From NCBI GenBank assembly GCA_023438785.1, contig JAEXQJ010000176.1, positions 1 through 62,215 on the forward strand: DNA of 62,215 nucleotides, read 5' to 3'. The position numbers were made by a program, and so were the translations under genes. The notes under the pieces were generated by a model, which worked only from the letters and a program-made list of their open reading frames with translations, searched no databases and had not been told where the DNA came from. Below are positions 1 to 62,215 of this stretch, piece after piece (the first letter of the stretch is position 1; the number at the start of each line of letters is the position of its first letter). This stretch comes from Pseudomonadota bacterium. Lineage in GTDB: Bacteria; Myxococcota_A; Polyangia; Fen-1088.

Positions 1-1
1 G

Positions 2-673
2 AAGTGGCGCGCGCCCCGGTCGCCCGACCGAAGCGGGTGCCTGGTCGACCAGTCGAGTCGTAATCGCGGCTTGGGCTGCGCGTCGAGGCGACAGAATCCT
101 TCGCGTTTCTGCACGGGAACGAATCTCCCCTCCGGCGTCAAGCCCAGTTGGGGCGGCTTGCTGCCCCAGCTGCTCAGTTTCGAGCTGTGTCAGCGCATCC
201 GCCGCATCCTGAGCGAGGAGACCGCCTACCCATACTGTGATCCCGCCGCTGCAGCGGCTCTTCAGGAGCAGCGCGAAAACCTGGGACCACTGCTGGCGCG
301 CAGTGGTGCGCTTGGCATGCAGATGGACGACGACGTGGCGCGTGTCTGGACCTTCGCTGGCGGCCGCATCAACCACACCCTGAAGTACGCCCTGGAACTG
401 CTCGGCGGCTGGAAGGTGGTGGCCGACAACTTTCAACTGCGCATCCACGGGGCCGGCATCTCGCACGCCACCGTCGACGGGGTGATGGCCCAAATGCGCA
501 GCCCCGAGCTCTGGTCCGACCCCGAGCTTCGCGGCAAGCTGCTCGCCCGCGTGCCGCCGTTCCGCCTAGGTAAGTTCCAGCCGGCGCTTCCAGACGCCTT
601 CGCCACTGAGGTGGTCGGCGCTCATCTGTTGGATTTCGAAGGCGCGGCCCGCCTTCTGAGTCGGACGGGGTAA
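2..673 (+). CDS. C-terminal fragment of a larger protein, possibly the C-terminal domain of an Lhr-type DEAD/DEAH helicase; the start lies left of the window
   Basis: The frame is open from nt 2 to TAA 671-673, so the TTG at 71 in the ORF track is probably internal. The tail WTFAGGRINHTLKYALE...FRLGKFQPALPDAF resembles, from memory only, the DEAD-associated C-terminal region of Lhr-like helicases. Confidence 0.4.
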   Translation, partial: KWRAPRSPDRSGCLVDQSSRNRGLGCASRRQNPSRFCTGTNLPSGVKPSWGGLLPQLLSFELCQRIRRILSEETAYPYCDPAAAAALQEQRENLGPLLARSGALGMQMDDDVARVWTFAGGRINHTLKYALELLGGWKVVADNFQLRIHGAGISHATVDGVMAQMRSPELWSDPELRGKLLARVPPFRLGKFQPALPDAFATEVVGAHLLDFEGAARLLSRTG

Positions 674-781
674 CCCGGCCCTGCTGAGTCCCAGCTCTGC
701 ATCGACGCGAGGGAAATGCGCCCGCGGAGCCGGGCGCTTCGCGGGCTGGCCCGGTCCGCGGCCGCCCGTACGCTTGGATTC

Positions 782-1264
782 ATGGACACACGTGAGCGAG
801 AGCGGACGCGGGGCGGAAGACATGGGGCGCCAGGGCTGGGCCTGGCGGTCCTGGCCACGGTGGGGCTGGCCGACTTCACTTTGATCTCGCTGCGCCAGCT
901 CGGGGTCATTCGCCACCTGCCCGAGATACCGGTGCGCAGCTTCGATAGCGACCACGTGAACACTTCGGCGCAGGCCTACACGCTCGGGATTCCCGACGGG
1001 CCGATGGGGGCCGGCCTGTACGTCGCGATCCTGGGGCTGCTCGGCGGGCGCGGGTCCCGAAGGCCGATTTTCGACGTGCTGTTGGGGGCAGCGGCGCTGG
1101 CGGGCGTGGGCGGGGCAGCCAAGCACCTCGGCGACATGATCCGGGTGGAGAAAAAGGGCTGCACCTACTGCCTGGTCGGGGCCGGCATCAACTTCGCGAT
1201 AGCCGCCCTTGCCATGCCTCGCCTCATTCGTGCCGTTGGTGGGCTTGCCCGGCGGGGAAGGTGA
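782..1264 (+). CDS. small polytopic membrane protein with a helix-embedded CxxC motif (VKOR-family-like thiol oxidoreductase)
   Basis: ATG 782 (MDTRERE...) is followed by several hydrophobic helices. A CTYC motif sits at the start of the last helix (KKGCTYCLVGAGINF). The loop cysteine pair of canonical VKOR is not visible, so the family call is tentative. Confidence 0.45.
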   Translation: MDTRERERTRGGRHGAPGLGLAVLATVGLADFTLISLRQLGVIRHLPEIPVRSFDSDHVNTSAQAYTLGIPDGPMGAGLYVAILGLLGGRGSRRPIFDVLLGAAALAGVGGAAKHLGDMIRVEKKGCTYCLVGAGINFAIAALAMPRLIRAVGGLARRGR

Positions 1265-1294
1265 GCAGCACGGCCAGGCAGTCCTTGAACTCGG

Positions 1295-1367
1295 TCGGGG
1301 CGGCGGGATTCGAACCCACGACATCCTGCTCCCAAAGCAGGCGCGCTACCAACTGCGCTACGCCCCG
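1295..1367 (-). tRNA. tRNA-Pro (anticodon TGG)
   Basis: The reverse complement reads CGGGGCG-TA-GCGC-AGTTGGTA-GCGC-G-CCTGC-TTTGGGA-GCAGG-ATGTC-GTGGG-TTCGAAT-CCCGC-CGCCCCG-A. This is a canonical 73-nt cloverleaf with a 7-bp acceptor stem, a TTCGAAT T-loop and anticodon TGG in a 7-nt loop. Only CC of the CCA tail is encoded (1293-1294). Confidence 0.93.
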
Positions 1368-1419
1368 TCTCCCGTCCGGCGACGGAAGGGGCGCGACTAT
1401 AGCAGAAAACGGGTGCGCG

Positions 1420-2019
1420 TCAGCGCGTGGGTGAAAGGGCGCGGGCCAGGGCGCGGAAGGCTTGGGCCCGGTGCGAGAGGCGGTTCTTCTCGTCGAGGGT
1501 GATCTCGGCCATGGTGCGGTCGAGCGACTCGATGAAGAACAGCGGATCGTAGCCGAAGCCGCCCGTGCCGCGCGGGGCGTCCAGGATGCGGCCCTCGCAG
1601 GCGCCCGAGCGGGTCACTTCCAGGCCGCGGGCGGGGTCCACGAAGGCGGCCACGCAGCGGTAGCGGGCCGTACGGCGGGGCGCGGGGACGCCTCCCAGCT
1701 CGCGCAGCATCTTGGCGTTGTTGCGGGCGTCGTCGCAGGGCTCGCCGCTCCAGCGGGCGGAGTACACGCCGGGCGCGCCGGCCAGGGCGTCCACTTCGAT
1801 GCCCGAGTCGTCGGCGATGGCGGGCAGGGCACACGCGGCGGCGGCTTGGCGGGCCTTGGCCAGGGCGTTGCCCTCGAAGGTGGCCTCGTCTTCGTGCAGC
1901 TCGGCGGCCGGGGCCACCTTGTCGATGGTCAGCAGGTCCCAGTCCAGGCCGGCCTCGGCCAGCAGAACGCCGATCTCGTGCACCTTGTGGTGGTTGCGGC
2001 TGGCGACGACGACCTTCAT
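1420..2019 (-). CDS. rdgB: non-canonical purine NTP pyrophosphatase (RdgB/HAM1 family)
   Basis: Starts [16 protein letters not shown] and carries [19 protein letters not shown] and GFGYDPLF motifs. Its ATG (2017-2019) overlaps the rph stop as ATGA. The 297-aa track ORF is an upstream extension into rph. Confidence 0.9.
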
Positions 2020-2729
2020 GGCTGACGGGCCGCTTTGAGCGCCTCCTGCTGGAGGGCAAAGAGCTGCCTGGCCCCCAGGTTGGCCAGGTTGACCAATTTG
2101 CCGTAGTCCTCGGGCGAGAAGGGCTCCCCCTCGGCCGTGCCCTGGATTTCGATGAATTGGCCCGCGTCGGTGAGGACGAAATTGAAGTCCACGTCGGCCT
2201 TCGAATCCTCTTCGTAGGCCAGATCCAGGCGCGGCTCGCCGTCCACGATGCCCACGGATACCGCGGCCACGGCGCGGAGCATGGGATCCTTCTTCAGGCT
2301 TTCGGCCTTGCACAGGCGGCGCACGGCCAGGGCCAATGCCACCCAGCCACCCGTGATGGCCGCCGTCCGCGTGCCCCCGTCGGCCTGAATCACGTCGCAG
2401 TCCACCGTGATCTGTCGTGGTCCCAGGTGGGCGGTCTTGACGGCCGCCCGCAAGGCGCGACCGATGAGCCGCTGAATCTCCTGGCCTCGGCCCCCCGGGT
2501 TGCGATTCGAGCGGGTGTGGGTGGAACGCGGCAACATGGCGTACTCGGCGGTGACCCAGCCTTTGCCTTGTCCTTCGAGGAAGGGCGGAATCTTGTTCTC
2601 CACCGAGGCGGTGCAGATCACCTTGGTCTCGCCGAATTCCACCAGAACGGAGCCTTCCGCGTAGCGGTTGAAGTCAGGAGTGATGCGCACGGGGCGCAGT
2701 GCATCGGGGGTACGGCCGTCGGGACGCAT
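2016..2729 (-). CDS. rph: ribonuclease PH
   Basis: [17 protein letters not shown]..., [17 protein letters not shown], and [19 protein letters not shown] are classic RNase PH motifs. The start at MRPDG (2729) is preferred over the ORF-track ATG at 2747. Confidence 0.93.
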
Positions 2730-2818
2730 GGTCGGGGGAGAATCCACGTCGGCACGCGCGCTGTCAACGAGTGCTGCCGTTGATCAGTGGTGCTTCGCAT
2801 GCAACATTGAGCGCCCCG

Positions 2819-3964
<1,146 letters not shown>

Positions 3965-3973
<9 letters not shown>

Positions 3974-4330
3974 ACCGCGCCGTACGCACTGGCGGTAGGG
4001 CACGCCGCCGGGCGGGGCAGGGACCTCTCGGCATTCCTCGTCGCGCGGGCAATCGGGATCCTCTTCGCAGGAAATGGAGACGGCCAGCCAGCCGCCGGCC
4101 GCGATCACGGCGGCCACGCCGATGGCGGTGGTGATGAGGCCCGCGGTGGCCAGGTTGTCCCTGTCCTGGCGGTCGCCCACCGCCCACGTGGTCCCGCCTC
4201 CGACGAGCAGGGTGGTCCCGATAGCTGCCAGGGTTTTGGGACCCGAGTAGGGGCGCGCGCACCCGCTCGACACCAGGCCGGCGAGGCCGAGGACGAGGAG
4301 GGCGCGCGACAGGGCAGAGAAGCGCGGCAT
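3965..4330 (-). CDS. hypothetical lipoprotein with a C-terminal Cys/acidic segment
   Basis: The signal peptide carries a lipobox (LAGLVSSGC), followed by Gly/Thr-rich hydrophobic stretches and the tail CEEDPDCPRDEEC. The 3' end overlaps the convergent kinase gene by 9 nt. Confidence 0.55.
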
Positions 4331-4422
4331 GTGCGAGCATTTTGCCATCGCGGCCTCGGGTTCCGGGCAGGTTTTCGTGCTCCTTCTTTGGCCTCCCGCG
4401 GGGCGTCGCGTATGCTCCCCGG

Positions 4423-4968
4423 GTGCGTGTCATTGGCCTCTTGCTCGCTGCGCTTCCGCTCTTCGTCGCGTCGCGTGCCCGTGCGGAGGGTGACGAGCTT
4501 TTGCGCGGCCCCTTCCCCTTCCTGAACGAGAACGAGCTCTCGGTGCACGCGGGCTACGCCGTGGGCTTGGGCCAGGCGCCGAGCGGCACGCGGGCCCAGG
4601 TTGACTATGGCCTGGCCCTGCAGCGTGGCCCCTGGGTCGACATCCAGATGGGCATGGTGGCCGGGCACTGCGCGGGCGACTGCGGCGCCGAGGGGGGCAA
4701 ATCCGTCGATGTGTTGGCCGGCCTCAAGTGGAAATTCCAGACCTCGGTGCCGGTCGTCCCCTACGGCAAGCTGGCCGTGGGGCCTGTCTTCCTGTTTCCG
4801 GACGACGCGTCGAACACGGCCGGTTTCTTGGTGCGAGGCGCGGTCGGGGCACACTACTTCTTCAACCATTGGCTGGGCCTGGGCGCCGAGATTTCGGGCG
4901 CCACGGGCTACGCCTCCGGCGCGCTGGGCAGCCTGGATTTCACGCTCGGCGCCGAGTTTCAGTTCTAA
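4423..4968 (+). CDS. hypothetical outer-membrane beta-barrel-like protein
   Basis: Candidate GTG start at 4423 (VRVIGLLLAALPLFVASRARAEG signal peptide). The sequence has an alternating beta-strand pattern and a terminal aromatic residue (...GAEFQF). The start is uncertain (ORF open from 4342). Confidence 0.55.
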   Translation: MRVIGLLLAALPLFVASRARAEGDELLRGPFPFLNENELSVHAGYAVGLGQAPSGTRAQVDYGLALQRGPWVDIQMGMVAGHCAGDCGAEGGKSVDVLAGLKWKFQTSVPVVPYGKLAVGPVFLFPDDASNTAGFLVRGAVGAHYFFNHWLGLGAEISGATGYASGALGSLDFTLGAEFQF

Positions 4969-6161
4969 TGACGCTCGCCATCGCTCGGGTCAATTCACAC
5001 GGTCGTACGCGCATCGCGACGGGGCACCCCTGGATCTACCGCCAGGATGTGATCGAGGGGCCGCCAACCGACGCGCGCACGGGCGGGCCCTCGCTGGTGC
5101 AGGTGCTCGACGAGCGGCGCCGGCCCCTGGCCCTTTGCACCTGGGCCGTGCAATCCCCGGTGGCGCTGCGGGTGCTGGGGCGCGAGCCCGGGGCCCACGA
5201 GCCTGAGCTGTTTGCCCTGGTGACCGAGCGGGTGCGGGCGGCGCGGGCGCGACGGCTGGCCCTCGGGCTGTCTCGCGATGCCTTCCGCGTGGTGCATGGC
5301 GAATCCGATGCCTTGCCCGGCCTCTTCGTCGATCAGTACGCGGACGTGGCCGTGGTGCAGACCACCTCGGTGGCCATGGACGCGCTCCGCCCGCGCCTCG
5401 CGGATTGGCTGCGCGCCGAATTGGGCATGCGCCTGGTGATCGCGCGCGAGGATGGCTCGGCCCGCGATTTCGAGGGGCTGACCCGTCTGCGCGAGATCGC
5501 GGCGGGCGAGGGGCCGGCGGTCGTGGAATACCGCCTGGGCGAGAACCGCCTGCAGGCCGATCTGTTGAGTGACAGCAAAACGGGGGGGTTCCTCGATCAG
5601 GCCGACAACCACGCCTTCGTGGCGGCCCTGGCGCCCGCCGGGGCGCGCTGCCTGGATGCCTTCACGTATCACGGCGGGTTCGCCCTGGCCCTGGCCCGCC
5701 GGGGCGGTCCGGTGCTAGCCACCGACGAGGACGCCAGCGCCGCCGGCCGCGCCCGCGCCAATGCCGAACGCAACGGCCTGACCAACATGCAGGCCCGCCA
5801 GGCCAACGCCTTCGACCTGCTGCGCACGCTGGAAGCCGGGCGCGAACGCTTCGACGTGGTGGTTCTGGATCCACCCGCCTTTGCCAAGCGCAAGGGCGGG
5901 GATGCGGCCGCGGATCGGGCCTATAAGGAGATCATGCTGCGCGGCCTGCGGTTGACCGCGCCCGGAGGCTTGGCCGTTCTGTGCTCGTGCTCGGGCCGGG
6001 TGTCACGTGCCCATTTCGATGAGCTGGTGGCCGAGGCCGCCGCCGACAGTGGCCGCCTGGTACAGGTCCTCGACCGCCGGGGCGCCGGCCGCGATCACCC
6101 CGAGCTGGTGGGCGTTCCCGAGACCGGGCACCTCAAGGTCTGGGTGTTGCGCGTCCTGTGA
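4968..6161 (+). CDS. class I SAM-dependent RNA methyltransferase, RlmI-like (PUA-like N-domain plus Rossmann methyltransferase)
   Basis: MTLAIARVNSHGRTRIATGHPWIYRQDV at the N-terminus, then FTYHGGFAL, the VVLDPPAFAKRK motif, and LVQVLDRRGAGRDHP near the C-terminus. The ATG overlaps the preceding stop (TAATG). Confidence 0.8.
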   Translation: MTLAIARVNSHGRTRIATGHPWIYRQDVIEGPPTDARTGGPSLVQVLDERRRPLALCTWAVQSPVALRVLGREPGAHEPELFALVTERVRAARARRLALGLSRDAFRVVHGESDALPGLFVDQYADVAVVQTTSVAMDALRPRLADWLRAELGMRLVIAREDGSARDFEGLTRLREIAAGEGPAVVEYRLGENRLQADLLSDSKTGGFLDQADNHAFVAALAPAGARCLDAFTYHGGFALALARRGGPVLATDEDASAAGRARANAERNGLTNMQARQANAFDLLRTLEAGRERFDVVVLDPPAFAKRKGGDAAADRAYKEIMLRGLRLTAPGGLAVLCSCSGRVSRAHFDELVAEAAADSGRLVQVLDRRGAGRDHPELVGVPETGHLKVWVLRVL

Positions 6162-6170
6162 GCGTCGGGG

Positions 6171-6878
6171 TCAGCCGAGACGCCGATCGGGAATGCCCCA
6201 GCTTTGCTTGATGGCAAGGAGCTCGCGCATCTGGGCGGGCGGGATGGGGTTGGGCTGGCCCACCTGGCCGGCCACCAGCACGGTCCGGCAGTAGGACTCG
6301 AGAATTTCCACACGGAAATAGGCCTCTTCCAGCGTGGGGCCCCAGGCCACCATGCCGTGGTTGGCCATCAGGACGGTGTTGTGCTCGACCATGAGCGCGG
6401 CGACCGCCTGACCGAGCTCGGGGCTGCCGGGCGTCAGGTAGGGGGCCAGGGGAACCTCGCCGCACACGAGCTCCATTTCGGGCAGCAGGCAACTGGGCGG
6501 GCTCACGCCGGCCGTGGCGAAACCGGTTGCGGTGGGCGGATGGGCATGCACACAGGCCAGAGCACGGGGCTGGGCCTCGTAGATTTCCAGGTGCATGAGC
6601 ACCTCGCTGGTGCGCTTCTTTGCGCCGGCCTTCTGCTGGCCTCGCATATCCACCAGGCACAGGTCGGCGGGCTTCATGAAGCCCTTGGAGGTCAGCGTGG
6701 GCGTGCACAGCACCAGGTCACGCGCCACGCGGGCCGAGAGATTGCCGCCGTTGCCGTCGACGTAGGCGCGCTGCCACAGCCGGCGCCCCATTTCGCAGAG
6801 CTGTTCCTTGACCTCGTTCAGCGCGGGCGAGGCGAAGAAGGCGGCGATCTCCGATTCGTTCACTTCAGGCAGGACCAT
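6171..6878 (-). CDS. class II aldolase/adducin-family protein
   Basis: GNGGNLSAR, a metal-binding VHAHPP motif and MANHGMVAWG are typical of the fuculose-phosphate aldolase fold family. The start is taken at MVLPEVN. Confidence 0.8.
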   Translation of the reverse strand: MVLPEVNESEIAAFFASPALNEVKEQLCEMGRRLWQRAYVDGNGGNLSARVARDLVLCTPTLTSKGFMKPADLCLVDMRGQQKAGAKKRTSEVLMHLEIYEAQPRALACVHAHPPTATGFATAGVSPPSCLLPEMELVCGEVPLAPYLTPGSPELGQAVAALMVEHNTVLMANHGMVAWGPTLEEAYFRVEILESYCRTVLVAGQVGQPNPIPPAQMRELLAIKQSWGIPDRRLG

Positions 6879-6935
6879 GCCCGCATCTGACCTGGAATCA
6901 GGGGGCGCGCGCAAGGCCGCAGCAGCGATCGGTCC

Positions 6936-7844
6936 TTACGACACGAGCAGGAACGAGGCGCGGGCGTGTTGGAGGAGCCGCGGGGTCACGCTGCCGGCCC
7001 AGAAGGCTTGCGTGGCGCTCAGGCCGTGGGTGCCGAGGACGATGAGATCGGCGGGCAGCTCGGCACTCACCCGCAGCAGCTCCTCGCCGGGGGTGCCGCG
7101 CGTCACGAGGCCCGAGGCGGTCAGGCCCGCGTCACGCAGCTCGGTGATGCGCGCCGCCAGATAGGCGGACGCTCCCTGTTCGGCCAATCGCAGGAGTTCG
7201 TCGGTGGCCCGGGGCATGAGCGTGGCGGTGAGCGAGTTCGCGCCGCGCAGGCCGTGAGGGGTGGGCACCACGCGCACCAGGGTGAGCGGGGCTTGGAGCT
7301 GGCGAGCCAGGTCGCCGGCCACAGGCAGTCCCTTTTCGTGCTCGGGCTCGCCGTCCAGAGGCACGAGGATGTGGTGGAACGGGAAGGACACGCAGCCGGC
7401 GTCACCCGGCTGGGCCAGCAGCACCGGAACGCGTGGCCGACCACGCAGATCGTGGACGAGCTGCTGGCCCAAGTTGCCCAGGAAGCGCTCCTTCCACCAC
7501 TGGTCACCGTGCGCGCACATGACGACCAGATCGGGCCGCAGCTCCTCGGCGTGAGCGGCTAGGCTGTGGGCCACGTCATGCACGGCCTGCTCGTGCACGT
7601 GCCAGTCCACGCTGATTTCGCGGGGGAAGGCCGTGGCCGCTACTCGGTGCAGGTAACCCTCGGCCGCGGCCGCATCGTGCAAATGGGCTTGGCCGTGTTT
7701 GGCGATGGGAGCGTCCTCTTCCAGCACGTGCAGGAGGGTGAGGCGTGCGCCACTCGCCTGGGCCAGCCACCGCGCCACGGGCAGGACTTGCTCGGCCAGC
7801 GCCGTGCCGTCGAGGGGAACCAGCAGATGCCGAAAGGCCATCAT
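6936..7844 (-). CDS. tandem universal stress protein (two UspA domains)
   Basis: There are two repeats of the HILVPLDGS.....VLGTHG pattern (HLLVPLDGT...MCAHG and HILVPLDGE...VLGTHG...GSVT). The start overlaps the mntH stop. Confidence 0.85.
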   Translation of the reverse strand: MMAFRHLLVPLDGTALAEQVLPVARWLAQASGARLTLLHVLEEDAPIAKHGQAHLHDAAAAEGYLHRVAATAFPREISVDWHVHEQAVHDVAHSLAAHAEELRPDLVVMCAHGDQWWKERFLGNLGQQLVHDLRGRPRVPVLLAQPGDAGCVSFPFHHILVPLDGEPEHEKGLPVAGDLARQLQAPLTLVRVVPTPHGLRGANSLTATLMPRATDELLRLAEQGASAYLAARITELRDAGLTASGLVTRGTPGEELLRVSAELPADLIVLGTHGLSATQAFWAGSVTPRLLQHARASFLLVS

Positions 7845-9142
7845 GAACCTCCCAGGGTTTGCACGAGTAGGTAGGCGTTCAGCCCTACGATGAGGGCCGC
7901 AATGGCCAGCGCCACGACGGTGGTGGCCTTGTGGTTCACCAGATCACCCATGATGGTGCGACGACTGGTGAAGACCACGAGCGGCACGATGGCGAAGGGC
8001 AGGGCGAAGCTGAGGACCACCTGACTGATGATCAAGGTTCGCGTCGGATCGAGACCGAGCAGGATGACCACCAGGGCCGGGGCCATGGTGATGCCTCGAC
8101 GCAGCCACAGCGGAAGCTGGCGGCGCAGAAAGCCCTGCATGATCACCTGGCCGGACATGGTGCCCACGGTGGAGCTGGACAGCCCGGCAGCCAGCAGCGA
8201 GATGGCGAAGATGGTCCCCGCGGCGCGACCGAGCAGGGGCTGCAAGGTCAGGTAGGCGTTCTCGATGACGTTGCCACCGTGCACGCCGCCGGCGGGGAAG
8301 ACCGCGGCGGCCATGATCAGAATGGCGGCGTTGATGGCCCCCGCCAGCCCCATGGCCAGCAGCACGTCCACGAACTCGAAGCGCAGCAGGCGCCGCTTGG
8401 CACGCTGGTCGTGCAGGACGATGCGCCCTTGCGTCAGCGCCGAGTGCAAGAAGACCACGTGAGGCATGACGGTGGCACCCAGAATCCCCGCGGCCAGGAG
8501 CAGCCCTTGCGGCCCGCCGAAGCTGGGCACCACGGCGTGACGGGCGATCTGCCGCCAATCGGGGCGGGCCAGCACCAATTCCAAGAGGTAGCAGCCCGCG
8601 ATAAGCACCACCAGCACGGTGATCACCGCTTCGATGCGGCGAAAGCCGTAGCGCTCCATGCCCAGGAGGAGGAAGGTGGCGACGGCCGTGAGCACGCCGG
8701 CCAGCCCCAGCGGTATGCCGAAGAGGAGGTGGAAGCCCAGCGCGGCCCCGAGGAATTCGGCCAGATCGGTGGCCATGGCCGCGAGCTCCATGATAGCCCA
8801 CACGATCCCGTTCAGGGATCGCGGCAGGTGCAGACGGCAGTGCTCGGCCAGGTTGTGGCCGGTGGCGATGCCCAGCTTGGCCGACAGCGTCTGGATGACC
8901 ACCGCCATCACGTTGCTCACCACCACGACCCACAGCAGCCGGTAGCCCAGCCGCGCGCCCGCCTCCAGGTTGGTGGCGAAGTTGCCCGGGTCCACGTAGG
9001 CCACGGACGCGACGAGGGCGGGGCCCAAGAAGGGGGAAATGCGCCGGAACCATGGGCGCTGCTGTCCGTCGCCCGAGAGGACCTGCACCGCCGCGGTCAC
9101 GGTCGAGCGATCACTGTCGGTGGGCTGCCCGCGTGCGCTCAT
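7841..9142 (-). CDS. mntH: Nramp-family divalent metal (Mn2+/Fe2+) transporter
   Basis: AYVDPGNFATNLEAGA (DPGN signature) and about 11 hydrophobic helices. The start is taken at MSARGQ (9142). The 617-aa track ORF extends upstream into the divergent lipoprotein gene and is rejected. Confidence 0.9.
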   Translation of the reverse strand: MSARGQPTDSDRSTVTAAVQVLSGDGQQRPWFRRISPFLGPALVASVAYVDPGNFATNLEAGARLGYRLLWVVVVSNVMAVVIQTLSAKLGIATGHNLAEHCRLHLPRSLNGIVWAIMELAAMATDLAEFLGAALGFHLLFGIPLGLAGVLTAVATFLLLGMERYGFRRIEAVITVLVVLIAGCYLLELVLARPDWRQIARHAVVPSFGGPQGLLLAAGILGATVMPHVVFLHSALTQGRIVLHDQRAKRRLLRFEFVDVLLAMGLAGAINAAILIMAAAVFPAGGVHGGNVIENAYLTLQPLLGRAAGTIFAISLLAAGLSSSTVGTMSGQVIMQGFLRRQLPLWLRRGITMAPALVVILLGLDPTRTLIISQVVLSFALPFAIVPLVVFTSRRTIMGDLVNHKATTVVALAIAALIVGLNAYLLVQTLGGS

Positions 9143-9251
9143 GCGCGCCAGTGTAGCAGGCGCTCCTGAGGGCCGGAGCGAGCCGATCGGCGCGGGCACC
9201 GAACCGCCGCGCCTGGCCCTGCGCGGTGGCCACCTATGGTACGGTCCGGCC

Positions 9252-10025
9252 ATGCTCCGTTCAGCCATGTTCCCCGTTCTGTTCCTTGCCGGGTGTGCGA
9301 CGCCGCAAGCGTCGGTGGCCAGCTCGTCGGGAGCGGGCGCTGCCGTCTCTTCCGGCCCCACCCTCATCGAGGAGCGGCCGCTCTCGGTGCCGCGGCGGGC
9401 GCGCACCACGGATGCGGTGGACCTGGTCCTGCGGCCAGATGTCATCACGGCTGACTTCGCGGTTCGCGAGCTACGCGCCACCTCGTCCGACGCTTTGACA
9501 GCGGCGCGACAGACCTTCACCGGGGTGACCGAGCGGCTGAGCAAGTGGGTGGGGCGCCCCGTCCGCGTCTCGCCCCGTGGCGTGGTGGCGGAGCCGATGG
9601 CCAAGGGCGTGGCGGTCACCGTGGATGGCGGCCTGGAATTCGATCTGCCGGCTGAGCTGGATTTCTGGGGCCGCAGCCAGTTCCTCACCGCCATTCAGGA
9701 GACCACGGCTGCCCTGGCCATCTCGCTCAGCTCCCCCGGGGTGAGCGCGCTGCGTTTCGAGGGCATCTCCCCGGGCGTGAAGAACCCTGAGCTCTATCGG
9801 CCGCTGCTCGTCGAGCGGTGGGTGGCCCAGGCCCGTGGGTTCGCCTCGCAGGCGCAGACCCAACAGGCACCGCTGGTCTTGGTCGACTGCGCGCCGCCTG
9901 GCTCGGTCACGCAGGTCTTTGTCTCGGTGGAGGAGGTGAGACTGCAACTGGCCGTGAGTTGCCGCATCGATGTGCCACCCGCCCCGGCCCGCCTCGACGA
10001 GCCCGTTACAACCGGCTCTCGCTAG
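9252..10025 (+). CDS. hypothetical lipoprotein
   Basis: MLRSAMFPVLFLAGC lipobox signal. No motif recognised beyond that. The 3' end overlaps the convergent GNAT gene by 20 nt. Confidence 0.55.
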   Translation: MLRSAMFPVLFLAGCATPQASVASSSGAGAAVSSGPTLIEERPLSVPRRARTTDAVDLVLRPDVITADFAVRELRATSSDALTAARQTFTGVTERLSKWVGRPVRVSPRGVVAEPMAKGVAVTVDGGLEFDLPAELDFWGRSQFLTAIQETTAALAISLSSPGVSALRFEGISPGVKNPELYRPLLVERWVAQARGFASQAQTQQAPLVLVDCAPPGSVTQVFVSVEEVRLQLAVSCRIDVPPAPARLDEPVTTGSR

Positions 10026-10506
10026 CGCGCGGGTCCAGGTCCTTCGCCAGCTCGACCACGGTCGGGCGGAAGCCGAGCGAACGGACCAGGGCCTGCGAGG
10101 GCTCGTTCTGCCAGGCCGTGGTCGTGACGATCAGACGGACCTCCAGGGCGGAGAGTCGGCAAATGCATTCGCGCAGCATGGCCCTGCCCAGCCCCTGTCG
10201 GCGGGCGCTCTCGACGACGAAGAGATCGTGCAGACGCCCGCAACGATCGCGCAGCTCGGCCCAGTTGCGCTCTTCGACGGCAGCGTATGCGTACGCGACG
10301 ATCTCGCTGCCGTGGGTGGCAACCACGAGGACGGTCTCCGGCTGTCCGAGTTGGCTGGCGAAATAGCGGGCGTAGCCAGCCTCTATCCCGTCGGGCATCA
10401 TCCAGCGCCGCGGGTCGTAGTCATGATGAAGTCGAACCAGGCGGCCCGCCAGGCGACCGACGGCCTGCAGATCTTCGGGGCGCATATCGCGAATCGTGAA
10501 GGCCAT
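10006..10506 (-). CDS. GNAT-family N-acetyltransferase
   Basis: The acetyl-CoA binding motif VVESARRQGLGRAML (R/Q-x-x-G-x-G/A) lies in a 166-aa protein of typical GNAT size. Confidence 0.85.
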   Translation of the reverse strand: MAFTIRDMRPEDLQAVGRLAGRLVRLHHDYDPRRWMMPDGIEAGYARYFASQLGQPETVLVVATHGSEIVAYAYAAVEERNWAELRDRCGRLHDLFVVESARRQGLGRAMLRECICRLSALEVRLIVTTTAWQNEPSQALVRSLGFRPTVVELAKDLDPRASESRL

Positions 10507-10696
10507 GCCTCATTCATAGCACCGTCGCTGCGCTGTTCTTTGCCGCTTCCGCCCGCAGGCGTGGCTTGAGCTGAGTGCGTAGTTATACTGGTTTCGAATA
10601 GCGGGGGGCGAGACGTGCGACGGCTGTTTCATGTCCCGGGGTCGTGGGAGACACGTCGCCAGATCCCTGCTCCGCCCCGCGAGGGATTTGGCGGGT

Positions 10697-10715
10697 CTTG
10701 TGAGCTTCTCACAAG
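10697..10715 (+). promoter_or_regulatory. perfect 8-bp inverted repeat abutting the ribosome-binding site of the DUF4142-like gene (candidate operator or 5'-UTR hairpin)
   Basis: CTTGTGAG-CTT-CTCACAAG at 10697-10715, directly followed by GGAAGGAGG (10715-10723) and ATG 10728. Confidence 0.25.
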
Positions 10716-10727
10716 GAAGGAGGCAGT

Positions 10728-11438
10728 ATGCGGAGTCGTAAGGGGTGGATGGTGGTGGCGGTTGTGACGCTCGGCTTGTCGGCCGCGGCGTGCAGCGACG
10801 ATGATGACGAACCGACGGTGATAGGTGACGGTGGCGTCGACGCCATCACGTCGAACCTGAACCAGAACCAGGCCGTAGGTCTGATGATGCAGATCAATTC
10901 GAGCGAGGTCGCCGAGGCGCAGGTGGCCCAGGCCCGCGGTCAGGCGGCTACGGTGCGCGCCTACGCGGCTCGCATGATCACCGATCATCAGGCCTCCAAC
11001 AATCAACTGACCGCCGACCTGGTGACGGCGGACGTGGTCCCGACCGACAGCGACGAGCGCAGGGAGCTGCAGAACGATACCGACAACCAGGTGCAGTCAC
11101 TGTGGTCCGCCAGCACGGCGAAATTCGACCAGCAGTACATCAACAGCCAGGTGAACGAGCACCAGGACACGCTGTCGCTCATCGACACGAAGATCCTGCC
11201 TGCCATTACGAACCCGACCCTGCTCAATGATGCGCTCGCCTTGCGGGCCGTGGTGGTGCAACACCTGCAGCTGGCGCAGTCGATTCAGACTCTGCTGGGT
11301 ACGCCCGAGGCAAACACGACCTCCAGCGAGACAGAGACGGGCACTGGCACCACCGGCAGCGAGACCAGTACGGGGACCGGCACGGATACGGGGACCGGCA
11401 CGAACACGGCGACCGCGACAGGCCAGCCCGCCATGTAG
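10728..11438 (+). CDS. DUF4142-like (ferritin-like fold) lipoprotein with a Thr/Gly-rich low-complexity tail
   Basis: Lipobox LGLSAAAC. Two halves carry NSSEVAEAQVA...ITDHQ and FDQQYINSQVNEHQDTL patterns typical of DUF4142. The tail is TSSETETGTGTTGSETSTGTGTDTGTGTNTATATG. Confidence 0.7.
   Translation: MRSRKGWMVVAVVTLGLSAAACSDDDDEPTVIGDGGVDAITSNLNQNQAVGLMMQINSSEVAEAQVAQARGQAATVRAYAARMITDHQASNNQLTADLVTADVVPTDSDERRELQNDTDNQVQSLWSASTAKFDQQYINSQVNEHQDTLSLIDTKILPAITNPTLLNDALALRAVVVQHLQLAQSIQTLLGTPEANTTSSETETGTGTTGSETSTGTGTDTGTGTNTATATGQPAM
11319..11435 (+). repeat. low-complexity coding repeat (Thr-Gly/Thr-Ser) at the 3' end of the DUF4142-like gene
   Basis: Reiterated acg/acc-ggc codons encode (T-G/T-S) repeats. 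Confidence 0.6.
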
Positions 11439-11471
11439 CGCGACGGCCGAGCGCACAGCGCCGCCCGCGTG

Positions 11472-11486
11472 GTCCGCTGAGCGGAC
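11472..11486 (+). terminator. short GC hairpin downstream of the DUF4142-like gene (weak terminator candidate)
   Basis: GTCCGC-TGA-GCGGAC, followed about 15 nt later by TTCGTTT. There is no proper U-tract. Confidence 0.2.
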
Positions 11487-11572
11487 TGCCGGGCGGCCTT
11501 CGTTTGGCCCTGCGCACAGCCGTGACTCGGGCGAGCCCGCGTGTCAGGCTTCCCGCTCCGCGGGAGGGGGAC

Positions 11573-12649
11573 ATGTTTTCGGTGGCGAGCAACTTCGACG
11601 ACGAGCTGCCGGCGCAGCTGACGGGCATGGAAGTCGACGAGCTGTTCGGCTCGTGTGACGACGCGCCCGTGGGCCACGGCCGACCGCGGGCCATGGTCCC
11701 GCCCGTCACCTGGCGCACGCTGGCCCGTCATGTGGCCCGGGGTCGGGCGGCGGGCCTGGGCTTCAATCTCCTGCTCAATCCCTTGTGCCTGAGCGGGTTC
11801 GAGGAGAACACGCGTCTGGAACGCCGTCTCCGCTCTGCCCTGCGCCGGGCCGAGGCCATGGGCGTGACCGCGGTGACCGTGGCCCATCCGTGGTTGGTGA
11901 GCCTGGCGCGCGAGACGGCCTTGCGTGTGCGCGTGGGCGTGTTCGTGGGCATCGCGACCGTCGAGCAGGCGCGCTACTGGGAAGAGCTGGGCGGCCACGT
12001 GCTGGCCCTGGACACGCACGTGCTCAGTCGGGATCTGTTGCAGATTCAGCGGATCGTGCAGGCGGTGCACGCCCAGGTGGAGGTGCCGGTGAACATCGGC
12101 TGCCTCCTGCGCTGCCCGCTGGCCCGCACCCACGTGGCCCGCCTGTCCCACGCTTCGCGCCCCGGTGTTCAGCCCATGGACCCGTGCGTGCGCTGGTGCA
12201 TGGATGAGAAGCGCCGCGATCCCGTGAACCTGATCCGTGCCGACTTCATCCGGCCGGAGGATCTGGATCGCTACCGGGAAGTGGGCGTGAACAGCTTCAA
12301 GATCGTCGACCGCTCCTGCGCGACCGAGGTGCTGGTGGAGAGGGTGCGCGCCTATCACCAGCGGCGCTGGGACGGCAATGTCTTGCATCTGCTGGGCCCG
12401 CGCGGGGATCCGCCGCGTCGGCGCCGCTTGCCCATCTTCGATTCCCTGCGCCACCTGGGGCTGTTCGGCTCCCTACGCTTGCTCCGCCAGGCGCGCGAGT
12501 TCATGCGACTGGAGCTGCCGTGGAGCGTGGACAACCGTGCCCTCGACGACTTGCTCCTGCCCAACGGTTGCCAGGCCACCGAGTGCGAGGATTGTGGGCA
12601 CTGTGCCGACGTGGCCACCCGAGCCGTGTGTCGCATCGCGGTCCCGTGA
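11573..12649 (+). CDS. divergent peptidase-U32-family protein (UbiU/UbiV/RlhA-type family) with two Cys clusters
   Basis: ATG 11573 is preceded by GGGAGGGGG. N-terminal SNFDDEL...ELFG...GRP...GFNLLLNPLC, central GVTAVTVAHPWLVSLARE, and FKIVDRSCATEVLVERVRAYHQRRW (compare the KIEGR region) match my recollection of short U32 proteins. Cys clusters are GCLLRC...CVRWC and CQATECEDCGHC (12569-12604). The canonical PROSITE U32 signature is not intact. Confidence 0.6.
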   Translation: MFSVASNFDDELPAQLTGMEVDELFGSCDDAPVGHGRPRAMVPPVTWRTLARHVARGRAAGLGFNLLLNPLCLSGFEENTRLERRLRSALRRAEAMGVTAVTVAHPWLVSLARETALRVRVGVFVGIATVEQARYWEELGGHVLALDTHVLSRDLLQIQRIVQAVHAQVEVPVNIGCLLRCPLARTHVARLSHASRPGVQPMDPCVRWCMDEKRRDPVNLIRADFIRPEDLDRYREVGVNSFKIVDRSCATEVLVERVRAYHQRRWDGNVLHLLGPRGDPPRRRRLPIFDSLRHLGLFGSLRLLRQAREFMRLELPWSVDNRALDDLLLPNGCQATECEDCGHCADVATRAVCRIAVP

Positions 12650-12652
12650 ACC

Positions 12653-13690
12653 ATGGCCAGCGCCATTCTCCACGTGGCCACGGCGGTGCCCGCGCACCTC
12701 CTCGATCAGAAGAGCGTGAAGCGGGCTCTGGAGCCGCACTTCCCCGTGGCCGAAGCGCGGCGGGCGGCGATCCTGGCCCTCTTCGATCGCGCCCTCGTCG
12801 AGCGGCGTTTCAGTGTGTTGCCTCTGGAGCTGCTGCTCCAGCCGCGCGGCATCGGCGAGGCCATGGCGCTCTATCGCGAGCACGCCGTGGGATTGGCTTG
12901 CCAGGCCGCGGCCGCCTGCCTGGAGGGCGCGGGCCGGTCTGCCGAAACCGTGGATTTGGTCATCACCACGTCGTGCACGGGGTTTTTGATTCCTTCGTTG
13001 GAGGCCCACATGGTGAACCGCCTGCGTCTGCGCCCCGACGTGCGCCGCTTGCCCATCACGGCGCTGGGCTGCAGCGCGGGGGCGGCAGCCCTGGGGCGGG
13101 CGCACGACTTCCTGCGCGCCTACCCCGACGCGCACGTCTTGGTCGTGGCCGTGGAGTTGCCCTCTCTCAGTTTCCAGCCGCGCGACGGGTCCATGGGGCA
13201 GATCGTCTCCACGGCCATCTTCGGGGACGGGGCCGGCGCCGCTTTGCTCGGCGATGGAGCTGGCCTGCACCTCGTGGACGTGGAGTCGTGCCTCTTCTCC
13301 TCCAGCTTGGACGTGTTGGGGTTCGAGCTGCGTGACGACGGCTTTCACGTGGTGCTGGGAAAGGAGCTGCCCGCCGTCCTGCGCTACAACCTGGCGCCGG
13401 CGGTGGGCCGGTTGCTCGATCGTTCGGGGCTACGCCCGACTGACTTGCGTTTCAGCGCCCTGCACCCCGGGGGCCGTCGCATCCTGACCGCCGTGGAGGA
13501 GGCCCTGGGCCTGCCGCGCGCGGTGACCCAGCCGGCCTGGGACGTGTTGCGCGACTACGGCAACCTGTCCAGCGCGGCGGTGTTGTTCGTCCTGGCCCGT
13601 TGTCTGCAGCAGCCGCACGCGGGCTCGGGGCTGCTGGCTGGATTCGGTCCGGGACTGGCCGTGGATTTGGGCCTTCTGCGCTGGGGTTAA
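12653..13690 (+). CDS. type III polyketide synthase (chalcone/stilbene synthase superfamily)
   Basis: The catalytic triad is present: Cys in ITALGCSAGA (codon 13070-13072), His in ALHPGGRRIL (13463-13465), Asn in DYGNLSSAAV (13562-13564), plus FGDGAGA and GFGPG loops. The gene starts 3 nt after the U32-like stop. Confidence 0.92.
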   Translation: MASAILHVATAVPAHLLDQKSVKRALEPHFPVAEARRAAILALFDRALVERRFSVLPLELLLQPRGIGEAMALYREHAVGLACQAAAACLEGAGRSAETVDLVITTSCTGFLIPSLEAHMVNRLRLRPDVRRLPITALGCSAGAAALGRAHDFLRAYPDAHVLVVAVELPSLSFQPRDGSMGQIVSTAIFGDGAGAALLGDGAGLHLVDVESCLFSSSLDVLGFELRDDGFHVVLGKELPAVLRYNLAPAVGRLLDRSGLRPTDLRFSALHPGGRRILTAVEEALGLPRAVTQPAWDVLRDYGNLSSAAVLFVLARCLQQPHAGSGLLAGFGPGLAVDLGLLRWG

Positions 13691-13692
13691 TC

Positions 13693-15180
13693 ATGGAGCC
13701 GACTGTCTCGTTGCCCCTCTACTCGGGTCTGGTGCTGCTCGTGTCGGCGATTCGCGGGGGCGAGTTGGTCATCTCCAAGCGCAACCGCCGCACGCTGCAC
13801 GCCACGGGAGTCGGTGCGGTGGGTGAGCCGCACTTTCGCGCCATGGTCATCCTGCACGTGGCCGTCCTGGCGGGCGCGTTGTTGGAGGCGTGGGTCACGC
13901 GGCGTTCGTTGCGCATGGGCCTGGCGGTGCCGGCGCTGGGCCTGCTGGTCGGGGCCTCGGCGCTGCGCTGGTGGGTCATCGCCACGCTGGGGCCACATTG
14001 GAACGTGGCCATCATGGATTCCATCGGCAGCGCGCGGGCGGTGGTGACCCACGGGCCCTACGCGCACATTCGCCACCCCAACTACGTGGCCGTGTTCGCG
14101 GAGCTGCTGGCCCTGCCCCTGGTCCATGGGGCGTGGCTGACCGCCGCGGCGGGGGCGGTGGCTCACGTGTGGGTCCTGCGCCACCGCATCCGCGCCGAGG
14201 AGAGCGTGCTCCTGGCGCACCCGAGCTACCGCGCGGTCATGGCCCAGCGCCCTCGCTTCCTGCCCCGTCCCCTGCTCACGAGCCTGGAACACGCCTGGGA
14301 CGTGGTGCGATTGGGACGACCGTTGTTCTTGCTGGGAGGTCTGGCGCTCTACGGTCTGGGCGTGGCGGCCAGCCCTGGGCTCATACGTGGCCAACTCTTC
14401 TGGCTGGGGCTGGGCGCGGTCTGTTGCCTGCAGCTCATGACCCACTACTCGAACGAATATTTCGACTACGCGGCCGATTCGGCCAACCGCACGCCTACAG
14501 CCTGGTCCGGCGGCAGTCGCGTGCTGTGCGAGGGGCGGCTGCCACGCTGGGCGGCGCTGGTGGCGGCCCTGGTCGCGGCGGGGTTGGGGCTGGCGCTGGC
14601 CGTGGTCATCCGGCGGGTGGCGGGCCTGCTGCCGGCCGCCTTGCTCGTCGGGATTGCGGCGCTGTCGTGGACCTACAGCGCGCCGCCGGGCCGCCTGCAT
14701 TCGCGCGGCCTGGGCGAGGTGGACGGCGCGTTGGTGGTCACGGTGCTGGTGCCGCTCTTCGCGCTTGCCCTGCACGCGCCGGGGTTGACAGGACTGCGCC
14801 CCTTGCTCCTGGCCACCGTCCCGCCCGGCTGCCTGCAATTTGCCATGTTGATGGCCGTGGCCATCCCCGATGCGGCGGCTGACGCGCAGGTGGGCAAGCG
14901 TACGCTGGCCGTGCGGTTGGGCTCCACCTGGGCTTGGCGCACGCACGCCGCAGCCACAGCGCTGGCCTACGCCACGGTGCCGGTGCTCTACGTGGCCGGT
15001 CTGCCGCGCGCGGTGGCCCTGGCCGCCCTCGTCGTCGCGCCCTTCGCTGCTCGCCACCTGGCGCGCATGTCCCGCGGCCGCGCGCTCCAGAGCCCGAACT
15101 GGCCGGCCCTCACCTTCTGGCCCGCTGCCTTGCTCATCCTGACCACGGCCGCCGAGGCGGTTGCGTTCCTCTTGCTCTAG
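13693..15180 (+). CDS. fusion protein: N-terminal ICMT-family membrane methyltransferase plus C-terminal UbiA/MenA-type aromatic prenyltransferase
   Basis: N-half (about the first 190 aa): THGPYAHIRHPNYVAVFAELLALP and RIRAEESVL motifs of isoprenylcysteine carboxyl methyltransferase-like enzymes. C-half: NEYFDYAAD (14452-14478) and DAAADAQVGKRTLAV (from 14869), the two Asp-rich UbiA motifs, with about 8 further helices. It is a single uninterrupted frame, and the ATG lies 2 nt after the PKS stop. Confidence 0.8.
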   Translation: MEPTVSLPLYSGLVLLVSAIRGGELVISKRNRRTLHATGVGAVGEPHFRAMVILHVAVLAGALLEAWVTRRSLRMGLAVPALGLLVGASALRWWVIATLGPHWNVAIMDSIGSARAVVTHGPYAHIRHPNYVAVFAELLALPLVHGAWLTAAAGAVAHVWVLRHRIRAEESVLLAHPSYRAVMAQRPRFLPRPLLTSLEHAWDVVRLGRPLFLLGGLALYGLGVAASPGLIRGQLFWLGLGAVCCLQLMTHYSNEYFDYAADSANRTPTAWSGGSRVLCEGRLPRWAALVAALVAAGLGLALAVVIRRVAGLLPAALLVGIAALSWTYSAPPGRLHSRGLGEVDGALVVTVLVPLFALALHAPGLTGLRPLLLATVPPGCLQFAMLMAVAIPDAAADAQVGKRTLAVRLGSTWAWRTHAAATALAYATVPVLYVAGLPRAVALAALVVAPFAARHLARMSRGRALQSPNWPALTFWPAALLILTTAAEAVAFLLL

Positions 15181-15232
15181 CCTCCCTTTGTGAGGTCGAC
15201 CGGGTGCAAGGAGGCGCGGGTGCTGGGGCGGA

Positions 15233-15787
15233 TCAGGGTTCGGGGGAGGCGTCGAGCTCCCGAAGGGTCTTGGCGGCGCGCTGGACGATGGCCGCGCGGA
15301 CCTCGTCGTCGAGTTGTTTCATGCTGTTCAGCGAATCTGTGAACGCTGCGGTGTCGAGGACGACCAAGGCCCAGAAGGTCCCGGTGTCCGAAACCCACGT
15401 GTCCTGCAGGCGCGCGCTGGAGAGCGCGCCGTCGGTGATCTGCTTGGAGAGGTCCTCGACGTGTTGCTCGCCGGCCACGTCCGACCGCGTGGCCGTTTGG
15501 TATTCCCTGAGCATGGCCTTCACGCCCATCTGAAGCCCGCGCGCTAGATCGGCGCGCGCGCGTCCCTCGGCGGCGGAGCGAGCCAGAGACACGTTCGTCA
15601 TGCCCTGCACGCTGCCGACGCCGCAGAGCCCCTTGTGGTCGGGCAAGCCGGCCAGGCAGCTCCCCTTGGCCCACGCGGGCGCGCCGGCCAGTTCGGCTTG
15701 CAGGGTGGGCTTGGGCTTCTCGGGGCCGCCACAGCCCAGCCCGACGGTGCCCGCAACCACCAAGCCAACCAGATTCAGCTTCGACAT
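15233..15787 (-). CDS. LPP20-like lipoprotein
   Basis: Lipobox TVGLGC. GVGSVQGMTNVSLARSAAEGRARADLAR and TFWALVVLD resemble LPP20-family lipoproteins (recall). Confidence 0.55.
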   Translation of the reverse strand: MSKLNLVGLVVAGTVGLGCGGPEKPKPTLQAELAGAPAWAKGSCLAGLPDHKGLCGVGSVQGMTNVSLARSAAEGRARADLARGLQMGVKAMLREYQTATRSDVAGEQHVEDLSKQITDGALSSARLQDTWVSDTGTFWALVVLDTAAFTDSLNSMKQLDDEVRAAIVQRAAKTLRELDASPEP

Positions 15788-15902
15788 TCGGCTTTCGCTC
15801 CTTTCGGCTCAACCCTGGCCTCTTTCGGCTGGCCGAGGTGGCGGAGTGTCCCAGATGGTGCGCGCGAGCGTCAAGGCAACCCGCGACGTCGAAACGCGCG
15901 CG

Positions 15903-16937
15903 TCAGCGATCGTCCTGCGACTCGAAGACGAGGGGGACGCTGATGCGGGCGGGACCGCCGCTCACGCGCGCCTTGCCCAAAAGGGTGGCGGCGCAGGTGG
16001 CCAGGGCGTCGTCGCCCAGGGTGGACAATTCGGTGCGGGCCTCTTCGATGCGGCCGTCGCCCGCCACGCGCAGGGCGACGACCAGCGTGCCGCGCAGGTT
16101 GGGCCGTGTGGCCAGGGTCTTTTGGTAGCAGGGCAGGACGGCCGCGCCCAGCGCCCGTGCCGATTCGGCCATGGCCTCGGCCACGGCGCCACCATCGGCG
16201 AGACGCGGGCGTTTGACGGTGACCTGGGGGCTGGTCACCGGCGAATCCAACTCGGGGCTCGCGTCGCGTGTGCCCCCGCGGGTCAGCACGCGTCCGTCGC
16301 CGTCCAGCAGAGCGATCGCCTCCACGTCGGCCCCCATGCGAACCACGCCGCCGCCGCTGACCCACTGGCAGGCTTCGTTGCGCATCTTCGAACGCAGAGG
16401 CCGGAAGAGCACGCGCAAAAAGAGCCTGCCCGCGGCCCGATCGGCCAGCATGCGTTCCGCGCCCTCCGGCGACAGCGGAAAGCCCAGCGGGTCGTCGTCT
16501 AGGCCGGTCGTCAACTCCGCCCCTTGCGAGAGCCGAATTCCCTGTCGCAAATCGAGCAGCAGGCGGCGTTCACTCAGCTCGTATTCGCCGAAGGCGAATC
16601 CCGCCGGCGGCGCCACGGTCACATAGCGTCCTGTCTCCGCTGACTGACGCCGCTGGGCGTGCTCCTCGCGGGCGCGGGCCTGGGCCACCGCACTTCCGGG
16701 GAAGTCCATGCGCCCCTCGTCGCGCATGGAATCGCACAGCCGAACCAGACCCTCGCCGCCCTCGATGGAGATGGCCCCGGTTTCGTCCGCGTGGTGGGGC
16801 AGGGGAACGGCCGCGGGCTCGCTGGGTAGCGGCGGCGCGGGCTCCCTGGCCATGTCCGGCTCGGTCGGGGGCACGGTCGCACAGCCGCCGAGCGGACTCA
16901 CCATGAGCAGGATCAGGGCAATGCAACGTGGCCTCAT
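15903..16937 (-). CDS. lipoprotein with an AgmX/PglI-type C-terminal domain
   Basis: Start at MRPRCIALILLMVSPLGGC (lipobox). The C-terminal about 90 aa (LPCYQKTLATRPNLRGTLVVALRVAGDGRIEEA...ATCAATLL) is TonB-C-like, as in myxobacterial AgmX/PglI tails. The 479-aa track ORF is an upstream extension. Confidence 0.6.
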   Translation of the reverse strand: MRPRCIALILLMVSPLGGCATVPPTEPDMAREPAPPLPSEPAAVPLPHHADETGAISIEGGEGLVRLCDSMRDEGRMDFPGSAVAQARAREEHAQRRQSAETGRYVTVAPPAGFAFGEYELSERRLLLDLRQGIRLSQGAELTTGLDDDPLGFPLSPEGAERMLADRAAGRLFLRVLFRPLRSKMRNEACQWVSGGGVVRMGADVEAIALLDGDGRVLTRGGTRDASPELDSPVTSPQVTVKRPRLADGGAVAEAMAESARALGAAVLPCYQKTLATRPNLRGTLVVALRVAGDGRIEEARTELSTLGDDALATCAATLLGKARVSGGPARISVPLVFESQDDR

Positions 16938-16987
16938 GCCGTGATGGTACCTCAGTCCGGCGGCAGCGCGGCGCGGCGGAGGATCCG

Positions 16988-17335
16988 TCAGTGGATCCGC
17001 ATCTGGAAGATCCAGTTGACCAGCGTGATAGCCCCCGAGGAGTAGAAAAGAGCGCGGGTCGACCGGAGCTCGAAGGACTTGAGGAGCTTGTCCGTAAGCC
17101 AGAGCAGGGCCGTATTGACCAGCAGCGAGGTGAAGAGCAGCAGCAAGCCCAAGGTCAACAGGGTGGGCACCACGAGGAGCAGGCGCAGGAACCACCCGAG
17201 GCCCCAGTTGAGCGCGCTGAAGACCACGGCCACGAGGGCCGCCGTGGTCGGGGTCTTCAGGTAGATGCCGTTGTGCAGTCGACTGAGTCCGAGGACGGTC
17301 AGCGCCAACAGTGCCACGTGCAGGATCGTGTACAT
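16988..17335 (-). CDS. small 4-TM membrane protein (phage holin family IV / YvlD-like)
   Basis: The 115-aa product has four hydrophobic helices, with NWGLGWFLRLLLVP...LLVNTALLWLTDKL as in the PF04020-type family (recall). Confidence 0.5.
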   Translation of the reverse strand: MYTILHVALLALTVLGLSRLHNGIYLKTPTTAALVAVVFSALNWGLGWFLRLLLVVPTLLTLGLLLLFTSLLVNTALLWLTDKLLKSFELRSTRALFYSSGAITLVNWIFQMRIH

Positions 17336-17451
17336 GGCGCAAGCATAGCGCTGACCGCGCGGCGCGCCCAGGTCGTGCGCCGGCCTCCGGTCATCTCGAC
17401 GTCAGGGCGTCGCCTTGCCTAGCCGACGGCCGCATGCAAAGAGAGAACGGC

Positions 17452-17826
17452 ATGCACGAGACCGCGGTCGCCCAGCGCATGGTCGAAGTGGCCCTGGCCA
17501 CGGCGGCCGAGCACGGCGGTGGGCACGTGGTGGGCATGCGGCTTCTGCTGGGCGAGCTGACCTGCCTGGATGCGGAGACCCTGACCTTCGCGTTCGAGAT
17601 CGCCGCGCGCGGCACCGCCGCCCGCGCCTGCAAGCTGGACATCGAGCGCATCCCCACGCGCATCCGTTGTACGGAATGCGGGCAGGAGCGGGGTGGCGAT
17701 CTGCTGGAGCCTTGTGCGGGATGCGGGCAGCCGGGCGGCGATGTGGTGGCCGGACGCGAGCTGCACATGCTGACGATCGACGTGGACGACGCGCTCGCGG
17801 CGGGATTGGATGAGGGGGGAACATGA
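17452..17826 (+). CDS. hypA: hydrogenase nickel-insertion protein HypA
   Basis: MHETAVAQRMVEVA (MHE nickel site) and the zinc motif CTECG...CAGCG. Confidence 0.88.
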   Translation: MHETAVAQRMVEVALATAAEHGGGHVVGMRLLLGELTCLDAETLTFAFEIAARGTAARACKLDIERIPTRIRCTECGQERGGDLLEPCAGCGQPGGDVVAGRELHMLTIDVDDALAAGLDEGGT

Positions 17827-18485
17827 GCACGCAGATCGAGGTGGTGCGAGATGTCCTGCAGGACAACAGCGACAATGCCGAGGCCAACCGCAAGCTGTTC
17901 GCGGCGCGCGGCGTGTACGTGGTCAACCTCATGTCCGGACCGGGCGCCGGCAAGACCACGCTGCTCGAACGCACCGCCGCGGGACTGGGCGGTCGGCTGC
18001 GCATGGCCGTCATCACGGGCGATATCGACACCACCCGCGACGCCGATCGCATCGCCCGCCACGGCGTGCCCGCGCTGCAAATCAACACGGGCGGAGGCTG
18101 TCACATCGAGGCTCACCAGATCACCCGTTCCCTGCGGCAGCTCCCCGGCTCACTCGACCTGCTGGTCATCGAGAACGTGGGCAACCTGGTGTGCCCGGCC
18201 GAGTTCGATTTGGGCGAACACGACAAGGTCATGATCCTGTCCTGCACCGAGGGGCACGACAAACCGGCCAAGTACCCGCTCATGTTCAAAGAGTCGCGGG
18301 CCATGGTCCTCAACAAGATCGATCTTCAGCCCTACACCAACTTCGACGTGGACGCGGCCGTGGCCGATGCCAGGGCGCTCAATCCCGCCATCGACATCAT
18401 TCAGATGTCGGCCTGGAAGGGCGAGGGCCTGGAGGCCTGGTTCGCCTGGCTGGAGGCGCGCGTGGCCTCGGTCAAGCGCGGCTGA
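17823..18485 (+). CDS. hypB: hydrogenase nickel-incorporation GTPase HypB
   Basis: P-loop NLMSGPGAGKTTLLE, a CH motif (GGGCHIEAH), ENVGNLVCP and NKIDL. There is no His-rich N-terminus. It overlaps the hypA stop. Confidence 0.92.
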   Translation: MSTQIEVVRDVLQDNSDNAEANRKLFAARGVYVVNLMSGPGAGKTTLLERTAAGLGGRLRMAVITGDIDTTRDADRIARHGVPALQINTGGGCHIEAHQITRSLRQLPGSLDLLVIENVGNLVCPAEFDLGEHDKVMILSCTEGHDKPAKYPLMFKESRAMVLNKIDLQPYTNFDVDAAVADARALNPAIDIIQMSAWKGEGLEAWFAWLEARVASVKRG

Positions 18486-18488
18486 GCC

Positions 18489-20753
18489 ATGGCCGAGCGT
18501 GCGGGCCAGCGTATCCGGCTGCGCGGCATCGTGCAGGGGGTGGGCTTCCGGCCCTGGGTGTGGCGTATGGCCCACGCGGCGGGGGTGAGCGGGCGGGTGT
18601 GGAACGATGGCCAGGGCGTGACCATCGAGGCCTTCGGAACCCCGGCGGGGTTGCAGGATTTCCACGAGCGCCTGGCCACCCCGCCGCCTGCAGCCTCGGT
18701 TACAGCGCGTGAGTGCGAGGACATCGCGCCCCAGCCGGCGGGCGAGTTCCTCATCTCGTCCAGCGCGGACAGCGGCGACGAGCCACGGGTTTCCATCCCC
18801 GCGGACATCGCCACCTGCGACGCGTGCCTGGCGGAGATCGCGGATCCCCGGGCGCGTCGCTTTCGCTACGCCCTCACCAACTGCACGCAGTGCGGGCCGC
18901 GTTTCTCCATCGCGCGTGCCATCCCCTACGATCGCGCCCACACCACCATGGCCGCCTACGAGCTGTGCCCGGCCTGCCGAGCCGAATACGAGGATCCGGC
19001 GGACCGCCGCTTCCATGCCCAACCCATCGCTTGTCCCGTGTGTGGCCCGCGGTTGCGGCTCTTGGATCCCGAGGGCCGCATCCTCGATGGCGAGCCCCTC
19101 GGCCGCGCCGCCGAGCTGCTGGCCGAGGGACACGTGCTGGCCGTCAAGGGCATCGGCGGCTACCACCTGTGTTGCGATGCCACCTCCGGGGCGGCGGTGC
19201 ACAAGTTGCGCCAGCGCAAGCGGCGCGACGAGAAGCCCCTGGCCCTGATGGTGAAGGATCTGGCCGCCGCTCAGGAGCTGGTGGAGTTGGAGGCGGGTGA
19301 GCCGGCGCTGCTCACGTCGCCCGAGCGGCCCATCGTTTTGGCGCGCCGACGAGCCACGGCCCAGGTGGCGCCCGAGGTGGCGCCCGCCAATCCCCTGCTC
19401 GGCATCTTCCTCGCTTATTCGCCGCTGCACCACCTGCTGCTCTCCGAGGTTCGCCGGCCCCTGGTCATGACCTCGGGCAACCTGTCGGAGGAGCCCATCG
19501 CCTTCGACGACGGGGATGCGCGCCAGCGGCGGGGGCGCATCGCCGACGCCTTCCTGATGCACGATCGGTCGATCGAGAACGCCTGCGATGATTCGGTGGT
19601 TCGCGTGGTGGCGGGGGCGCCCTCGCTCTTGCGGCGCTCGCGTGGCTACGTGCCTCGGCCCATCCACTTGCCGGTGGCGCTGGCGCGTCCGGTGTTGGCC
19701 TGCGGGGCTCATCTGAAGAACACCTTCTGCGTGGCCCGCGGCGGGCAGGCCTATCTGGGGCCGCATATGGGTGATCTGGACAACCTGTCCTGCATCAACG
19801 CCTACGAGCGCGCGATGGAGCGCCTGCTGCGCTTCACGGGCATCGTGCCCGAGATCGTGGCCCACGACCTTCACCCCGACTACGCGTCCACCCGTTTCGC
19901 GCGCGGGCGGCCGGAGCCGCTCAAGGTGGCCGTGCAGCACCACCACGCCCACGTGGCCGCGGCCATGGCGGAGCACGGGCTCACGGGCCCGGTGCTGGGC
20001 GTGGCCTACGACGGCACGGGAATGGGCCCCGACGGTACCGCTTGGGGCGGCGAGATCCTGCTGTGCGAGCTGGCGCGCTTCGAGAGGTTGGCCACCCTGC
20101 GGGCCCTGCCCTTGGCCGGGGGCGAAGTGGCCATTCGACAGCCCTGGCGACTGGCCCTGGCCCTACTCGACGACGCCTTTGCCGGTGATCCGCCGCTGCA
20201 GGCGTTGGCCCTGTTCCAGCGCGTGTCCTCCGCGGAGGTGGCTCTGGTGCGCCGGATGATCGCCCAGCGCCTCAACGCGCCTTTGGCCCACGGTGCGGGT
20301 CGTTACTTCGATGCCCTGGCGGCCCTGGGCCTGGCCGCTCCGCACGCGCGTTTCGAGGGTCAGTTGGCCATGGCCTGGGAGTGCGTGGCCGATCCGCTGG
20401 AAGAGGGGCGATACCCCTTCGTCATCGAAGGAGAGGCTCCCTTGGCCGTCGACCTGCGGCCGCTGGTGCGCGAATCCGTGCGCGAGTTGATCGCGAAGAC
20501 CTCGCCCGCCGTGGTCTCGGCGCGGTTTCACAACACCCTGGTGGTCGCCACGGCGGAGCTGATTCGTATCATCTTGCGGCGCACGGGGCCCTTGCCCGTG
20601 GTGCTGACCGGCGGTTGTTTCCAGAACGCGCGTCTGGCCGAGTCGCTGCTGCGTGAGCTGCGCGGCCCGGTGCACTTGCACCGGCAGGTGCCGCCCGGTG
20701 ACGGCGGCTTGGCCTTGGGCCAGGCCGTGGTGGCTGACGCCATGTCTCGGTAG
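18489..20753 (+). CDS. hypF: carbamoyltransferase HypF
   Basis: Acylphosphatase domain (RGIVQGVGFRPWV), two CxxC-x18-CxxC zinc fingers, a YrdC-like domain (KGIGGYHLCCDA) and a Kae1-like C-terminal half. Confidence 0.95.
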   Translation: MAERAGQRIRLRGIVQGVGFRPWVWRMAHAAGVSGRVWNDGQGVTIEAFGTPAGLQDFHERLATPPPAASVTARECEDIAPQPAGEFLISSSADSGDEPRVSIPADIATCDACLAEIADPRARRFRYALTNCTQCGPRFSIARAIPYDRAHTTMAAYELCPACRAEYEDPADRRFHAQPIACPVCGPRLRLLDPEGRILDGEPLGRAAELLAEGHVLAVKGIGGYHLCCDATSGAAVHKLRQRKRRDEKPLALMVKDLAAAQELVELEAGEPALLTSPERPIVLARRRATAQVAPEVAPANPLLGIFLAYSPLHHLLLSEVRRPLVMTSGNLSEEPIAFDDGDARQRRGRIADAFLMHDRSIENACDDSVVRVVAGAPSLLRRSRGYVPRPIHLPVALARPVLACGAHLKNTFCVARGGQAYLGPHMGDLDNLSCINAYERAMERLLRFTGIVPEIVAHDLHPDYASTRFARGRPEPLKVAVQHHHAHVAAAMAEHGLTGPVLGVAYDGTGMGPDGTAWGGEILLCELARFERLATLRALPLAGGEVAIRQPWRLALALLDDAFAGDPPLQALALFQRVSSAEVALVRRMIAQRLNAPLAHGAGRYFDALAALGLAAPHARFEGQLAMAWECVADPLEEGRYPFVIEGEAPLAVDLRPLVRESVRELIAKTSPAVVSARFHNTLVVATAELIRIILRRTGPLPVVLTGGCFQNARLAESLLRELRGPVHLHRQVPPGDGGLALGQAVVADAMSR

Positions 20754-20806
20754 CGGCCTGCCCCCGCGCTGGTTGCGGCGTGGCGTCCTCCTGCTATGAC
20801 CTCGCG

Positions 20807-21091
20807 ATGTGTCTCGGCGTGCCCGGTAGGGTGGTTGCCATCGACGGCTTGGTGGCCAGGGTGGACTTTTTCGGTGTGCAGCGCGAGGTGCGCTTGGACA
20901 TCGTGGATGAGCCCGTGGCCCCCGGCGACTACGTGCTGAACCACGTGGGTTTCGCCATCCGGCGGATCCCGCCCGAGGAGGTGGGCGAAACCCTCAAGCT
21001 GTTCGAGGAACTGGCCGCCGCCGCGCAGGACGAGCTGCTGGCGGCGGACCGGCAAGCCGAGCTGACGGCCGCCGACGAGGCGAAGACGTGA
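20807..21091 (+). CDS. hypC: hydrogenase assembly chaperone HypC/HupF
   Basis: Canonical N-terminus MCLGVPGRVV. The Ala/Glu-rich C-terminal extension is longer than usual. Confidence 0.88.
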   Translation: MCLGVPGRVVAIDGLVARVDFFGVQREVRLDIVDEPVAPGDYVLNHVGFAIRRIPPEEVGETLKLFEELAAAAQDELLAADRQAELTAADEAKT

Positions 21092-22209
21092 CGGGTGCGG
21101 CGGAGCTGAAGTTCCGCGACCCGGACCGGGCGCGCGCTCTCTATACGGCGCTCCATCGCTTGATGGCGGCCATGAGGCGGCCCGTGTCGCTCATGCACGT
21201 GTGCGGCACGCACGAGCAGGCCATCGCCCGTTTCGGCCTGCGCGCCGGCCTGCCCAGTGGCTTGCGCATCATCATGGGCCCGGGCTGCCCCGTGTGCGTG
21301 ACCGACCGCCCCGAGGTGGACGCGGCCGTGGACCTGGCCCTACAGGGCGTGCGCCTCGCCACCTACGGCGACATGGTCCGGTTGCCCGGAAGCCGCATGT
21401 CCCTGGCCGATGCCCAAGCCGAGGGCGCCCAAGTTCACGTCGTGTACAGCGCCCTGCAGGCCGTGGAGTTGGCGCGCGTTCGTCCCGAGCCGCTGGTCTT
21501 CTTCTCGTCGGGCTTCGAGACCACTGCGGTGGCTACGGCGGCCATCGTGCAGGCCGAGCCGCCGTGCAACTTCTCCGTCTTGTCCGCGCACAAGTACGTG
21601 CCGGCCGCCATGGAGGCGGTGGCGCGGCTACCGGCCGCCCAGGTGGAGGGCTTCCTGGCCGCGGGGCACGCGGCGGTCATCACGGGTTGGGGCCTCTTCG
21701 AGGACTTCGCCCGACGGCACCGCAGGCCCGTGGTGGTGGCGGGCTTCGAGCCGCTCGACATCCTGGCCGCGCTGATCAAGTTGCTGGAGATGGTCAGAAA
21801 CGATGATGCCCGCGTGGCCAACGCCTATCCGCGCTGTGTGACCCGCGAGGGAAACCGCAAGGCGCAGGAAGCCCTGTGGCGGGTGTTTCGCAAGGCCGAC
21901 GGCCCCTGGCGCGGCATCGGTATCATCCCCGACGGGAATCTGGAGCTGCGCGATGAATGGACACGCTTCGATGCGCGCCAGCGTTTCACGGTGAAGAGCA
22001 ACTGGCGCGCGGAGCCGCCATCGGAGGCGGCCGGGCGCTGCCTTTGCGGAAAGATCATGGTCGGCTTGGTGGAGCCCACCGACTGCCCGCTGTTCGGCCA
22101 CGCGTGCACACCCGATGCCCCCGTGGGGGCGTGCATGGTGTCCAGCGAGGGCACCTGCAGGATCTGGCATCGGTACGGGGGACGCCCCGACCTGGGGAGC
22201 AGCACATGA
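21088..22209 (+). CDS. hypD: hydrogenase maturation protein HypD
   Basis: MHVCGTHE, GPGCPVCV, FETT and a C-terminal CxxC-rich Fe-S region. The GTG start overlaps the hypC stop. Confidence 0.93.
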   Translation: MTGAAELKFRDPDRARALYTALHRLMAAMRRPVSLMHVCGTHEQAIARFGLRAGLPSGLRIIMGPGCPVCVTDRPEVDAAVDLALQGVRLATYGDMVRLPGSRMSLADAQAEGAQVHVVYSALQAVELARVRPEPLVFFSSGFETTAVATAAIVQAEPPCNFSVLSAHKYVPAAMEAVARLPAAQVEGFLAAGHAAVITGWGLFEDFARRHRRPVVVAGFEPLDILAALIKLLEMVRNDDARVANAYPRCVTREGNRKAQEALWRVFRKADGPWRGIGIIPDGNLELRDEWTRFDARQRFTVKSNWRAEPPSEAAGRCLCGKIMVGLVEPTDCPLFGHACTPDAPVGACMVSSEGTCRIWHRYGGRPDLGSST

Positions 22210-23228
22210 GTCACAGGCTCAGCGATCGAGTGGCGCTCAAACACGGCGCGGGCGGGCCCGCCATGCGGGCGCTCATCGAAGAGGTCTTCGTCGGCGCCTT
22301 GGCTCAGCCCGGGCCCGGGGTGGGCCTAGACGCCATGGATGACGGCGCGGTTTTGCCCGTGGGCGATCAGTGGTTGGTCCTGACCACCGACTCCTATGTC
22401 ATCAAGCCGCTCTTCTTTCCGGGCGGCGACATCGGGCGGCTGGCGGTGTCGGGCACGATCAACGATTTGGCCATGATGGGCGCCACCCGGCCCCTGGGCC
22501 TGACCTGCGCCGTGATCATCGAGGAGGGCTTCGCCCGCGCCGATCTGGAGCGCATCCGGGATTCGCTGCGGGCGGCGTGTGCCGAGGCCGGCGCGCGCAT
22601 CGTGACCGGCGACACCAAGGTCATGGGCAAGGGCGAGTTGGACGGCGTCGTCATCAACACGGCGGGCGTGGGGCTGGCCGAGCGGGTGGTGCGCGATGCG
22701 GGCCTGCGCGTCGGCGATCGCATCATCGTGACCGGCACGATCGGCGATCACGGCTTCGCGGTCATGGCGGCGCGCCACGACTTGCACCTGGAGGGCCCGC
22801 TGGCCTCCGACGTGGCGCCGCTCAACGGCCTGGTGCGCGCGGGGCTGGCCGCAGGTCAAGTGGTGGCCATGAAGGATCCCACGCGTGGCGGGGTGGCCAG
22901 CGCCCTCACCGAAATGGCGGGCAAGGCCCAGGTGGGAATCGTGCTCGACGAGACGGCGTTGCCCGTGCAGCCCCAGGTGCGCGCCGCCTCCGAGTTGCTG
23001 GGCGTGGATCCCTTGCATGTGGCCAACGAGGGCAAGGCGCTCATGGGCGTGCGACCCGAGTCCGTGGAGCGCGTGCTGGCGGCCTTGCGCGCTCACCCGC
23101 TGGGCCGCGCCGCCGCCGTCATTGGCACGTGCGTGGCCGAGCGCCCCGGCTCCATCGTCCTCGACACCGGCTTCGGCCGTCGCCTGCTGGCGGAACCCGA
23201 GGGGGAGCTGCTGCCGCGTATCTGCTGA
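22206..23228 (+). CDS. hypE: hydrogenase maturation protein HypE
   Basis: ALKHGAGGPAM, a PurM-like fold, and the C-terminal PRIC motif (ELLPRIC) that carries the thiocyanate cysteine. The ATG overlaps the hypD stop. Confidence 0.93.
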   Translation: MSHRLSDRVALKHGAGGPAMRALIEEVFVGALAQPGPGVGLDAMDDGAVLPVGDQWLVLTTDSYVIKPLFFPGGDIGRLAVSGTINDLAMMGATRPLGLTCAVIIEEGFARADLERIRDSLRAACAEAGARIVTGDTKVMGKGELDGVVINTAGVGLAERVVRDAGLRVGDRIIVTGTIGDHGFAVMAARHDLHLEGPLASDVAPLNGLVRAGLAAGQVVAMKDPTRGGVASALTEMAGKAQVGIVLDETALPVQPQVRAASELLGVDPLHVANEGKALMGVRPESVERVLAALRAHPLGRAAAVIGTCVAERPGSIVLDTGFGRRLLAEPEGELLPRIC

Positions 23229-23558
23229 CTAGTTCGCCAGGCCCGGCTTGCTCGGCCTGTCGCCGAAGGTTTGCTCCCAGTTGCGGCGGTATTCGTCGGT
23301 GGCAACCTGGACCGGGCCGCTGCTCTGGCGGTCGGTCTTCTCGGCGGGGTGCAGGGTTTCCACGTCGCACAGGGCGGGGAACTTCTCGCGAGGTCGCAGG
23401 CGCACCAACTCTTGGCCGGTCAGGGCACGGCCCTCGGGCACCGGCCGCACCTCGCCGGTCTCCAACACGCCTTCGCGGGCGCGAATAATGCGTGCACCTT
23501 TCTGGTCTTCGGTGGGCGCGTAGAGCAAGGCCACGTCGGTGGGGCGGCGACTGGTCAC
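23229..23558 (-). CDS. hypothetical protein (109 aa)
   Basis: GC3-rich ORF convergent with, and abutting, hypE. No motif recognised. Confidence 0.45.
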   Translation of the reverse strand: MTSRRPTDVALLYAPTEDQKGARIIRAREGVLETGEVRPVPEGRALTGQELVRLRPREKFPALCDVETLHPAEKTDRQSSGPVQVATDEYRRNWEQTFGDRPSKPGLAN

Positions 23559-23600
23559 GACTCATAGGGTTGCGCTTTCTCGACGACAGTGCAACGACGG

Positions 23601-24326
23601 TCAGGTCGAGACGGCCGAATCTCCGAAGGGACCTTGCACTGGTGCGGCGCGGTTGAGGCGCCACGCCAGATAGAGCCCCGCCACCGTGCTCAGTGCGCCC
23701 GCCACCGAGAAGCCCGCTACGAACGGGCCAGCCAGCACCAGGCCCCATGCCACCAGGGTGAACAGGAAATAGGCCAGCAGGGTGGACGCGACCGAGGTGT
23801 CAGTCGGCGGGCTGGCGCGCGGGGGCTCCGTCGCGGCCTGGGCAGGCATCTGGCCCACGGTGGGAGCGGGCGGGGCGCTCGCCGGCGCGTCTCTCACCTG
23901 GCTGGTGCGAATGGCGTCGCCCATGCCCTGGAAGACCGAGGGAACGAAGCGCACGCAGACGGCCAGATAGGTCAGGGCCAAGGCCAAAAGCTGCACGCGC
24001 CAGCCACCGCGGCCGGCCACGCTCCGCCGCACGGTCAGGCCCACGATAATGCCGGCGACCACGGCCAGGGGCGCCAAATCGAGCGAGGTGATGCGGGTGG
24101 CCAGGTACCAGGCCAGCGCCACGCCCATGGACGCGCCGACGCCGCGGGACAGGGCACGGCGGAGCCAGTCGGCGGCCGCGGCGGGCCGGGCCAGATCGGC
24201 GGCGCACTCGGCGCACACCAGCAGGTCACGCACGCGGAAGTGCTCGCCGGCCAACGGGCGGTGGCACAGCTCGCAAGGCCGTAGTGATTCACCCGAGGCG
24301 GATTCGGTGCCTGTCTCGTCGCCCAC
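23601..24326 (-). CDS. hypothetical membrane protein with an N-terminal CxxC...CxxC zinc-ribbon-like segment
   Basis: CELCHRPLAGEHFRVRDLLVCAEC is followed by about 5 hydrophobic helices and a Pro/Ala-rich loop. A GTG start at 24326 is preferred because the ATG at 24428 would overlap the divergent VOC gene. Confidence 0.5.
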   Translation of the reverse strand: MGDETGTESASGESLRPCELCHRPLAGEHFRVRDLLVCAECAADLARPAAAADWLRRALSRGVGASMGVALAWYLATRITSLDLAPLAVVAGIIVGLTVRRSVAGRGGWRVQLLALALTYLAVCVRFVPSVFQGMGDAIRTSQVRDAPASAPPAPTVGQMPAQAATEPPRASPPTDTSVASTLLAYFLFTLVAWGLVLAGPFVAGFSVAGALSTVAGLYLAWRLNRAAPVQGPFGDSAVST

Positions 24327-24421
24327 ATGGACGAGTGTAGGACGGGCGATCGAGGCCGCAAGGCGCTGTCCTGGCGTGGGAACACGGGAGCCCCGGCAGA
24401 TTCCGCGTGTACAGTGGACCC

Positions 24422-24805
24422 ATGTCACCCACCGTCCATCATCTGGCCCTCAAGGCCATGGACCTGCCGCGCATGGAGCGCTTCTACCGGGACGTCCTGG
24501 GGCTGGCCGTCGTGCGCCGCTGGCCCGCGCCCGACGGCCAGGGCGATCGCTCCGTGTGGCTGGACCTGGGCGCGGGGACCTTCCTGGCCTTGGAGCGTGC
24601 CACTCAGCCGCGTCAGCCCCCGGGCGAGGAAGAACCCGGCCTGCACATGCTGGCCCTGCGGATCGCGCGCGCGGAGCGCGTGGACTGGATCCGCAAGCTA
24701 GGCGAGGCCGGGGCGCCGCTGTACCGGCACACCGATTACACAATCTACGTGAAGGACCCGGAGGGCAACCGCATCGGCCTGTCGCATTGGCCCGATCCGG
24801 TCTGA
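24422..24805 (+). CDS. VOC/glyoxalase-family protein
   Basis: VHHLALKAMDLPRMERFYRDVLGL at the N-terminus and YVKDPEGNRIGL at the C-terminus. Confidence 0.85.
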   Translation: MSPTVHHLALKAMDLPRMERFYRDVLGLAVVRRWPAPDGQGDRSVWLDLGAGTFLALERATQPRQPPGEEEPGLHMLALRIARAERVDWIRKLGEAGAPLYRHTDYTIYVKDPEGNRIGLSHWPDPV

Positions 24806-24811
24806 GCCAGC

Positions 24812-25546
24812 TCAGCGACCCGCAACCTGGGCCGCCGCTCGGTGCTTGCGGCGTGCGCGGATGTTGAGCAGCTCCACGGCCAGCGAGAAGCCCATGGCGA
24901 AGTACACGTAGCCGCGCGGCACGTGGTGGCCCAGCGCCTCGGCGACGAGCAGCACGCCGATGAGCAACAAGAAGGACAGGCCCAACAGCTTCAGGCTGGG
25001 GTGGCGGGAGATGAAGGCGGCAGTCTGATCGGCGGTCAGCATCATCACGCCCATGGCCAACACCACGGCACTGATCGTGATCCAAAGCTGCGGGGCCATG
25101 CCCACAGCGGTGATGACCGAATCCAGCGAGAAGACCACGTCGAGCAGGGCGATTTGGACCACCACGCTCGCCAGGGTGGCGCGGACCCGGCCACCCTCGC
25201 TGCCGCCGTGCTCCTCCTCCGTCTTGCCGTGGATTTCATGCGACGATTTGGCGATGAGGAACAGGCCTCCTGCGGCCAACACGAGATCGCGGCCCGAGAA
25301 GGTGTGACCAGCCACGGTGAACAGCGGCGCCACCAGGTGGCTCAGCCAGGTCAGCGTGAGCAGCAGGGCCACGCGGGTCAGCAACGCCATGGCCAAGCCC
25401 AAGCGGCGGGCCTTGCTCGCCTGCGCCGCGGGCAGCCTCTGCGACAGGATGGCCAGAAAGACGATGTTGTCGATGCCGAGGATGATCTCCAGAGCCGTCA
25501 GGCTGAGCAGGCTGGCCAGGTTCTCGGCCGTGAACAGCGCGGACAT
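24812..25546 (-). CDS. TerC-family integral membrane protein
   Basis: LEIILGIDNIVFLAIL plus a second ALLDVVFSLDSVITAVG repeat, the hallmark paired TerC motifs. Confidence 0.88.
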   Translation of the reverse strand: MSALFTAENLASLLSLTALEIILGIDNIVFLAILSQRLPAAQASKARRLGLAMALLTRVALLLTLTWLSHLVAPLFTVAGHTFSGRDLVLAAGGLFLIAKSSHEIHGKTEEEHGGSEGGRVRATLASVVVQIALLDVVFSLDSVITAVGMAPQLWITISAVVLAMGVMMLTADQTAAFISRHPSLKLLGLSFLLLIGVLLVAEALGHHVPRGYVYFAMGFSLAVELLNIRARRKHRAAAQVAGR

Positions 25547-26199
25547 CAGCGCCGCCTCGTGATCGCTTCGCGGGCCAGCTCATCGCAGCGCTCGTTGTTG
25601 GACACGCCCGCGTGGCCTTCCACCTTCACGAGGTGCAGTTTGGGAAAATCGGCGAGTTGGCGGCGCAGGCTGGCCACCAGCTCTTGATTGGCCTTGGCCT
25701 TCCAACCCTTGCCCAGCAGGCCCAGGGCGTAGCTCGAATCACTGTACAGATTCACGGCGCGATCGCGGTCGGCCATGAGCTCCGCGGCCACCTGCAGACC
25801 GCGCGCGATGGCCGTCAACTCGGCGATGTTGTTGGTGCCCACGCCAAGGTACTCGCCGCGCTCCACGCGTTTGCCGTCGGCCACCACGACCACGCCGATG
25901 CCCATGGGACCGGGGTTCCCCGAGCAGGCACCGTCGGTCCACACCTGAATGGCATGGGGATCGGACGCAGCCACCGACGGGCGCGACACGCCAGCCGGGC
26001 GCGGTGCCCGGGGCGGCGCGGCCTCGGCGGCGCCCTGGGCCAGGGGCGCCAGGTTGGAGGGTGCAGGGCGGTAGCTCTTGGGATCCTCCTGCCGGTACTT
26101 CATCTCGGCCCGGCCGTCGCTGTCGAGGGTGGGGCGGCCGTCGTCGCCCACTTTGACCCAAACGGGTTGTCCCTTGAAACTCATGCGTGACCAGGCCAT
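25546..26199 (-). CDS. rnhA: ribonuclease HI with an about 95-aa N-terminal extension
   Basis: WTDGACSGNPGPMG, TNNIAELTAI, YSDSSYA and HAGVSNNERCDELAR (DEDD catalytic residues). Confidence 0.88.
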   Translation of the reverse strand: MAWSRMSFKGQPVWVKVGDDGRPTLDSDGRAEMKYRQEDPKSYRPAPSNLAPLAQGAAEAAPPRAPRPAGVSRPSVAASDPHAIQVWTDGACSGNPGPMGIGVVVVADGKRVERGEYLGVGTNNIAELTAIARGLQVAAELMADRDRAVNLYSDSSYALGLLGKGWKAKANQELVASLRRQLADFPKLHLVKVEGHAGVSNNERCDELAREAITRRR

Positions 26200-26314
26200 C
26201 CGCGTACTATTGCTTCAGGCCGCGTGCCGTTTCCAGTAAACGCGCTGCCCGCGACGCGATGGTCCGCGGTGAATCGGGGCTGCGTCTTGGCGCCGGCGTT
26301 GTAGTCTGCGCGCC

Positions 26315-27847
26315 GTGAACGCAGAGACCAATCAATCCCCGTCGCAGCCTCAGCCCCAGCCCGACCGCGCTGTCGAGGTGGGGCGAGGCGTGCTGTTCAT
26401 CGGTTTTGCCAAGGCCTCCTTCATGGTCTTCGGCGCCTTGCAGAAGTTCCTGCTGGCGCGCGTGGCCAGCGTGGCCGAGTACGGCGCCTTCTCCGTGGTC
26501 AACAACGCCGTGTCCATCGTGAACAACACGGTGGTCCAGGGGACTATCCAGTCGGTCTCCAAGTTCACCGCCGAGGACGACGCGCGCATGGGCGCCGTTC
26601 AACGCGCGGGCCTCAGGATGCAGGTCTTCTTGGGCGTGGCGCTGGCCCTGGGCTTCGCCTTGGCGGCGCCGCTCATGGCCGACGCGCTCAAGGCGCCCGA
26701 GCACACCAACCTCTTCCGTCTGGCCGCGGCTATCCCGCTGCTCTACTCGTTCTACGCGGTGTTCGTGGGGACGGCGAACGGCCAGCGGCGCTTCCGCGTG
26801 CAGGCCAGCTTCGACGTGGGGTTCTCCGTTAGCAAGACCGTGCTGCTCCTCGCGGGTGCCCTGGTGGGGCGCGGCTTGGGTCACCCGGTGGCGGGCGCGT
26901 TCGCGGGTTTCATCGCTGCGGCGCTGCTCATTCTCGCGGTGTCGGGCAAGAAGATGTGGGCCCCGGCGGGCGGCAGCTCGTTCGCGCCCTGGCGCCTCGT
27001 TGTCTTCATGGGCGGCGTGGTGCTCTACACGCTGCTGATCAACTTGGCGCTCAGCTACGATTCGTTGCTGCTGCGGCGCTTTGCCGGCGCGGCGATGGCC
27101 GGGCCGGGGGCTGATGCGGTGGTGGGCGCCTACGAGGCCGTGCGCAGCCTGGCCCTGCTGCCCTATCAGGCGCTCCTGGTGGTGACCTTCGTCATCTTCC
27201 CCCTGGTTTCGCGCTCCACGTTCGCCGAGGATCGCGAGGCCACCCGGGCCTACGTGCGCCAGACCCTGCGCTATGCGCTCATCTTCGGCGCGGCCCTGGC
27301 GGTGGTGCTGGCAGCGCGACCGGTCACCCTCCTGCGTCTCTTCTATCCCGCGGCGTATGGTGCGGGCGCGGCGGCTTTGCCCATTCTGGCGGGAGGCATC
27401 GTGGCCTTGGCGCTGCTTTCCATCGCGGGCTCGATCATCACCGCGTCGGGCCGACCCCACGTGGCCGTGATTCTGGTGGCGGTGTCCTTGGTGGTGGGCG
27501 CGGCCCTGGCCTTTGCGCTGGTGCCCAACGCGGCGCCCGGGCCCGCCATGTTGAAGGCTGCCGCGGGCGCCACCGCGCTGGGCATGCTGGCCGGGCTGTT
27601 GGTGGCGCTGGCCTACCTATGGAAGCGATTCGCGGCCTATCCGCCGGCCGCTTCCGTTGGGCGTGTGCTGGCCGCGGTGGTCCTGGCCTTGGCCGTGGCG
27701 CGCATCCTGCCCGATCGGGGCCTCGTCATGGGCCTGGCGGGCATGGCTGCGGCGGGCTTGGTGTTCGTCACGACACTGCTCATCCTGGGCGAGCTCGGCG
27801 CCACCGACCGCGAGAAGTTCGCCCGCGTGTTGCGGCGCAAGCGCTAG
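26315..27847 (+). CDS. MOP-superfamily polysaccharide/oligosaccharide flippase (Wzx/MurJ-like)
   Basis: About 14 hydrophobic helices with the Arg/Lys-rich short loops typical of polysaccharide biosynthesis flippases. GTG start. Confidence 0.7.
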   Translation: MNAETNQSPSQPQPQPDRAVEVGRGVLFIGFAKASFMVFGALQKFLLARVASVAEYGAFSVVNNAVSIVNNTVVQGTIQSVSKFTAEDDARMGAVQRAGLRMQVFLGVALALGFALAAPLMADALKAPEHTNLFRLAAAIPLLYSFYAVFVGTANGQRRFRVQASFDVGFSVSKTVLLLAGALVGRGLGHPVAGAFAGFIAAALLILAVSGKKMWAPAGGSSFAPWRLVVFMGGVVLYTLLINLALSYDSLLLRRFAGAAMAGPGADAVVGAYEAVRSLALLPYQALLVVTFVIFPLVSRSTFAEDREATRAYVRQTLRYALIFGAALAVVLAARPVTLLRLFYPAAYGAGAAALPILAGGIVALALLSIAGSIITASGRPHVAVILVAVSLVVGAALAFALVPNAAPGPAMLKAAAGATALGMLAGLLVALAYLWKRFAAYPPAASVGRVLAAVVLALAVARILPDRGLVMGLAGMAAAGLVFVTTLLILGELGATDREKFARVLRRKR

Positions 27848-28248
27848 CGCTTGCGCAGGTCCGCGTAGATGCGCGGACCCAGGCTCGACACCATGAGCTT
27901 CTCGACCTCGCGCTCGACGGCGGCTTGCTGCTCGCCGTCGGCGTAGATGAAGCGAATGCCCATGCCGGGCTCGTCGGCGCCGTCGGGCCCTTGGCCCTGG
28001 CGCGTCTCGCCTTCGTGCAGGACCCAACGCACCTCGCCCAGCAGCACCATGGGCTCGCTCATGCTGGGGACCATCAGGCGGAACAGGAACCGCGTGCCCA
28101 CATCGAGGGGCTTCGTGGTCTTGATGAACGTGCCGCCCTTCGAGATGTTCTTCGTGTAGTCGTAAAAGAAGCGATTGAGTCGCTGGTACTCGACCCGCAA
28201 CTCGATAGGGGTCCGTTCCCGCTGGCGACGATCAGAGGGCTGCGGCAT
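27844..28248 (-). CDS. PilZ-domain protein (myxobacterial paralog type)
   Basis: RRQRERTPIELRVEY...ISKGGTFIKT...GEVRWV...GMGIRF matches the RxxxR / D-x-S-x-x-G c-di-GMP binding architecture. The start is taken at MPQPSD. Confidence 0.75.
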   Translation of the reverse strand: MPQPSDRRQRERTPIELRVEYQRLNRFFYDYTKNISKGGTFIKTTKPLDVGTRFLFRLMVPSMSEPMVLLGEVRWVLHEGETRQGQGPDGADEPGMGIRFIYADGEQQAAVEREVEKLMVSSLGPRIYADLRKR

Positions 28249-28259
28249 TCTGTTCCCGC

Positions 28260-30635
28260 ATGAGCGTTGCACGCACGGTGCACCGGATCAACAAACGATT
28301 CGGACTGCGCCTCGTGATCTGGGGTGCCTTGCTCGGGCTCGTCGCGGCGGGCCTGTGTGTGGTGCCGCTGTTCGATGTGCTGGGTTACGACTACGCCTTC
28401 GTCATCGGGTTGCTGGCCGCCTTCGCGGCTGTGGATGTGGGGCAGGGGACGGTGGCCGCGGCGCGGTCGGCGCGATTGCCCGTGGGCCTGGCTCGCCTGG
28501 TCGGCCAGGCGATCGTCGCCAGCCTGAGCCTGCTGGTCCTGCCCCTCCTGCTCTCCGTGGCCAACGGGCTGCGGGTGCGCAACTGCAACTGGGGCGCGGG
28601 CTTGGCCTTCTTCGCGCTCCTGCCGGTGGGCACGGTGCTCTTTGCCGCGCCAGCGGGCGTGTTGGCCGGGGTGCTGGTGCGCGGGCGCCTGGGGCGCGTC
28701 GTGGCGTGGGCGTTGCCGGTCCTCTCGCTGGCCTGGTCGCTGGTGCGCGTGTACCGCGCCCCCCCGGTCTTCGCCTTCGATCCCTTCGGCGGCTTCTTTC
28801 CTGGCCCTATCTACGACGAGGCGCTGCGACCGTCGGCTCGGCTCTTCTGGTACCGGCTGGCCAACCTGACCTGGATCGGCGCCGCTCTGGCGGTGCTGGC
28901 CTGTGTGAGCGGGGGCGGGCGGGCCCGGGAAGATGGACCCCCGCGGCCCGTCTGGCGCCGGCCGTCGCTGCCCTGGCTGGCCGTGACCATCGCGCTCGTG
29001 GCCGGGGCTTGGGGCTGGCTCGCCGCGCGGGCCAGCTTAGGCTTTCACCTGGACCGTCGCGATCTCACGGCCGTGCTGTCCCGCCAGACGCGCTCGTCGC
29101 ATTTCGTCCTGTACAGCGATCCCGAGGCCGATTCTCGCGAGGAGATCGAGCTGGTTCGCCGTGACCTGGAGTTTCGCTACTGGCAGTTGGCGCACATCCT
29201 GGGCACCGAGCCGCGCGCGCCCATCACCGTGTACCGCTTCTCGTCGGCCGCACAGAAGAAGGAGCTGACGGGCGCGGGCGGTACGCTCTACGCCAAGCCC
29301 TGGCAGCGCGAGATCTTCGTGCAAGCCGAGCCCTTCCCCGCCTCTCGCCTGCGCCACGAGTTGGCGCATGTCTTCGCCGGCGCCTTTGGGGATCACCTGT
29401 TCGGCATCTCCCTTGCGTGGCACCTGGGTGTGCCTCGCTTGGCCATGGGCCTGGTCGAGGGGCTGGCCGAGGCGGCCGACTACGGCGATCCCGACGGTCG
29501 CGCGACCTTGCACGAGCAGGCACGCGCCATGATGGAGCTGGACCAGGCCCCGCCGCTGAGCCGCATCTTGGGCGCGGGCTTCACCGCCCAATCCGGCCCG
29601 CGCGCTTACACCTTGGCGGGTTCGTTCTGCCGTTTTCTCCTCGACCGCTTCGGTGCCGCCAAGCTGCGTGACCTCTACGCCTCGGCGGGCGATTTTGCGG
29701 GCGTCTATGGCCATGATCTGGCGTCGCTGGAATCGGACTGGCGCGCCTTCTTGCAGGAACAGCCCCTCGACCCGGCCACCCTGGCGCGGGCCCGTGAACG
29801 TTTCCGTCGGCCGGCCATCTTCCAGAAGGTGTGCGCACGCGAGTTGGCGGCGCGGGTGGGCGAGGCGCGGGCGCGGCTGGGCAGTGCGCCCGAGGACGCG
29901 GCCCGGCTGCTGACCAGCGTGTGCCAGGACGATCCGCACGAGCCCGTGTTTCGCCTGGACCTGGCCGAGGCGTTGGCCGCCGCGGGGCAGGCGGATGCGG
30001 CCCTGCGGGTCCTGGGTGCATCGGACGACGACACGCTCACCCGTCCGCTGCGCGTGCGCGCCGCCAACTTGGCGGCCACCATTCACTTTCATGCGGGCCG
30101 CTTGGCCGAAGCCAGAGCGGATGTGCAGCGTGCCCTGGCCAATGCCACCGACGAGAATGAAGAGCGCCTGGCCCAGGTCAGGCTGCGCGCCTTGGTCGAT
30201 GCGCCGTCGCGTGCCACGCTGGGACGCGTGTTCTTAGGCGACGAGGTGGGACGTCCCCCCGATGCGGGGCTGGCGGTCTTCCTGGTGGGCGAATTCGCGC
30301 GCGCCAATCCCGGCGAGGCGCTGGGATCCTATCTGCTGGGCCGCCAACTGGCGGCTCGGGATCCCAAGCTGGCGGTGCGCGAGCTGGTCAAGGCCTGCTC
30401 GCCTGCCGCGCCGACTGCGGCGGTGCCGGTGACAGAGAGGCCGTCCGCCACGTGGGGGCCGCCCTTCGCCAAGGAGTGCACGCGCCTGCTGGGCGAGTCG
30501 GCGTTTCTGGCAGGCGATCTGTCGCTGGCCCGCGTGGCCTACGAGGAGCTGCGCGATCACGCCACCCTGCAGGCCGACCGCCTGCGCGCCCAGGACTTCC
30601 TCGAGCGCATTGCATGGGAGAGCCACAATCCGTGA
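28260..30635 (+). CDS. polytopic membrane protein with an HExxH (peptidase-MA-like) module and a C-terminal TPR-like helical repeat region
   Basis: The N-terminal about 250 aa have around 8 helices. HELAH lies at 29355-29369, followed by GLVEGLAEAADYGD (candidate third zinc ligand). The C-terminal Ala/Leu/Arg-rich region is helical. The start is only 11 nt from the divergent PilZ start, so one of the two starts may be wrong. Confidence 0.55.
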   Translation: MSVARTVHRINKRFGLRLVIWGALLGLVAAGLCVVPLFDVLGYDYAFVIGLLAAFAAVDVGQGTVAAARSARLPVGLARLVGQAIVASLSLLVLPLLLSVANGLRVRNCNWGAGLAFFALLPVGTVLFAAPAGVLAGVLVRGRLGRVVAWALPVLSLAWSLVRVYRAPPVFAFDPFGGFFPGPIYDEALRPSARLFWYRLANLTWIGAALAVLACVSGGGRAREDGPPRPVWRRPSLPWLAVTIALVAGAWGWLAARASLGFHLDRRDLTAVLSRQTRSSHFVLYSDPEADSREEIELVRRDLEFRYWQLAHILGTEPRAPITVYRFSSAAQKKELTGAGGTLYAKPWQREIFVQAEPFPASRLRHELAHVFAGAFGDHLFGISLAWHLGVPRLAMGLVEGLAEAADYGDPDGRATLHEQARAMMELDQAPPLSRILGAGFTAQSGPRAYTLAGSFCRFLLDRFGAAKLRDLYASAGDFAGVYGHDLASLESDWRAFLQEQPLDPATLARARERFRRPAIFQKVCARELAARVGEARARLGSAPEDAARLLTSVCQDDPHEPVFRLDLAEALAAAGQADAALRVLGASDDDTLTRPLRVRAANLAATIHFHAGRLAEARADVQRALANATDENEERLAQVRLRALVDAPSRATLGRVFLGDEVGRPPDAGLAVFLVGEFARANPGEALGSYLLGRQLAARDPKLAVRELVKACSPAAPTAAVPVTERPSATWGPPFAKECTRLLGESAFLAGDLSLARVAYEELRDHATLQADRLRAQDFLERIAWESHNP

Positions 30636-30800
30636 ACGCGGCCCTCTCGCCCCGACGCGGCTCCGCGGCGGTGTGCGCTTGATGCGCTTCGCGTGCGGCC
30701 CGCCCGAGTTGTTCCGTCACAGGGCGGTGGGACGATCAATTCGCGGGCGCGATGTCGGTGGCGCCCTCCGCCTCACGCCCCCACGCATAAGGAGGTATCG

Positions 30801-31205
30801 ATGCTGGGAGAAAAGATGGGAGAACTGGCCGGCAAGGTCACCGCGCGGCGGGTGTTGCCCGGAGAGGTGAGCGACCCCAGCCTGGAGATCTCGTTTCAGT
30901 CCTCCGGAAGAGTCCTGGGCATAGACGTCAGCGAGCTGGGCACCTTCTGGTCGCGCCCCATGCCGGGCGGAACGTATTACGGAGAGGGGCAGGGCCTTTG
31001 GGTGACGAGAGACAGCGAGGGCTGCACCTGGAAGGGCACGGGCGTGGGCAAGCCCAACGGACGCGGCGGCGTGAGCTACCGCGGCTCGGTTTGCCTGAGC
31101 ACGAACTCGAACCGGCTCTCTCGGCTGAACGGCGTGTGCGCCGTGTACGAATACGAGCTGGACGAGAACGGGGACTGCAGGACCCTCTTCGCCGAGTGGA
31201 AGTGA
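30801..31205 (+). CDS. hypothetical conserved small protein (134 aa)
   Basis: A strong RBS AAGGAGG lies 6 nt upstream of ATG 30801. MGELAGKVTARRVL...YYGEGQGLWVT...WKGTGVGK...YEYELDENGD...AEWK looks like a conserved beta-rich family, but I cannot name it. Confidence 0.55.
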   Translation: MLGEKMGELAGKVTARRVLPGEVSDPSLEISFQSSGRVLGIDVSELGTFWSRPMPGGTYYGEGQGLWVTRDSEGCTWKGTGVGKPNGRGGVSYRGSVCLSTNSNRLSRLNGVCAVYEYELDENGDCRTLFAEWK

Positions 31206-31227
31206 CGGCCGGAATCTTCTCCGGCTG
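31206..31227 (+). terminator. stem-loop immediately after the stop of the 134-aa ORF (terminator-like, no U-tract)
   Basis: CGGCCGGA-ATCTTC-TCCGGCTG forms an 8-bp stem (one G-U pair) starting 1 nt after TGA 31203-31205. Confidence 0.3.
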
Positions 31228-31521
31228 AGAATCGAGATCGGGTGGGCCCATGGTCGGGGGTCCGTCCGGATTCCGCGCAGGCCTTGCGTCTGGAGCCTCG
31301 TTCCGCGCGGAAAAGCGATCCGCACGGGGCTTCGTTGCTACCGTTCCGCCACGCTCACCGCCGGTGTTCTGACGTTTGCGTGTGTGCCCAAGTGCGGCGT
31401 CAGGGGGGTGAGGTGGTTGCGGGCGAGACAGCGGGGGGGGAAGGCGGCGATCTGCCCACGAGGCGAGCGCGCTTCTCGCCGTGTACCATGCGGGCTGTCG
31501 ATCCGTTGTGTTGAGGCTCGC

Positions 31522-34065
31522 GTGACTGAAGCATCGGCGTCTCGTCATTCATCGGCTCCTCGTTCACTGGTCTCTGCGCAGGCGCTTCACCTGGGGGCGT
31601 TGCTGGCCGCGTGTGCTCTGTTGCCGGGGGCCGCGGCTCTGATTCTTCTGTGGATGAATCAGTCCACGTTGGTGCGCGGGTTGGTGGTGGCGGTTGCCAC
31701 CCTGGCCGGCCTGGCGGGATCGGCGCGTCTCATGTTCGTGGTCCGTCGTATCGAGCGCGAGCGCGCCGACGCCATCGATCGCGCCAAGAGCGTGTTCCTG
31801 GCCACCATCAGCCACGAGATCCGCACGCCGATGAACGCGGTCATCGGCATGGCCGATCTGCTCCGCCAGACCAAGCTGTCCAGCACCCAGTCCAGCTACC
31901 TGAGCAAGCTGCACGGCGCCTCCAAACATCTGCTCGGCATCATCAACGACATCCTCGATCTATCGAAGATCGAGGCCTCCAAGCTCGACCTCGAACACGT
32001 GCCCTTCCTGCTCGACGACGTGCTCGACGGGGTGGCCTCCATGGTGGGCGTGCGCGCCGCCGAGAAGAACGTGGAGCTGGTCATCGATCGCGAACCCAGC
32101 GTGCCGGTCATGCTATTGGGCGATCCCCTGCGCCTCGGCCAGATCCTGACCAACCTGGCGGGCAACGCCGTCAAGTTCACCCACGAGGGCGAAGTGCGTG
32201 TGTCGGTGCACGATGACGGGATGTCGGGCGACAAGGCGGTCCTGCGCTTTCAGGTCCAGGACACGGGCATCGGCATCAGCAGGGAACAACAGGCGCGCCT
32301 CTTCCGTCCCTTCACCCAGGCTGACGACTCCACCACCCGGCGCTATGGCGGTACCGGGCTGGGCCTGGCCATCTGCCGCCGCCTGGTCGACCTGATGGGC
32401 GGCAGCATTGAGCTGCACAGCGAGCCGGGGCGGGGCAGTTGCTTCAAGGTCGTGGTGCCGCTGCAGGTCCGCACGGATTCACGGCGCCAGGTACCCGGCG
32501 TCCCGCCTGTGATCCGCGGTCGCCGCGTGTTGGTCCTGGAGCCCAACCCGACCGCCTGCTCGACCATGGTGGAAGCCCTGCGTGGGGCAGGCCTGAACGC
32601 GGAGGGTGTGGCTCGCACCGAGGAGGCCCGGGCGCGTCTCTTTGGGCAGGGTGGCCACCGGCCTCCCGACGTGGCCCTGCTGAATTGGCGCCTGCCCGAG
32701 GGCAATCTGCGCGACGTCCTGAGCCGTGCGCGCAAGCAGAACGTCACCTGGCGGACTCTCGTGTTGGCCACCCACGCGGACGCGGACGACGCGCAGGCTT
32801 GCCTGGCCTCGGTCGGCGTGGGAGCGCTGCTCATCAAGCCGGCCAGTCCCTCGGCGCTCTTCGAGGCCGTGGCGCGCAGCCTGGATGCGGAGAAGCGGGC
32901 CCGTGCCATCATGCTCTCGCGCACCGGCGAGCGTCTGGCCACCGGCGAGCTGCTGACCTCGGGCGAGCGCCCGGCCATGCACGCCTGGTCGCACCTATCG
33001 GGCCGACGCGTGCTGCTGGTGGAGGACAATCCTATCAATCAAGAGGTGGTCGTCGCTCTGCTCAAACGTGTGGGCGTGGCGGCGGACGTGACCGCCGAGG
33101 GGCGCGAGGCCCTGGCCATGGTGCAGGCCAAGCACACCGGAGGCGCGGCCTACGACGCCGTGCTGATGGATCGCCACATGCCCGGCATGGATGGCCTCGA
33201 GACCACGCGTCTCATCCGTTCAGATGCCCGGTGCGCCACCCTGCCCATCATCGCGCTCACCGCGGACGTGGTGGGCGGTGCGCGCGAGGAGTGCCTGAGC
33301 GCGGGCATGAACGATTTCCTCAGCAAGCCGTTCGTGCCCGAGGCCCTCTACGAGACCCTGAGTCGCGTCATCCAGCCGGGCGTCGTGCCCATTCCGGTGG
33401 TCAACGCCTTCAACGTGACCTCGCCCAACCTGATGGTCGTGCGCGAGCCTGAGATTCCGTTGGAGATCCCGGGCGTGGATACGGGGCAGGGGCTGCTGCA
33501 CGTGAATGGCAACCAGAGTCTCTACCTGTCGCTGCTGCGCGGTTTTCATCAGGATCACCGCCACGACGATCGGCAGCTCACGGTGTACCTGGGCGAGGGC
33601 GACACGAAGGAGGCGATTCGACTCATGCATACGGTCAAGGGTCTAGCCGGGACCATGGGGGCGCGCAGCCTGCAGCGTCTGGGCGCGCAAATCGAGCAGG
33701 CGCTCAAGGCCGGTGACCCCGTGCCCGTCAGCCTGCGAGAGGCCTTCGCGCGGGAGCTGCACCAGGTCACGGAGGGCATCGCGCCCCTCTGTACCACTCC
33801 GGTGCGGAGGTCTTCCCCGGCGGCCAAGGCCAACCCACGCGGCATCCTCGAAAGGGTGAGCACCCTGGTCAAGGAGTGCGATCCAACTGCCGATGGCTGC
33901 GCCGAGCTGCTGTTGGGCGCCTTGAACGGTCCCGCACAGATCGAGGCTGGCCGCCTCTTGGCCCGCCTGCGTGTCTACGATTTCCAGGGTGCAAATGACG
34001 TGTTGAACGAACTCCATCGACTCGTGCCGGCGATCGAGGTCTCGCATGAAGCGGCCGCCCAGTAA
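31522..34065 (+). CDS. hybrid sensor histidine kinase (2 TM, HisKA, HATPase, pseudo-receiver, receiver, HPt)
   Basis: H-box [13 protein letters not shown] boxes ([23 protein letters not shown]), a first receiver-like domain with Asn in place of the phospho-Asp (LLNWRLPEG, codon 32683-32685), a second canonical receiver ([11 protein letters not shown]), and HPt [12 protein letters not shown]. The GTG 31522 start is a guess (ORF open from 31384). Confidence 0.85.
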
Positions 34066-35119
34066 CATTCTCATCGTCGACGACACGCCGGGAAACGTCT
34101 GCGTCCTGGTGGGCCTGCTGCCCGGCTACAAGCTGCGCGTGGCCACCACGGGGCCGGCGGCCCTCGATCTGGCGCTGACCGAGCCGCTGCCCGATCTGAT
34201 CCTGCTCGACGTCGTCTTGCCCGGCATGGATGGCTTCGAGGTGTGCCGGCGGCTCAAGGCCGAGCCGCGCACCCGATCGATCCCCGTCATTTTCATCACC
34301 GCCTTGGGCGAGGTGGAGAACGAAACGCGTGGCTTCGAGGTGGGCGGTGTGGACTACATCGCCAAGCCTTTCATTCCCACCGTGGTGCGGGCGCGCGTGG
34401 AGACGCACCTGGAGATCAAAGCCGCCCGCGACGCCATGAACACCCAAAACCAAGAGCTGGAGGCTCGGGTCAACGAGCGCACCGCGGAGTTGCGCGCGGC
34501 GCTGGATCGGGTCCGGCGAGCGGCCTTCGATACGGTGGCCCGCCTGGGGCTGGCCGTGGAGTACCGCGACGACGAGACCGGACAACACGTCCTGCGCATG
34601 GCCCACAGCTCGGTGGCCATCGCCCGCAGGCTGGGCTGGTCCGAGGAAGAACTAGAGCGCCTGCTGCACGCGGCCCCCATGCACGACGTGGGCAAGATCG
34701 CCACGCCCGACGACATCTTGCGCAAGCCTGGCAAGCTGACGCCCGAGGAATGGGCCATCATGCAGCGCCACACCACCACGGGGGGGCGCATTCTGTCGGG
34801 CGCCGACTCGGACGTCCTGCGTATGGCCGAAGTGGTGGCCCTGACCCATCACGAGAAATGGGACGGCACGGGCTATCCCCGGGGGCTGTGCGGCGAGCAG
34901 ATTCCGCTGCCGGGCCGTATCGTGGCCATCGCCGACGTCTTCGACGCGCTCACCTCGCGCCGCCCCTACAAGCAACCCTTCAGCGTGGAGAAGTCGTGCG
35001 ACATCGTGACGGAGGGACGTGGGCTCCACTTCGATCCCCGGGTGGTCGATGCGTTCTTCGCGGCCAAGGAAGACATCCTGGATATCCGGCGGCGCTTCGC
35101 CGACCCCGAGACCTCGTAA
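34046..35119 (+). CDS. response regulator with an HD-GYP c-di-GMP phosphodiesterase output domain (RpfG-like)
   Basis: Receiver ILIVDDTP...LLDVVLPGMDG...AKP, then HDVGK and HHEKWDGTGYPRGL. It overlaps the kinase gene by 20 nt. Confidence 0.9.
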   Translation: MKRPPSNILIVDDTPGNVCVLVGLLPGYKLRVATTGPAALDLALTEPLPDLILLDVVLPGMDGFEVCRRLKAEPRTRSIPVIFITALGEVENETRGFEVGGVDYIAKPFIPTVVRARVETHLEIKAARDAMNTQNQELEARVNERTAELRAALDRVRRAAFDTVARLGLAVEYRDDETGQHVLRMAHSSVAIARRLGWSEEELERLLHAAPMHDVGKIATPDDILRKPGKLTPEEWAIMQRHTTTGGRILSGADSDVLRMAEVVALTHHEKWDGTGYPRGLCGEQIPLPGRIVAIADVFDALTSRRPYKQPFSVEKSCDIVTEGRGLHFDPRVVDAFFAAKEDILDIRRRFADPETS

Positions 35120-35166
35120 CGCGAGCGCGCCGACAGACGGGGGCCGGACGTGGTATCTAAGCCGCG

Positions 35167-36207
35167 ATGCCAGGGCCGAAATTCATCACCCGAAATGACC
35201 CTTCCACGCCCGCCGTCGACCAGCCGCGCGTGGCTGTCTACGATCTGGGTTCGAACTCGTTTCGCGTCCTGGTGGCGGCGGCCGCGCCGGATGGAAACCT
35301 GGCGGTTCTGGCCGATGCCCAGGAAATCGTCCGCTTGGGCGCGGATTCGCTGCGTGAGGGCCTGATTCCCTTCGCCAGCTTCCAGCGGGGACTGCAGGCC
35401 CTGCACAAGCTGCGCGGCCTGGCCGATGCCCTGCGACCCCAGAACACGGTGGCCGTGGCCACTAGCGCTATTCGTGAGGCGCGCAACGGCATGGACTTCG
35501 TCAACAGCGTGCACGCCGAGATCGGCCTGTCGGTGGAGGTCCTGGACCCGGTGAAGGAGGCCACTCTGATCTACTGGGGCGCGCGACAGGCCTTGGATTT
35601 GAGCGGCGGCCGGCGCGTGGCGTTGTTCGATGTGGGCGGCGGCTCGACCAAGGCCCTGGTGGGCAACGCGGACGAATGCCAGTTCGCTACGTCTTTGCCC
35701 ATGGGCGTGCTGCGGCTGCGTGACCAGTGGCAGGGCAACACGGTGGGGCGGGCCGAGATCCTGACCGCGGAGACGCGCGTGCGCGCCGTCATGCAGCCCT
35801 CGGTTCGCCACATGCAGAAATTGGGTTTCGATTTCGTCACCTTCACCTCGGGAACGGCGCTGGCCCTGGCCCGCCTGGCGGAAGGCGACGGCAGCACGAT
35901 GGCACCCGTGAAGGGCCGTTCGGGCGAGGGACTGGGGCGTCATCTGGTGCTTTCGCTGGACAGCCTGAAGGCCCTGGAGCAGCGACTGGCGGCGGCCACC
36001 GAGGCGGAACGCGCGGCCATGCCCGGCGTGGGGGCCTTGCGCGCGGACACCTTGCTGCCCGGCACCGTCGTGCTGCGCACGCTCCTGGAGCTCACCGGGC
36101 AATACGCGGCCATCGTGTGCGAGAGCGCGCTCAAGGAAGGTCTGGTGGTCGATTACTTCGCCCGCCACAACGCCGGCCTAGCCGCGGAGCTGCCCGAGGA
36201 AGTCTGA
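35167..36207 (+). CDS. Ppx/GppA-family phosphatase (exopolyphosphatase / pppGpp phosphohydrolase), catalytic domains only
   Basis: VAVYDLGSNSFRVLV, ATSAIREARNG and FDVGGGST (ASKHA-fold phosphate loops). Confidence 0.85.
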   Translation: MPGPKFITRNDPSTPAVDQPRVAVYDLGSNSFRVLVAAAAPDGNLAVLADAQEIVRLGADSLREGLIPFASFQRGLQALHKLRGLADALRPQNTVAVATSAIREARNGMDFVNSVHAEIGLSVEVLDPVKEATLIYWGARQALDLSGGRRVALFDVGGGSTKALVGNADECQFATSLPMGVLRLRDQWQGNTVGRAEILTAETRVRAVMQPSVRHMQKLGFDFVTFTSGTALALARLAEGDGSTMAPVKGRSGEGLGRHLVLSLDSLKALEQRLAAATEAERAAMPGVGALRADTLLPGTVVLRTLLELTGQYAAIVCESALKEGLVVDYFARHNAGLAAELPEEV

Positions 36208-36266
36208 ACCGTCACGCCAAGCGAAGAGCCGGGCGGTCTGGCCCGGGGCGTGGCAACGATCGGGAC

Positions 36267-37028
36267 ATGGTCTGGTTCGATACCCACTGCCACCTGGACA
36301 CGCCGCCGCTCGGCGATCGGGCACCGGCCGTGGTGGACGCCGCCCGCGCCGCCGGAGTGGAGCGCATCTTGGCCGTGGCCACGGATCGCGCCTCGCTCGC
36401 CAAGCTGGCCGGACTGCGTGGGCTGCCCGGGGTGCTGATCGCGGCAGGACAGCACCCCTGGGTGGCCCATGAGGATCTGTCGCGCGACGAGCTGGCCGCT
36501 CATTTGCGCGCGCTGGGCGCGGTGGCAGTGGGCGAGATCGGCCTGGACTTTCGCCACGAGAACGCCGCGCCGCGCGAACGCCAGGTGGCCCAACTCACCT
36601 GGCAGCTTGAATTGGCCGTGGACCTGGACCTGCCCGTGTCGCTGCACGTGCGCGGGGCCTTCGACGAGGCGCTGGCCTTGCTGAGGCGCTTTCATCCACG
36701 GCTGCGCGGGGCCGTGCATGCCTTCTCGCGCGGGGCGGACCTGGCCCGGCGTTTCTGGGGGCTGGGGCTGCACATCGCCTTCGGAGGCGCCATCACGCAG
36801 AGTCGGGCGCGTTTGGCTCACGAGGCCGCGCGGGCCGTGCCGTTGGATCGCCTTCTGGTAGAAACGGACGCGCCCGCCATCGCTGTCCACCCCACGCCCG
36901 CCCAGGACGTGGAGCCGCGCCACGCCGTCTTCGTGGGGCAGGCCCTCGCCCGCCTGCGCGGCCAATCCCCCGAGTGCCTCGCCCTCGCCACCACACAAAA
37001 TGCCCATCGACTCTTCCACACCGTCTGA
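36267..37028 (+). CDS. TatD-family metal-dependent hydrolase
   Basis: FDTHCHLD, GEIGLDF, SLHVR and VETDAP motifs. The start is taken at MVWFD. The long track ORF from 35727 is an out-of-gene extension. Confidence 0.88.
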   Translation: MVWFDTHCHLDTPPLGDRAPAVVDAARAAGVERILAVATDRASLAKLAGLRGLPGVLIAAGQHPWVAHEDLSRDELAAHLRALGAVAVGEIGLDFRHENAAPRERQVAQLTWQLELAVDLDLPVSLHVRGAFDEALALLRRFHPRLRGAVHAFSRGADLARRFWGLGLHIAFGGAITQSRARLAHEAARAVPLDRLLVETDAPAIAVHPTPAQDVEPRHAVFVGQALARLRGQSPECLALATTQNAHRLFHTV

Positions 37029-37761
37029 CTTTCAGGCCGCCTTTACCCGCACGGTCGACTACTTCGGTCCCGCGGCCCTGGGCAAGTTCCAGGCCGCCAC
37101 CGTGGCCATCGTGGGGCTGGGCGGGGTGGGCAGTCACGCCGCCTGCTCGTTGGTGCGCAATGGAATCGGCGGCGTTCGTCTGATCGACTTCGACACGCTG
37201 ACCTGGTCCAGCCTCAACCGCCACGCCGTGGCTGTGCCCGAGGACGTGGGGCGGCCCAAGGTCGACGTCATGGCCCAGGCGCTTCGGCGTATCAACCCCA
37301 ACCTGCGCGTGGAGACGCGGGCCGCCTTCTTTGGTGCCGAGAGCCAGGAGGCTCTGCTCGACGGTGAGTTGTCGTTCGTGGTGGACGCCATCGACAGCGT
37401 CAATCCCAAGGTCGACCTCATCTCGGCCTGCGTGACCCGCCACATTCCCATCATCTCCTGCCTGGGCGCGGCGGGGCGCATTCACGGCGAGAAGGTGGAG
37501 GTGGCCGACCTGTTCGAGAGCCACACCTGCCCGCTGGCCCGCTTGATTCGCAAGCGCGTGCACCGCCGTGGCGTGCAGTCCGGCGTCCCCGCCGTGTTCT
37601 CGCCCGAGGTGCCCTGCGAGCCTCTGCCGCCCGACGACGAGCCACACCTGGCCCGCGGCCGGCGGCGCAATCGCCTACCCAGCGTGGGCGTCGTGCCCGG
37701 CATCGTGGGCTACGCCGCTGCCGGCTACATCCTGCGCACCCTGGCGGGCTCGCCCGAGTAG
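37000..37761 (+). CDS. tcdA: ThiF/MoeB-fold tRNA threonylcarbamoyladenosine dehydratase (TcdA/CsdL-like)
   Basis: VAIVGLGGVGSH nucleotide loop, SSLNRH, VVDAIDSV, and a Cys in HTCPLAR. The start overlaps the tatD-like 3' end by 29 nt and may be further downstream. Confidence 0.8.
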   Translation: MPIDSSTPSDFQAAFTRTVDYFGPAALGKFQAATVAIVGLGGVGSHAACSLVRNGIGGVRLIDFDTLTWSSLNRHAVAVPEDVGRPKVDVMAQALRRINPNLRVETRAAFFGAESQEALLDGELSFVVDAIDSVNPKVDLISACVTRHIPIISCLGAAGRIHGEKVEVADLFESHTCPLARLIRKRVHRRGVQSGVPAVFSPEVPCEPLPPDDEPHLARGRRRNRLPSVGVVPGIVGYAAAGYILRTLAGSPE

Positions 37762-37838
37762 CCGAGCCGCCCTCCCGGTGGCGGATCACTGGGCCCGCAT
37801 GGTTTCGCCCAGGTGCCTGGCTCCGCTATGCTGCGCCA

Positions 37839-38378
37839 ATGAATATCATCAGGGTTCCCGTCAAGGGCCTCGTGACGTGCGGATTCCAGAGTCGCGCTGT
37901 CGGGCGATGCAACGGCTTTACCGGCGTGAAGGTCGACTGCGCGCTGAACATCAGTACGAACATGCCGCTCTCCATGGACGAGATCGTCGTCGCTGACTTC
38001 TCCGACGGGAACTTCAGCAAGGTGATCTCGCTCATCGGCAGGACGTCCATCGTGGTCTCCGGTCTCACCTCGTGCGGTGCCGTCATCGTCACCGACATGC
38101 TCTGCAAACAGGCTGCGGCAGGACACGTCTCGGGTGATCTGCACATGGTGGAGAAATGGTGCACGCTCATCCGCGCGCGAAGGAGCTTTCACGCGCGCTA
38201 TTTGGTCGTCGGCTGCGGCAAGTGTGGCTCCATGTCGAACGCCAAAGACGTCGCCAAGGAGTACGAGGAGGCGTTGGGGATAGACACCAAGAACACCTTC
38301 CTCTTCGAGGGGTGTGGCGCGGTCGGGGTAACCCGGGCCGGGGTCGCCTTCGCGCAGTGCGATTCGATGTGGGGGTGA
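37839..38378 (+). CDS. orphan cysteine-rich cytoplasmic protein (179 aa), function unknown
   Basis: No signal peptide. There are 11 Cys, including GLTSCGAVIVTD...AAGHV and VVGCGKCGS. Third-position GC bias is coding-like, but overall GC is lower than in the flanks. Confidence 0.5.
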   Translation: MNIIRVPVKGLVTCGFQSRAVGRCNGFTGVKVDCALNISTNMPLSMDEIVVADFSDGNFSKVISLIGRTSIVVSGLTSCGAVIVTDMLCKQAAAGHVSGDLHMVEKWCTLIRARRSFHARYLVVGCGKCGSMSNAKDVAKEYEEALGIDTKNTFLFEGCGAVGVTRAGVAFAQCDSMWG

Positions 38379-38398
38379 ACGCCGGCCGGCCTGGTGCT

Positions 38399-39973
38399 CT
38401 AGGGATAGCTCGGGACTGGCACGGTCACGTCGGTGGCGACGTCGATGGGAATGGAGGCGTAGAAGATGCGGCCCCGATCGTCCAACTCGCGCACGCGTTC
38501 GAGGAGCTGCGCGAGATCCGGGGCCGGAACGGCCGCGTGCTCGACGTCGCCATTAACCACGATGGTCACCGGCCTCCCCATGTCGACCATCTTGGGGTGC
38601 AGGAGCACGCGCAGGTGTCGAACGCCGTTGGTTTGAATCTCCAGGCGGTTGTTCCCCTTGTTCTCACCGTAGAACGTCACCCCCGCCGCCACATCCGGGC
38701 GTGCATCGACTTCGATCCAGTTGCGGAAATTCCAGCGCAGCGGTCGGCCATCGATGGCCTCGCCTGCAGGCGTGGTGGCATTCGGATAGCCAAGCTCGCC
38801 CACGGCATGGAGGAAGGTTCGCGCCGGGTACAGGTTGCGCGTGCTGGCGGCGAAGAGCGCGGCGATGGCCGGGATCTCGTCTTTGTAGATCTCGTGACCG
38901 CCGGTCTTCTTGACGATGGTCCACGGGTACTTGTGCTCCGTGAGCCAGGCCCCGAGGCGATCATTCGTCGTGTCGAGCTCGTAAGGCTCGCTGGTTCCGT
39001 AGGTGACGTATCCGACGGTGCCGAAGACGTTCTCGATGATGTGGTCGTCGATGTACGTCGCATAGCCGCCGCTCTGGGGCGAGAAGGCCGCGTACCGGTC
39101 GCCACGGTTCATGGCCGAGCGCCACGTCAGGTGACCGCCCATCGACTGGCCCGTGATGTAAATGCGATCGGGATCGATGTTGTACGCGCGGATGGTCTCG
39201 GAAATGACCGATTCGATGAGCACATCGCCCAGCGGTCCCCATCCGACGGTGGTCGCGGGCGCAATCATGACCGCGCCGAGCTCGCCGTCGGCCATCTGGC
39301 GGTAGGCCGACAGATACGACTTGGCGGTGCTTTGCGCATAGTCGGCCGACATGTTGCTGTTGCCCCCGTGCCCGACCACCACGAGGGGTGTCTTGCGCGT
39401 GGATTGATACGACGACGGGACATAGAGCCAGTACTTCGAGCTGTAGCGCGCGTGATAGCAAGCCACGTCGATGAGCGCGAAGCTGCCTGTGCCGGCGTCG
39501 GGGTTCGCGCCGCTCGGTCGAAATGTCATGGGTCCCGATCGGATCAGATCCTCCACATCGCTCGCCGTGAATCCCTGCTCCGCGAGCTGGCCCGCAAGCC
39601 CGGAAGCCGTTGGCGGCGAGGCCTGGTTGCGGCTTTCGATGAAGGCCTCGATGGCCTCTTTGGCCGCGAGCCGGTCGGCTTCGGTCGGAATCCTCGACGG
39701 CGCGTCTCGGCCGGCATCCGCGGCAGAGTCGAGGGCCAGATCGGGTGATCCGCCGTCGAGCGCCTCCGCGGTCATGCCGCCTGCGCCGCCGCCCGCCTGT
39801 CCGCCCGGGCCCGGCGAGCCGCCGCCCACTCCACCGCTGCTCGTGATGCCACCACTGCCCCCCGAACCGCCGCGAGCACCGGCGTTCGCACCTCCGCCGC
39901 CGCCACAGCCGAGCGGAGGGAAGAGGAGGGTGGGGACCGCGAAAGCGAGGAGGAGAAATGATCGTGCTGTCAT
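38399..39973 (-). CDS. secreted lipoprotein alpha/beta-hydrolase (esterase / depolymerase-like) with a Gly-rich linker
   Basis: Lipobox FPPLGC, a Gly/Ser linker, an oxyanion-like VVVGHGGNS, the nucleophile elbow GQSMGG, and a later GGHE. The start is taken at MTARSF (39973). Confidence 0.75.
   Translation of the reverse strand: MTARSFLLLAFAVPTLLFPPLGCGGGGGANAGARGGSGGSGGITSSGGVGGGSPGPGGQAGGGAGGMTAEALDGGSPDLALDSAADAGRDAPSRIPTEADRLAAKEAIEAFIESRNQASPPTASGLAGQLAEQGFTASDVEDLIRSGPMTFRPSGANPDAGTGSFALIDVACYHARYSSKYWLYVPSSYQSTRKTPLVVVGHGGNSNMSADYAQSTAKSYLSAYRQMADGELGAVMIAPATTVGWGPLGDVLIESVISETIRAYNIDPDRIYITGQSMGGHLTWRSAMNRGDRYAAFSPQSGGYATYIDDHIIENVFGTVGYVTYGTSEPYELDTTNDRLGAWLTEHKYPWTIVKKTGGHEIYKDEIPAIAALFAASTRNLYPARTFLHAVGELGYPNATTPAGEAIDGRPLRWNFRNWIEVDARPDVAAGVTFYGENKGNNRLEIQTNGVRHLRVLLHPKMVDMGRPVTIVVNGDVEHAAVPAPDLAQLLERVRELDDRGRIFYASIPIDVATDVTVPVPSYP
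39776..39904 (-). repeat. Gly/Ser-rich low-complexity linker coding repeat
   Basis: Encodes GGGGGANAGARGGSGGSGGITSSGGVGGGSPGPGGQAGGGAGG immediately after the lipobox cysteine. Confidence 0.6.
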
Positions 39974-40179
39974 GGTACTCCAGGAGGGCCATTGCGGCCG
40001 CTGTGCGGCCATGCTACGCGAACATGATGCCACGGACGCCGCGAGAGCCTCGGACCGTTTGCCGCGGATGCGGCGGCCAACCATGCATGCGGCACCTCAC
40101 CTGCCGGGCAGCCCTAAACTCAATATCCGGGGCGAACGTGTCGATTAGACCACGGACGGCCTTCTAGGAGATTGACGAA

Positions 40180-40710
40180 GTGACCAGATTCAGTGTGCGT
40201 TGGATGTTACTCTCGATGGTGTTGCTGATCGGCTGCAACAGCAGCAAGGATGAACAGGATGCGGGCTCGTCGATCCCCGACGCCGTATGGGGCGCCTCCG
40301 AGACACAGCTATCGCCATTCGACGGCGGGCCGAGCAGTCCGGGGCAAGACAGCGCCCCCTCGGTCTCGATTCCCGCCGTGCCGCCGCCCGACCTCGCGGT
40401 CGAAGCCCCGGCCATCAAGACCGCCCTCGTGTCGCTCAGCACCGCGCTCACGGCCCGCGACCTGACCGCGGCCACGGCAGAGTTCGTACCCGCGGCGCGC
40501 GCCGGTTATCGCACCATGTTCGAGGGCGCGTCTGCGGACAAGCTCGACAAGCTCGCGGCGGCGCTGGCGCAAGTGGATGTGACGACCCTGGTTCCGAGCT
40601 CGATCGACCAAGCCGTGCTGCGCGCGGAGGCGGTCGTCTCGTTGGACGGGCGCACGTTCCACGTCGGTCTGATCAAGCTCGACACCCAATGGCTCGTGGA
40701 GACCCTGTAG
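40180..40710 (+). CDS. hypothetical lipoprotein (possible NTF2-like C-terminal domain)
   Basis: GTG start with AGGAG 10 nt upstream. Lipobox LLIGC and a Pro/Ser-rich linker. The stop lies 13 nt before the PLC-like gene. Confidence 0.55.
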   Translation: MTRFSVRWMLLSMVLLIGCNSSKDEQDAGSSIPDAVWGASETQLSPFDGGPSSPGQDSAPSVSIPAVPPPDLAVEAPAIKTALVSLSTALTARDLTAATAEFVPAARAGYRTMFEGASADKLDKLAAALAQVDVTTLVPSSIDQAVLRAEAVVSLDGRTFHVGLIKLDTQWLVETL

Positions 40711-40723
40711 GCGGAGGACGACC

Positions 40724-42574
40724 ATGAAGTGCACAAGCATCCTCGTCCTCGCCCTGGTCGGTGTCACCGCGCGCGGCGCCCATGCCTGGGAGAACAAGCA
40801 AGCCCACCCGGCGATCAACGAACGCGCCTTCGACTACTTTTTGCAGAACGTGGCGACCAGCGCGAAATACCAGCGTGGCCCCATCGACCGCGAGATCGTC
40901 GTGGCCGGTCCCGCCGTCACGGTGCCCGGCTATTTCAACATCACCACCGGGACCGAGCCGCGCACGGTCAGGAATTGGCTGGGCCACGGCGGGTTTTCTG
41001 CCGACGAGCCCGAGATCATCATGTCGTTGCGCCACTTCTTCGATCCGTTGGCCGAGGAGCAGTACTACCTGACCGACATTGTGGGCGACACCGCCGTCAC
41101 CAACCCGGCCATCGACGCGCGCACCTGGGCTATCGACGGGCCTTCGAGCGTCATGTACCCAGAGAACGACTTCTCCTGGGTCAAGGGCCTCGCCTACTAC
41201 CGGCTGGCCATGGCGCAGGAGAAGGATCGTGAGGAAAACCTGGCCAAGGCGTTCCGTGCCCTGGGCGAGACCATGCACCTGCTGGCCGACATGACCCAGC
41301 CCGCGCACGTGCGCAACGACGGGCACCCGAGCGGCGACACCGACGCCATCGAAGATGCGGTCACCAGAGCCGTCATCGACAGCGTCGACGTCACGACGGC
41401 GCCCGGGGTGACCATCGCCGTGACGGTGCCTGAGCTCTTGTTCCAGAACGTCGCGTCCTACACCAACGAGTCCTTCTATTCCGACGACACCATCGCCGAT
41501 AGCACCGCCGGCTTGAAGCCGTACAACGGCAAGCCGCCCTACGAGAAGCCGAGCTTCGCGGCGCTGATCTACCTGGACGGCGTGGTCAGCCGTGGTTCCG
41601 ATCGCATGCTGGAGCAGACGCTCAGCGGCTACATCTTCGGCACCAACGCTCCCAAACCCTTCCACATCCCCGCGGCCTTCGCCCCAGACTATGCCCGGCG
41701 GCTCATCCCGCTGGCCGTGCAGGCCAACGCGCGGCTCATCGACATGTTCCTGCCAGACCTGTCGCTCACCATTTCCGTGCAGGAGGGAACCGACGCGGCC
41801 ACGGTCGGCGGCGAGCTCGTCCACAAGCTGGACAGCGTGTGGAAGCAGGCCATCGCCTACAGCGGCCCAGGCACCCTCTACAGGCAGGGCGGCCAACGTG
41901 TCGCGGACGTCACCTTCACCGCCGGGGTCATGGCCGGTCGCACGTTCACGCTTGCCAAGGGAGACGTCATCTACCTGGAGGTCAAGGCTGGCGGCCGCAC
42001 CTTCCGCAGCCCCGAGGTGACCATCCAAGGTCCGGCACCGGAGAGCCTGCTCACGAAGTGGCAGGCGAAAACGGGCGCCACTTTCGAGTTCACGGGCCGC
42101 TTGGTCTATGACGACGGCGAAGTCCAATCGACCGATCCTCCCGGCTTGACCTTCCTGTTCACGAGCATGTTCGGAACCGGTATCAAGTGGAGCGGCACCT
42201 CGTTCAGCGCCAAGAAGGTCACCACCACGGGACCCTTGAGCATGCCCGGCGATCGGGAAGTGACCTGGGTCGAGACGCTTGCGCTCGCCGGGAACATGTC
42301 GGCCGACGGCCGCACCCTTTTGTCCATCCGGGCCGAGAATATCACGGCCACCACGTCGGTTTACTCGGACGGCCGCAGCGAGGTCTCCAATGACACCGCC
42401 ATCCTCGAAGCCAAGGAGCTGCCGCTCGCGGGCGGTAGTGCCGGCCAGTTCTCAGTTTCGTCGGAGGTCCGCTCCCACGTGGTGCACCTCGAGCAGACCG
42501 ACGCCACCCTGAAGAGGTCGTCCATCGACAACGCGCAGTGGACCCAGGCCGCCCTGAGCTTCACCTTCCAGTAG
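40724..42574 (+). CDS. secreted zinc-dependent phospholipase C (alpha-toxin/S1-P1 fold)-like protein with a large beta-rich C-terminal region
   Basis: The signal peptide ends AHA|W, so the mature N-terminus is Trp (WENKQAHPAINERAF), as in zinc PLCs where Trp1 ligates zinc. RHFFDP (compare DHFWDP), ALGETMHLLADMTQPAHVRND (compare LGEAMHYFGDIDTPYHPANV of C. perfringens alpha-toxin) and GHPSGDTDAIED follow. About 270 further residues have no recognisable motif. Confidence 0.72.
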   Translation: MKCTSILVLALVGVTARGAHAWENKQAHPAINERAFDYFLQNVATSAKYQRGPIDREIVVAGPAVTVPGYFNITTGTEPRTVRNWLGHGGFSADEPEIIMSLRHFFDPLAEEQYYLTDIVGDTAVTNPAIDARTWAIDGPSSVMYPENDFSWVKGLAYYRLAMAQEKDREENLAKAFRALGETMHLLADMTQPAHVRNDGHPSGDTDAIEDAVTRAVIDSVDVTTAPGVTIAVTVPELLFQNVASYTNESFYSDDTIADSTAGLKPYNGKPPYEKPSFAALIYLDGVVSRGSDRMLEQTLSGYIFGTNAPKPFHIPAAFAPDYARRLIPLAVQANARLIDMFLPDLSLTISVQEGTDAATVGGELVHKLDSVWKQAIAYSGPGTLYRQGGQRVADVTFTAGVMAGRTFTLAKGDVIYLEVKAGGRTFRSPEVTIQGPAPESLLTKWQAKTGATFEFTGRLVYDDGEVQSTDPPGLTFLFTSMFGTGIKWSGTSFSAKKVTTTGPLSMPGDREVTWVETLALAGNMSADGRTLLSIRAENITATTSVYSDGRSEVSNDTAILEAKELPLAGGSAGQFSVSSEVRSHVVHLEQTDATLKRSSIDNAQWTQAALSFTFQ

Positions 42575-42748
42575 GTCGCTCAGCGCCCGCTATCGCGGCG
42601 TCCACCAGCCTCCGGCCATCGCGCAACCCTCGGCGCGTGACACCGAGGAGGAGCGTGACTTGGGTAACACTCTTGTGGCCGGAAGATGGGGTAGGCTGCA
42701 GGAATGCCGACGCCTGCAAGAGCCCCTCGCTCCCACAGGGGAAGCATC

Positions 42749-43465
42749 ATGAAGAGCAAGTGCATGCAGGCCATGGCCGTCGTGACGTGCATCCTCGCCG
42801 CCTGTGGCTCGCGGACCAGAACCACGGCCGAGCAAGACGCTGCCGGCGACCTCGGCAAAGGAACCGGAGGCAGCCCAGGCAGCACCGACGCCCAGCCGCC
42901 GGCCTGCGAAAGCCTGCCAGGCGGCACCTGTGCCTCGATGGCGAACGGTTGCGCCGTGTGCCCCGCCGGAACGTACGTCAATCCCACGCGGGAAGGGTGC
43001 TCCGGGTCGACCTGGTGCTGCACCAAGCAGCCTCCCCCGACCAGTCCTTGTGGCGCCATCAACGGCGTTTGCGTCGCGAACGCCGACGCCTGCCCCAATC
43101 GATGGAAGGACGTCGAGACATCGTGCAATGACAGCGTGAACAGCGTCTGCTGTACACCCGACGAGAGTGACTGCCCGGCCTTTCCCCAGAGGTGCGCTGA
43201 CATCGGCGGCGTCTGCACCGCATCCCGATGGATCCGATGCCCCGCCGGAACCGAGCCCTATGCCCTCGACGCCGACCAACTTGGCTGCGAGGGCGACTGG
43301 GACGGATGGTGCTGTGTCGACGCGCCCCCGTCGAGCTGCGCCGACAGTCGAGAAGGCGGCATGTGCGTCCCCGGCGACAAATGCAAGGGGTGCTTCGAAG
43401 CCCATCCCAATGCCAGCTTGACCTGCGAACCTGGACGCGTCTGCTGCGTCGACATGTGCGACTAG
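42749..43465 (+). CDS. lipoprotein made of four tandem six-cysteine modules
   Basis: RBS AGGGGAAG precedes ATG 42749. Lipobox ILAAC. Four modules of about 35-45 aa each fit C-x6-8-(G)xC-x6-7-C(P)-x10-15-C-x5-7-CC. There are 28 Cys after the lipid-anchor Cys. Confidence 0.7.
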   Translation: MKSKCMQAMAVVTCILAACGSRTRTTAEQDAAGDLGKGTGGSPGSTDAQPPACESLPGGTCASMANGCAVCPAGTYVNPTREGCSGSTWCCTKQPPPTSPCGAINGVCVANADACPNRWKDVETSCNDSVNSVCCTPDESDCPAFPQRCADIGGVCTASRWIRCPAGTEPYALDADQLGCEGDWDGWCCVDAPPSSCADSREGGMCVPGDKCKGCFEAHPNASLTCEPGRVCCVDMCD

Positions 43466-43514
43466 CCCCCGCTCGCCGAGGGGAGGCTGCACCGACCACG
43501 GCCGCTGGCCCGGA

Positions 43515-45479
43515 TCAGGGTAGGACGGCTTTGATGGTCGAGCATAGCTCGTGAAGCATGAACGGCTTCGCGAGCGTGCGAGTAAAACCAGAAGAGCGCG
43601 TTCCAGGCAACAGTTCTTGGTCCGCGTAGCCGGTGATGGCGATGGCGAGCAGGTTGGGATCCAAATGGCGGAGCCTGGCGAGGGCCTCGGCCCCGCCCAT
43701 GCCGCCGCGAACGGTGAGATCCAGGATCGCAAGTTGGAAGGGCGCGCCCGCGGTACGGGCGCGAAGGAATTCCGACACGGCCTGGTCGCCGTCGCCCACA
43801 ACCACGACCGAGTATCCGACCTTGCTGAGGCCTCGTTCGAGGAGTGTGCGAATCGCGATCTCGTCGTCCATGACCAGGATCCGCGCCGAGCCCCGTTCGA
43901 GCGAACCGGTCATCGCTGGTGCCTGTGCGGCCTGGTCATCCACGGCTGGGATCTCTAGCTCGAAGGTCGCGCCTTCACCCGGGCGTGAGCGGACCGAAAG
44001 CTGACCGCCGTGCTCGGTCACGATGGCGTAGCTGGTGGCCAGCCCCAAGCCGCTGCCGTCCCGCTTGGTGGTGAAATATGGCTCGAAAATCTGGTCGACG
44101 ATGTCAGCGGGAATACCCGGTCCATTGTCGGCGATGGTCAGCCTGACCAGGCGGGCAGGGCGCCCGGCCGCGTGTGAGCTGTCGTCGACCACGGCCACCG
44201 AAACCGTGATCGCCCCCTGGTCGTTCATGGCCTGACGAGCGTTGACCAGCAGGTTGCTCAGGACCTGGGCCATCTGACCGGGATCCACGACCGCCATGGC
44301 CGGCGCTTCGCTGTAGCGCTTTTCGCAACGGATGGACGAGCCGCTGAGGGCGAGGAGGATGCTTTCGTCGAGCAAGGGGCGCAGGTCGGTGGCCTTCCTT
44401 GCCGCGGCTCCTCGTTTGGCGAAGGTCAGCAGCCTTCGCGTCAAATCGCGAGCCCGGTCAAACGCGGCCCGCGCGAGCGTGCGATTGGCCTCGCGCTCAG
44501 TATCGTCCAGGACAATCCGAGGATCGAGATCCAGCCCTGCAAAGATGCCCATGAGCAGGTTGTTGAAGTCGTGGGCCACGCCGGCCGCAAACAGGCTCAA
44601 CGATTCCAGCCTTTGCACGCGGGCCAGCTCCTGGCGCAGACGGCGTTCCTCGGTCACGTCGGCGCACGAGAGCATGTGACCAAGCGGCGTGTGATCCTCA
44701 CCGGCGATGGCGTGCTTCTCAATCCGCACCCAGATCGGTTTCGATGAGCTGACCGGAGCGGCGAGCTGCATTTCGGGGGAGCCTTGCTGGTCACGATCGG
44801 CGAACCACCCTTCGAAAGCCGTGCGCGAGGCGAACAGGGCGCTGACCGGCTTTCCAAGAAGGTCATCGACGGTCTTCTCCAGCATGCGAAGGATGGTGGG
44901 ATTGGCGTAGGTGACGTCACCGCCGGGACTGGTGAAGAGAATCCCGCTCGAAGATGAGGCCAGCGCGAAGTCCTTCAGCCGTAGCGCCTGATTCACCTTC
45001 TCCAACTCGGCCAGCTTGTCCTCGAGCTTGTGGATGAGAACCTGGCTGTATTGCTGCAGGAAGGGGGCCTCGGCGGCTTGGCTCTCCCGCTGGTTGCGCG
45101 GGCGTTCGCTGCAACGTGCGAGGACCTCGCGCACCCGTTCCATGAACACCGCGGGTTCGGTGGGCTTGACCAGGAACAGGTCGGCACCCAGGCTCAGGGC
45201 CAGATCCTCGTCGCGTTTGTCGACGTAGGTGGCGGTGTAGATGATGAAAGGAATGGCGCGGAAACGTGGATCGGCCCTCCACGCGCGGCACAGGCTGAAC
45301 CCGTCCATCACCGGCATGAGGATGTCGGAAATGACCACGTCGACGGCATGCGCCTCGGCGAGGTTCAAGGCCTCGCGACCGTTGGGCGCCTCCAGGACGG
45401 AGAAGCCTTCCGCGGTCAGCAGACAGCGGAGGAGGTAGATTCCCTCCGGGTGATCGTCGACGACGAGAGCCACTTTCAT
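43515..45479 (-). CDS. hybrid histidine kinase: receiver, coiled coil, PAS, HisKA, HATPase, receiver
   Basis: N-terminal receiver (VVDDHP...[10 protein letters not shown]...VKP), H-box [17 protein letters not shown] and GSGLGL boxes, and a C-terminal receiver (VMDDE...[12 protein letters not shown]). Confidence 0.88.
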
Positions 45480-45865
45480 GGCGATTCCTCTCCCGTGGCG
45501 GGCACGTGAGCCCGTAGCTGTTCGACAAAGGTGTCGGGATTGATCGGTTTTTCGATGTATCCGGTCGCGCCCGCGGCCAGGGCCTTCTCGCGGTCGCCGA
45601 CCATGGCGTATGAGGTCACGACGATGATGGGTGTCTCGCGCTGTCCCTCCTGCTGTCGCAGCTTCTGCGCGACCGCGTAGCCGTCCAGGTCCGGAAGCTG
45701 GATGTCGAGCAGAATCAGATCGGGGTTGGTCTCTTTGGCCACGGCCAAACCTTGATGGCCATCACGTGCCTCTCTGACCACAAAGCCACTCTTCTCGAGC
45801 AAGAACCTCATCAGATAGAGGTTTTGCTCGTTGTCTTCGATGATGACCACGGTTCGAGCCTTCAT
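45476..45865 (-). CDS. single-domain CheY-like response regulator
   Basis: [10 protein letters not shown]...[11 protein letters not shown]...TSYAM...EKP. It overlaps both neighbouring genes by 4 nt. Confidence 0.9.
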
Positions 45866-48174
45866 GCTGCGACCTTCCCAGTATTCACGGTGAAGCTGAA
45901 CGTGCTGCCCACGCCGAGCGTGCTTTCCACGCCGATGGTGCCGCCCATCAGCTCCACGAGACGACGACAGATCGAGAGACCGAGGCCGGTGCCTTCGTGC
46001 TTGCGGGTCAACCCAACCGCCACCTGCCGGAACGGCTGAAACAAGGTGGTGATGTCTTGCGGGCTGATGCCCATGCCGGTATCGCGAACCGATATTTCCA
46101 GTCGGGTCTCGCGCATGGCCGCCGTGATGATCACCTCGCCCTTGTCGGTGAACTTCAGCGCGTTGCCCACCAGGTTGAGCAGGATCTGCTCTGTTCGGCG
46201 ACGATCCCCACGAATGGGACCGATGTTGTCCGGCACATCAGCGCGCAGAAGCAGGCCCTTTTTGTCGGCCAGCGGGCGCAGTCCCGAGACGCAACTGGCG
46301 ATCGAATCACGAATGTCGAAGGTCTCCAGGGACAGCGTGAGCTGCCCAGCCTCGATCTTCGAGATATCCAGGATGTCGTTGATGAGGGCCAGCAGGTGAC
46401 GTGCGCTGGTCTGGACCATCCCGAGTTGCTTGGCCTGCTCCGGGTTCAAGCCCCCGGCCAAGCCCTGCAGCAGGATGCCGGTGAACCCGATGATGGAATT
46501 GAGCGGGGTTCGCAGCTCGTGTGACATGGTAGCGAGGAAGGTTGACTTGAGGCGGTCGGCCGACTCGGCCGCTTCTTTGGCCACGCTCAGCTCGTGGGTT
46601 CGTTCGAGCACCCGTTCCTCCAAGCGGGCGTGGGCTTCGGCCAAGGAGGCATGGGCAACGTCGTGTTCGCGTTGCATGCGAATGGCTTCCATGCCGTAGG
46701 AAATGGTCGATCCGAGATCCTCCAGGACTCCAATCTCGGTGTCGTCGAAAGCATTGGCTTCCGCGGCGTAGATGAGCAACACGCCGAACACGCTGCCGGA
46801 AACCACGAGGGGCACGGCGATGGCCGCGGCGAAGTCGGTCGTGCTGAGCGCCTCGCGCCACGGGGAGAACGCCGGGGTGTTGCGCAGATCTCGTGCGACC
46901 GCCGGGGTTCGCGTGCGGATGGCGCGGCCCGCGGTACCCTGGCCCTCTGGACCGTCGCCCCAGGTGACGGAGATCTTGGCAAGGAATTCCTGGGCCCCCG
47001 GACCCGCGAAGGCGATGGCTCGAACCGTCCTCCTCTCGTCCTGTTCTGCGCGGCCGATCCAAGCCATGCGGTACCCGGCCGCCTCGACCGAGATGCGGCA
47101 GACACTGGCGAGCAGGGTCTCCTCGTCTTTGGCGCGAACCACCGCGCCTTTGACCAGGGAGAAGAGTCGCAGGGCTCGGTTGCTACGCAAGAGCGCGGCT
47201 TCCGTCATGCGCCTGCGCTCGACTTCGGCGCTGCGACCGTGGGCCACATGAAGGATGTTGAGAAGGAACAGGGCCAGGACCAGCGAGATGCCACTGCCGA
47301 AGAGAAAGACCGAGGAGCGGAAGGGCCGAAAGGCAACCCATCCGCCGAGGGGGCTGGCCGCCATCTGCCAGTGACCGCTGGGCAGAGACACCTCGGCGGA
47401 GACCGCGCCCGAGGCGAACAGCTCGGATTCGCCGTAGAAGGCCGCTCCTTTGGCCCCGGTCCCGTCGAGCCCGCGTATGGCCAGGCGAAGGCTTTTGCTG
47501 GATTCCGCGAGAGTCGTACGCGCCATCAGGGCGGGGAAATCGATGACCGTCGAAACCAAACCCCAGTACCGGGGCTCGGCACCCGGGGCCGTCTTGTCGG
47601 CGACGTAGATCGGGGTGCGTGCGATCACGCCTTGCCCCCCTTGGACCAGAGGAACCGGACCCGCGACGATGATGCGCTTCTCCGCCATCATCCGTTGCAC
47701 GCTGGGCCACTGCTTCGGGCTTTGGGCATAGGCAAAGCCGAGCGCCGGCCGGTTCACCTCCACGGGATAGACGCTGCGGATGACGTTGTCCGGAGCCAGC
47801 GCGATGTTGCGCATGACGCTGCTCCGACCGAGCAGGTCGGCGGCCAAGGCCTGAAAACGCTTCTCTGGGATCTCGCCGTCGACGGTGACCAGGCTGGCGA
47901 TTCCTTGGGTCAGATGGATGGCCGCGAACAACTCGCGGCTCAGCTCGGCGCGGACGGGCTCGATGCGCGCGCGCACCTCCTCGCGTTGCCTGTCCACTTC
48001 TGCCTGGTGGTATTGCGATGCGAGCGCGTAGGCCGCCCCAATCCCAACCGTCAAGAACAACACTGGCCAGGCAGCGAGTCGCAGAAAAGCATATCTTCGG
48101 CTCGGAGAGCTGTGCCCTGGGGGAGTACGGACGGTGTCGACCGTCCTCGCGGCATCCACTGCGCCTGCTGCCAT
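45862..48174 (-). CDS. sensor histidine kinase with a periplasmic CHASE domain, cytoplasmic GAF, HisKA and HATPase
   Basis: TM, then [28 protein letters not shown]...[23 protein letters not shown] (CHASE pattern), then a second TM. A GAF-like region follows (MAWIGRAE...AVPLVV), then H-box [11 protein letters not shown] and G-boxes. Confidence 0.82.
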
Positions 48175-48379
48175 GGGGAGCCCTCGAGGACATCGTATCC
48201 CAAATGCGTCCCGTCTTGCTGCACCTTGTGCATGGGCCGGGGGCCGCGGGCTGGGTGAGGCTCGACTCTCCGATACAGAAAGACCCTAGTTCGGACGATT
48301 GGACAGCCGAGGGGGGAATTGCCTCGGGGCCCGTGAGGCGTAGTGTCTGGAGAGCAGCCCACTTGCAAGGAGACGTCAG

Positions 48380-50050
48380 ATGCAGCGTTTGATTCGGACA
48401 TCGCTGGCTCTTCTGGCCGCCGTCACCGTGCCCCTCGCGTCGTGTTCGAGCTCGAGCTCCACGGACAACCCTGGAACGGGCGGTATGCACGCCTCGGGTG
48501 GGGCCGGGGCTGGTGGGCAGCCAGGCCTGGGCGGCGAGCCCGGCTCGGGAGGGGCATCGGGCTCGGGTGGTCGCGCCGGTTCGGGAGGCTCGGGAGGGAC
48601 AGGCGGAGCGCCGGGGAGGGGAGGCTCGGGAGGGGCCTCGGCCTCGGGCGGCCGGAGCGGGTCGGGAGGAGCCAGCGGCTCGGGCGGAGCGTCGATCACG
48701 GGCGGCAGCGGCGTCGGCGGAGGGGTGACGGGCGGAAGTCCGACCGGCGGAGTCGCGGGCACGGGTGGGACAGCGGGCACCGGAGGCGCGGGCCAGCCCG
48801 ATGGGGGCGTCCTCAACCCCACGGTTTGCAGCACGGGCACGGCGCAATCTGGCGACGTGACGGTCGACCTCTCTGGTCTTCAGCAGAAGATCACCGGTTT
48901 CGGCGTGTCCTCGGCTTGGGCCGGCAACTACGCCAACGCGTCGGATCCCGACTACCTTTGGTCCACCACGACGGGGGCCGGTCTGACGTTGCTCCGCATC
49001 CGATATGGCGACGGGTTGGCCATCGCCCAGGCTGCCGCCAAGGCCGGTGTGACGGTGTGGATGACGCCCTGGGGGACGGGATCGAACGGTTCTCCTGGCG
49101 GCCCCTTCACCACCACCCAGAACAACCCCAACGGCTGCACCTCGGGCAGCATGCCCGTGCTCACGAACCCAGCCGGTCTCGCGGACGCTCTCGTCACGTG
49201 GGTGCAGAACGCCAAGAGCAAAGGGGTGCCGATCTACGCCGTGTCCGCCGCGAACGAGCCGGATAGCTGCGGCATCAATCAGACCACGTCTTACTCGGCC
49301 GCGCAGCTCGCTGCCTGGATCAAGGTCCTCGGTCCCGCCATGGCAGGGATCGGCGTCAAAGTCATGGCGCCAGAGACGATGAACGCCTGTGGATTCACCA
49401 GCTACTTCAACGCCATCAAGAACGATTCGGCCGCCTGGGACGCCGTCAATATCTTCGCGAGCCACGAATACGGGTGCGGAACCCTGCCCGCCCAACCGTC
49501 GTTCGCGTCCGCGGGCAAGGAGTACTGGGAGACGGAGGTCGACACGGGAGCTGGCAGGGGCGACTCGACGGGAGACGGTATCGCGAGCGCGCTGCCGATG
49601 GCCACGACGCTTCACAACGACCTCACCAAGGCCAATCTCAACGCTTGGCACATCTGGTGGCTGTACAACGCCAGCGGTAACGGCGGCTGCCTCTATGACA
49701 CGACCACGAAGTCGTGGACCAAGCGGCTGTGGGTCTTGGGCAACTACTCGCGCTTCGTGAGGCCTGGCTTCATGCGGGTTTCCACCTCGGGAAGCGCCCC
49801 GTCGGGAGTCTTGGTGAGTGCCTATCGGAACCCGGCGGACGGGACTGTGGTCGTGGTGGCCATCAACAGCAACACCTCGGCGACCCCGCTTTCGCTCTAC
49901 ATCTCGGGCGTCGTCCCTTGCAGCATGACACCGTGGGTGACGTCGGCCGCCGACAACCTCGCCGCCAAGAGCGCCATCACGGTCAGTGACGCCCGCTTCA
50001 GCGCAACCCTCGCCGCCCAGAGCGTCACGAGCTTCGTGGGCAAGCCCTGA
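48380..50050 (+). CDS. lipoprotein glycoside hydrolase family 30 (xylanase / beta-1,6-glucanase type) behind a long Gly-rich linker
   Basis: Lipobox PLASC and an about 110-aa Gly/Ser/Ala linker. GFGVSSAW, SAANEPD (acid/base Glu), EYWETE (nucleophile Glu) and a C-terminal beta-sandwich (VVVVAINSN). Confidence 0.8.
   Translation: MQRLIRTSLALLAAVTVPLASCSSSSSTDNPGTGGMHASGGAGAGGQPGLGGEPGSGGASGSGGRAGSGGSGGTGGAPGRGGSGGASASGGRSGSGGASGSGGASITGGSGVGGGVTGGSPTGGVAGTGGTAGTGGAGQPDGGVLNPTVCSTGTAQSGDVTVDLSGLQQKITGFGVSSAWAGNYANASDPDYLWSTTTGAGLTLLRIRYGDGLAIAQAAAKAGVTVWMTPWGTGSNGSPGGPFTTTQNNPNGCTSGSMPVLTNPAGLADALVTWVQNAKSKGVPIYAVSAANEPDSCGINQTTSYSAAQLAAWIKVLGPAMAGIGVKVMAPETMNACGFTSYFNAIKNDSAAWDAVNIFASHEYGCGTLPAQPSFASAGKEYWETEVDTGAGRGDSTGDGIASALPMATTLHNDLTKANLNAWHIWWLYNASGNGGCLYDTTTKSWTKRLWVLGNYSRFVRPGFMRVSTSGSAPSGVLVSAYRNPADGTVVVVAINSNTSATPLSLYISGVVPCSMTPWVTSAADNLAAKSAITVSDARFSATLAAQSVTSFVGKP
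48473..48800 (+). repeat. Gly/Ser-rich low-complexity linker coding repeat with reiterated ggc-tcg-gga-ggn units
   Basis: Encodes GTGGMHASGGAGAGGQPGLGGEPGSGGASGSGGRAGSGGSGGTGG... through TGGAGQPDGG. Confidence 0.65.
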
Positions 50051-50087
50051 GCTAGTCCGCGGAACGCGCGAGGCTCCGGTCAGCCGT

Positions 50088-53000
50088 CTACATACCCGGA
50101 TCGGCGCCCGTGCCTCGCTCGTCGAGGGCTCTCTCCAGTGTCTCCATGCTTGGGGGCTTGGCCAGGTGGCGGTCAAATCCAGCTTCCCTGGAGCGGGCCA
50201 CGTCCTCCTGCAGGGCGTACCCACTGAGCGCCACCAGGTGGATCGAGCGCAGCGCGGGATCGGCGCGCAGCTCCCGGGCCACGCTGTAGCCATCCAGCTC
50301 GGGCAGGCCGATATCGCAGATCACGGCATCGGGCGTGAGCTGCTTGGCTTTGTCGATTCCCTCCCTGCCGCCGAAGGCGACGAACACCTCGTGGCGATCC
50401 AGCTCGAGTGCCTCCTTGAGGCTGATCGCGGCGTCGCGGTTGTCCTCGATGACCAGGATGCGGTTTGGGCGTCGACCCTGCGGCGCTGCCTTGGACGGGC
50501 TGCTCCTCACCTCGGGCTTCGGCTCCACGGGCAGGCGCACGGTGAAGGTCGATCCGAGCCCCGGCCCGTCGCTGCGGGCGCTGACGCTTCCGCCGTGCAA
50601 CTCGACCAGCCCTTTGACCAGAGCGAGTCCCAGCCCGAGACCTCCCCGGGTGCGTTCCAGGGTCCGGTCCGCCTGCACGAAGGGCACGAACAGCTTGTCA
50701 ACCAGCTCCCGCGCCATGCCCACCCCGTCGTCGCGCACCTCGATGACGGCCTGCCTATCGTCGCCGCGTTCGAGCGACAGGGCGACGTGTCCGCCCTCCG
50801 GCGTGAACTTGGCCGCGTTCTGCAACAAGTTGCCGACCATTTGCGCAATGCGCGTCCGATCGCCGTTCGCCGTCAGGGGCTCGGGCGTGATGTGCACCTC
50901 CAGGGCGACACCCGAGCGCTCGAACAGGTCGCGCAGATCCTCGGCCGCAATCCGGACCGAGGCATTGAGATCGAGGGCCTCTTTGCGCAGCCGCACCTTG
51001 CCCCTGGCGATGCGGGTGACGTCGAGCAAGTCGTCAATGAGATGCGCCATTTGTTGCACCTGCCGATCGATGACGGAGAGCGCGCGCTGGGCAGGTCCTC
51101 CACCGGGCGGCACGTGCCGGATGATGTAGACACTGTTGCGAATGGGGGCCAGCGGGTTGCGTAACTCGTGCGACAGGACGGCCAGGAACTCGTTCTTGCG
51201 CGCGTCAGCCGTCTCAAGGCTCTCCTTGGCCTGCGCGAGCTCGGCCTGCGCCTGCTTCTGGTCCTCAATGTCGGTGCAGGTGCCAAGCCAACGCGTGATC
51301 CGACCCGCGTCGTCTCGCAAGGGCAGCCCGCGTACCAGGAACCAGCAGTAGGCGCCGTCGCGTCCGCGGCGTAGTCGGAATTCGACCTCGTACGGTTCCC
51401 CGGTCTCCAGGCACCACCGCCACCGCGCCCGTATGCGCTCGATGTCCTCGGGGTGGACCAGCGTCGTCCAGAACCGGGCTCGGGCTTGCTCGACGGTGGT
51501 ACCGGTGTACTCGTACCAGCGCTGGTTCAGGTACTCCGATTGGCCATCGGCGTCCGTGGTCCATACCATCTGCGGCATGGCCTCCGTGAGCACCCGGAAC
51601 TGCTTCTCGCTGGCGCGTAGCGCCTCCTCGGCCTGCTTGATGGGCTCCAGGTTCGGGCTGATCGCGGCCCAGGCCAGCGGTTCGCCCCCTTCGCTCCGAA
51701 TCAAGAAGGCGTTCCACATGCTGTGGATGGGCTGTCCGGTCGCGAAGTTCCTGAGCCGGACCTCGCCCGACCAGGACCCGTGCCGACGAAGGGCCGGCAA
51801 CGCGTCCGCCTCGATGCGCGGCCGATCGTCGGGCCAGAAGCAATCCAGCATGTGCATCTGCGCGATGTCGCGCTCGCCCAGCCCCAGCATCAGGCGGCCA
51901 GCCTGGTTGATGTAGGACGGCTGCATGTCGGGCGCGTAGATGGTGATGCAGCTGATGGCATTCGACACCGCCGCGGCGAAGGTCCGCAGTTGCGCCTCCA
52001 TGCGACGTCGCTCAGTCACGTCCATCACGAAGGCGGCAAGCTCGCCCTGTCGCAGAGACGCAAAAGCAAGGAGCACGGGAATCCGCGAGCCGTCCGGGCG
52101 CACGTATTCCTTTTCGTAGAGTCCGGAAACGCCGCATTCCAGCGCCCGCGCGATGGCCTTGCGGTCCTTCTCCAGGTGCTCAGGTGGGGTCAGGCGGTCC
52201 CAGCGGAGCTCTCCTCGCCTGAGCTGTTCGCGCGAGCTGCCGATCATCTCGAGGTAGGCGTCGTTGGCGTAGAGAATGTGGCCCTCGACGTCAGCGAGCA
52301 CAGCGCCCAGCGGGTTGGCGTCGAGCACGCGCCCCAGCCGGCTCTCGCTCGCTCGCAGGCGCTCCTCGGCTTCCTTGCGCGCGTGGATGTCCGTCGCGGT
52401 CCCCATCCAGCGCACCGGCTCACCCGAGGGGTCCAGCACGGGCGCGATCCTCACCTCGAACCAGCGGTACTCGCCTCGCTGCGAGCGGTAGCGAAGCTCG
52501 ATCTGGTCCGGCACCTTCCTGGAGAATCCCTCCAGCCGGTGGCGTTGCGCGTGTTCCAGATCGTCGGGATGGATGAAGCTCTGCATGCCCGCTCGGTTCG
52601 TGTCCTCCAGATCCAAGCCGGTGTACTGGCGCCAGCTGCTGTTGACGTACTCCGCATTGCCGTCGGGGCCCACGACGAAGACCAGCTGGGCCATGGCCTC
52701 GGTCAGCGTGCGCATGCGCTCGGCGGTTCCGCGCTGCTCGCCCAGTGCGGCGGCTGCCGTCCGTCTAGCCCGCTGCAGTTGCGCGACCGCGAACACGACG
52801 GCAAGCGACGCGCTAGAGTAGGCGACCAAGGCGGCTAGGTCCCAGTGCAGAGAGAGCATCCACTCGTGTCTGGGTTCCGTGAAGCTGTACCAGAGCCCGA
52901 GCCCGCTGATGATCGCCGACAAGAGTCCCGGTCCAGCCCCGAGCGCAATCGTCAGCAAGGCCGTGGAGGCGACGCCAATCGAAAAGGCGGCCCCAGAGGC

Positions 53001-53105
53001 CAAATCAAGGGCAACCAGCGCGCCGAGCACGGCAGCCGAGCACGCAGCCGCCAACACGCATCGCAGGAGCAGGCCCCACCTGGGCCGTGCCCTAGCGGAC
53101 CGCAC
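50088..53105 (-). CDS. hybrid sensor histidine kinase: N-terminal 4-TM sensor-like domain, about four PAS/PAC domains, HisKA, HATPase, receiver
   Basis: Hydrophobic N-terminus (DUF4118-like), repeated PAS/PAC patterns (W...D.....W), H-box SHELRNPLAPI, DDGVGM/GGLGLGL boxes, and a C-terminal receiver (VIEDNRD...CDIGLPELDG...LAKP). Confidence 0.88.
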   Translation of the reverse strand: MRSARARPRWGLLLRCVLAAACSAAVLGALVALDLASGAAFSIGVASTALLTIALGAGPGLLSAIISGLGLWYSFTEPRHEWMLSLHWDLAALVAYSSASLAVVFAVAQLQRARRTAAAALGEQRGTAERMRTLTEAMAQLVFVVGPDGNAEYVNSSWRQYTGLDLEDTNRAGMQSFIHPDDLEHAQRHRLEGFSRKVPDQIELRYRSQRGEYRWFEVRIAPVLDPSGEPVRWMGTATDIHARKEAEERLRASESRLGRVLDANPLGAVLADVEGHILYANDAYLEMIGSSREQLRRGELRWDRLTPPEHLEKDRKAIARALECGVSGLYEKEYVRPDGSRIPVLLAFASLRQGELAAFVMDVTERRRMEAQLRTFAAAVSNAISCITIYAPDMQPSYINQAGRLMLGLGERDIAQMHMLDCFWPDDRPRIEADALPALRRHGSWSGEVRLRNFATGQPIHSMWNAFLIRSEGGEPLAWAAISPNLEPIKQAEEALRASEKQFRVLTEAMPQMVWTTDADGQSEYLNQRWYEYTGTTVEQARARFWTTLVHPEDIERIRARWRWCLETGEPYEVEFRLRRGRDGAYCWFLVRGLPLRDDAGRITRWLGTCTDIEDQKQAQAELAQAKESLETADARKNEFLAVLSHELRNPLAPIRNSVYIIRHVPPGGGPAQRALSVIDRQVQQMAHLIDDLLDVTRIARGKVRLRKEALDLNASVRIAAEDLRDLFERSGVALEVHITPEPLTANGDRTRIAQMVGNLLQNAAKFTPEGGHVALSLERGDDRQAVIEVRDDGVGMARELVDKLFVPFVQADRTLERTRGGLGLGLALVKGLVELHGGSVSARSDGPGLGSTFTVRLPVEPKPEVRSSPSKAAPQGRRPNRILVIEDNRDAAISLKEALELDRHEVFVAFGGREGIDKAKQLTPDAVICDIGLPELDGYSVARELRADPALRSIHLVALSGYALQEDVARSREAGFDRHLAKPPSMETLERALDERGTGADPGM

Positions 53106-53345
53106 GGTCCGCTCCCCTCCCAGTAGGAACGAGCGTATCCAGGCCCCGCAACACCACAGTGATCAGTCTGCCGGCGTCCGGGACAACCGCAAGCGCGGGC
53201 TCCGCTATTGGGCTACGCCTCGGCTGGCCCCCGTGCCGCGTAGTCCCCGGGGCCCCGAGCGGGGTTCCGCCGGCGTACCCGGCACCGCGGTCCCCGCCGC
53301 GGCCGGCTTTGCGAACCCGGGCCGGCTCGCTCGGGTCGGCGATCC

Positions 53346-54068
53346 TCAGGGCTTGGGCATCTTGAAGCGCGACGGCGAGATCTTCTCGTCGAAGGTCAGG
53401 TCGGTGATCTTGCTCTCCACGGTGGACGGCCCGGCTGTCATGTTTTCGCTAAACCAGGTCTTGACCCCGCGCACCTGACGCCAGTCACCGAACACGAGGG
53501 TGTACGGGATATCTCCGCCGGGCGAGGGCTGGGTGCCCGTTTGGAAGGCGCGCAGATGGGTGCTGGCGTCGAAGCAAAGCACGGCGGGTTTGCCCTGCTT
53601 CTTGCTGAGCTCCACGCATTCGACGGGCGTCGGCACGGGGGCAGGCGAGGGCGGCGGCACGCTGTTGACCTTGGTGTACAGCGACGCCAAGTCGGGCTCC
53701 GCGTTCCAGCGGGCCGCGATACGCGCCTCGTCCTCCTCGGCACCGCTCAGCTTGCGCAATCCGTACAACGGATCCTGAGACCAGAAGACCCGACCGTCGC
53801 TGCCCTGGCGAAACGAGCCCACGCCCACGAGAGTGGACACATTCAGGAAGCGGCCGTCCGCCGTGGCCCAGTGCTCGTCGTGACCGGTGGCGCCCTGGCC
53901 TTTGATGGTCAGGCTGCGCTTGATGTGCACGGTCTTGAGGCGCTTCCACGCCGCGGGTCCGCCGATGGCGCCGGCGTAGTCGGCCAGGACCTGGTCGGCC
54001 GGGCGCAGGGTGGCTGGGGTGGGCGCGGCGGCCGCAGCAGCTACGAGAAAGGCGAGGGCGTATGTCAC
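53346..54068 (-). CDS. hypothetical secreted protein (possible LolA-like fold)
   Basis: Short signal peptide and a beta-rich sequence. The start overlaps the stop of the upstream S41 peptidase gene (same operon). Confidence 0.5.
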   Translation of the reverse strand: MTYALAFLVAAAAAAPTPATLRPADQVLADYAGAIGGPAAWKRLKTVHIKRSLTIKGQGATGHDEHWATADGRFLNVSTLVGVGSFRQGSDGRVFWSQDPLYGLRKLSGAEEDEARIAARWNAEPDLASLYTKVNSVPPPSPAPVPTPVECVELSKKQGKPAVLCFDASTHLRAFQTGTQPSPGGDIPYTLVFGDWRQVRGVKTWFSENMTAGPSTVESKITDLTFDEKISPSRFKMPKP

Positions 54069-55501
54069 GGCGACTCCGATGCTCGGGCCATGTCCAGGGC
54101 GGCGTCAAGAACCACGTCGCGCCCGCCGCGCAGGGCCGCGCGCGTTTCGAAGACCCGACGATCCGGCTGCACGCCCCGGCCCTCGATGGATTGACCCTTG
54201 GGCGTGCGGAAGTCTGCCACCGGGATCTGGATCAGCGCTCCGCCTGGCAGATCCTGAATGATGGAGCCCAGCGCCGCGCCCGCCGACGTGTCGCCCACCA
54301 CCTGGGCGCGTCCTGCCTCCTGCAGGCCCGCGGCCAGGATCTCGGATGTGGAGGCCGTGCCCTCGTCGGTGAGGATGTAAAGGCGGCCCGTGAAAGGCTT
54401 GGTGCCGATGGCCTCTACCGTGGCCAAGGTGTTCGAGAAATCCCGATACTGGATGGTGCCCAGCGTGGTCGGCCGGGACACCAGGCGCGCGGCAACCGGA
54501 ATGGCCATGGGGCCGATCCCACCCGGGTTGCCGCGCAGATCGAGGATGAGGGCGTGCACATCCCGACGGCGGACGCCCTCGATGGCCTTTTGCACCTCGG
54601 TGAGAACGGGATCGAGCAGGAACACATTGAACGCGATCACGCCCACCGCGCCCACCTGCTTGACCTGCACCTCGGGCACCACCGGCGACATGTTGAGCAC
54701 CTGGCGAGGCGGCGCGGCCGGCGGGTCGCGATGCAACAGGACCTCGCCGGCCTTACCGCCGTTGTCCACGAAGCGGATGCTTACCGCGCTGCCCGTCGGT
54801 CCGCTCAGAAGGCGCGCGGCGAACTGGCGCAGGCGAAACCGCTCCTCCACCGGGCGCAGGGCGCGTCCCGAACGCGGCAGGGCATCCAAGGCGCGGCCCC
54901 CCACGTGTGTGACCACATACCCCGGCTCTAGCCCGGCGCGCGCCGCCGATGAGCCCGGACGCACGCGCGTGATGGTGGGCTTGCCCTCGATCATGCGCAC
55001 CAGCAGCCCGGGATCGCCAACCCCGCCGGTTTCCACCACGGGATCCGTCGCGCTCGCCACGGGCATGGCGGGACCTTCGGCCACCGGCACCACGGCCTCT
55101 TCGCCCGGTCCATGCACCTGCAGGTGCGACTGACCGAGTTGGCCCAGCATCTCGTTGAGCAGGCGGTAGAAGGTCGGCTCGTCGGGCGCGGCCAGGGCCA
55201 GGGGTTCGTAGCGGGCGCGCAGGGCGTTCCAGTCCAGGCCACCCAGGCTCTTGTCGAAATGCTTGTCGCGTACGGCGGTCCAGGCGCCCTCGAATATGCC
55301 CCGGCGGAGCTGGCTGCGCACCGAGCCCGGATGGGCCGGATCGCGTCCCGCATCCTGCGTCGGCTGCACGGGCTCGAAAGCCGGCGGCTGCATGAGGGCC
55401 GCATCGGGGCCGGGCTGAGCGGCCTGGGGCGGCTCGGGTGCCGGCGTGCGACCCGCGCAGGCAGACATCAGCAGGAGGGCGATGAACGTGCGTCGAAGCA
55501 T
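54065..55501 (-). CDS. S41-family C-terminal processing peptidase with a PDZ domain (lipoprotein)
   Basis: Lipobox LLMSAC, a PDZ segment (GLEPGYVVTHVGG), LDLRGNPGG, and TDEGTASTSEILAAGLQ (Ser nucleophile region). Confidence 0.88.
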   Translation of the reverse strand: MLRRTFIALLLMSACAGRTPAPEPPQAAQPGPDAALMQPPAFEPVQPTQDAGRDPAHPGSVRSQLRRGIFEGAWTAVRDKHFDKSLGGLDWNALRARYEPLALAAPDEPTFYRLLNEMLGQLGQSHLQVHGPGEEAVVPVAEGPAMPVASATDPVVETGGVGDPGLLVRMIEGKPTITRVRPGSSAARAGLEPGYVVTHVGGRALDALPRSGRALRPVEERFRLRQFAARLLSGPTGSAVSIRFVDNGGKAGEVLLHRDPPAAPPRQVLNMSPVVPEVQVKQVGAVGVIAFNVFLLDPVLTEVQKAIEGVRRRDVHALILDLRGNPGGIGPMAIPVAARLVSRPTTLGTIQYRDFSNTLATVEAIGTKPFTGRLYILTDEGTASTSEILAAGLQEAGRAQVVGDTSAGAALGSIIQDLPGGALIQIPVADFRTPKGQSIEGRGVQPDRRVFETRAALRGGRDVVLDAALDMARASESP

Positions 55502-55578
55502 GGCGCCTGAGTATAGGCTCTGCTCGCGCGCCCGCCGGTGGAAGAGGTCGGGATCCGCGTCGGGACGCGTTCTGACGT

Positions 55579-56289
55579 CTATCCTCGCGCTCCGAAGATG
55601 GCCGTCCCCACGCGTACCAAGGTGGCGCCCTCGGCGATGGCGATCTCCAGATCGTGGCTCATGCCCATCGACAGATGCCGCAGCTCCACGTTGGGACGCG
55701 CACGGCCGGCCTCGTGGTCGCGCAGGCGGCGCAGGGCCGCGAAGGGTGCTCGGGAAATCTCGGGATCATCGCCGAATGGCGGGATGACCATGAGGCCCTG
55801 GCAGCGCACGTGCAGAAGGCCGGCGAAGCGGTCCAGCAACGCCGGCAGCGCGGCCGGCGCGATGCCCCGCTTCTGCGGCTCGGCCGCCACGTTGACCTGA
55901 ACCAAGCAGGCCTGCGGCACATTCAGAGGCGCCACCCGGCGCTCCAACTCGGCCAGCACCTCCGTCGAATCGACGGCATGGAGCAGGGTCACCTTGCCGG
56001 CCACGTACTTGACCTTGTTGGTCTGCAGCGGGCCGATGAAGTGCCAGCGCGGCTGGGGCAACCCGGCGGCCCGGGCTCCGGCCTCCACGGCCTCGCGTTT
56101 GTCGCGAAACTCCTGACCGTAGCTCTCCCCGAAATCGAGCTGCCCCGCGGCCAGCGCCGCCAGGATGCCCTCGGCGGGCACGGTCTTGGAGACGGCCACC
56201 AGCTGCACCGAACCGGGGGCGCGGCCACAGGCCTGCTCAGCGCGCGTGATGCGCTCCCGGACCTCGCCCAGGTTGGCCGCGACGCTCAT
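55579..56289 (-). CDS. yggS: YggS-family pyridoxal-phosphate homeostasis protein
   Basis: LVAVSKT (PLP lysine), HFIGPLQTNKVK and LSMGMSHD. The start at MSVAAN overlaps the maf stop. Confidence 0.9.
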   Translation of the reverse strand: MSVAANLGEVRERITRAEQACGRAPGSVQLVAVSKTVPAEGILAALAAGQLDFGESYGQEFRDKREAVEAGARAAGLPQPRWHFIGPLQTNKVKYVAGKVTLLHAVDSTEVLAELERRVAPLNVPQACLVQVNVAAEPQKRGIAPAALPALLDRFAGLLHVRCQGLMVIPPFGDDPEISRAPFAALRRLRDHEAGRARPNVELRHLSMGMSHDLEIAIAEGATLVRVGTAIFGARG

Positions 56290-56903
56290 GGCGCAACCAC
56301 CCCGAAAGCAGCGGGTGGATAGGCGGGCAGGGCCTCCAGGGCCCGCAGATCGGCCAGCACCTCGGCCAGCGGCAAACCCACCACGTTGGAGAACGAGCCG
56401 CGCACCTCGGTGGCGAAGGCACCCGCGATGCCCTGGATGGCGTAGGCGCCCGCCTTGCCCTGCCATTCGCCCGAATCCAAGTAGGCCTGCACCTCGGCCG
56501 GATCGAGCGAACGGAATGTCACGGCCGTGGTCACCACCCGTTCGATGGAGCGCTCGCCCAGCCGCGCGTGGTACGCCGTCATGACCTCGTGCCGCCGTCC
56601 CGCCAGGCGCAGGAGCATGGCGCGCGCTTCGTCCGCGTCGGCCGCCTTGCCCAGGATGTCGCCCCCCATGGTGACCACCGTGTCCGCCGCCAGCACGGCC
56701 AGCGGAGAGGGGCCCAGCTTGGCCGCGCCAGCCTCGCACTTCTCGCGCGCCAGGCGTTGCACGTACTCGCGGGCCGGCTCGTCGGTGTGGGGCGTCTCGT
56801 CCAGGTCCACCGGCTCCACGCGCAGGGTCAACCCCAGGCGTTCGAGCAGTTCACGCCGGCGGGGAGAGGCCGACGCGAGAATGAGATCGGGTGTGCGCTT
56901 CAT
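56286..56903 (-). CDS. maf: Maf-family nucleoside triphosphate pyrophosphatase
   Basis: LILASASPRRRELLERLGL, ADTVV and KAGAYAIQG. Confidence 0.92.
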   Translation of the reverse strand: MKRTPDLILASASPRRRELLERLGLTLRVEPVDLDETPHTDEPAREYVQRLAREKCEAGAAKLGPSPLAVLAADTVVTMGGDILGKAADADEARAMLLRLAGRRHEVMTAYHARLGERSIERVVTTAVTFRSLDPAEVQAYLDSGEWQGKAGAYAIQGIAGAFATEVRGSFSNVVGLPLAEVLADLRALEALPAYPPAAFGVVAP

Positions 56904-56990
56904 ATGACGAAGCAGTTATAGCCCGACCGTTCGCGGCTTCGCGCCCCAAGTGCACGCGCAACTCCGCATCCGACCCGCCGAGAACTGGGC

Positions 56991-58205
56991 ATGCTTGCAT
57001 GGACGCGCTGGCTACTTCCTGTGTTCTTGTTCGGCTGCTCGCCCGACGCCGAATTGGCCGACGAGCAGTCCGCGCCGGTGGCGAGCGGGGAGGGGGACGA
57101 GCTGAGTGTGGCCTCGGGCTCTCAGCTTGGACCCGTCCTGATCGATCCGCCCCCCGGGGCCATCGACATTCCGCCCAACCTGGCCGCTCTCACCCTTCGG
57201 TTCGCCGCGGCGGTGCAGGGCGACGGCGTGAACGGGCTTCGTCTGCACCCCAGTCAGGGCCCGGACGTGAACCTGGCCCTGGGCCCTGCCGTGCCCTGCT
57301 TAGGCACGGGCGTGTGCTACCTGGCGACGCCGGGCGCGGTGCTGGCCCCGGCCGCGTTGTATGTCCTGACCCTGGATGCGGACGCCTTGCGCTTGGAGAG
57401 CGGCAAACCCTTGCCCGCCGCCTCCACCCCGGGATTCACCACGGCAGCCCTGGTCGATGCCTACGGCCCCGTCGTCCAGGACCTGCAGATCGCGGCCAGC
57501 GCCGGATGCATGCAGGTTCGTTTCATCTCGGATGAGCCCGTGCGCGCCGAGGTGGCTCTGGCGGTCGGGGAGCAGACCGGGACCGTGCTCATGGACGGCT
57601 TCGCCCAGAAGTTCGACGCGTCTCGGCCAATGCCCGCCCTGCCCGCGGGCGAGGCTCGGGTCACGTTGCGGGCCATTGATCGGGCCGGCAACGCCACCGA
57701 TGCCGCGGCGGTCACCCTTGCGCTGCCGGCGCGTACGCCTCGCCTTGTCATCACCGAGGTGCTCGCCAACCCCGCGGGCTCGGAGACAACACAGGAATTC
57801 GTCGAGATCCGCAACCTGGAGCCGGGGCCGGTCTCCCTGGAGGGGATGATCCTGGAGGACAAGACCGGGCGCGACGTGCTGCCCGCGGATGTCCTCGCGC
57901 CCGATGCCTACGCCGTGCTGGTGGCCGCGAGCTACGATGCGGCGGACGGCAAGGACCCGGCCCCGCGCGCGGGCGTGCTGCTCGTGCGGGTATCGGGCCG
58001 CCTGGGCTCGGACGGCTTCTCCAACTCGGGCGAGCCGGTGCGCCTTCTGGCCGCCGACGGAACCGTGGTGAGTCAGTATGGCGGCTGGGCGGATGTGAGC
58101 GCCACGGCGTGGTCGGGCAAGAGCGTCCAGCGGGTGTCCGCCGACGCCTGCGACGCCCCCGAGGGTTGGCTCAAGACTCCCCAGACCCCCACGCCGGGGT
58201 GGTGA
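56991..58205 (+). CDS. lipoprotein with an Ig-like (SbsA-type) N-terminal region and a C-terminal lamin-tail domain (LTD)
   Basis: Lipobox VFLFGC. PRLVITEVLANPAGSETTQEFVEIRN...VSLEGM...D matches the LTD pattern. Confidence 0.7.
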   Translation: MLAWTRWLLPVFLFGCSPDAELADEQSAPVASGEGDELSVASGSQLGPVLIDPPPGAIDIPPNLAALTLRFAAAVQGDGVNGLRLHPSQGPDVNLALGPAVPCLGTGVCYLATPGAVLAPAALYVLTLDADALRLESGKPLPAASTPGFTTAALVDAYGPVVQDLQIAASAGCMQVRFISDEPVRAEVALAVGEQTGTVLMDGFAQKFDASRPMPALPAGEARVTLRAIDRAGNATDAAAVTLALPARTPRLVITEVLANPAGSETTQEFVEIRNLEPGPVSLEGMILEDKTGRDVLPADVLAPDAYAVLVAASYDAADGKDPAPRAGVLLVRVSGRLGSDGFSNSGEPVRLLAADGTVVSQYGGWADVSATAWSGKSVQRVSADACDAPEGWLKTPQTPTPGW

Positions 58206-58284
58206 TGCTAACGCGTTGCGAGGCAAGCTCTAATGTCCATCTCATCCAGGCATTCACGCATGAAGTTGTGCTACAACGCCTGGC

Positions 58285-59028
58285 ATGTCCGGGCACAACA
58301 GATGGTCGAAGATCAAGCACAAGAAGGAAGCCTCCGACTCCAAGAAGTCGAAGGTCTGGACCAAGCTCATCAAGGAGATCACGATCTCGGCCAGAATTGG
58401 CGGTGGTGATCCGAACGGCAACCCGCGCCTGCGCACGGCGATCGACAAGGCACGCGCCCAGAACATGCCGAACGACACCATCGACCGTGCCATCAAGAAG
58501 GGCACAGGCGACCTGGAGGGCGTGAGCTACGAGGAGTTCACCTACGAGGTCTTCGGTCCCGGTGGCACGGCCATCCTGGTCGACATCATGACCGACAACC
58601 GCAACCGGACCACAGGCGAGATTCGCAACCTGCTGACCAAGGCCAACGGCAACCTGGCCGGCTCGGGCTCGGTGGCCTGGATGTTCAAGAAGCAGGGTGT
58701 GATCGCGTACGAGCAGGGCGTGGACGAGAACAAGGTGACCGATGCGGCCATCGAGTTGGGCGCGCTGGACGTGGTCAACGAAGACGGCGAGCTGTCGGTG
58801 CTCACCGAGCCAAAAGAATTCGACCGCATTCGCGACGGCCTCAAGGCGGCGGGCCTGCCGACGCCGGCCAGCGCCGAGGTCACCATGGTGCCGCAGAACA
58901 AGACACGCCTGAGCGGCAAGGAAGCCGAGTCCGCGCTCAAGCTGCTGGACGCCTTGGAGGACAACGACGACGTCCAGAACGTGTACTCGAACCTGGACGT
59001 GGACGAAGACTCGCTGCCCGCGTCCTAG
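58285..59028 (+). CDS. yebC: YebC/PmpR-family DNA-binding regulatory protein
   Basis: [14 protein letters not shown]... and [17 protein letters not shown]. Confidence 0.93.
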
Positions 59029-59034
59029 TCGCGC

Positions 59035-59598
59035 ATGGCAGCAGGCCGCACGCGCATCCTGGGCATCGATCCGGGGACGTTGCGTCTCGGCTATGGGGTG
59101 ATCGATCGCACCGGCCCGTCCACGCTCAGCTACGTGGAGTGCGGAGTCATCAGCGCACCGGGCCGGCAGCCGCGCAACCAGCGTCTACTCACCATCGGAC
59201 GCGGGCTTCGCGAGCTGATGGACGAGCTTCACCCTGACGAGGTGGCCATGGAGCAGGCCTTCTACGGCAAGAACGTGCAGGCCACCTTGGCCCTGGGCGA
59301 GGCCCGCGGCCTGGCCCTCTTTCTGGCCGGCGACCGCGGCCTATCCGTCGCGGGCTACGCGCCGGCGCGGGTCAAACGGACCATCGTGGGCTACGGGCGC
59401 GCCAGTAAGCCGCAGGTCGGCTTTCTGGTGCGCGCCATCCTGGGCATGCGCCGCGTCCCCGAGGCCGACGCGGCAGACGCCCTGGCCATCGCCATTTGCC
59501 ACGCCCGCCATGCCAGGGGAATGGCCGCGCCTGTGTCGGATGGGACGGCGCGGGCCGCGCGGACACGGATGAGCAAGCTGGCCACCTCGGCGGTGTGA
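59035..59598 (+). CDS. ruvC: crossover junction endodeoxyribonuclease RuvC
   Basis: RILGIDPG, a Glu in AMEQAFYGKN, and ADALAIAICH. Confidence 0.92.
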   Translation: MAAGRTRILGIDPGTLRLGYGVIDRTGPSTLSYVECGVISAPGRQPRNQRLLTIGRGLRELMDELHPDEVAMEQAFYGKNVQATLALGEARGLALFLAGDRGLSVAGYAPARVKRTIVGYGRASKPQVGFLVRAILGMRRVPEADAADALAIAICHARHARGMAAPVSDGTARAARTRMSKLATSAV

Positions 59599-59635
59599 AA
59601 TCCGTGCTCTCTGTGGTGAACTTGCCGGCAATCCG

Positions 59636-60241
59636 ATGATCGCCTCCCTTCGCGGCATTCTTCTCGAGAAGCATCCTGACAACCTCGTCATCGAGGCCGG
59701 CGGCGTGGGCTACCTGGTCACCGTCACGGCCGCCGCGGCGCGGGCCCTGCCGGCCCTCGGTGCAGAGGCGCGCTTGCTCATCTACACGCACGCCGTGCAG
59801 GACGGGCCGCTGCAGCTCTATGGCTTCGTCGAGCCGGAGGAGCGGCGCCTGTTCGAAACCCTGCTTTCGGTGCAGGGCGTGGGGCCCAAGGTGGCCGTGG
59901 CCATTCTTTCGGGCATGCCCATCGGCGATCTGGTGCGCGCCATCGGCAACTCGGACGTGGCGGCCTTGACCAAGATCCGGGGTGTGGGGCGTAAGACCGC
60001 CGAACGCCTGGCCGTCGAGTTGCGCGACAAGATCGGGAGCAGCTTGCATGGCTCGGGCCCCGCGGGCTACTCGCCGTTGCCCGGCAGCGTTCCCAGCGGG
60101 CGGCGTGGTGAGGTGTATGGGGCGTTGGTGGCGCTCGGTTACAAGCCCGGCGAGTTCGAATCGTTCCTGCCCGCCCTGGATGACAACCTGCCCGCGGCGG
60201 ACCTCATCAAGCAGGCGCTCGCGGCCATGAGGAGGAGATAG
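59636..60241 (+). CDS. ruvA: Holliday junction branch migration complex subunit RuvA
   Basis: MIASLRG..., GVGY.V, HhH motifs ([21 protein letters not shown]), and a C-terminal domain III. Confidence 0.93.
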
Positions 60242-61323
60242 TGGCTCGCAAGCGGCACGACGATGGTCCGGCGCCCGCCGCGGGCGAGCCGGCGCGCATG
60301 GTTTCGCCCGAGGCGGCCTCGGGTGAGGAGCACGCGCTGGACGCCGCCCTGCGGCCCACCTCGTTCTCCGAGTTCGTGGGCCAGCGCAAGGTGGCCGAGA
60401 ACCTGGAGGTGTACGTGGCCGCGGCCAAGAAGCGCCGTGGAACCCTGGACCACGTGCTGCTCTCGGGGCCGCCTGGCTTGGGCAAGACCACTCTGGCCCA
60501 CGTCCTGGCCCGCGAGATGGGCACCCAGGCGCGGGTGACCTCGGGCCCCGCGCTGGAGCGCAAGGGCGACCTGGCCGGCATTCTGACCTCGCTGGGGCGT
60601 GGCGATGTCCTCTTCATCGACGAGATCCACCGGCTGCAGCCCATCATCGAGGAGAGCCTCTACCCGGCCATGGAGGACTTCCGCATCGAGATCGTCACGG
60701 GCGCGGGCCCAGGTGCCAGCGCCATCACCGTGCCCATCGAGCACTTCACACTAGTGGGCGCCACCACGCGCACCGGGCAGCTCACCTCGCCTTTGCTGTC
60801 CCGTTTCGGCATCGTGGAACGGCTCGACTACTACGGTCCGCTCGAACTGACCACCATCGTCAAGCGCTCGGCACAGCTCCTCGGCATCGCCATCGACGAG
60901 GAAGGCGCGCTCGAGATTGGCCGGCGGGCGCGCGGCACGCCGCGTATCGCCAACAAGTTGTTGAACCGAGTGCGCGATTTCGCGGAGGTGCGCGGCGACG
61001 GAAAGGTCACGCGCGATGTGGCGGATTTCGCCCTACGCCGGCTGGGCGTCGACGAACGGGGCCTGGACGAGGGCGATCGCCGGCTCCTGCGTGCCATCGT
61101 GGAGCGCTTCGAGGGTGGCCCCGTGGGCATCGAGTCGCTGGCCGCTGCCCTGGCCGAGGATCGGGACACCCTGGAATACGTGCACGAGCCCTACCTCATC
61201 CAGGAAGGCTTCCTGGTGCGCACGCCGCGCGGACGACAGGCGACGGCCCAGGCCTTCGAGCACCTGCAGATTCAACCCGCGCGCGGCCGCTCCGCCCCGG
61301 GGGGCCAGGGCAGCCTCTTCTAG
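60241..61323 (+). CDS. ruvB: Holliday junction ATP-dependent DNA helicase RuvB
   Basis: [12 protein letters not shown], Walker [12 protein letters not shown], Walker [10 protein letters not shown] and [11 protein letters not shown]. The GTG start overlaps the ruvA stop. Confidence 0.95.
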
Positions 61324-61372
61324 GTTCGCCGCTGAACCGTCGCGGTCCTCGAACCGCTCGGTGCTCTACGTT

Positions 61373-62215
<843 letters not shown>

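Follow-up and report, generated by a model that had tools for sequence, protein, structure and literature searches.

A U32-type protein in a myxobacterial type III polyketide synthase operon: a probable O2-independent route to a quinone-like membrane lipid

Three adjacent genes of an uncultured myxobacterium, encoding a U32-like protein, a type III polyketide synthase (PKS), and a fusion of an ICMT-type methyltransferase with a UbiA-type prenyltransferase, form one operon whose product, by analogy with characterized systems, is probably a quinone-like membrane lipid made with no requirement for O2. This product would be a phenolic polyketide bound to the membrane that has been oxygenated, O-methylated, and prenylated. 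We lean toward an alkyl-methoxy-(hydro)quinone as its most likely identity, in effect a “polyketide quinone” analogue carrying a prenyl chain. The U32-like protein probably serves this pathway as an O2-independent ring hydroxylase, in the place of the flavin monooxygenases SrsC, PkqC, and AgqB. The logic of a pathway with these four functions is already known from agqABCD; new here are the class of the hydroxylase and the fusion of methyltransferase and prenyltransferase.

Organization of the operon

The operon lies in a window of 62,215 nt, which is the whole stretch of DNA that was analyzed (Table 1). Reading of the sequence bore out the layout given in the original prediction, with gaps of 3 nt (U32-like/PKS) and 2 nt (PKS/fusion), a 134-nt spacer upstream, and a convergent gene downstream. 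The three genes and their junctions are thereby confirmed. A second, independently assembled genome of this organism (L107) has gene calls of 358, 345, and 495 aa, and third-position GC is 0.83 to 0.87 across the three ORFs. The gene order is repeated in more than 20 distinct loci, so a chance arrangement is no concern.

The promoter presumably lies within the 134-nt spacer, in which searches for a σ70 consensus match and for an Rfam element returned none. A Shine–Dalgarno-like GGGAGG is located 5 to 6 nt 5′ of the ATG of the U32-like gene. All U32-like homologues share the N terminus MFSVA(S/T)NF, which is matched by the start at ATG 11573; an upstream TTG (11504) was rejected as the start because the conserved N terminus fits ATG 11573 instead.

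Table 1. Features of the operon and its borders (positions in the window)
Feature	Position	Strand	Details
Upstream DUF4142 gene			stop TAG 11436-11438
Intergenic spacer	11439..11572	+	134 nt, sequence read
Shine–Dalgarno-like GGGAGG	11562-11567		
U32-like (putative Fe–S) protein gene	11573..12649	+	358 aa; stop TGA 12647-12649
Type III PKS gene	12653..13690	+	345 aa; ATG 12653, stop TAA 13688-13690
ICMT–UbiA fusion gene	13693..15180	+	495 aa; ATG 13693, stop TAG 15178-15180
ICMT (PF04140) match in fusion	13936-14211		residues 82-173
UbiA (PF01040) match in fusion	14347-15075		residues 219-461
Convergent LPP20-lipoprotein gene	15233-15787	−	

Recurrence of the U32–PKS linkage

The order U32>PKS>ICMT-UbiA is kept in the more than 20 Myxococcota-type loci, which come from metagenome bins, with short gaps or overlaps between the genes (PKS and fusion overlap by up to 10 nt in relatives) and completely different flanks. 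In line with the proposal of a self-contained operon, the three genes are a conserved unit amid unrelated surroundings. The U32-like subfamily as a whole is large and divergent, comprising 744 clusters at 50% identity (E ≤ 1e-30). Gene neighborhoods were counted at 34 distinct U32-like loci, each flanked on either side by no less than 2.5 kb. A type III PKS is encoded within a few kb at 24 of the 34, and a methyltransferase of the ICMT or UbiE type at 26. Close homologues (65 to 72% identity) are also encoded where no PKS is near, for example, next to cytochromes (L003, L005, L016, L044, and L088).

Adjacency of the U32-like and PKS genes takes at least five gene architectures, and the PKSs from different architectures are only 25 to 30% identical to each other. 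The type C loci also carry genes for an MMPL-type transporter and a YceI-family protein. Linkage of all three functions, U32-like protein, PKS, and methyltransferase, extends well beyond Myxococcota, for example, to a bin labeled Desulfuromonadaceae, and is also seen at loci with B12-radical-SAM genes. The U32–PKS pairing recurs in many uncultured bacteria, some of them labeled as typically anaerobic groups. Among the best 120 U32-like homologues, none is labeled as coming from a cultured organism, and most carry no source name.

The U32-like protein

The U32-like protein matches Peptidase_U32 (PF01136) with 34.9 bits (cut-off 22.4, E = 1.3e-8), the match being a partial one in which residues 85 to 171 cover profile positions 3 to 88 of 233, i.e., the N-terminal third of the model. 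A U32 (TIM-barrel-like) fold is predicted by both sequence and structural model: the family profile matches the Mk0906 U32 structure (PDB 5D88, E = 2e-17), which is also the best Foldseek match of the AF2 model (pLDDT 87.4, pTM 0.87; E = 5e-11, target TM 0.70). Eight cysteines are invariant across the subfamily in the homologue alignment. One set, C177-x3-C181-x23-C205-x3-C209 plus C72, is invariant or nearly so, and a second set, C333-x4-C338-x2-C341-x2-C344, is located near the C terminus; both are candidate Fe–S cluster ligands.

The predicted fold and the Pfam family are shared with the O2-independent ubiquinone hydroxylases UbiU/UbiV(/UbiT) and with the RNA-modification factors RlhA and TrhP, as is, in general terms, the possession of conserved cysteine sets. 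The family [4Fe–4S] motif consists of four cysteines spaced CX6CX15CX3/4C (PMC6747719), whereas the spacing here is CX3CX23CX3C, and the C-terminal Cys4 motif is additional. In hhalign comparisons, C177 and C181 align on C169 and C176 of UbiU, weakly so (probability 20.5%, E = 1e-3), and the probability for UbiV is 0.3%. The protein has no family match in NCBIfam, and it is encoded by a lone U32 gene rather than a UbiU–UbiV pair; on these grounds, we rejected it as a UbiU/UbiV orthologue. The earlier assignment to the U32 family stands, above the cut-off, with the qualification that the match is a partial one and UbiU/UbiV orthology is rejected. No SCP2-type (UbiT) gene was found within the annotated ~5 kb on either side of the operon.

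The studied U32 proteins UbiU/V, RlhA, and TrhP are all tied to O2-independent hydroxylation, direct in vitro hydroxylase activity not having been demonstrated so far; UbiU and UbiV each bind a [4Fe–4S] cluster, and prephenate is the required oxygen donor (PMC6747719, PMC10990095).

Domains of the PKS and the fusion protein

Pfam assigned all the remaining domains that had been proposed. By sequence, the PKS is placed in the type III family of the chalcone/stilbene synthase superfamily (Chal_sti_synt_N, PF00195, 80.2 bits; Chal_sti_synt_C, PF02797, 64.1 bits). Its catalytic triad is complete, as originally noted (Cys140/His271/Asn304), and is conserved in 37 of the 37 U32-linked PKSs aligned.

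In the fusion protein, an ICMT-type SAM methyltransferase domain (approximately aa 1–200; 79.8 bits) precedes a UbiA-type prenyltransferase domain (approximately aa 205–495; 75.2 bits). The ICMT motifs seen earlier, RHPNY at 127 and EE at 169–170, are invariant in 14 homologues, and both Asp-rich UbiA motifs, N254-x3-D258-x3-D262 and D393-x3-D397, are conserved in 14 homologues. Sequence-level matches to the ICMT structures 5VG9 and 4A2N point to the ICMT-type membrane methyltransferase family for the N-terminal domain. Membership of the C-terminal domain in the UbiA superfamily is likewise indicated by the AF2 model (pLDDT 81.2), whose best Foldseek matches are UbiA-family proteins (4TQ4, E = 3e-5; UBIAD1 8DJK, target TM 0.76; 4OD5, target TM 0.78). 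According to a hydropathy and charge profile, the linker and both catalytic loops lie on the K/R-rich side. An assignment as MenA equivalog was rejected, as the best score, 62.5 bits, falls short of its cut-off of 264, and TIGR00751 scores 37.4 where 102 is needed.

Proposed pathway and comparison with known systems

In the proposed pathway, the type III PKS would take a fatty-acyl starter from primary metabolism and malonyl-CoA to form an alkylresorcinol-type ring, to which the U32-like protein would add an extra hydroxyl without O2. Prephenate may be the oxygen donor, as it is for UbiU/UbiV, and the two cysteine sets would carry electrons. The ICMT domain would then O-methylate one hydroxyl with SAM as donor, and the fused UbiA domain, working on the cytoplasmic side of the membrane, would add an isoprenoid chain. 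The analysis establishes the domains, their catalytic motifs, and the conserved linkage of the genes; we infer what the substrate is, how the steps are ordered, where the ring is hydroxylated, whether C or O is prenylated, how long the chain is, and whether the lipid has a part in respiration. The repeated linkage of the subfamily to type III PKSs and methyltransferases supports a role of the U32-like protein as ring hydroxylase. Weighing against the proposal are the partial Pfam match, the deviating cysteine spacing, the weak hhalign result, the close homologues that lack a neighboring PKS, and a head group that sequence does not predict (see below). The lipid-quinone setting and the proposed O2-free hydroxylation of an aromatic ring recall UbiU/UbiV; the substrate here would be a polyketide and not a ring derived from 4-hydroxybenzoate.

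The nearest counterpart is agqABCD of Actinoplanes missouriensis, described as encoding a type III PKS, a monooxygenase, a methyltransferase, and a UbiA-like prenyltransferase that make alkyl-O-dihydrogeranyl-methoxyhydroquinone (Awakawa 2011, cited in PMC7692728 and PMC10896814). Compared with that description by function and domain, both systems would combine four functions, including an alkylresorcinol-making type III PKS, in one small cluster and share the expected product class, a prenylated methoxy alkylhydroquinone. By domain, the present operon has three of these functions. As far as the description goes, the slot of AgqB, an O2-dependent monooxygenase, is taken by the U32-type protein, the methyltransferase (ICMT-type here) and prenyltransferase are one polypeptide only in the present operon, and the host of agqABCD is an actinomycete rather than an uncultured myxobacterium. 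The original prediction that no cluster of this composition had been characterized consequently needs narrowing, as agqABCD has the four functions, to the hydroxylase class and the fusion. Its overall interpretation is supported, each of the computational checks suggested with it having turned out favorably.

The alkylquinone operons srsABC (Streptomyces griseus) and pkqABC (Mycobacterium smegmatis and Streptomyces sp. MNU77) combine a type III PKS, a membrane methyltransferase, and a hydroxylase or oxidoreductase; their polyketide quinones are alternative electron carriers under scarce O2 (PMC9927152). The present operon resembles them in having three genes, with PKS, membrane methyltransferase, and a third slot for a redox enzyme. 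It differs in gene order, the U32 gene being first, and in the prenyltransferase, which they lack; their hydroxylation is by an O2-requiring flavin enzyme, whereas here the U32-like protein is the third component and a flavin monooxygenase is absent in and beside the operon. The same absence was noted next to every U32>PKS>ICMT-UbiA operon examined. In the literature searched, no paper connected U32 proteins or UbiU with type III PKSs.

We regard as unlikely, yet as the foremost alternative, a non-quinone phenolic lipid, i.e., an alkylresorcinol or alkylpyrone that is methoxylated and prenylated and serves for structure, protection, or antibiosis, as such lipids do in Azotobacter cysts, S. griseus, or M. 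xanthus. In that case, the U32-like protein would perform other redox chemistry (e.g., on the alkyl chain, the starter, or in ring reduction) and no ring hydroxylation para to a hydroxyl. There are precedents in bpsA/bpsB (Bacillus subtilis) and dquA/dquB (Sporomusaceae), in which a type III PKS gene is directly followed by one for an ICMT-like membrane O-methyltransferase and which yield methyl ethers of alkylpyrones or alkylresorcinols without any hydroxylase, in the case of DquAB in strict anaerobes (PMC9827899). The transporter and YceI-family genes of the type C loci would also suit an exported or envelope lipid. However, all studied U32 proteins are tied to reactions that hydroxylate an aromatic or heteroaromatic substrate at an sp2 carbon of its ring (PMC6747719, PMC10990095), the recurrent trio of PKS, methyltransferase, and third redox enzyme resembles the srs and pkq operons, which form quinones (PMC9927152), and respiratory cytochromes adjoin some U32-like family members. 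The bps and dqu loci, moreover, differ from the present operon in having two genes, with neither hydroxylase nor prenyltransferase, and in making products that are not quinones.

The alkylpyrone cluster of M. xanthus (MIBiG BGC0001831), like the present operon a type III PKS phenolic-lipid cluster, reportedly includes a pentapeptide-repeat gene and an ACP of its own. It is given as one of five clusters conserved across Myxococcota (Hug et al. 2019, as cited in PMC12766979), and a fatty acyl-AMP ligase (FAAL) is listed for its pathway (PMC11837247). No FAAL, ACP, or pentapeptide-repeat gene lies within ~5 kb on either side of our operon.

Head group of the polyketide

Phe224 of the PKS occupies the position equivalent to Gly256 of CHS and Trp281 of ArsB. 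A rule based on such a Trp fails, as DquA has the Trp, yet yields only pyrones (PMC9827899). The closest solved structures are THNS (1U0M, 2.9e-54) and Pks11 (4JAO, 3.1e-54), a statistical tie, and because the two score equally, the head group is not predictable. The tie lends something to an improbable reading in which the PKS makes tetrahydroxynaphthalene, as RppA/THNS-like synthases do, and the operon yields a naphthoquinone bearing hydroxyl, methyl, and prenyl groups, a menaquinone-like lipid of polyketide origin. The THNS-specific cavity residues, reportedly from work by Austin in 2004 and Funa in 2002, are, in S. coelicolor numbering, Cys106, Cys168, Cys171, Tyr224, and Ala305. Cys106 is retained as C108 and position 224 is aromatic (F224), but Cys168 and Cys171 are replaced by P170 and S173, and Ala305 by S306, a Ser as in Pks11. 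Similarly, MenA models are the best NCBIfam matches of the UbiA domain, but all score far below cut-off (at most 62.5 bits vs 102–555). ICMT-type methyltransferases, furthermore, are known as partners of alkyl-type PKSs (PMC9827899), which also counts against a naphthoquinone.

Genomic company

The genomic company of the U32-like/PKS loci, which includes B12-radical-SAM genes, the Desulfuromonadaceae-labeled bin, hemerythrin, a NorB-type (nitric-oxide-reductase-like) gene, and hyp genes, fits low O2, the O2 physiology of the hosts being assumed because the organisms are uncultured. The speculative hint at low O2 that had been read from the hyp operon near the present genes found no support; in L001, the closest relative, the two do not lie side by side.

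Source annotations name the U32-like protein a PrtC-type protease (“collagenase-like PrtC”), and homologues with 65 to 75% identity also occur alone or beside cytochromes, as would suit a gene merely cotranscribed with the PKS and coding for a peptidase or a hydroxylase of RNA, the main respiratory quinone, or another substrate, but this is very improbable given the PKS within a few kb at most assessable loci despite widely differing PKS lineages, the 3-nt spacing here and the overlaps in relatives, the eight invariant cysteines, and a U32 family that, to our knowledge, has no protease catalytic motif.

Organization of the operon

The three plus-strand ORFs of the original prediction, encoding a U32-like protein, a type III polyketide synthase (PKS), and an ICMT–UbiA fusion, are present exactly as described, both in their coordinates (see table) and in their Pfam domains. 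The window has a G+C content of about 70%, and the third-position GC is 0.83 to 0.87 in all three ORFs. An independent assembly of the same organism (L107) gives identical gene calls of 358, 345, and 495 aa. The 134-nt leader gave no Rfam match to a riboswitch or other RNA element and contains no σ70 consensus; terminator-like matches are no more common than in shuffled sequences.

Features of the operon and of the downstream hyp set
Feature	Coordinates	Strand	Remarks
DUF4142 gene			upstream of operon; stop TAG 11436–11438
Spacer			134 nt, upstream of U32-like gene; GGGAGG 5–6 nt before ATG 11573
U32-like gene	11573–12649	+	ATG 11573; TGA 12647–12649
Type III PKS gene	12653–13690	+	ATG 12653; TAA 13688–13690
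ICMT–UbiA fusion gene	13693–15180	+	ATG 13693; TAG 15178–15180
LPP20-type lipoprotein gene		convergent	52 nt beyond fusion-gene stop
hyp set (hydrogenase maturation, complete)	17311–23228	+	2–8 kb downstream of operon
hypA	within ORF 17311–17826	+	Pfam match
hypB	17823–18485	+	
hypF	18489–20753	+	
hypC	20780–21091	+	
hypD	21088–22209	+	
hypE-like AIRS protein gene	within 21957–23228	+	

Conservation of the three-gene unit

The order U32-like > PKS > ICMT–UbiA recurs in the closest relative, a JGI contig (L001) whose proteins are 87, 77, and 69% identical to those of the window, in several ENA, JGI, and NCBI contigs (L007–L012), in Myxococcales bins from fen (L014, L015, and L017), and in many more metagenome contigs (L026–L042, L050, L056, and L103). 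The source names of these loci point to Myxococcota, mostly Polyangia. Gaps inside the unit are a few bases, or the genes overlap, and the flanks differ completely between loci. Thus, L007 has methionine synthase and a NorB-type (nitric-oxide-reductase-like) gene, L010 has a hydrolase and a polyketide-cyclase-like gene, and L012 has hemerythrin and OmpA.

An apparent deletion remnant of the operon was seen in a 259-kb contig of MAG MFD02138.bin.2.6 (L020:7001–7459), where U32 codons 1 to 43, at 91% identity to the window, are joined directly and in frame to the final ~110 UbiA-domain codons; judged from the sequence, this join implies a loss of about 3 kb. A second locus, L021:747–1992, resembles this remnant, its two alignments overlapping in different frames. 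Such apparent remnants suggest that the operon is dispensable in some lineages.

The U32-like protein

The Pfam Peptidase_U32 match (34.9 bits; cut-off 22.4) is limited to residues 85 to 171, corresponding to profile positions 3 to 88 of 233. The fold assignment also draws on a profile of 19 homologues, which matched the sole solved U32 structure, Mk0906 (5D88), with E = 2e-17, and on an AlphaFold model (pLDDT 87.4, pTM 0.87), for which 5D88 was the best Foldseek match (E = 5e-11, target TM 0.70). The protein had no NCBIfam match, and hhalign aligned it weakly to Escherichia coli UbiU (probability 20.5%, E = 1e-3) and not at all to UbiV. Hence, UbiU/UbiV orthology was ruled out, and by sequence the protein is a divergent member of the U32 family.

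Eight cysteines (C72, C177, C181, C209, C333, C338, C341, and C344) are invariant in the alignment of homologues, and C205 is nearly so. In the weak hhalign alignment, C177 and C181 fall on UbiU C169 and C176, two of the [4Fe-4S] ligands of that protein (PMC6747719). The first cysteine set has the spacing CX3CX23CX3C, whereas that of the U32 family is CX6CX15CX3/4C, and there is an additional C-terminal CX4CX2CX2C set. A single chain may thus hold two clusters, compared with one each in UbiU and UbiV. Residue 57, which is not conserved in the family, is the sole difference between the window protein (Gly57) and the representative of its 90%-identity cluster, P0001 (Cys57).

This is a large subfamily. 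Among the 1.84 billion representatives searched, it accounts for 744 clusters (50% identity) at E ≤ 1e-30 and for 2230 at E ≤ 1e-3, with mostly full-length matches.

Comparison with known quinone operons and proposed function

A PKS, a membrane methyltransferase, and a hydroxylase together make up srsABC and pkqABC, the characterized operons for alkylquinones or “polyketide quinones” (PMC9927152). According to Awakawa 2011, as cited in PMC7692728 and PMC10896814, agqABCD of Actinoplanes adds a UbiA-like prenyltransferase and yields alkyl-O-dihydrogeranyl-methoxyhydroquinones. The third slot, which holds the hydroxylase in srsABC and pkqABC, is always taken by the U32-like protein in the window operon and its relatives, and none of those examined has a flavin monooxygenase gene within the unit or next to it. 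Every U32 protein whose function has been studied (UbiU/UbiV, RlhA, and TrhP) has a link to hydroxylation without O2, with prephenate as the oxygen donor for UbiU/V (PMC6747719, PMC10990095).

Taken together, the missing monooxygenase, the occupied third slot, and the link of the studied U32 proteins to hydroxylation are most economically read as meaning that this subfamily would supply the extra ring oxygen without O2, and that the operon would make a phenolic lipid bearing hydroxyl, O-methyl, and prenyl groups, probably a (hydro)quinone. We infer the chemistry from these points and give this reading as a whole a somewhat better than even chance. Most U32 subfamilies are uncharacterized (PMC6747719, PMC10990095), and the present one could perform a different redox reaction on the way to a phenolic lipid that is not a quinone, which we regard as unlikely though worth keeping in mind.

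As for the favored route, O2-free hydroxylation by the U32-like protein, its pathway logic has precedents in agq, srs, and pkq. The apparent novelty, those clusters being likened by function and not by sequence, lies in the class of hydroxylase, the fused ICMT–UbiA enzyme, and the breadth of the U32–PKS association. The first type III PKS of an anaerobe was characterized in 2022, without a hydroxylase partner (PMC9827899), and searches of a literature library returned no article naming both U32 or UbiU and type III PKSs.

The PKS and the ICMT–UbiA fusion

The PKS matches Chal_sti_synt_N (80.2 bits) and Chal_sti_synt_C (64.1 bits) and retains the triad Cys140/His271/Asn304; its NCBIfam match, DpgA, is below threshold (154 bits; cut-off 425). 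Its closest solved relatives are in a statistical tie: the tetrahydroxynaphthalene (THN) synthase THNS of Streptomyces coelicolor (1U0M, 2.9e-54) and Pks11 of Mycobacterium tuberculosis (4JAO, 3.1e-54). The cavity residues are mixed, in that the equivalent of THNS Cys106 is kept and those of Cys168, Cys171, and Ala305 are Pro, Ser, and Ser; a THN-derived naphthoquinone as the product seems rather improbable. Phe224 occupies the position of CHS Gly256 and ArsB Trp281. Since DquA carries the “resorcinol” Trp and yet makes pyrones only (PMC9827899), the ArsB Trp281 rule fails there; the cavity residues of the window PKS give an ambiguous outcome, and in our view the head group cannot be foretold from the sequence.

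In the fusion protein, Pfam places ICMT at residues 82 to 173 (79.8 bits) and UbiA at residues 219 to 461 (75.2 bits). The UbiA domain scores at most 62.5 bits against the NCBIfam MenA models, all below their cut-offs of 102 to 555. In 14 homologues, the ICMT part retains RHPNY and EE, and the UbiA part retains NxxxDxxxD and DxxxD. The model (pLDDT 81.2) led Foldseek to UbiA-family structures (4TQ4, E = 3e-5; UBIAD1 8DJK, target TM 0.76; 4OD5, target TM 0.78). In a simple profile of hydropathy and charge, the arginine-rich linker lies on the same side as both catalytic loops, presumably the cytoplasmic one; this topology would fit a functional enzyme of two domains.

Unfused versions of the cluster were sought through stand-alone UbiA homologues (~50% identical), and both of the two examined had unrelated neighbors. 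In L048:1145–2978, a 78%-identical U32-like gene is directly preceded by a stand-alone UbiA gene of 360 aa, which has 43% identity to the fusion UbiA domain. This gene order is unlike that of the window, and the contig ends before any PKS could show.

U32–PKS linkage beyond Myxococcota

Subfamily members about 40% identical to the window protein, and one 75% identical, occur in other PKS architectures (see table).

Other architectures that combine U32-like and type III PKS genes
Gene order	Loci
B12-radical-SAM > unknown > UbiE-type methyltransferase > U32 > PKS < B12-radical-SAM	L023, L068, L070, L075, L081, L098, L099, L101
YceI > PKS > (MMPL > unknown) > U32 > UbiE-type methyltransferase	L022 (bin labelled Desulfuromonadaceae), L065, L096
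methyltransferase > U32 ... B12-radical-SAM > PKS	L060, L090, L102, L104
U32 > cupin > alpha/beta-hydrolase > PKS > methyltransferase (U32 member 75% identical)	L032, L054

The census took in 34 distinct U32-like loci for which 2.5 kb or more of sequence was available in each direction, on contigs chosen by similarity to the U32 protein and with no formal background rate. A type III PKS was present in 24 of these loci and an ICMT- or UbiE-type methyltransferase in 26. The true numbers are probably higher, since only a few query lineages served for detection and no flank exceeded 8 kb. Between architectures, PKS identity is only 25 to 30%, so the partnership either was retained while the sequences diverged very deeply or has arisen repeatedly; both histories, as read from sequence comparison, argue for functional coupling. 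There are exceptions. In L003, L016, and L044, homologues 65 to 72% identical have no PKS at the locus, and other homologues adjoin c-type cytochromes: L005 also has a cytochrome-bd-like oxidase, and L088 has multihaem cytochromes. We consider it very improbable that the U32 gene and the PKS lack functional coupling altogether.

The U32-like genes of L005:1–17013 (Candidatus Lambdaproteobacteria, GCA_016204605.1; 67% identical) and L088:2940–7272 (~42%) stand alone directly after c-type cytochrome genes. That of L005 directly precedes the cytochrome-bd-like oxidase (Cyt_bd_oxida_I) operon, and repeated gene pairs for PCP_red-domain and radical SAM/SPASM proteins also flank this locus.

Two conserved proteins recur in the non-myxobacterial U32/PKS/methyltransferase clusters, one of 258 aa (L023:5518–6294, L075, L081, L098, and L099) and one of 203 aa (L022:6256–6867 and L097). 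Neither belongs to a Pfam family or gave an SCP2 or UbiT-like match; they may be additional parts of the pathway, such as a lipid carrier with a UbiT-like role.

Low-oxygen setting and implications

The gene company of the U32–PKS loci, which includes the B12-radical-SAM partners, the Desulfuromonadaceae-labelled bin, hemerythrin, the NorB-type gene and, in the window, the hyp genes, agrees with low-oxygen habitats of these uncultured organisms. The hyp operon had been mentioned, as pure speculation, as a linked low-oxygen hint, an idea that found no support: L001 keeps the DUF4142, LPP20, 479-aa, and holin-like neighbors, has an MFS gene in place of hyp, and so has no hyp genes adjacent to the unit. 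No hydrogenase structural gene was found by Pfam among most ORFs of the window.

Known polyketide quinones (Mycobacterium, Streptomyces) are thought to aid respiration when oxygen is scarce, and their synthesis needs an O2-dependent hydroxylase (PMC9927152). A bolder and quite tentative proposal is that a widespread, undescribed U32 Fe–S subfamily acts as the O2-independent ring hydroxylase of type III PKS phenolic lipids, giving low-oxygen bacteria a complete anoxic polyketide-quinone route, and that the Myxococcota ICMT–UbiA fusion leads to a prenylated quinone serving as a genuine respiratory electron carrier beside or in place of menaquinone. If true, such a hydroxylase would resolve the paradox of a low-O2 quinone made with O2, carry the recently discovered prephenate-dependent U32 chemistry beyond ubiquinone and RNA into natural-product biosynthesis, give one of the many uncharacterized U32 subfamilies a function, and point to membrane redox lipids of a new class among uncultured anaerobes and microaerophiles. 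The analysis offers a candidate function for a large uncharacterized subfamily and, the operon being only 3.6 kb, a directly testable lead on O2-free polyketide-quinone synthesis.

Other features of the window

Elsewhere, the 62-kb window holds chromosomal housekeeping and signalling genes, and no FAAL, ACP, flavin monooxygenase, isoprenoid, or quinone genes were found among the ORFs scanned. ORF 47183–50293 (1036 aa), which overlaps a neighboring ORF and has no Pfam match, may be spurious. Large hybrid sensor kinases (PAS, GAF, CHASE, and receiver domains) are encoded in a row at 43515–53105 on the minus strand, partly in a stretch of slightly lower GC (63–68%, compared with ~70%).
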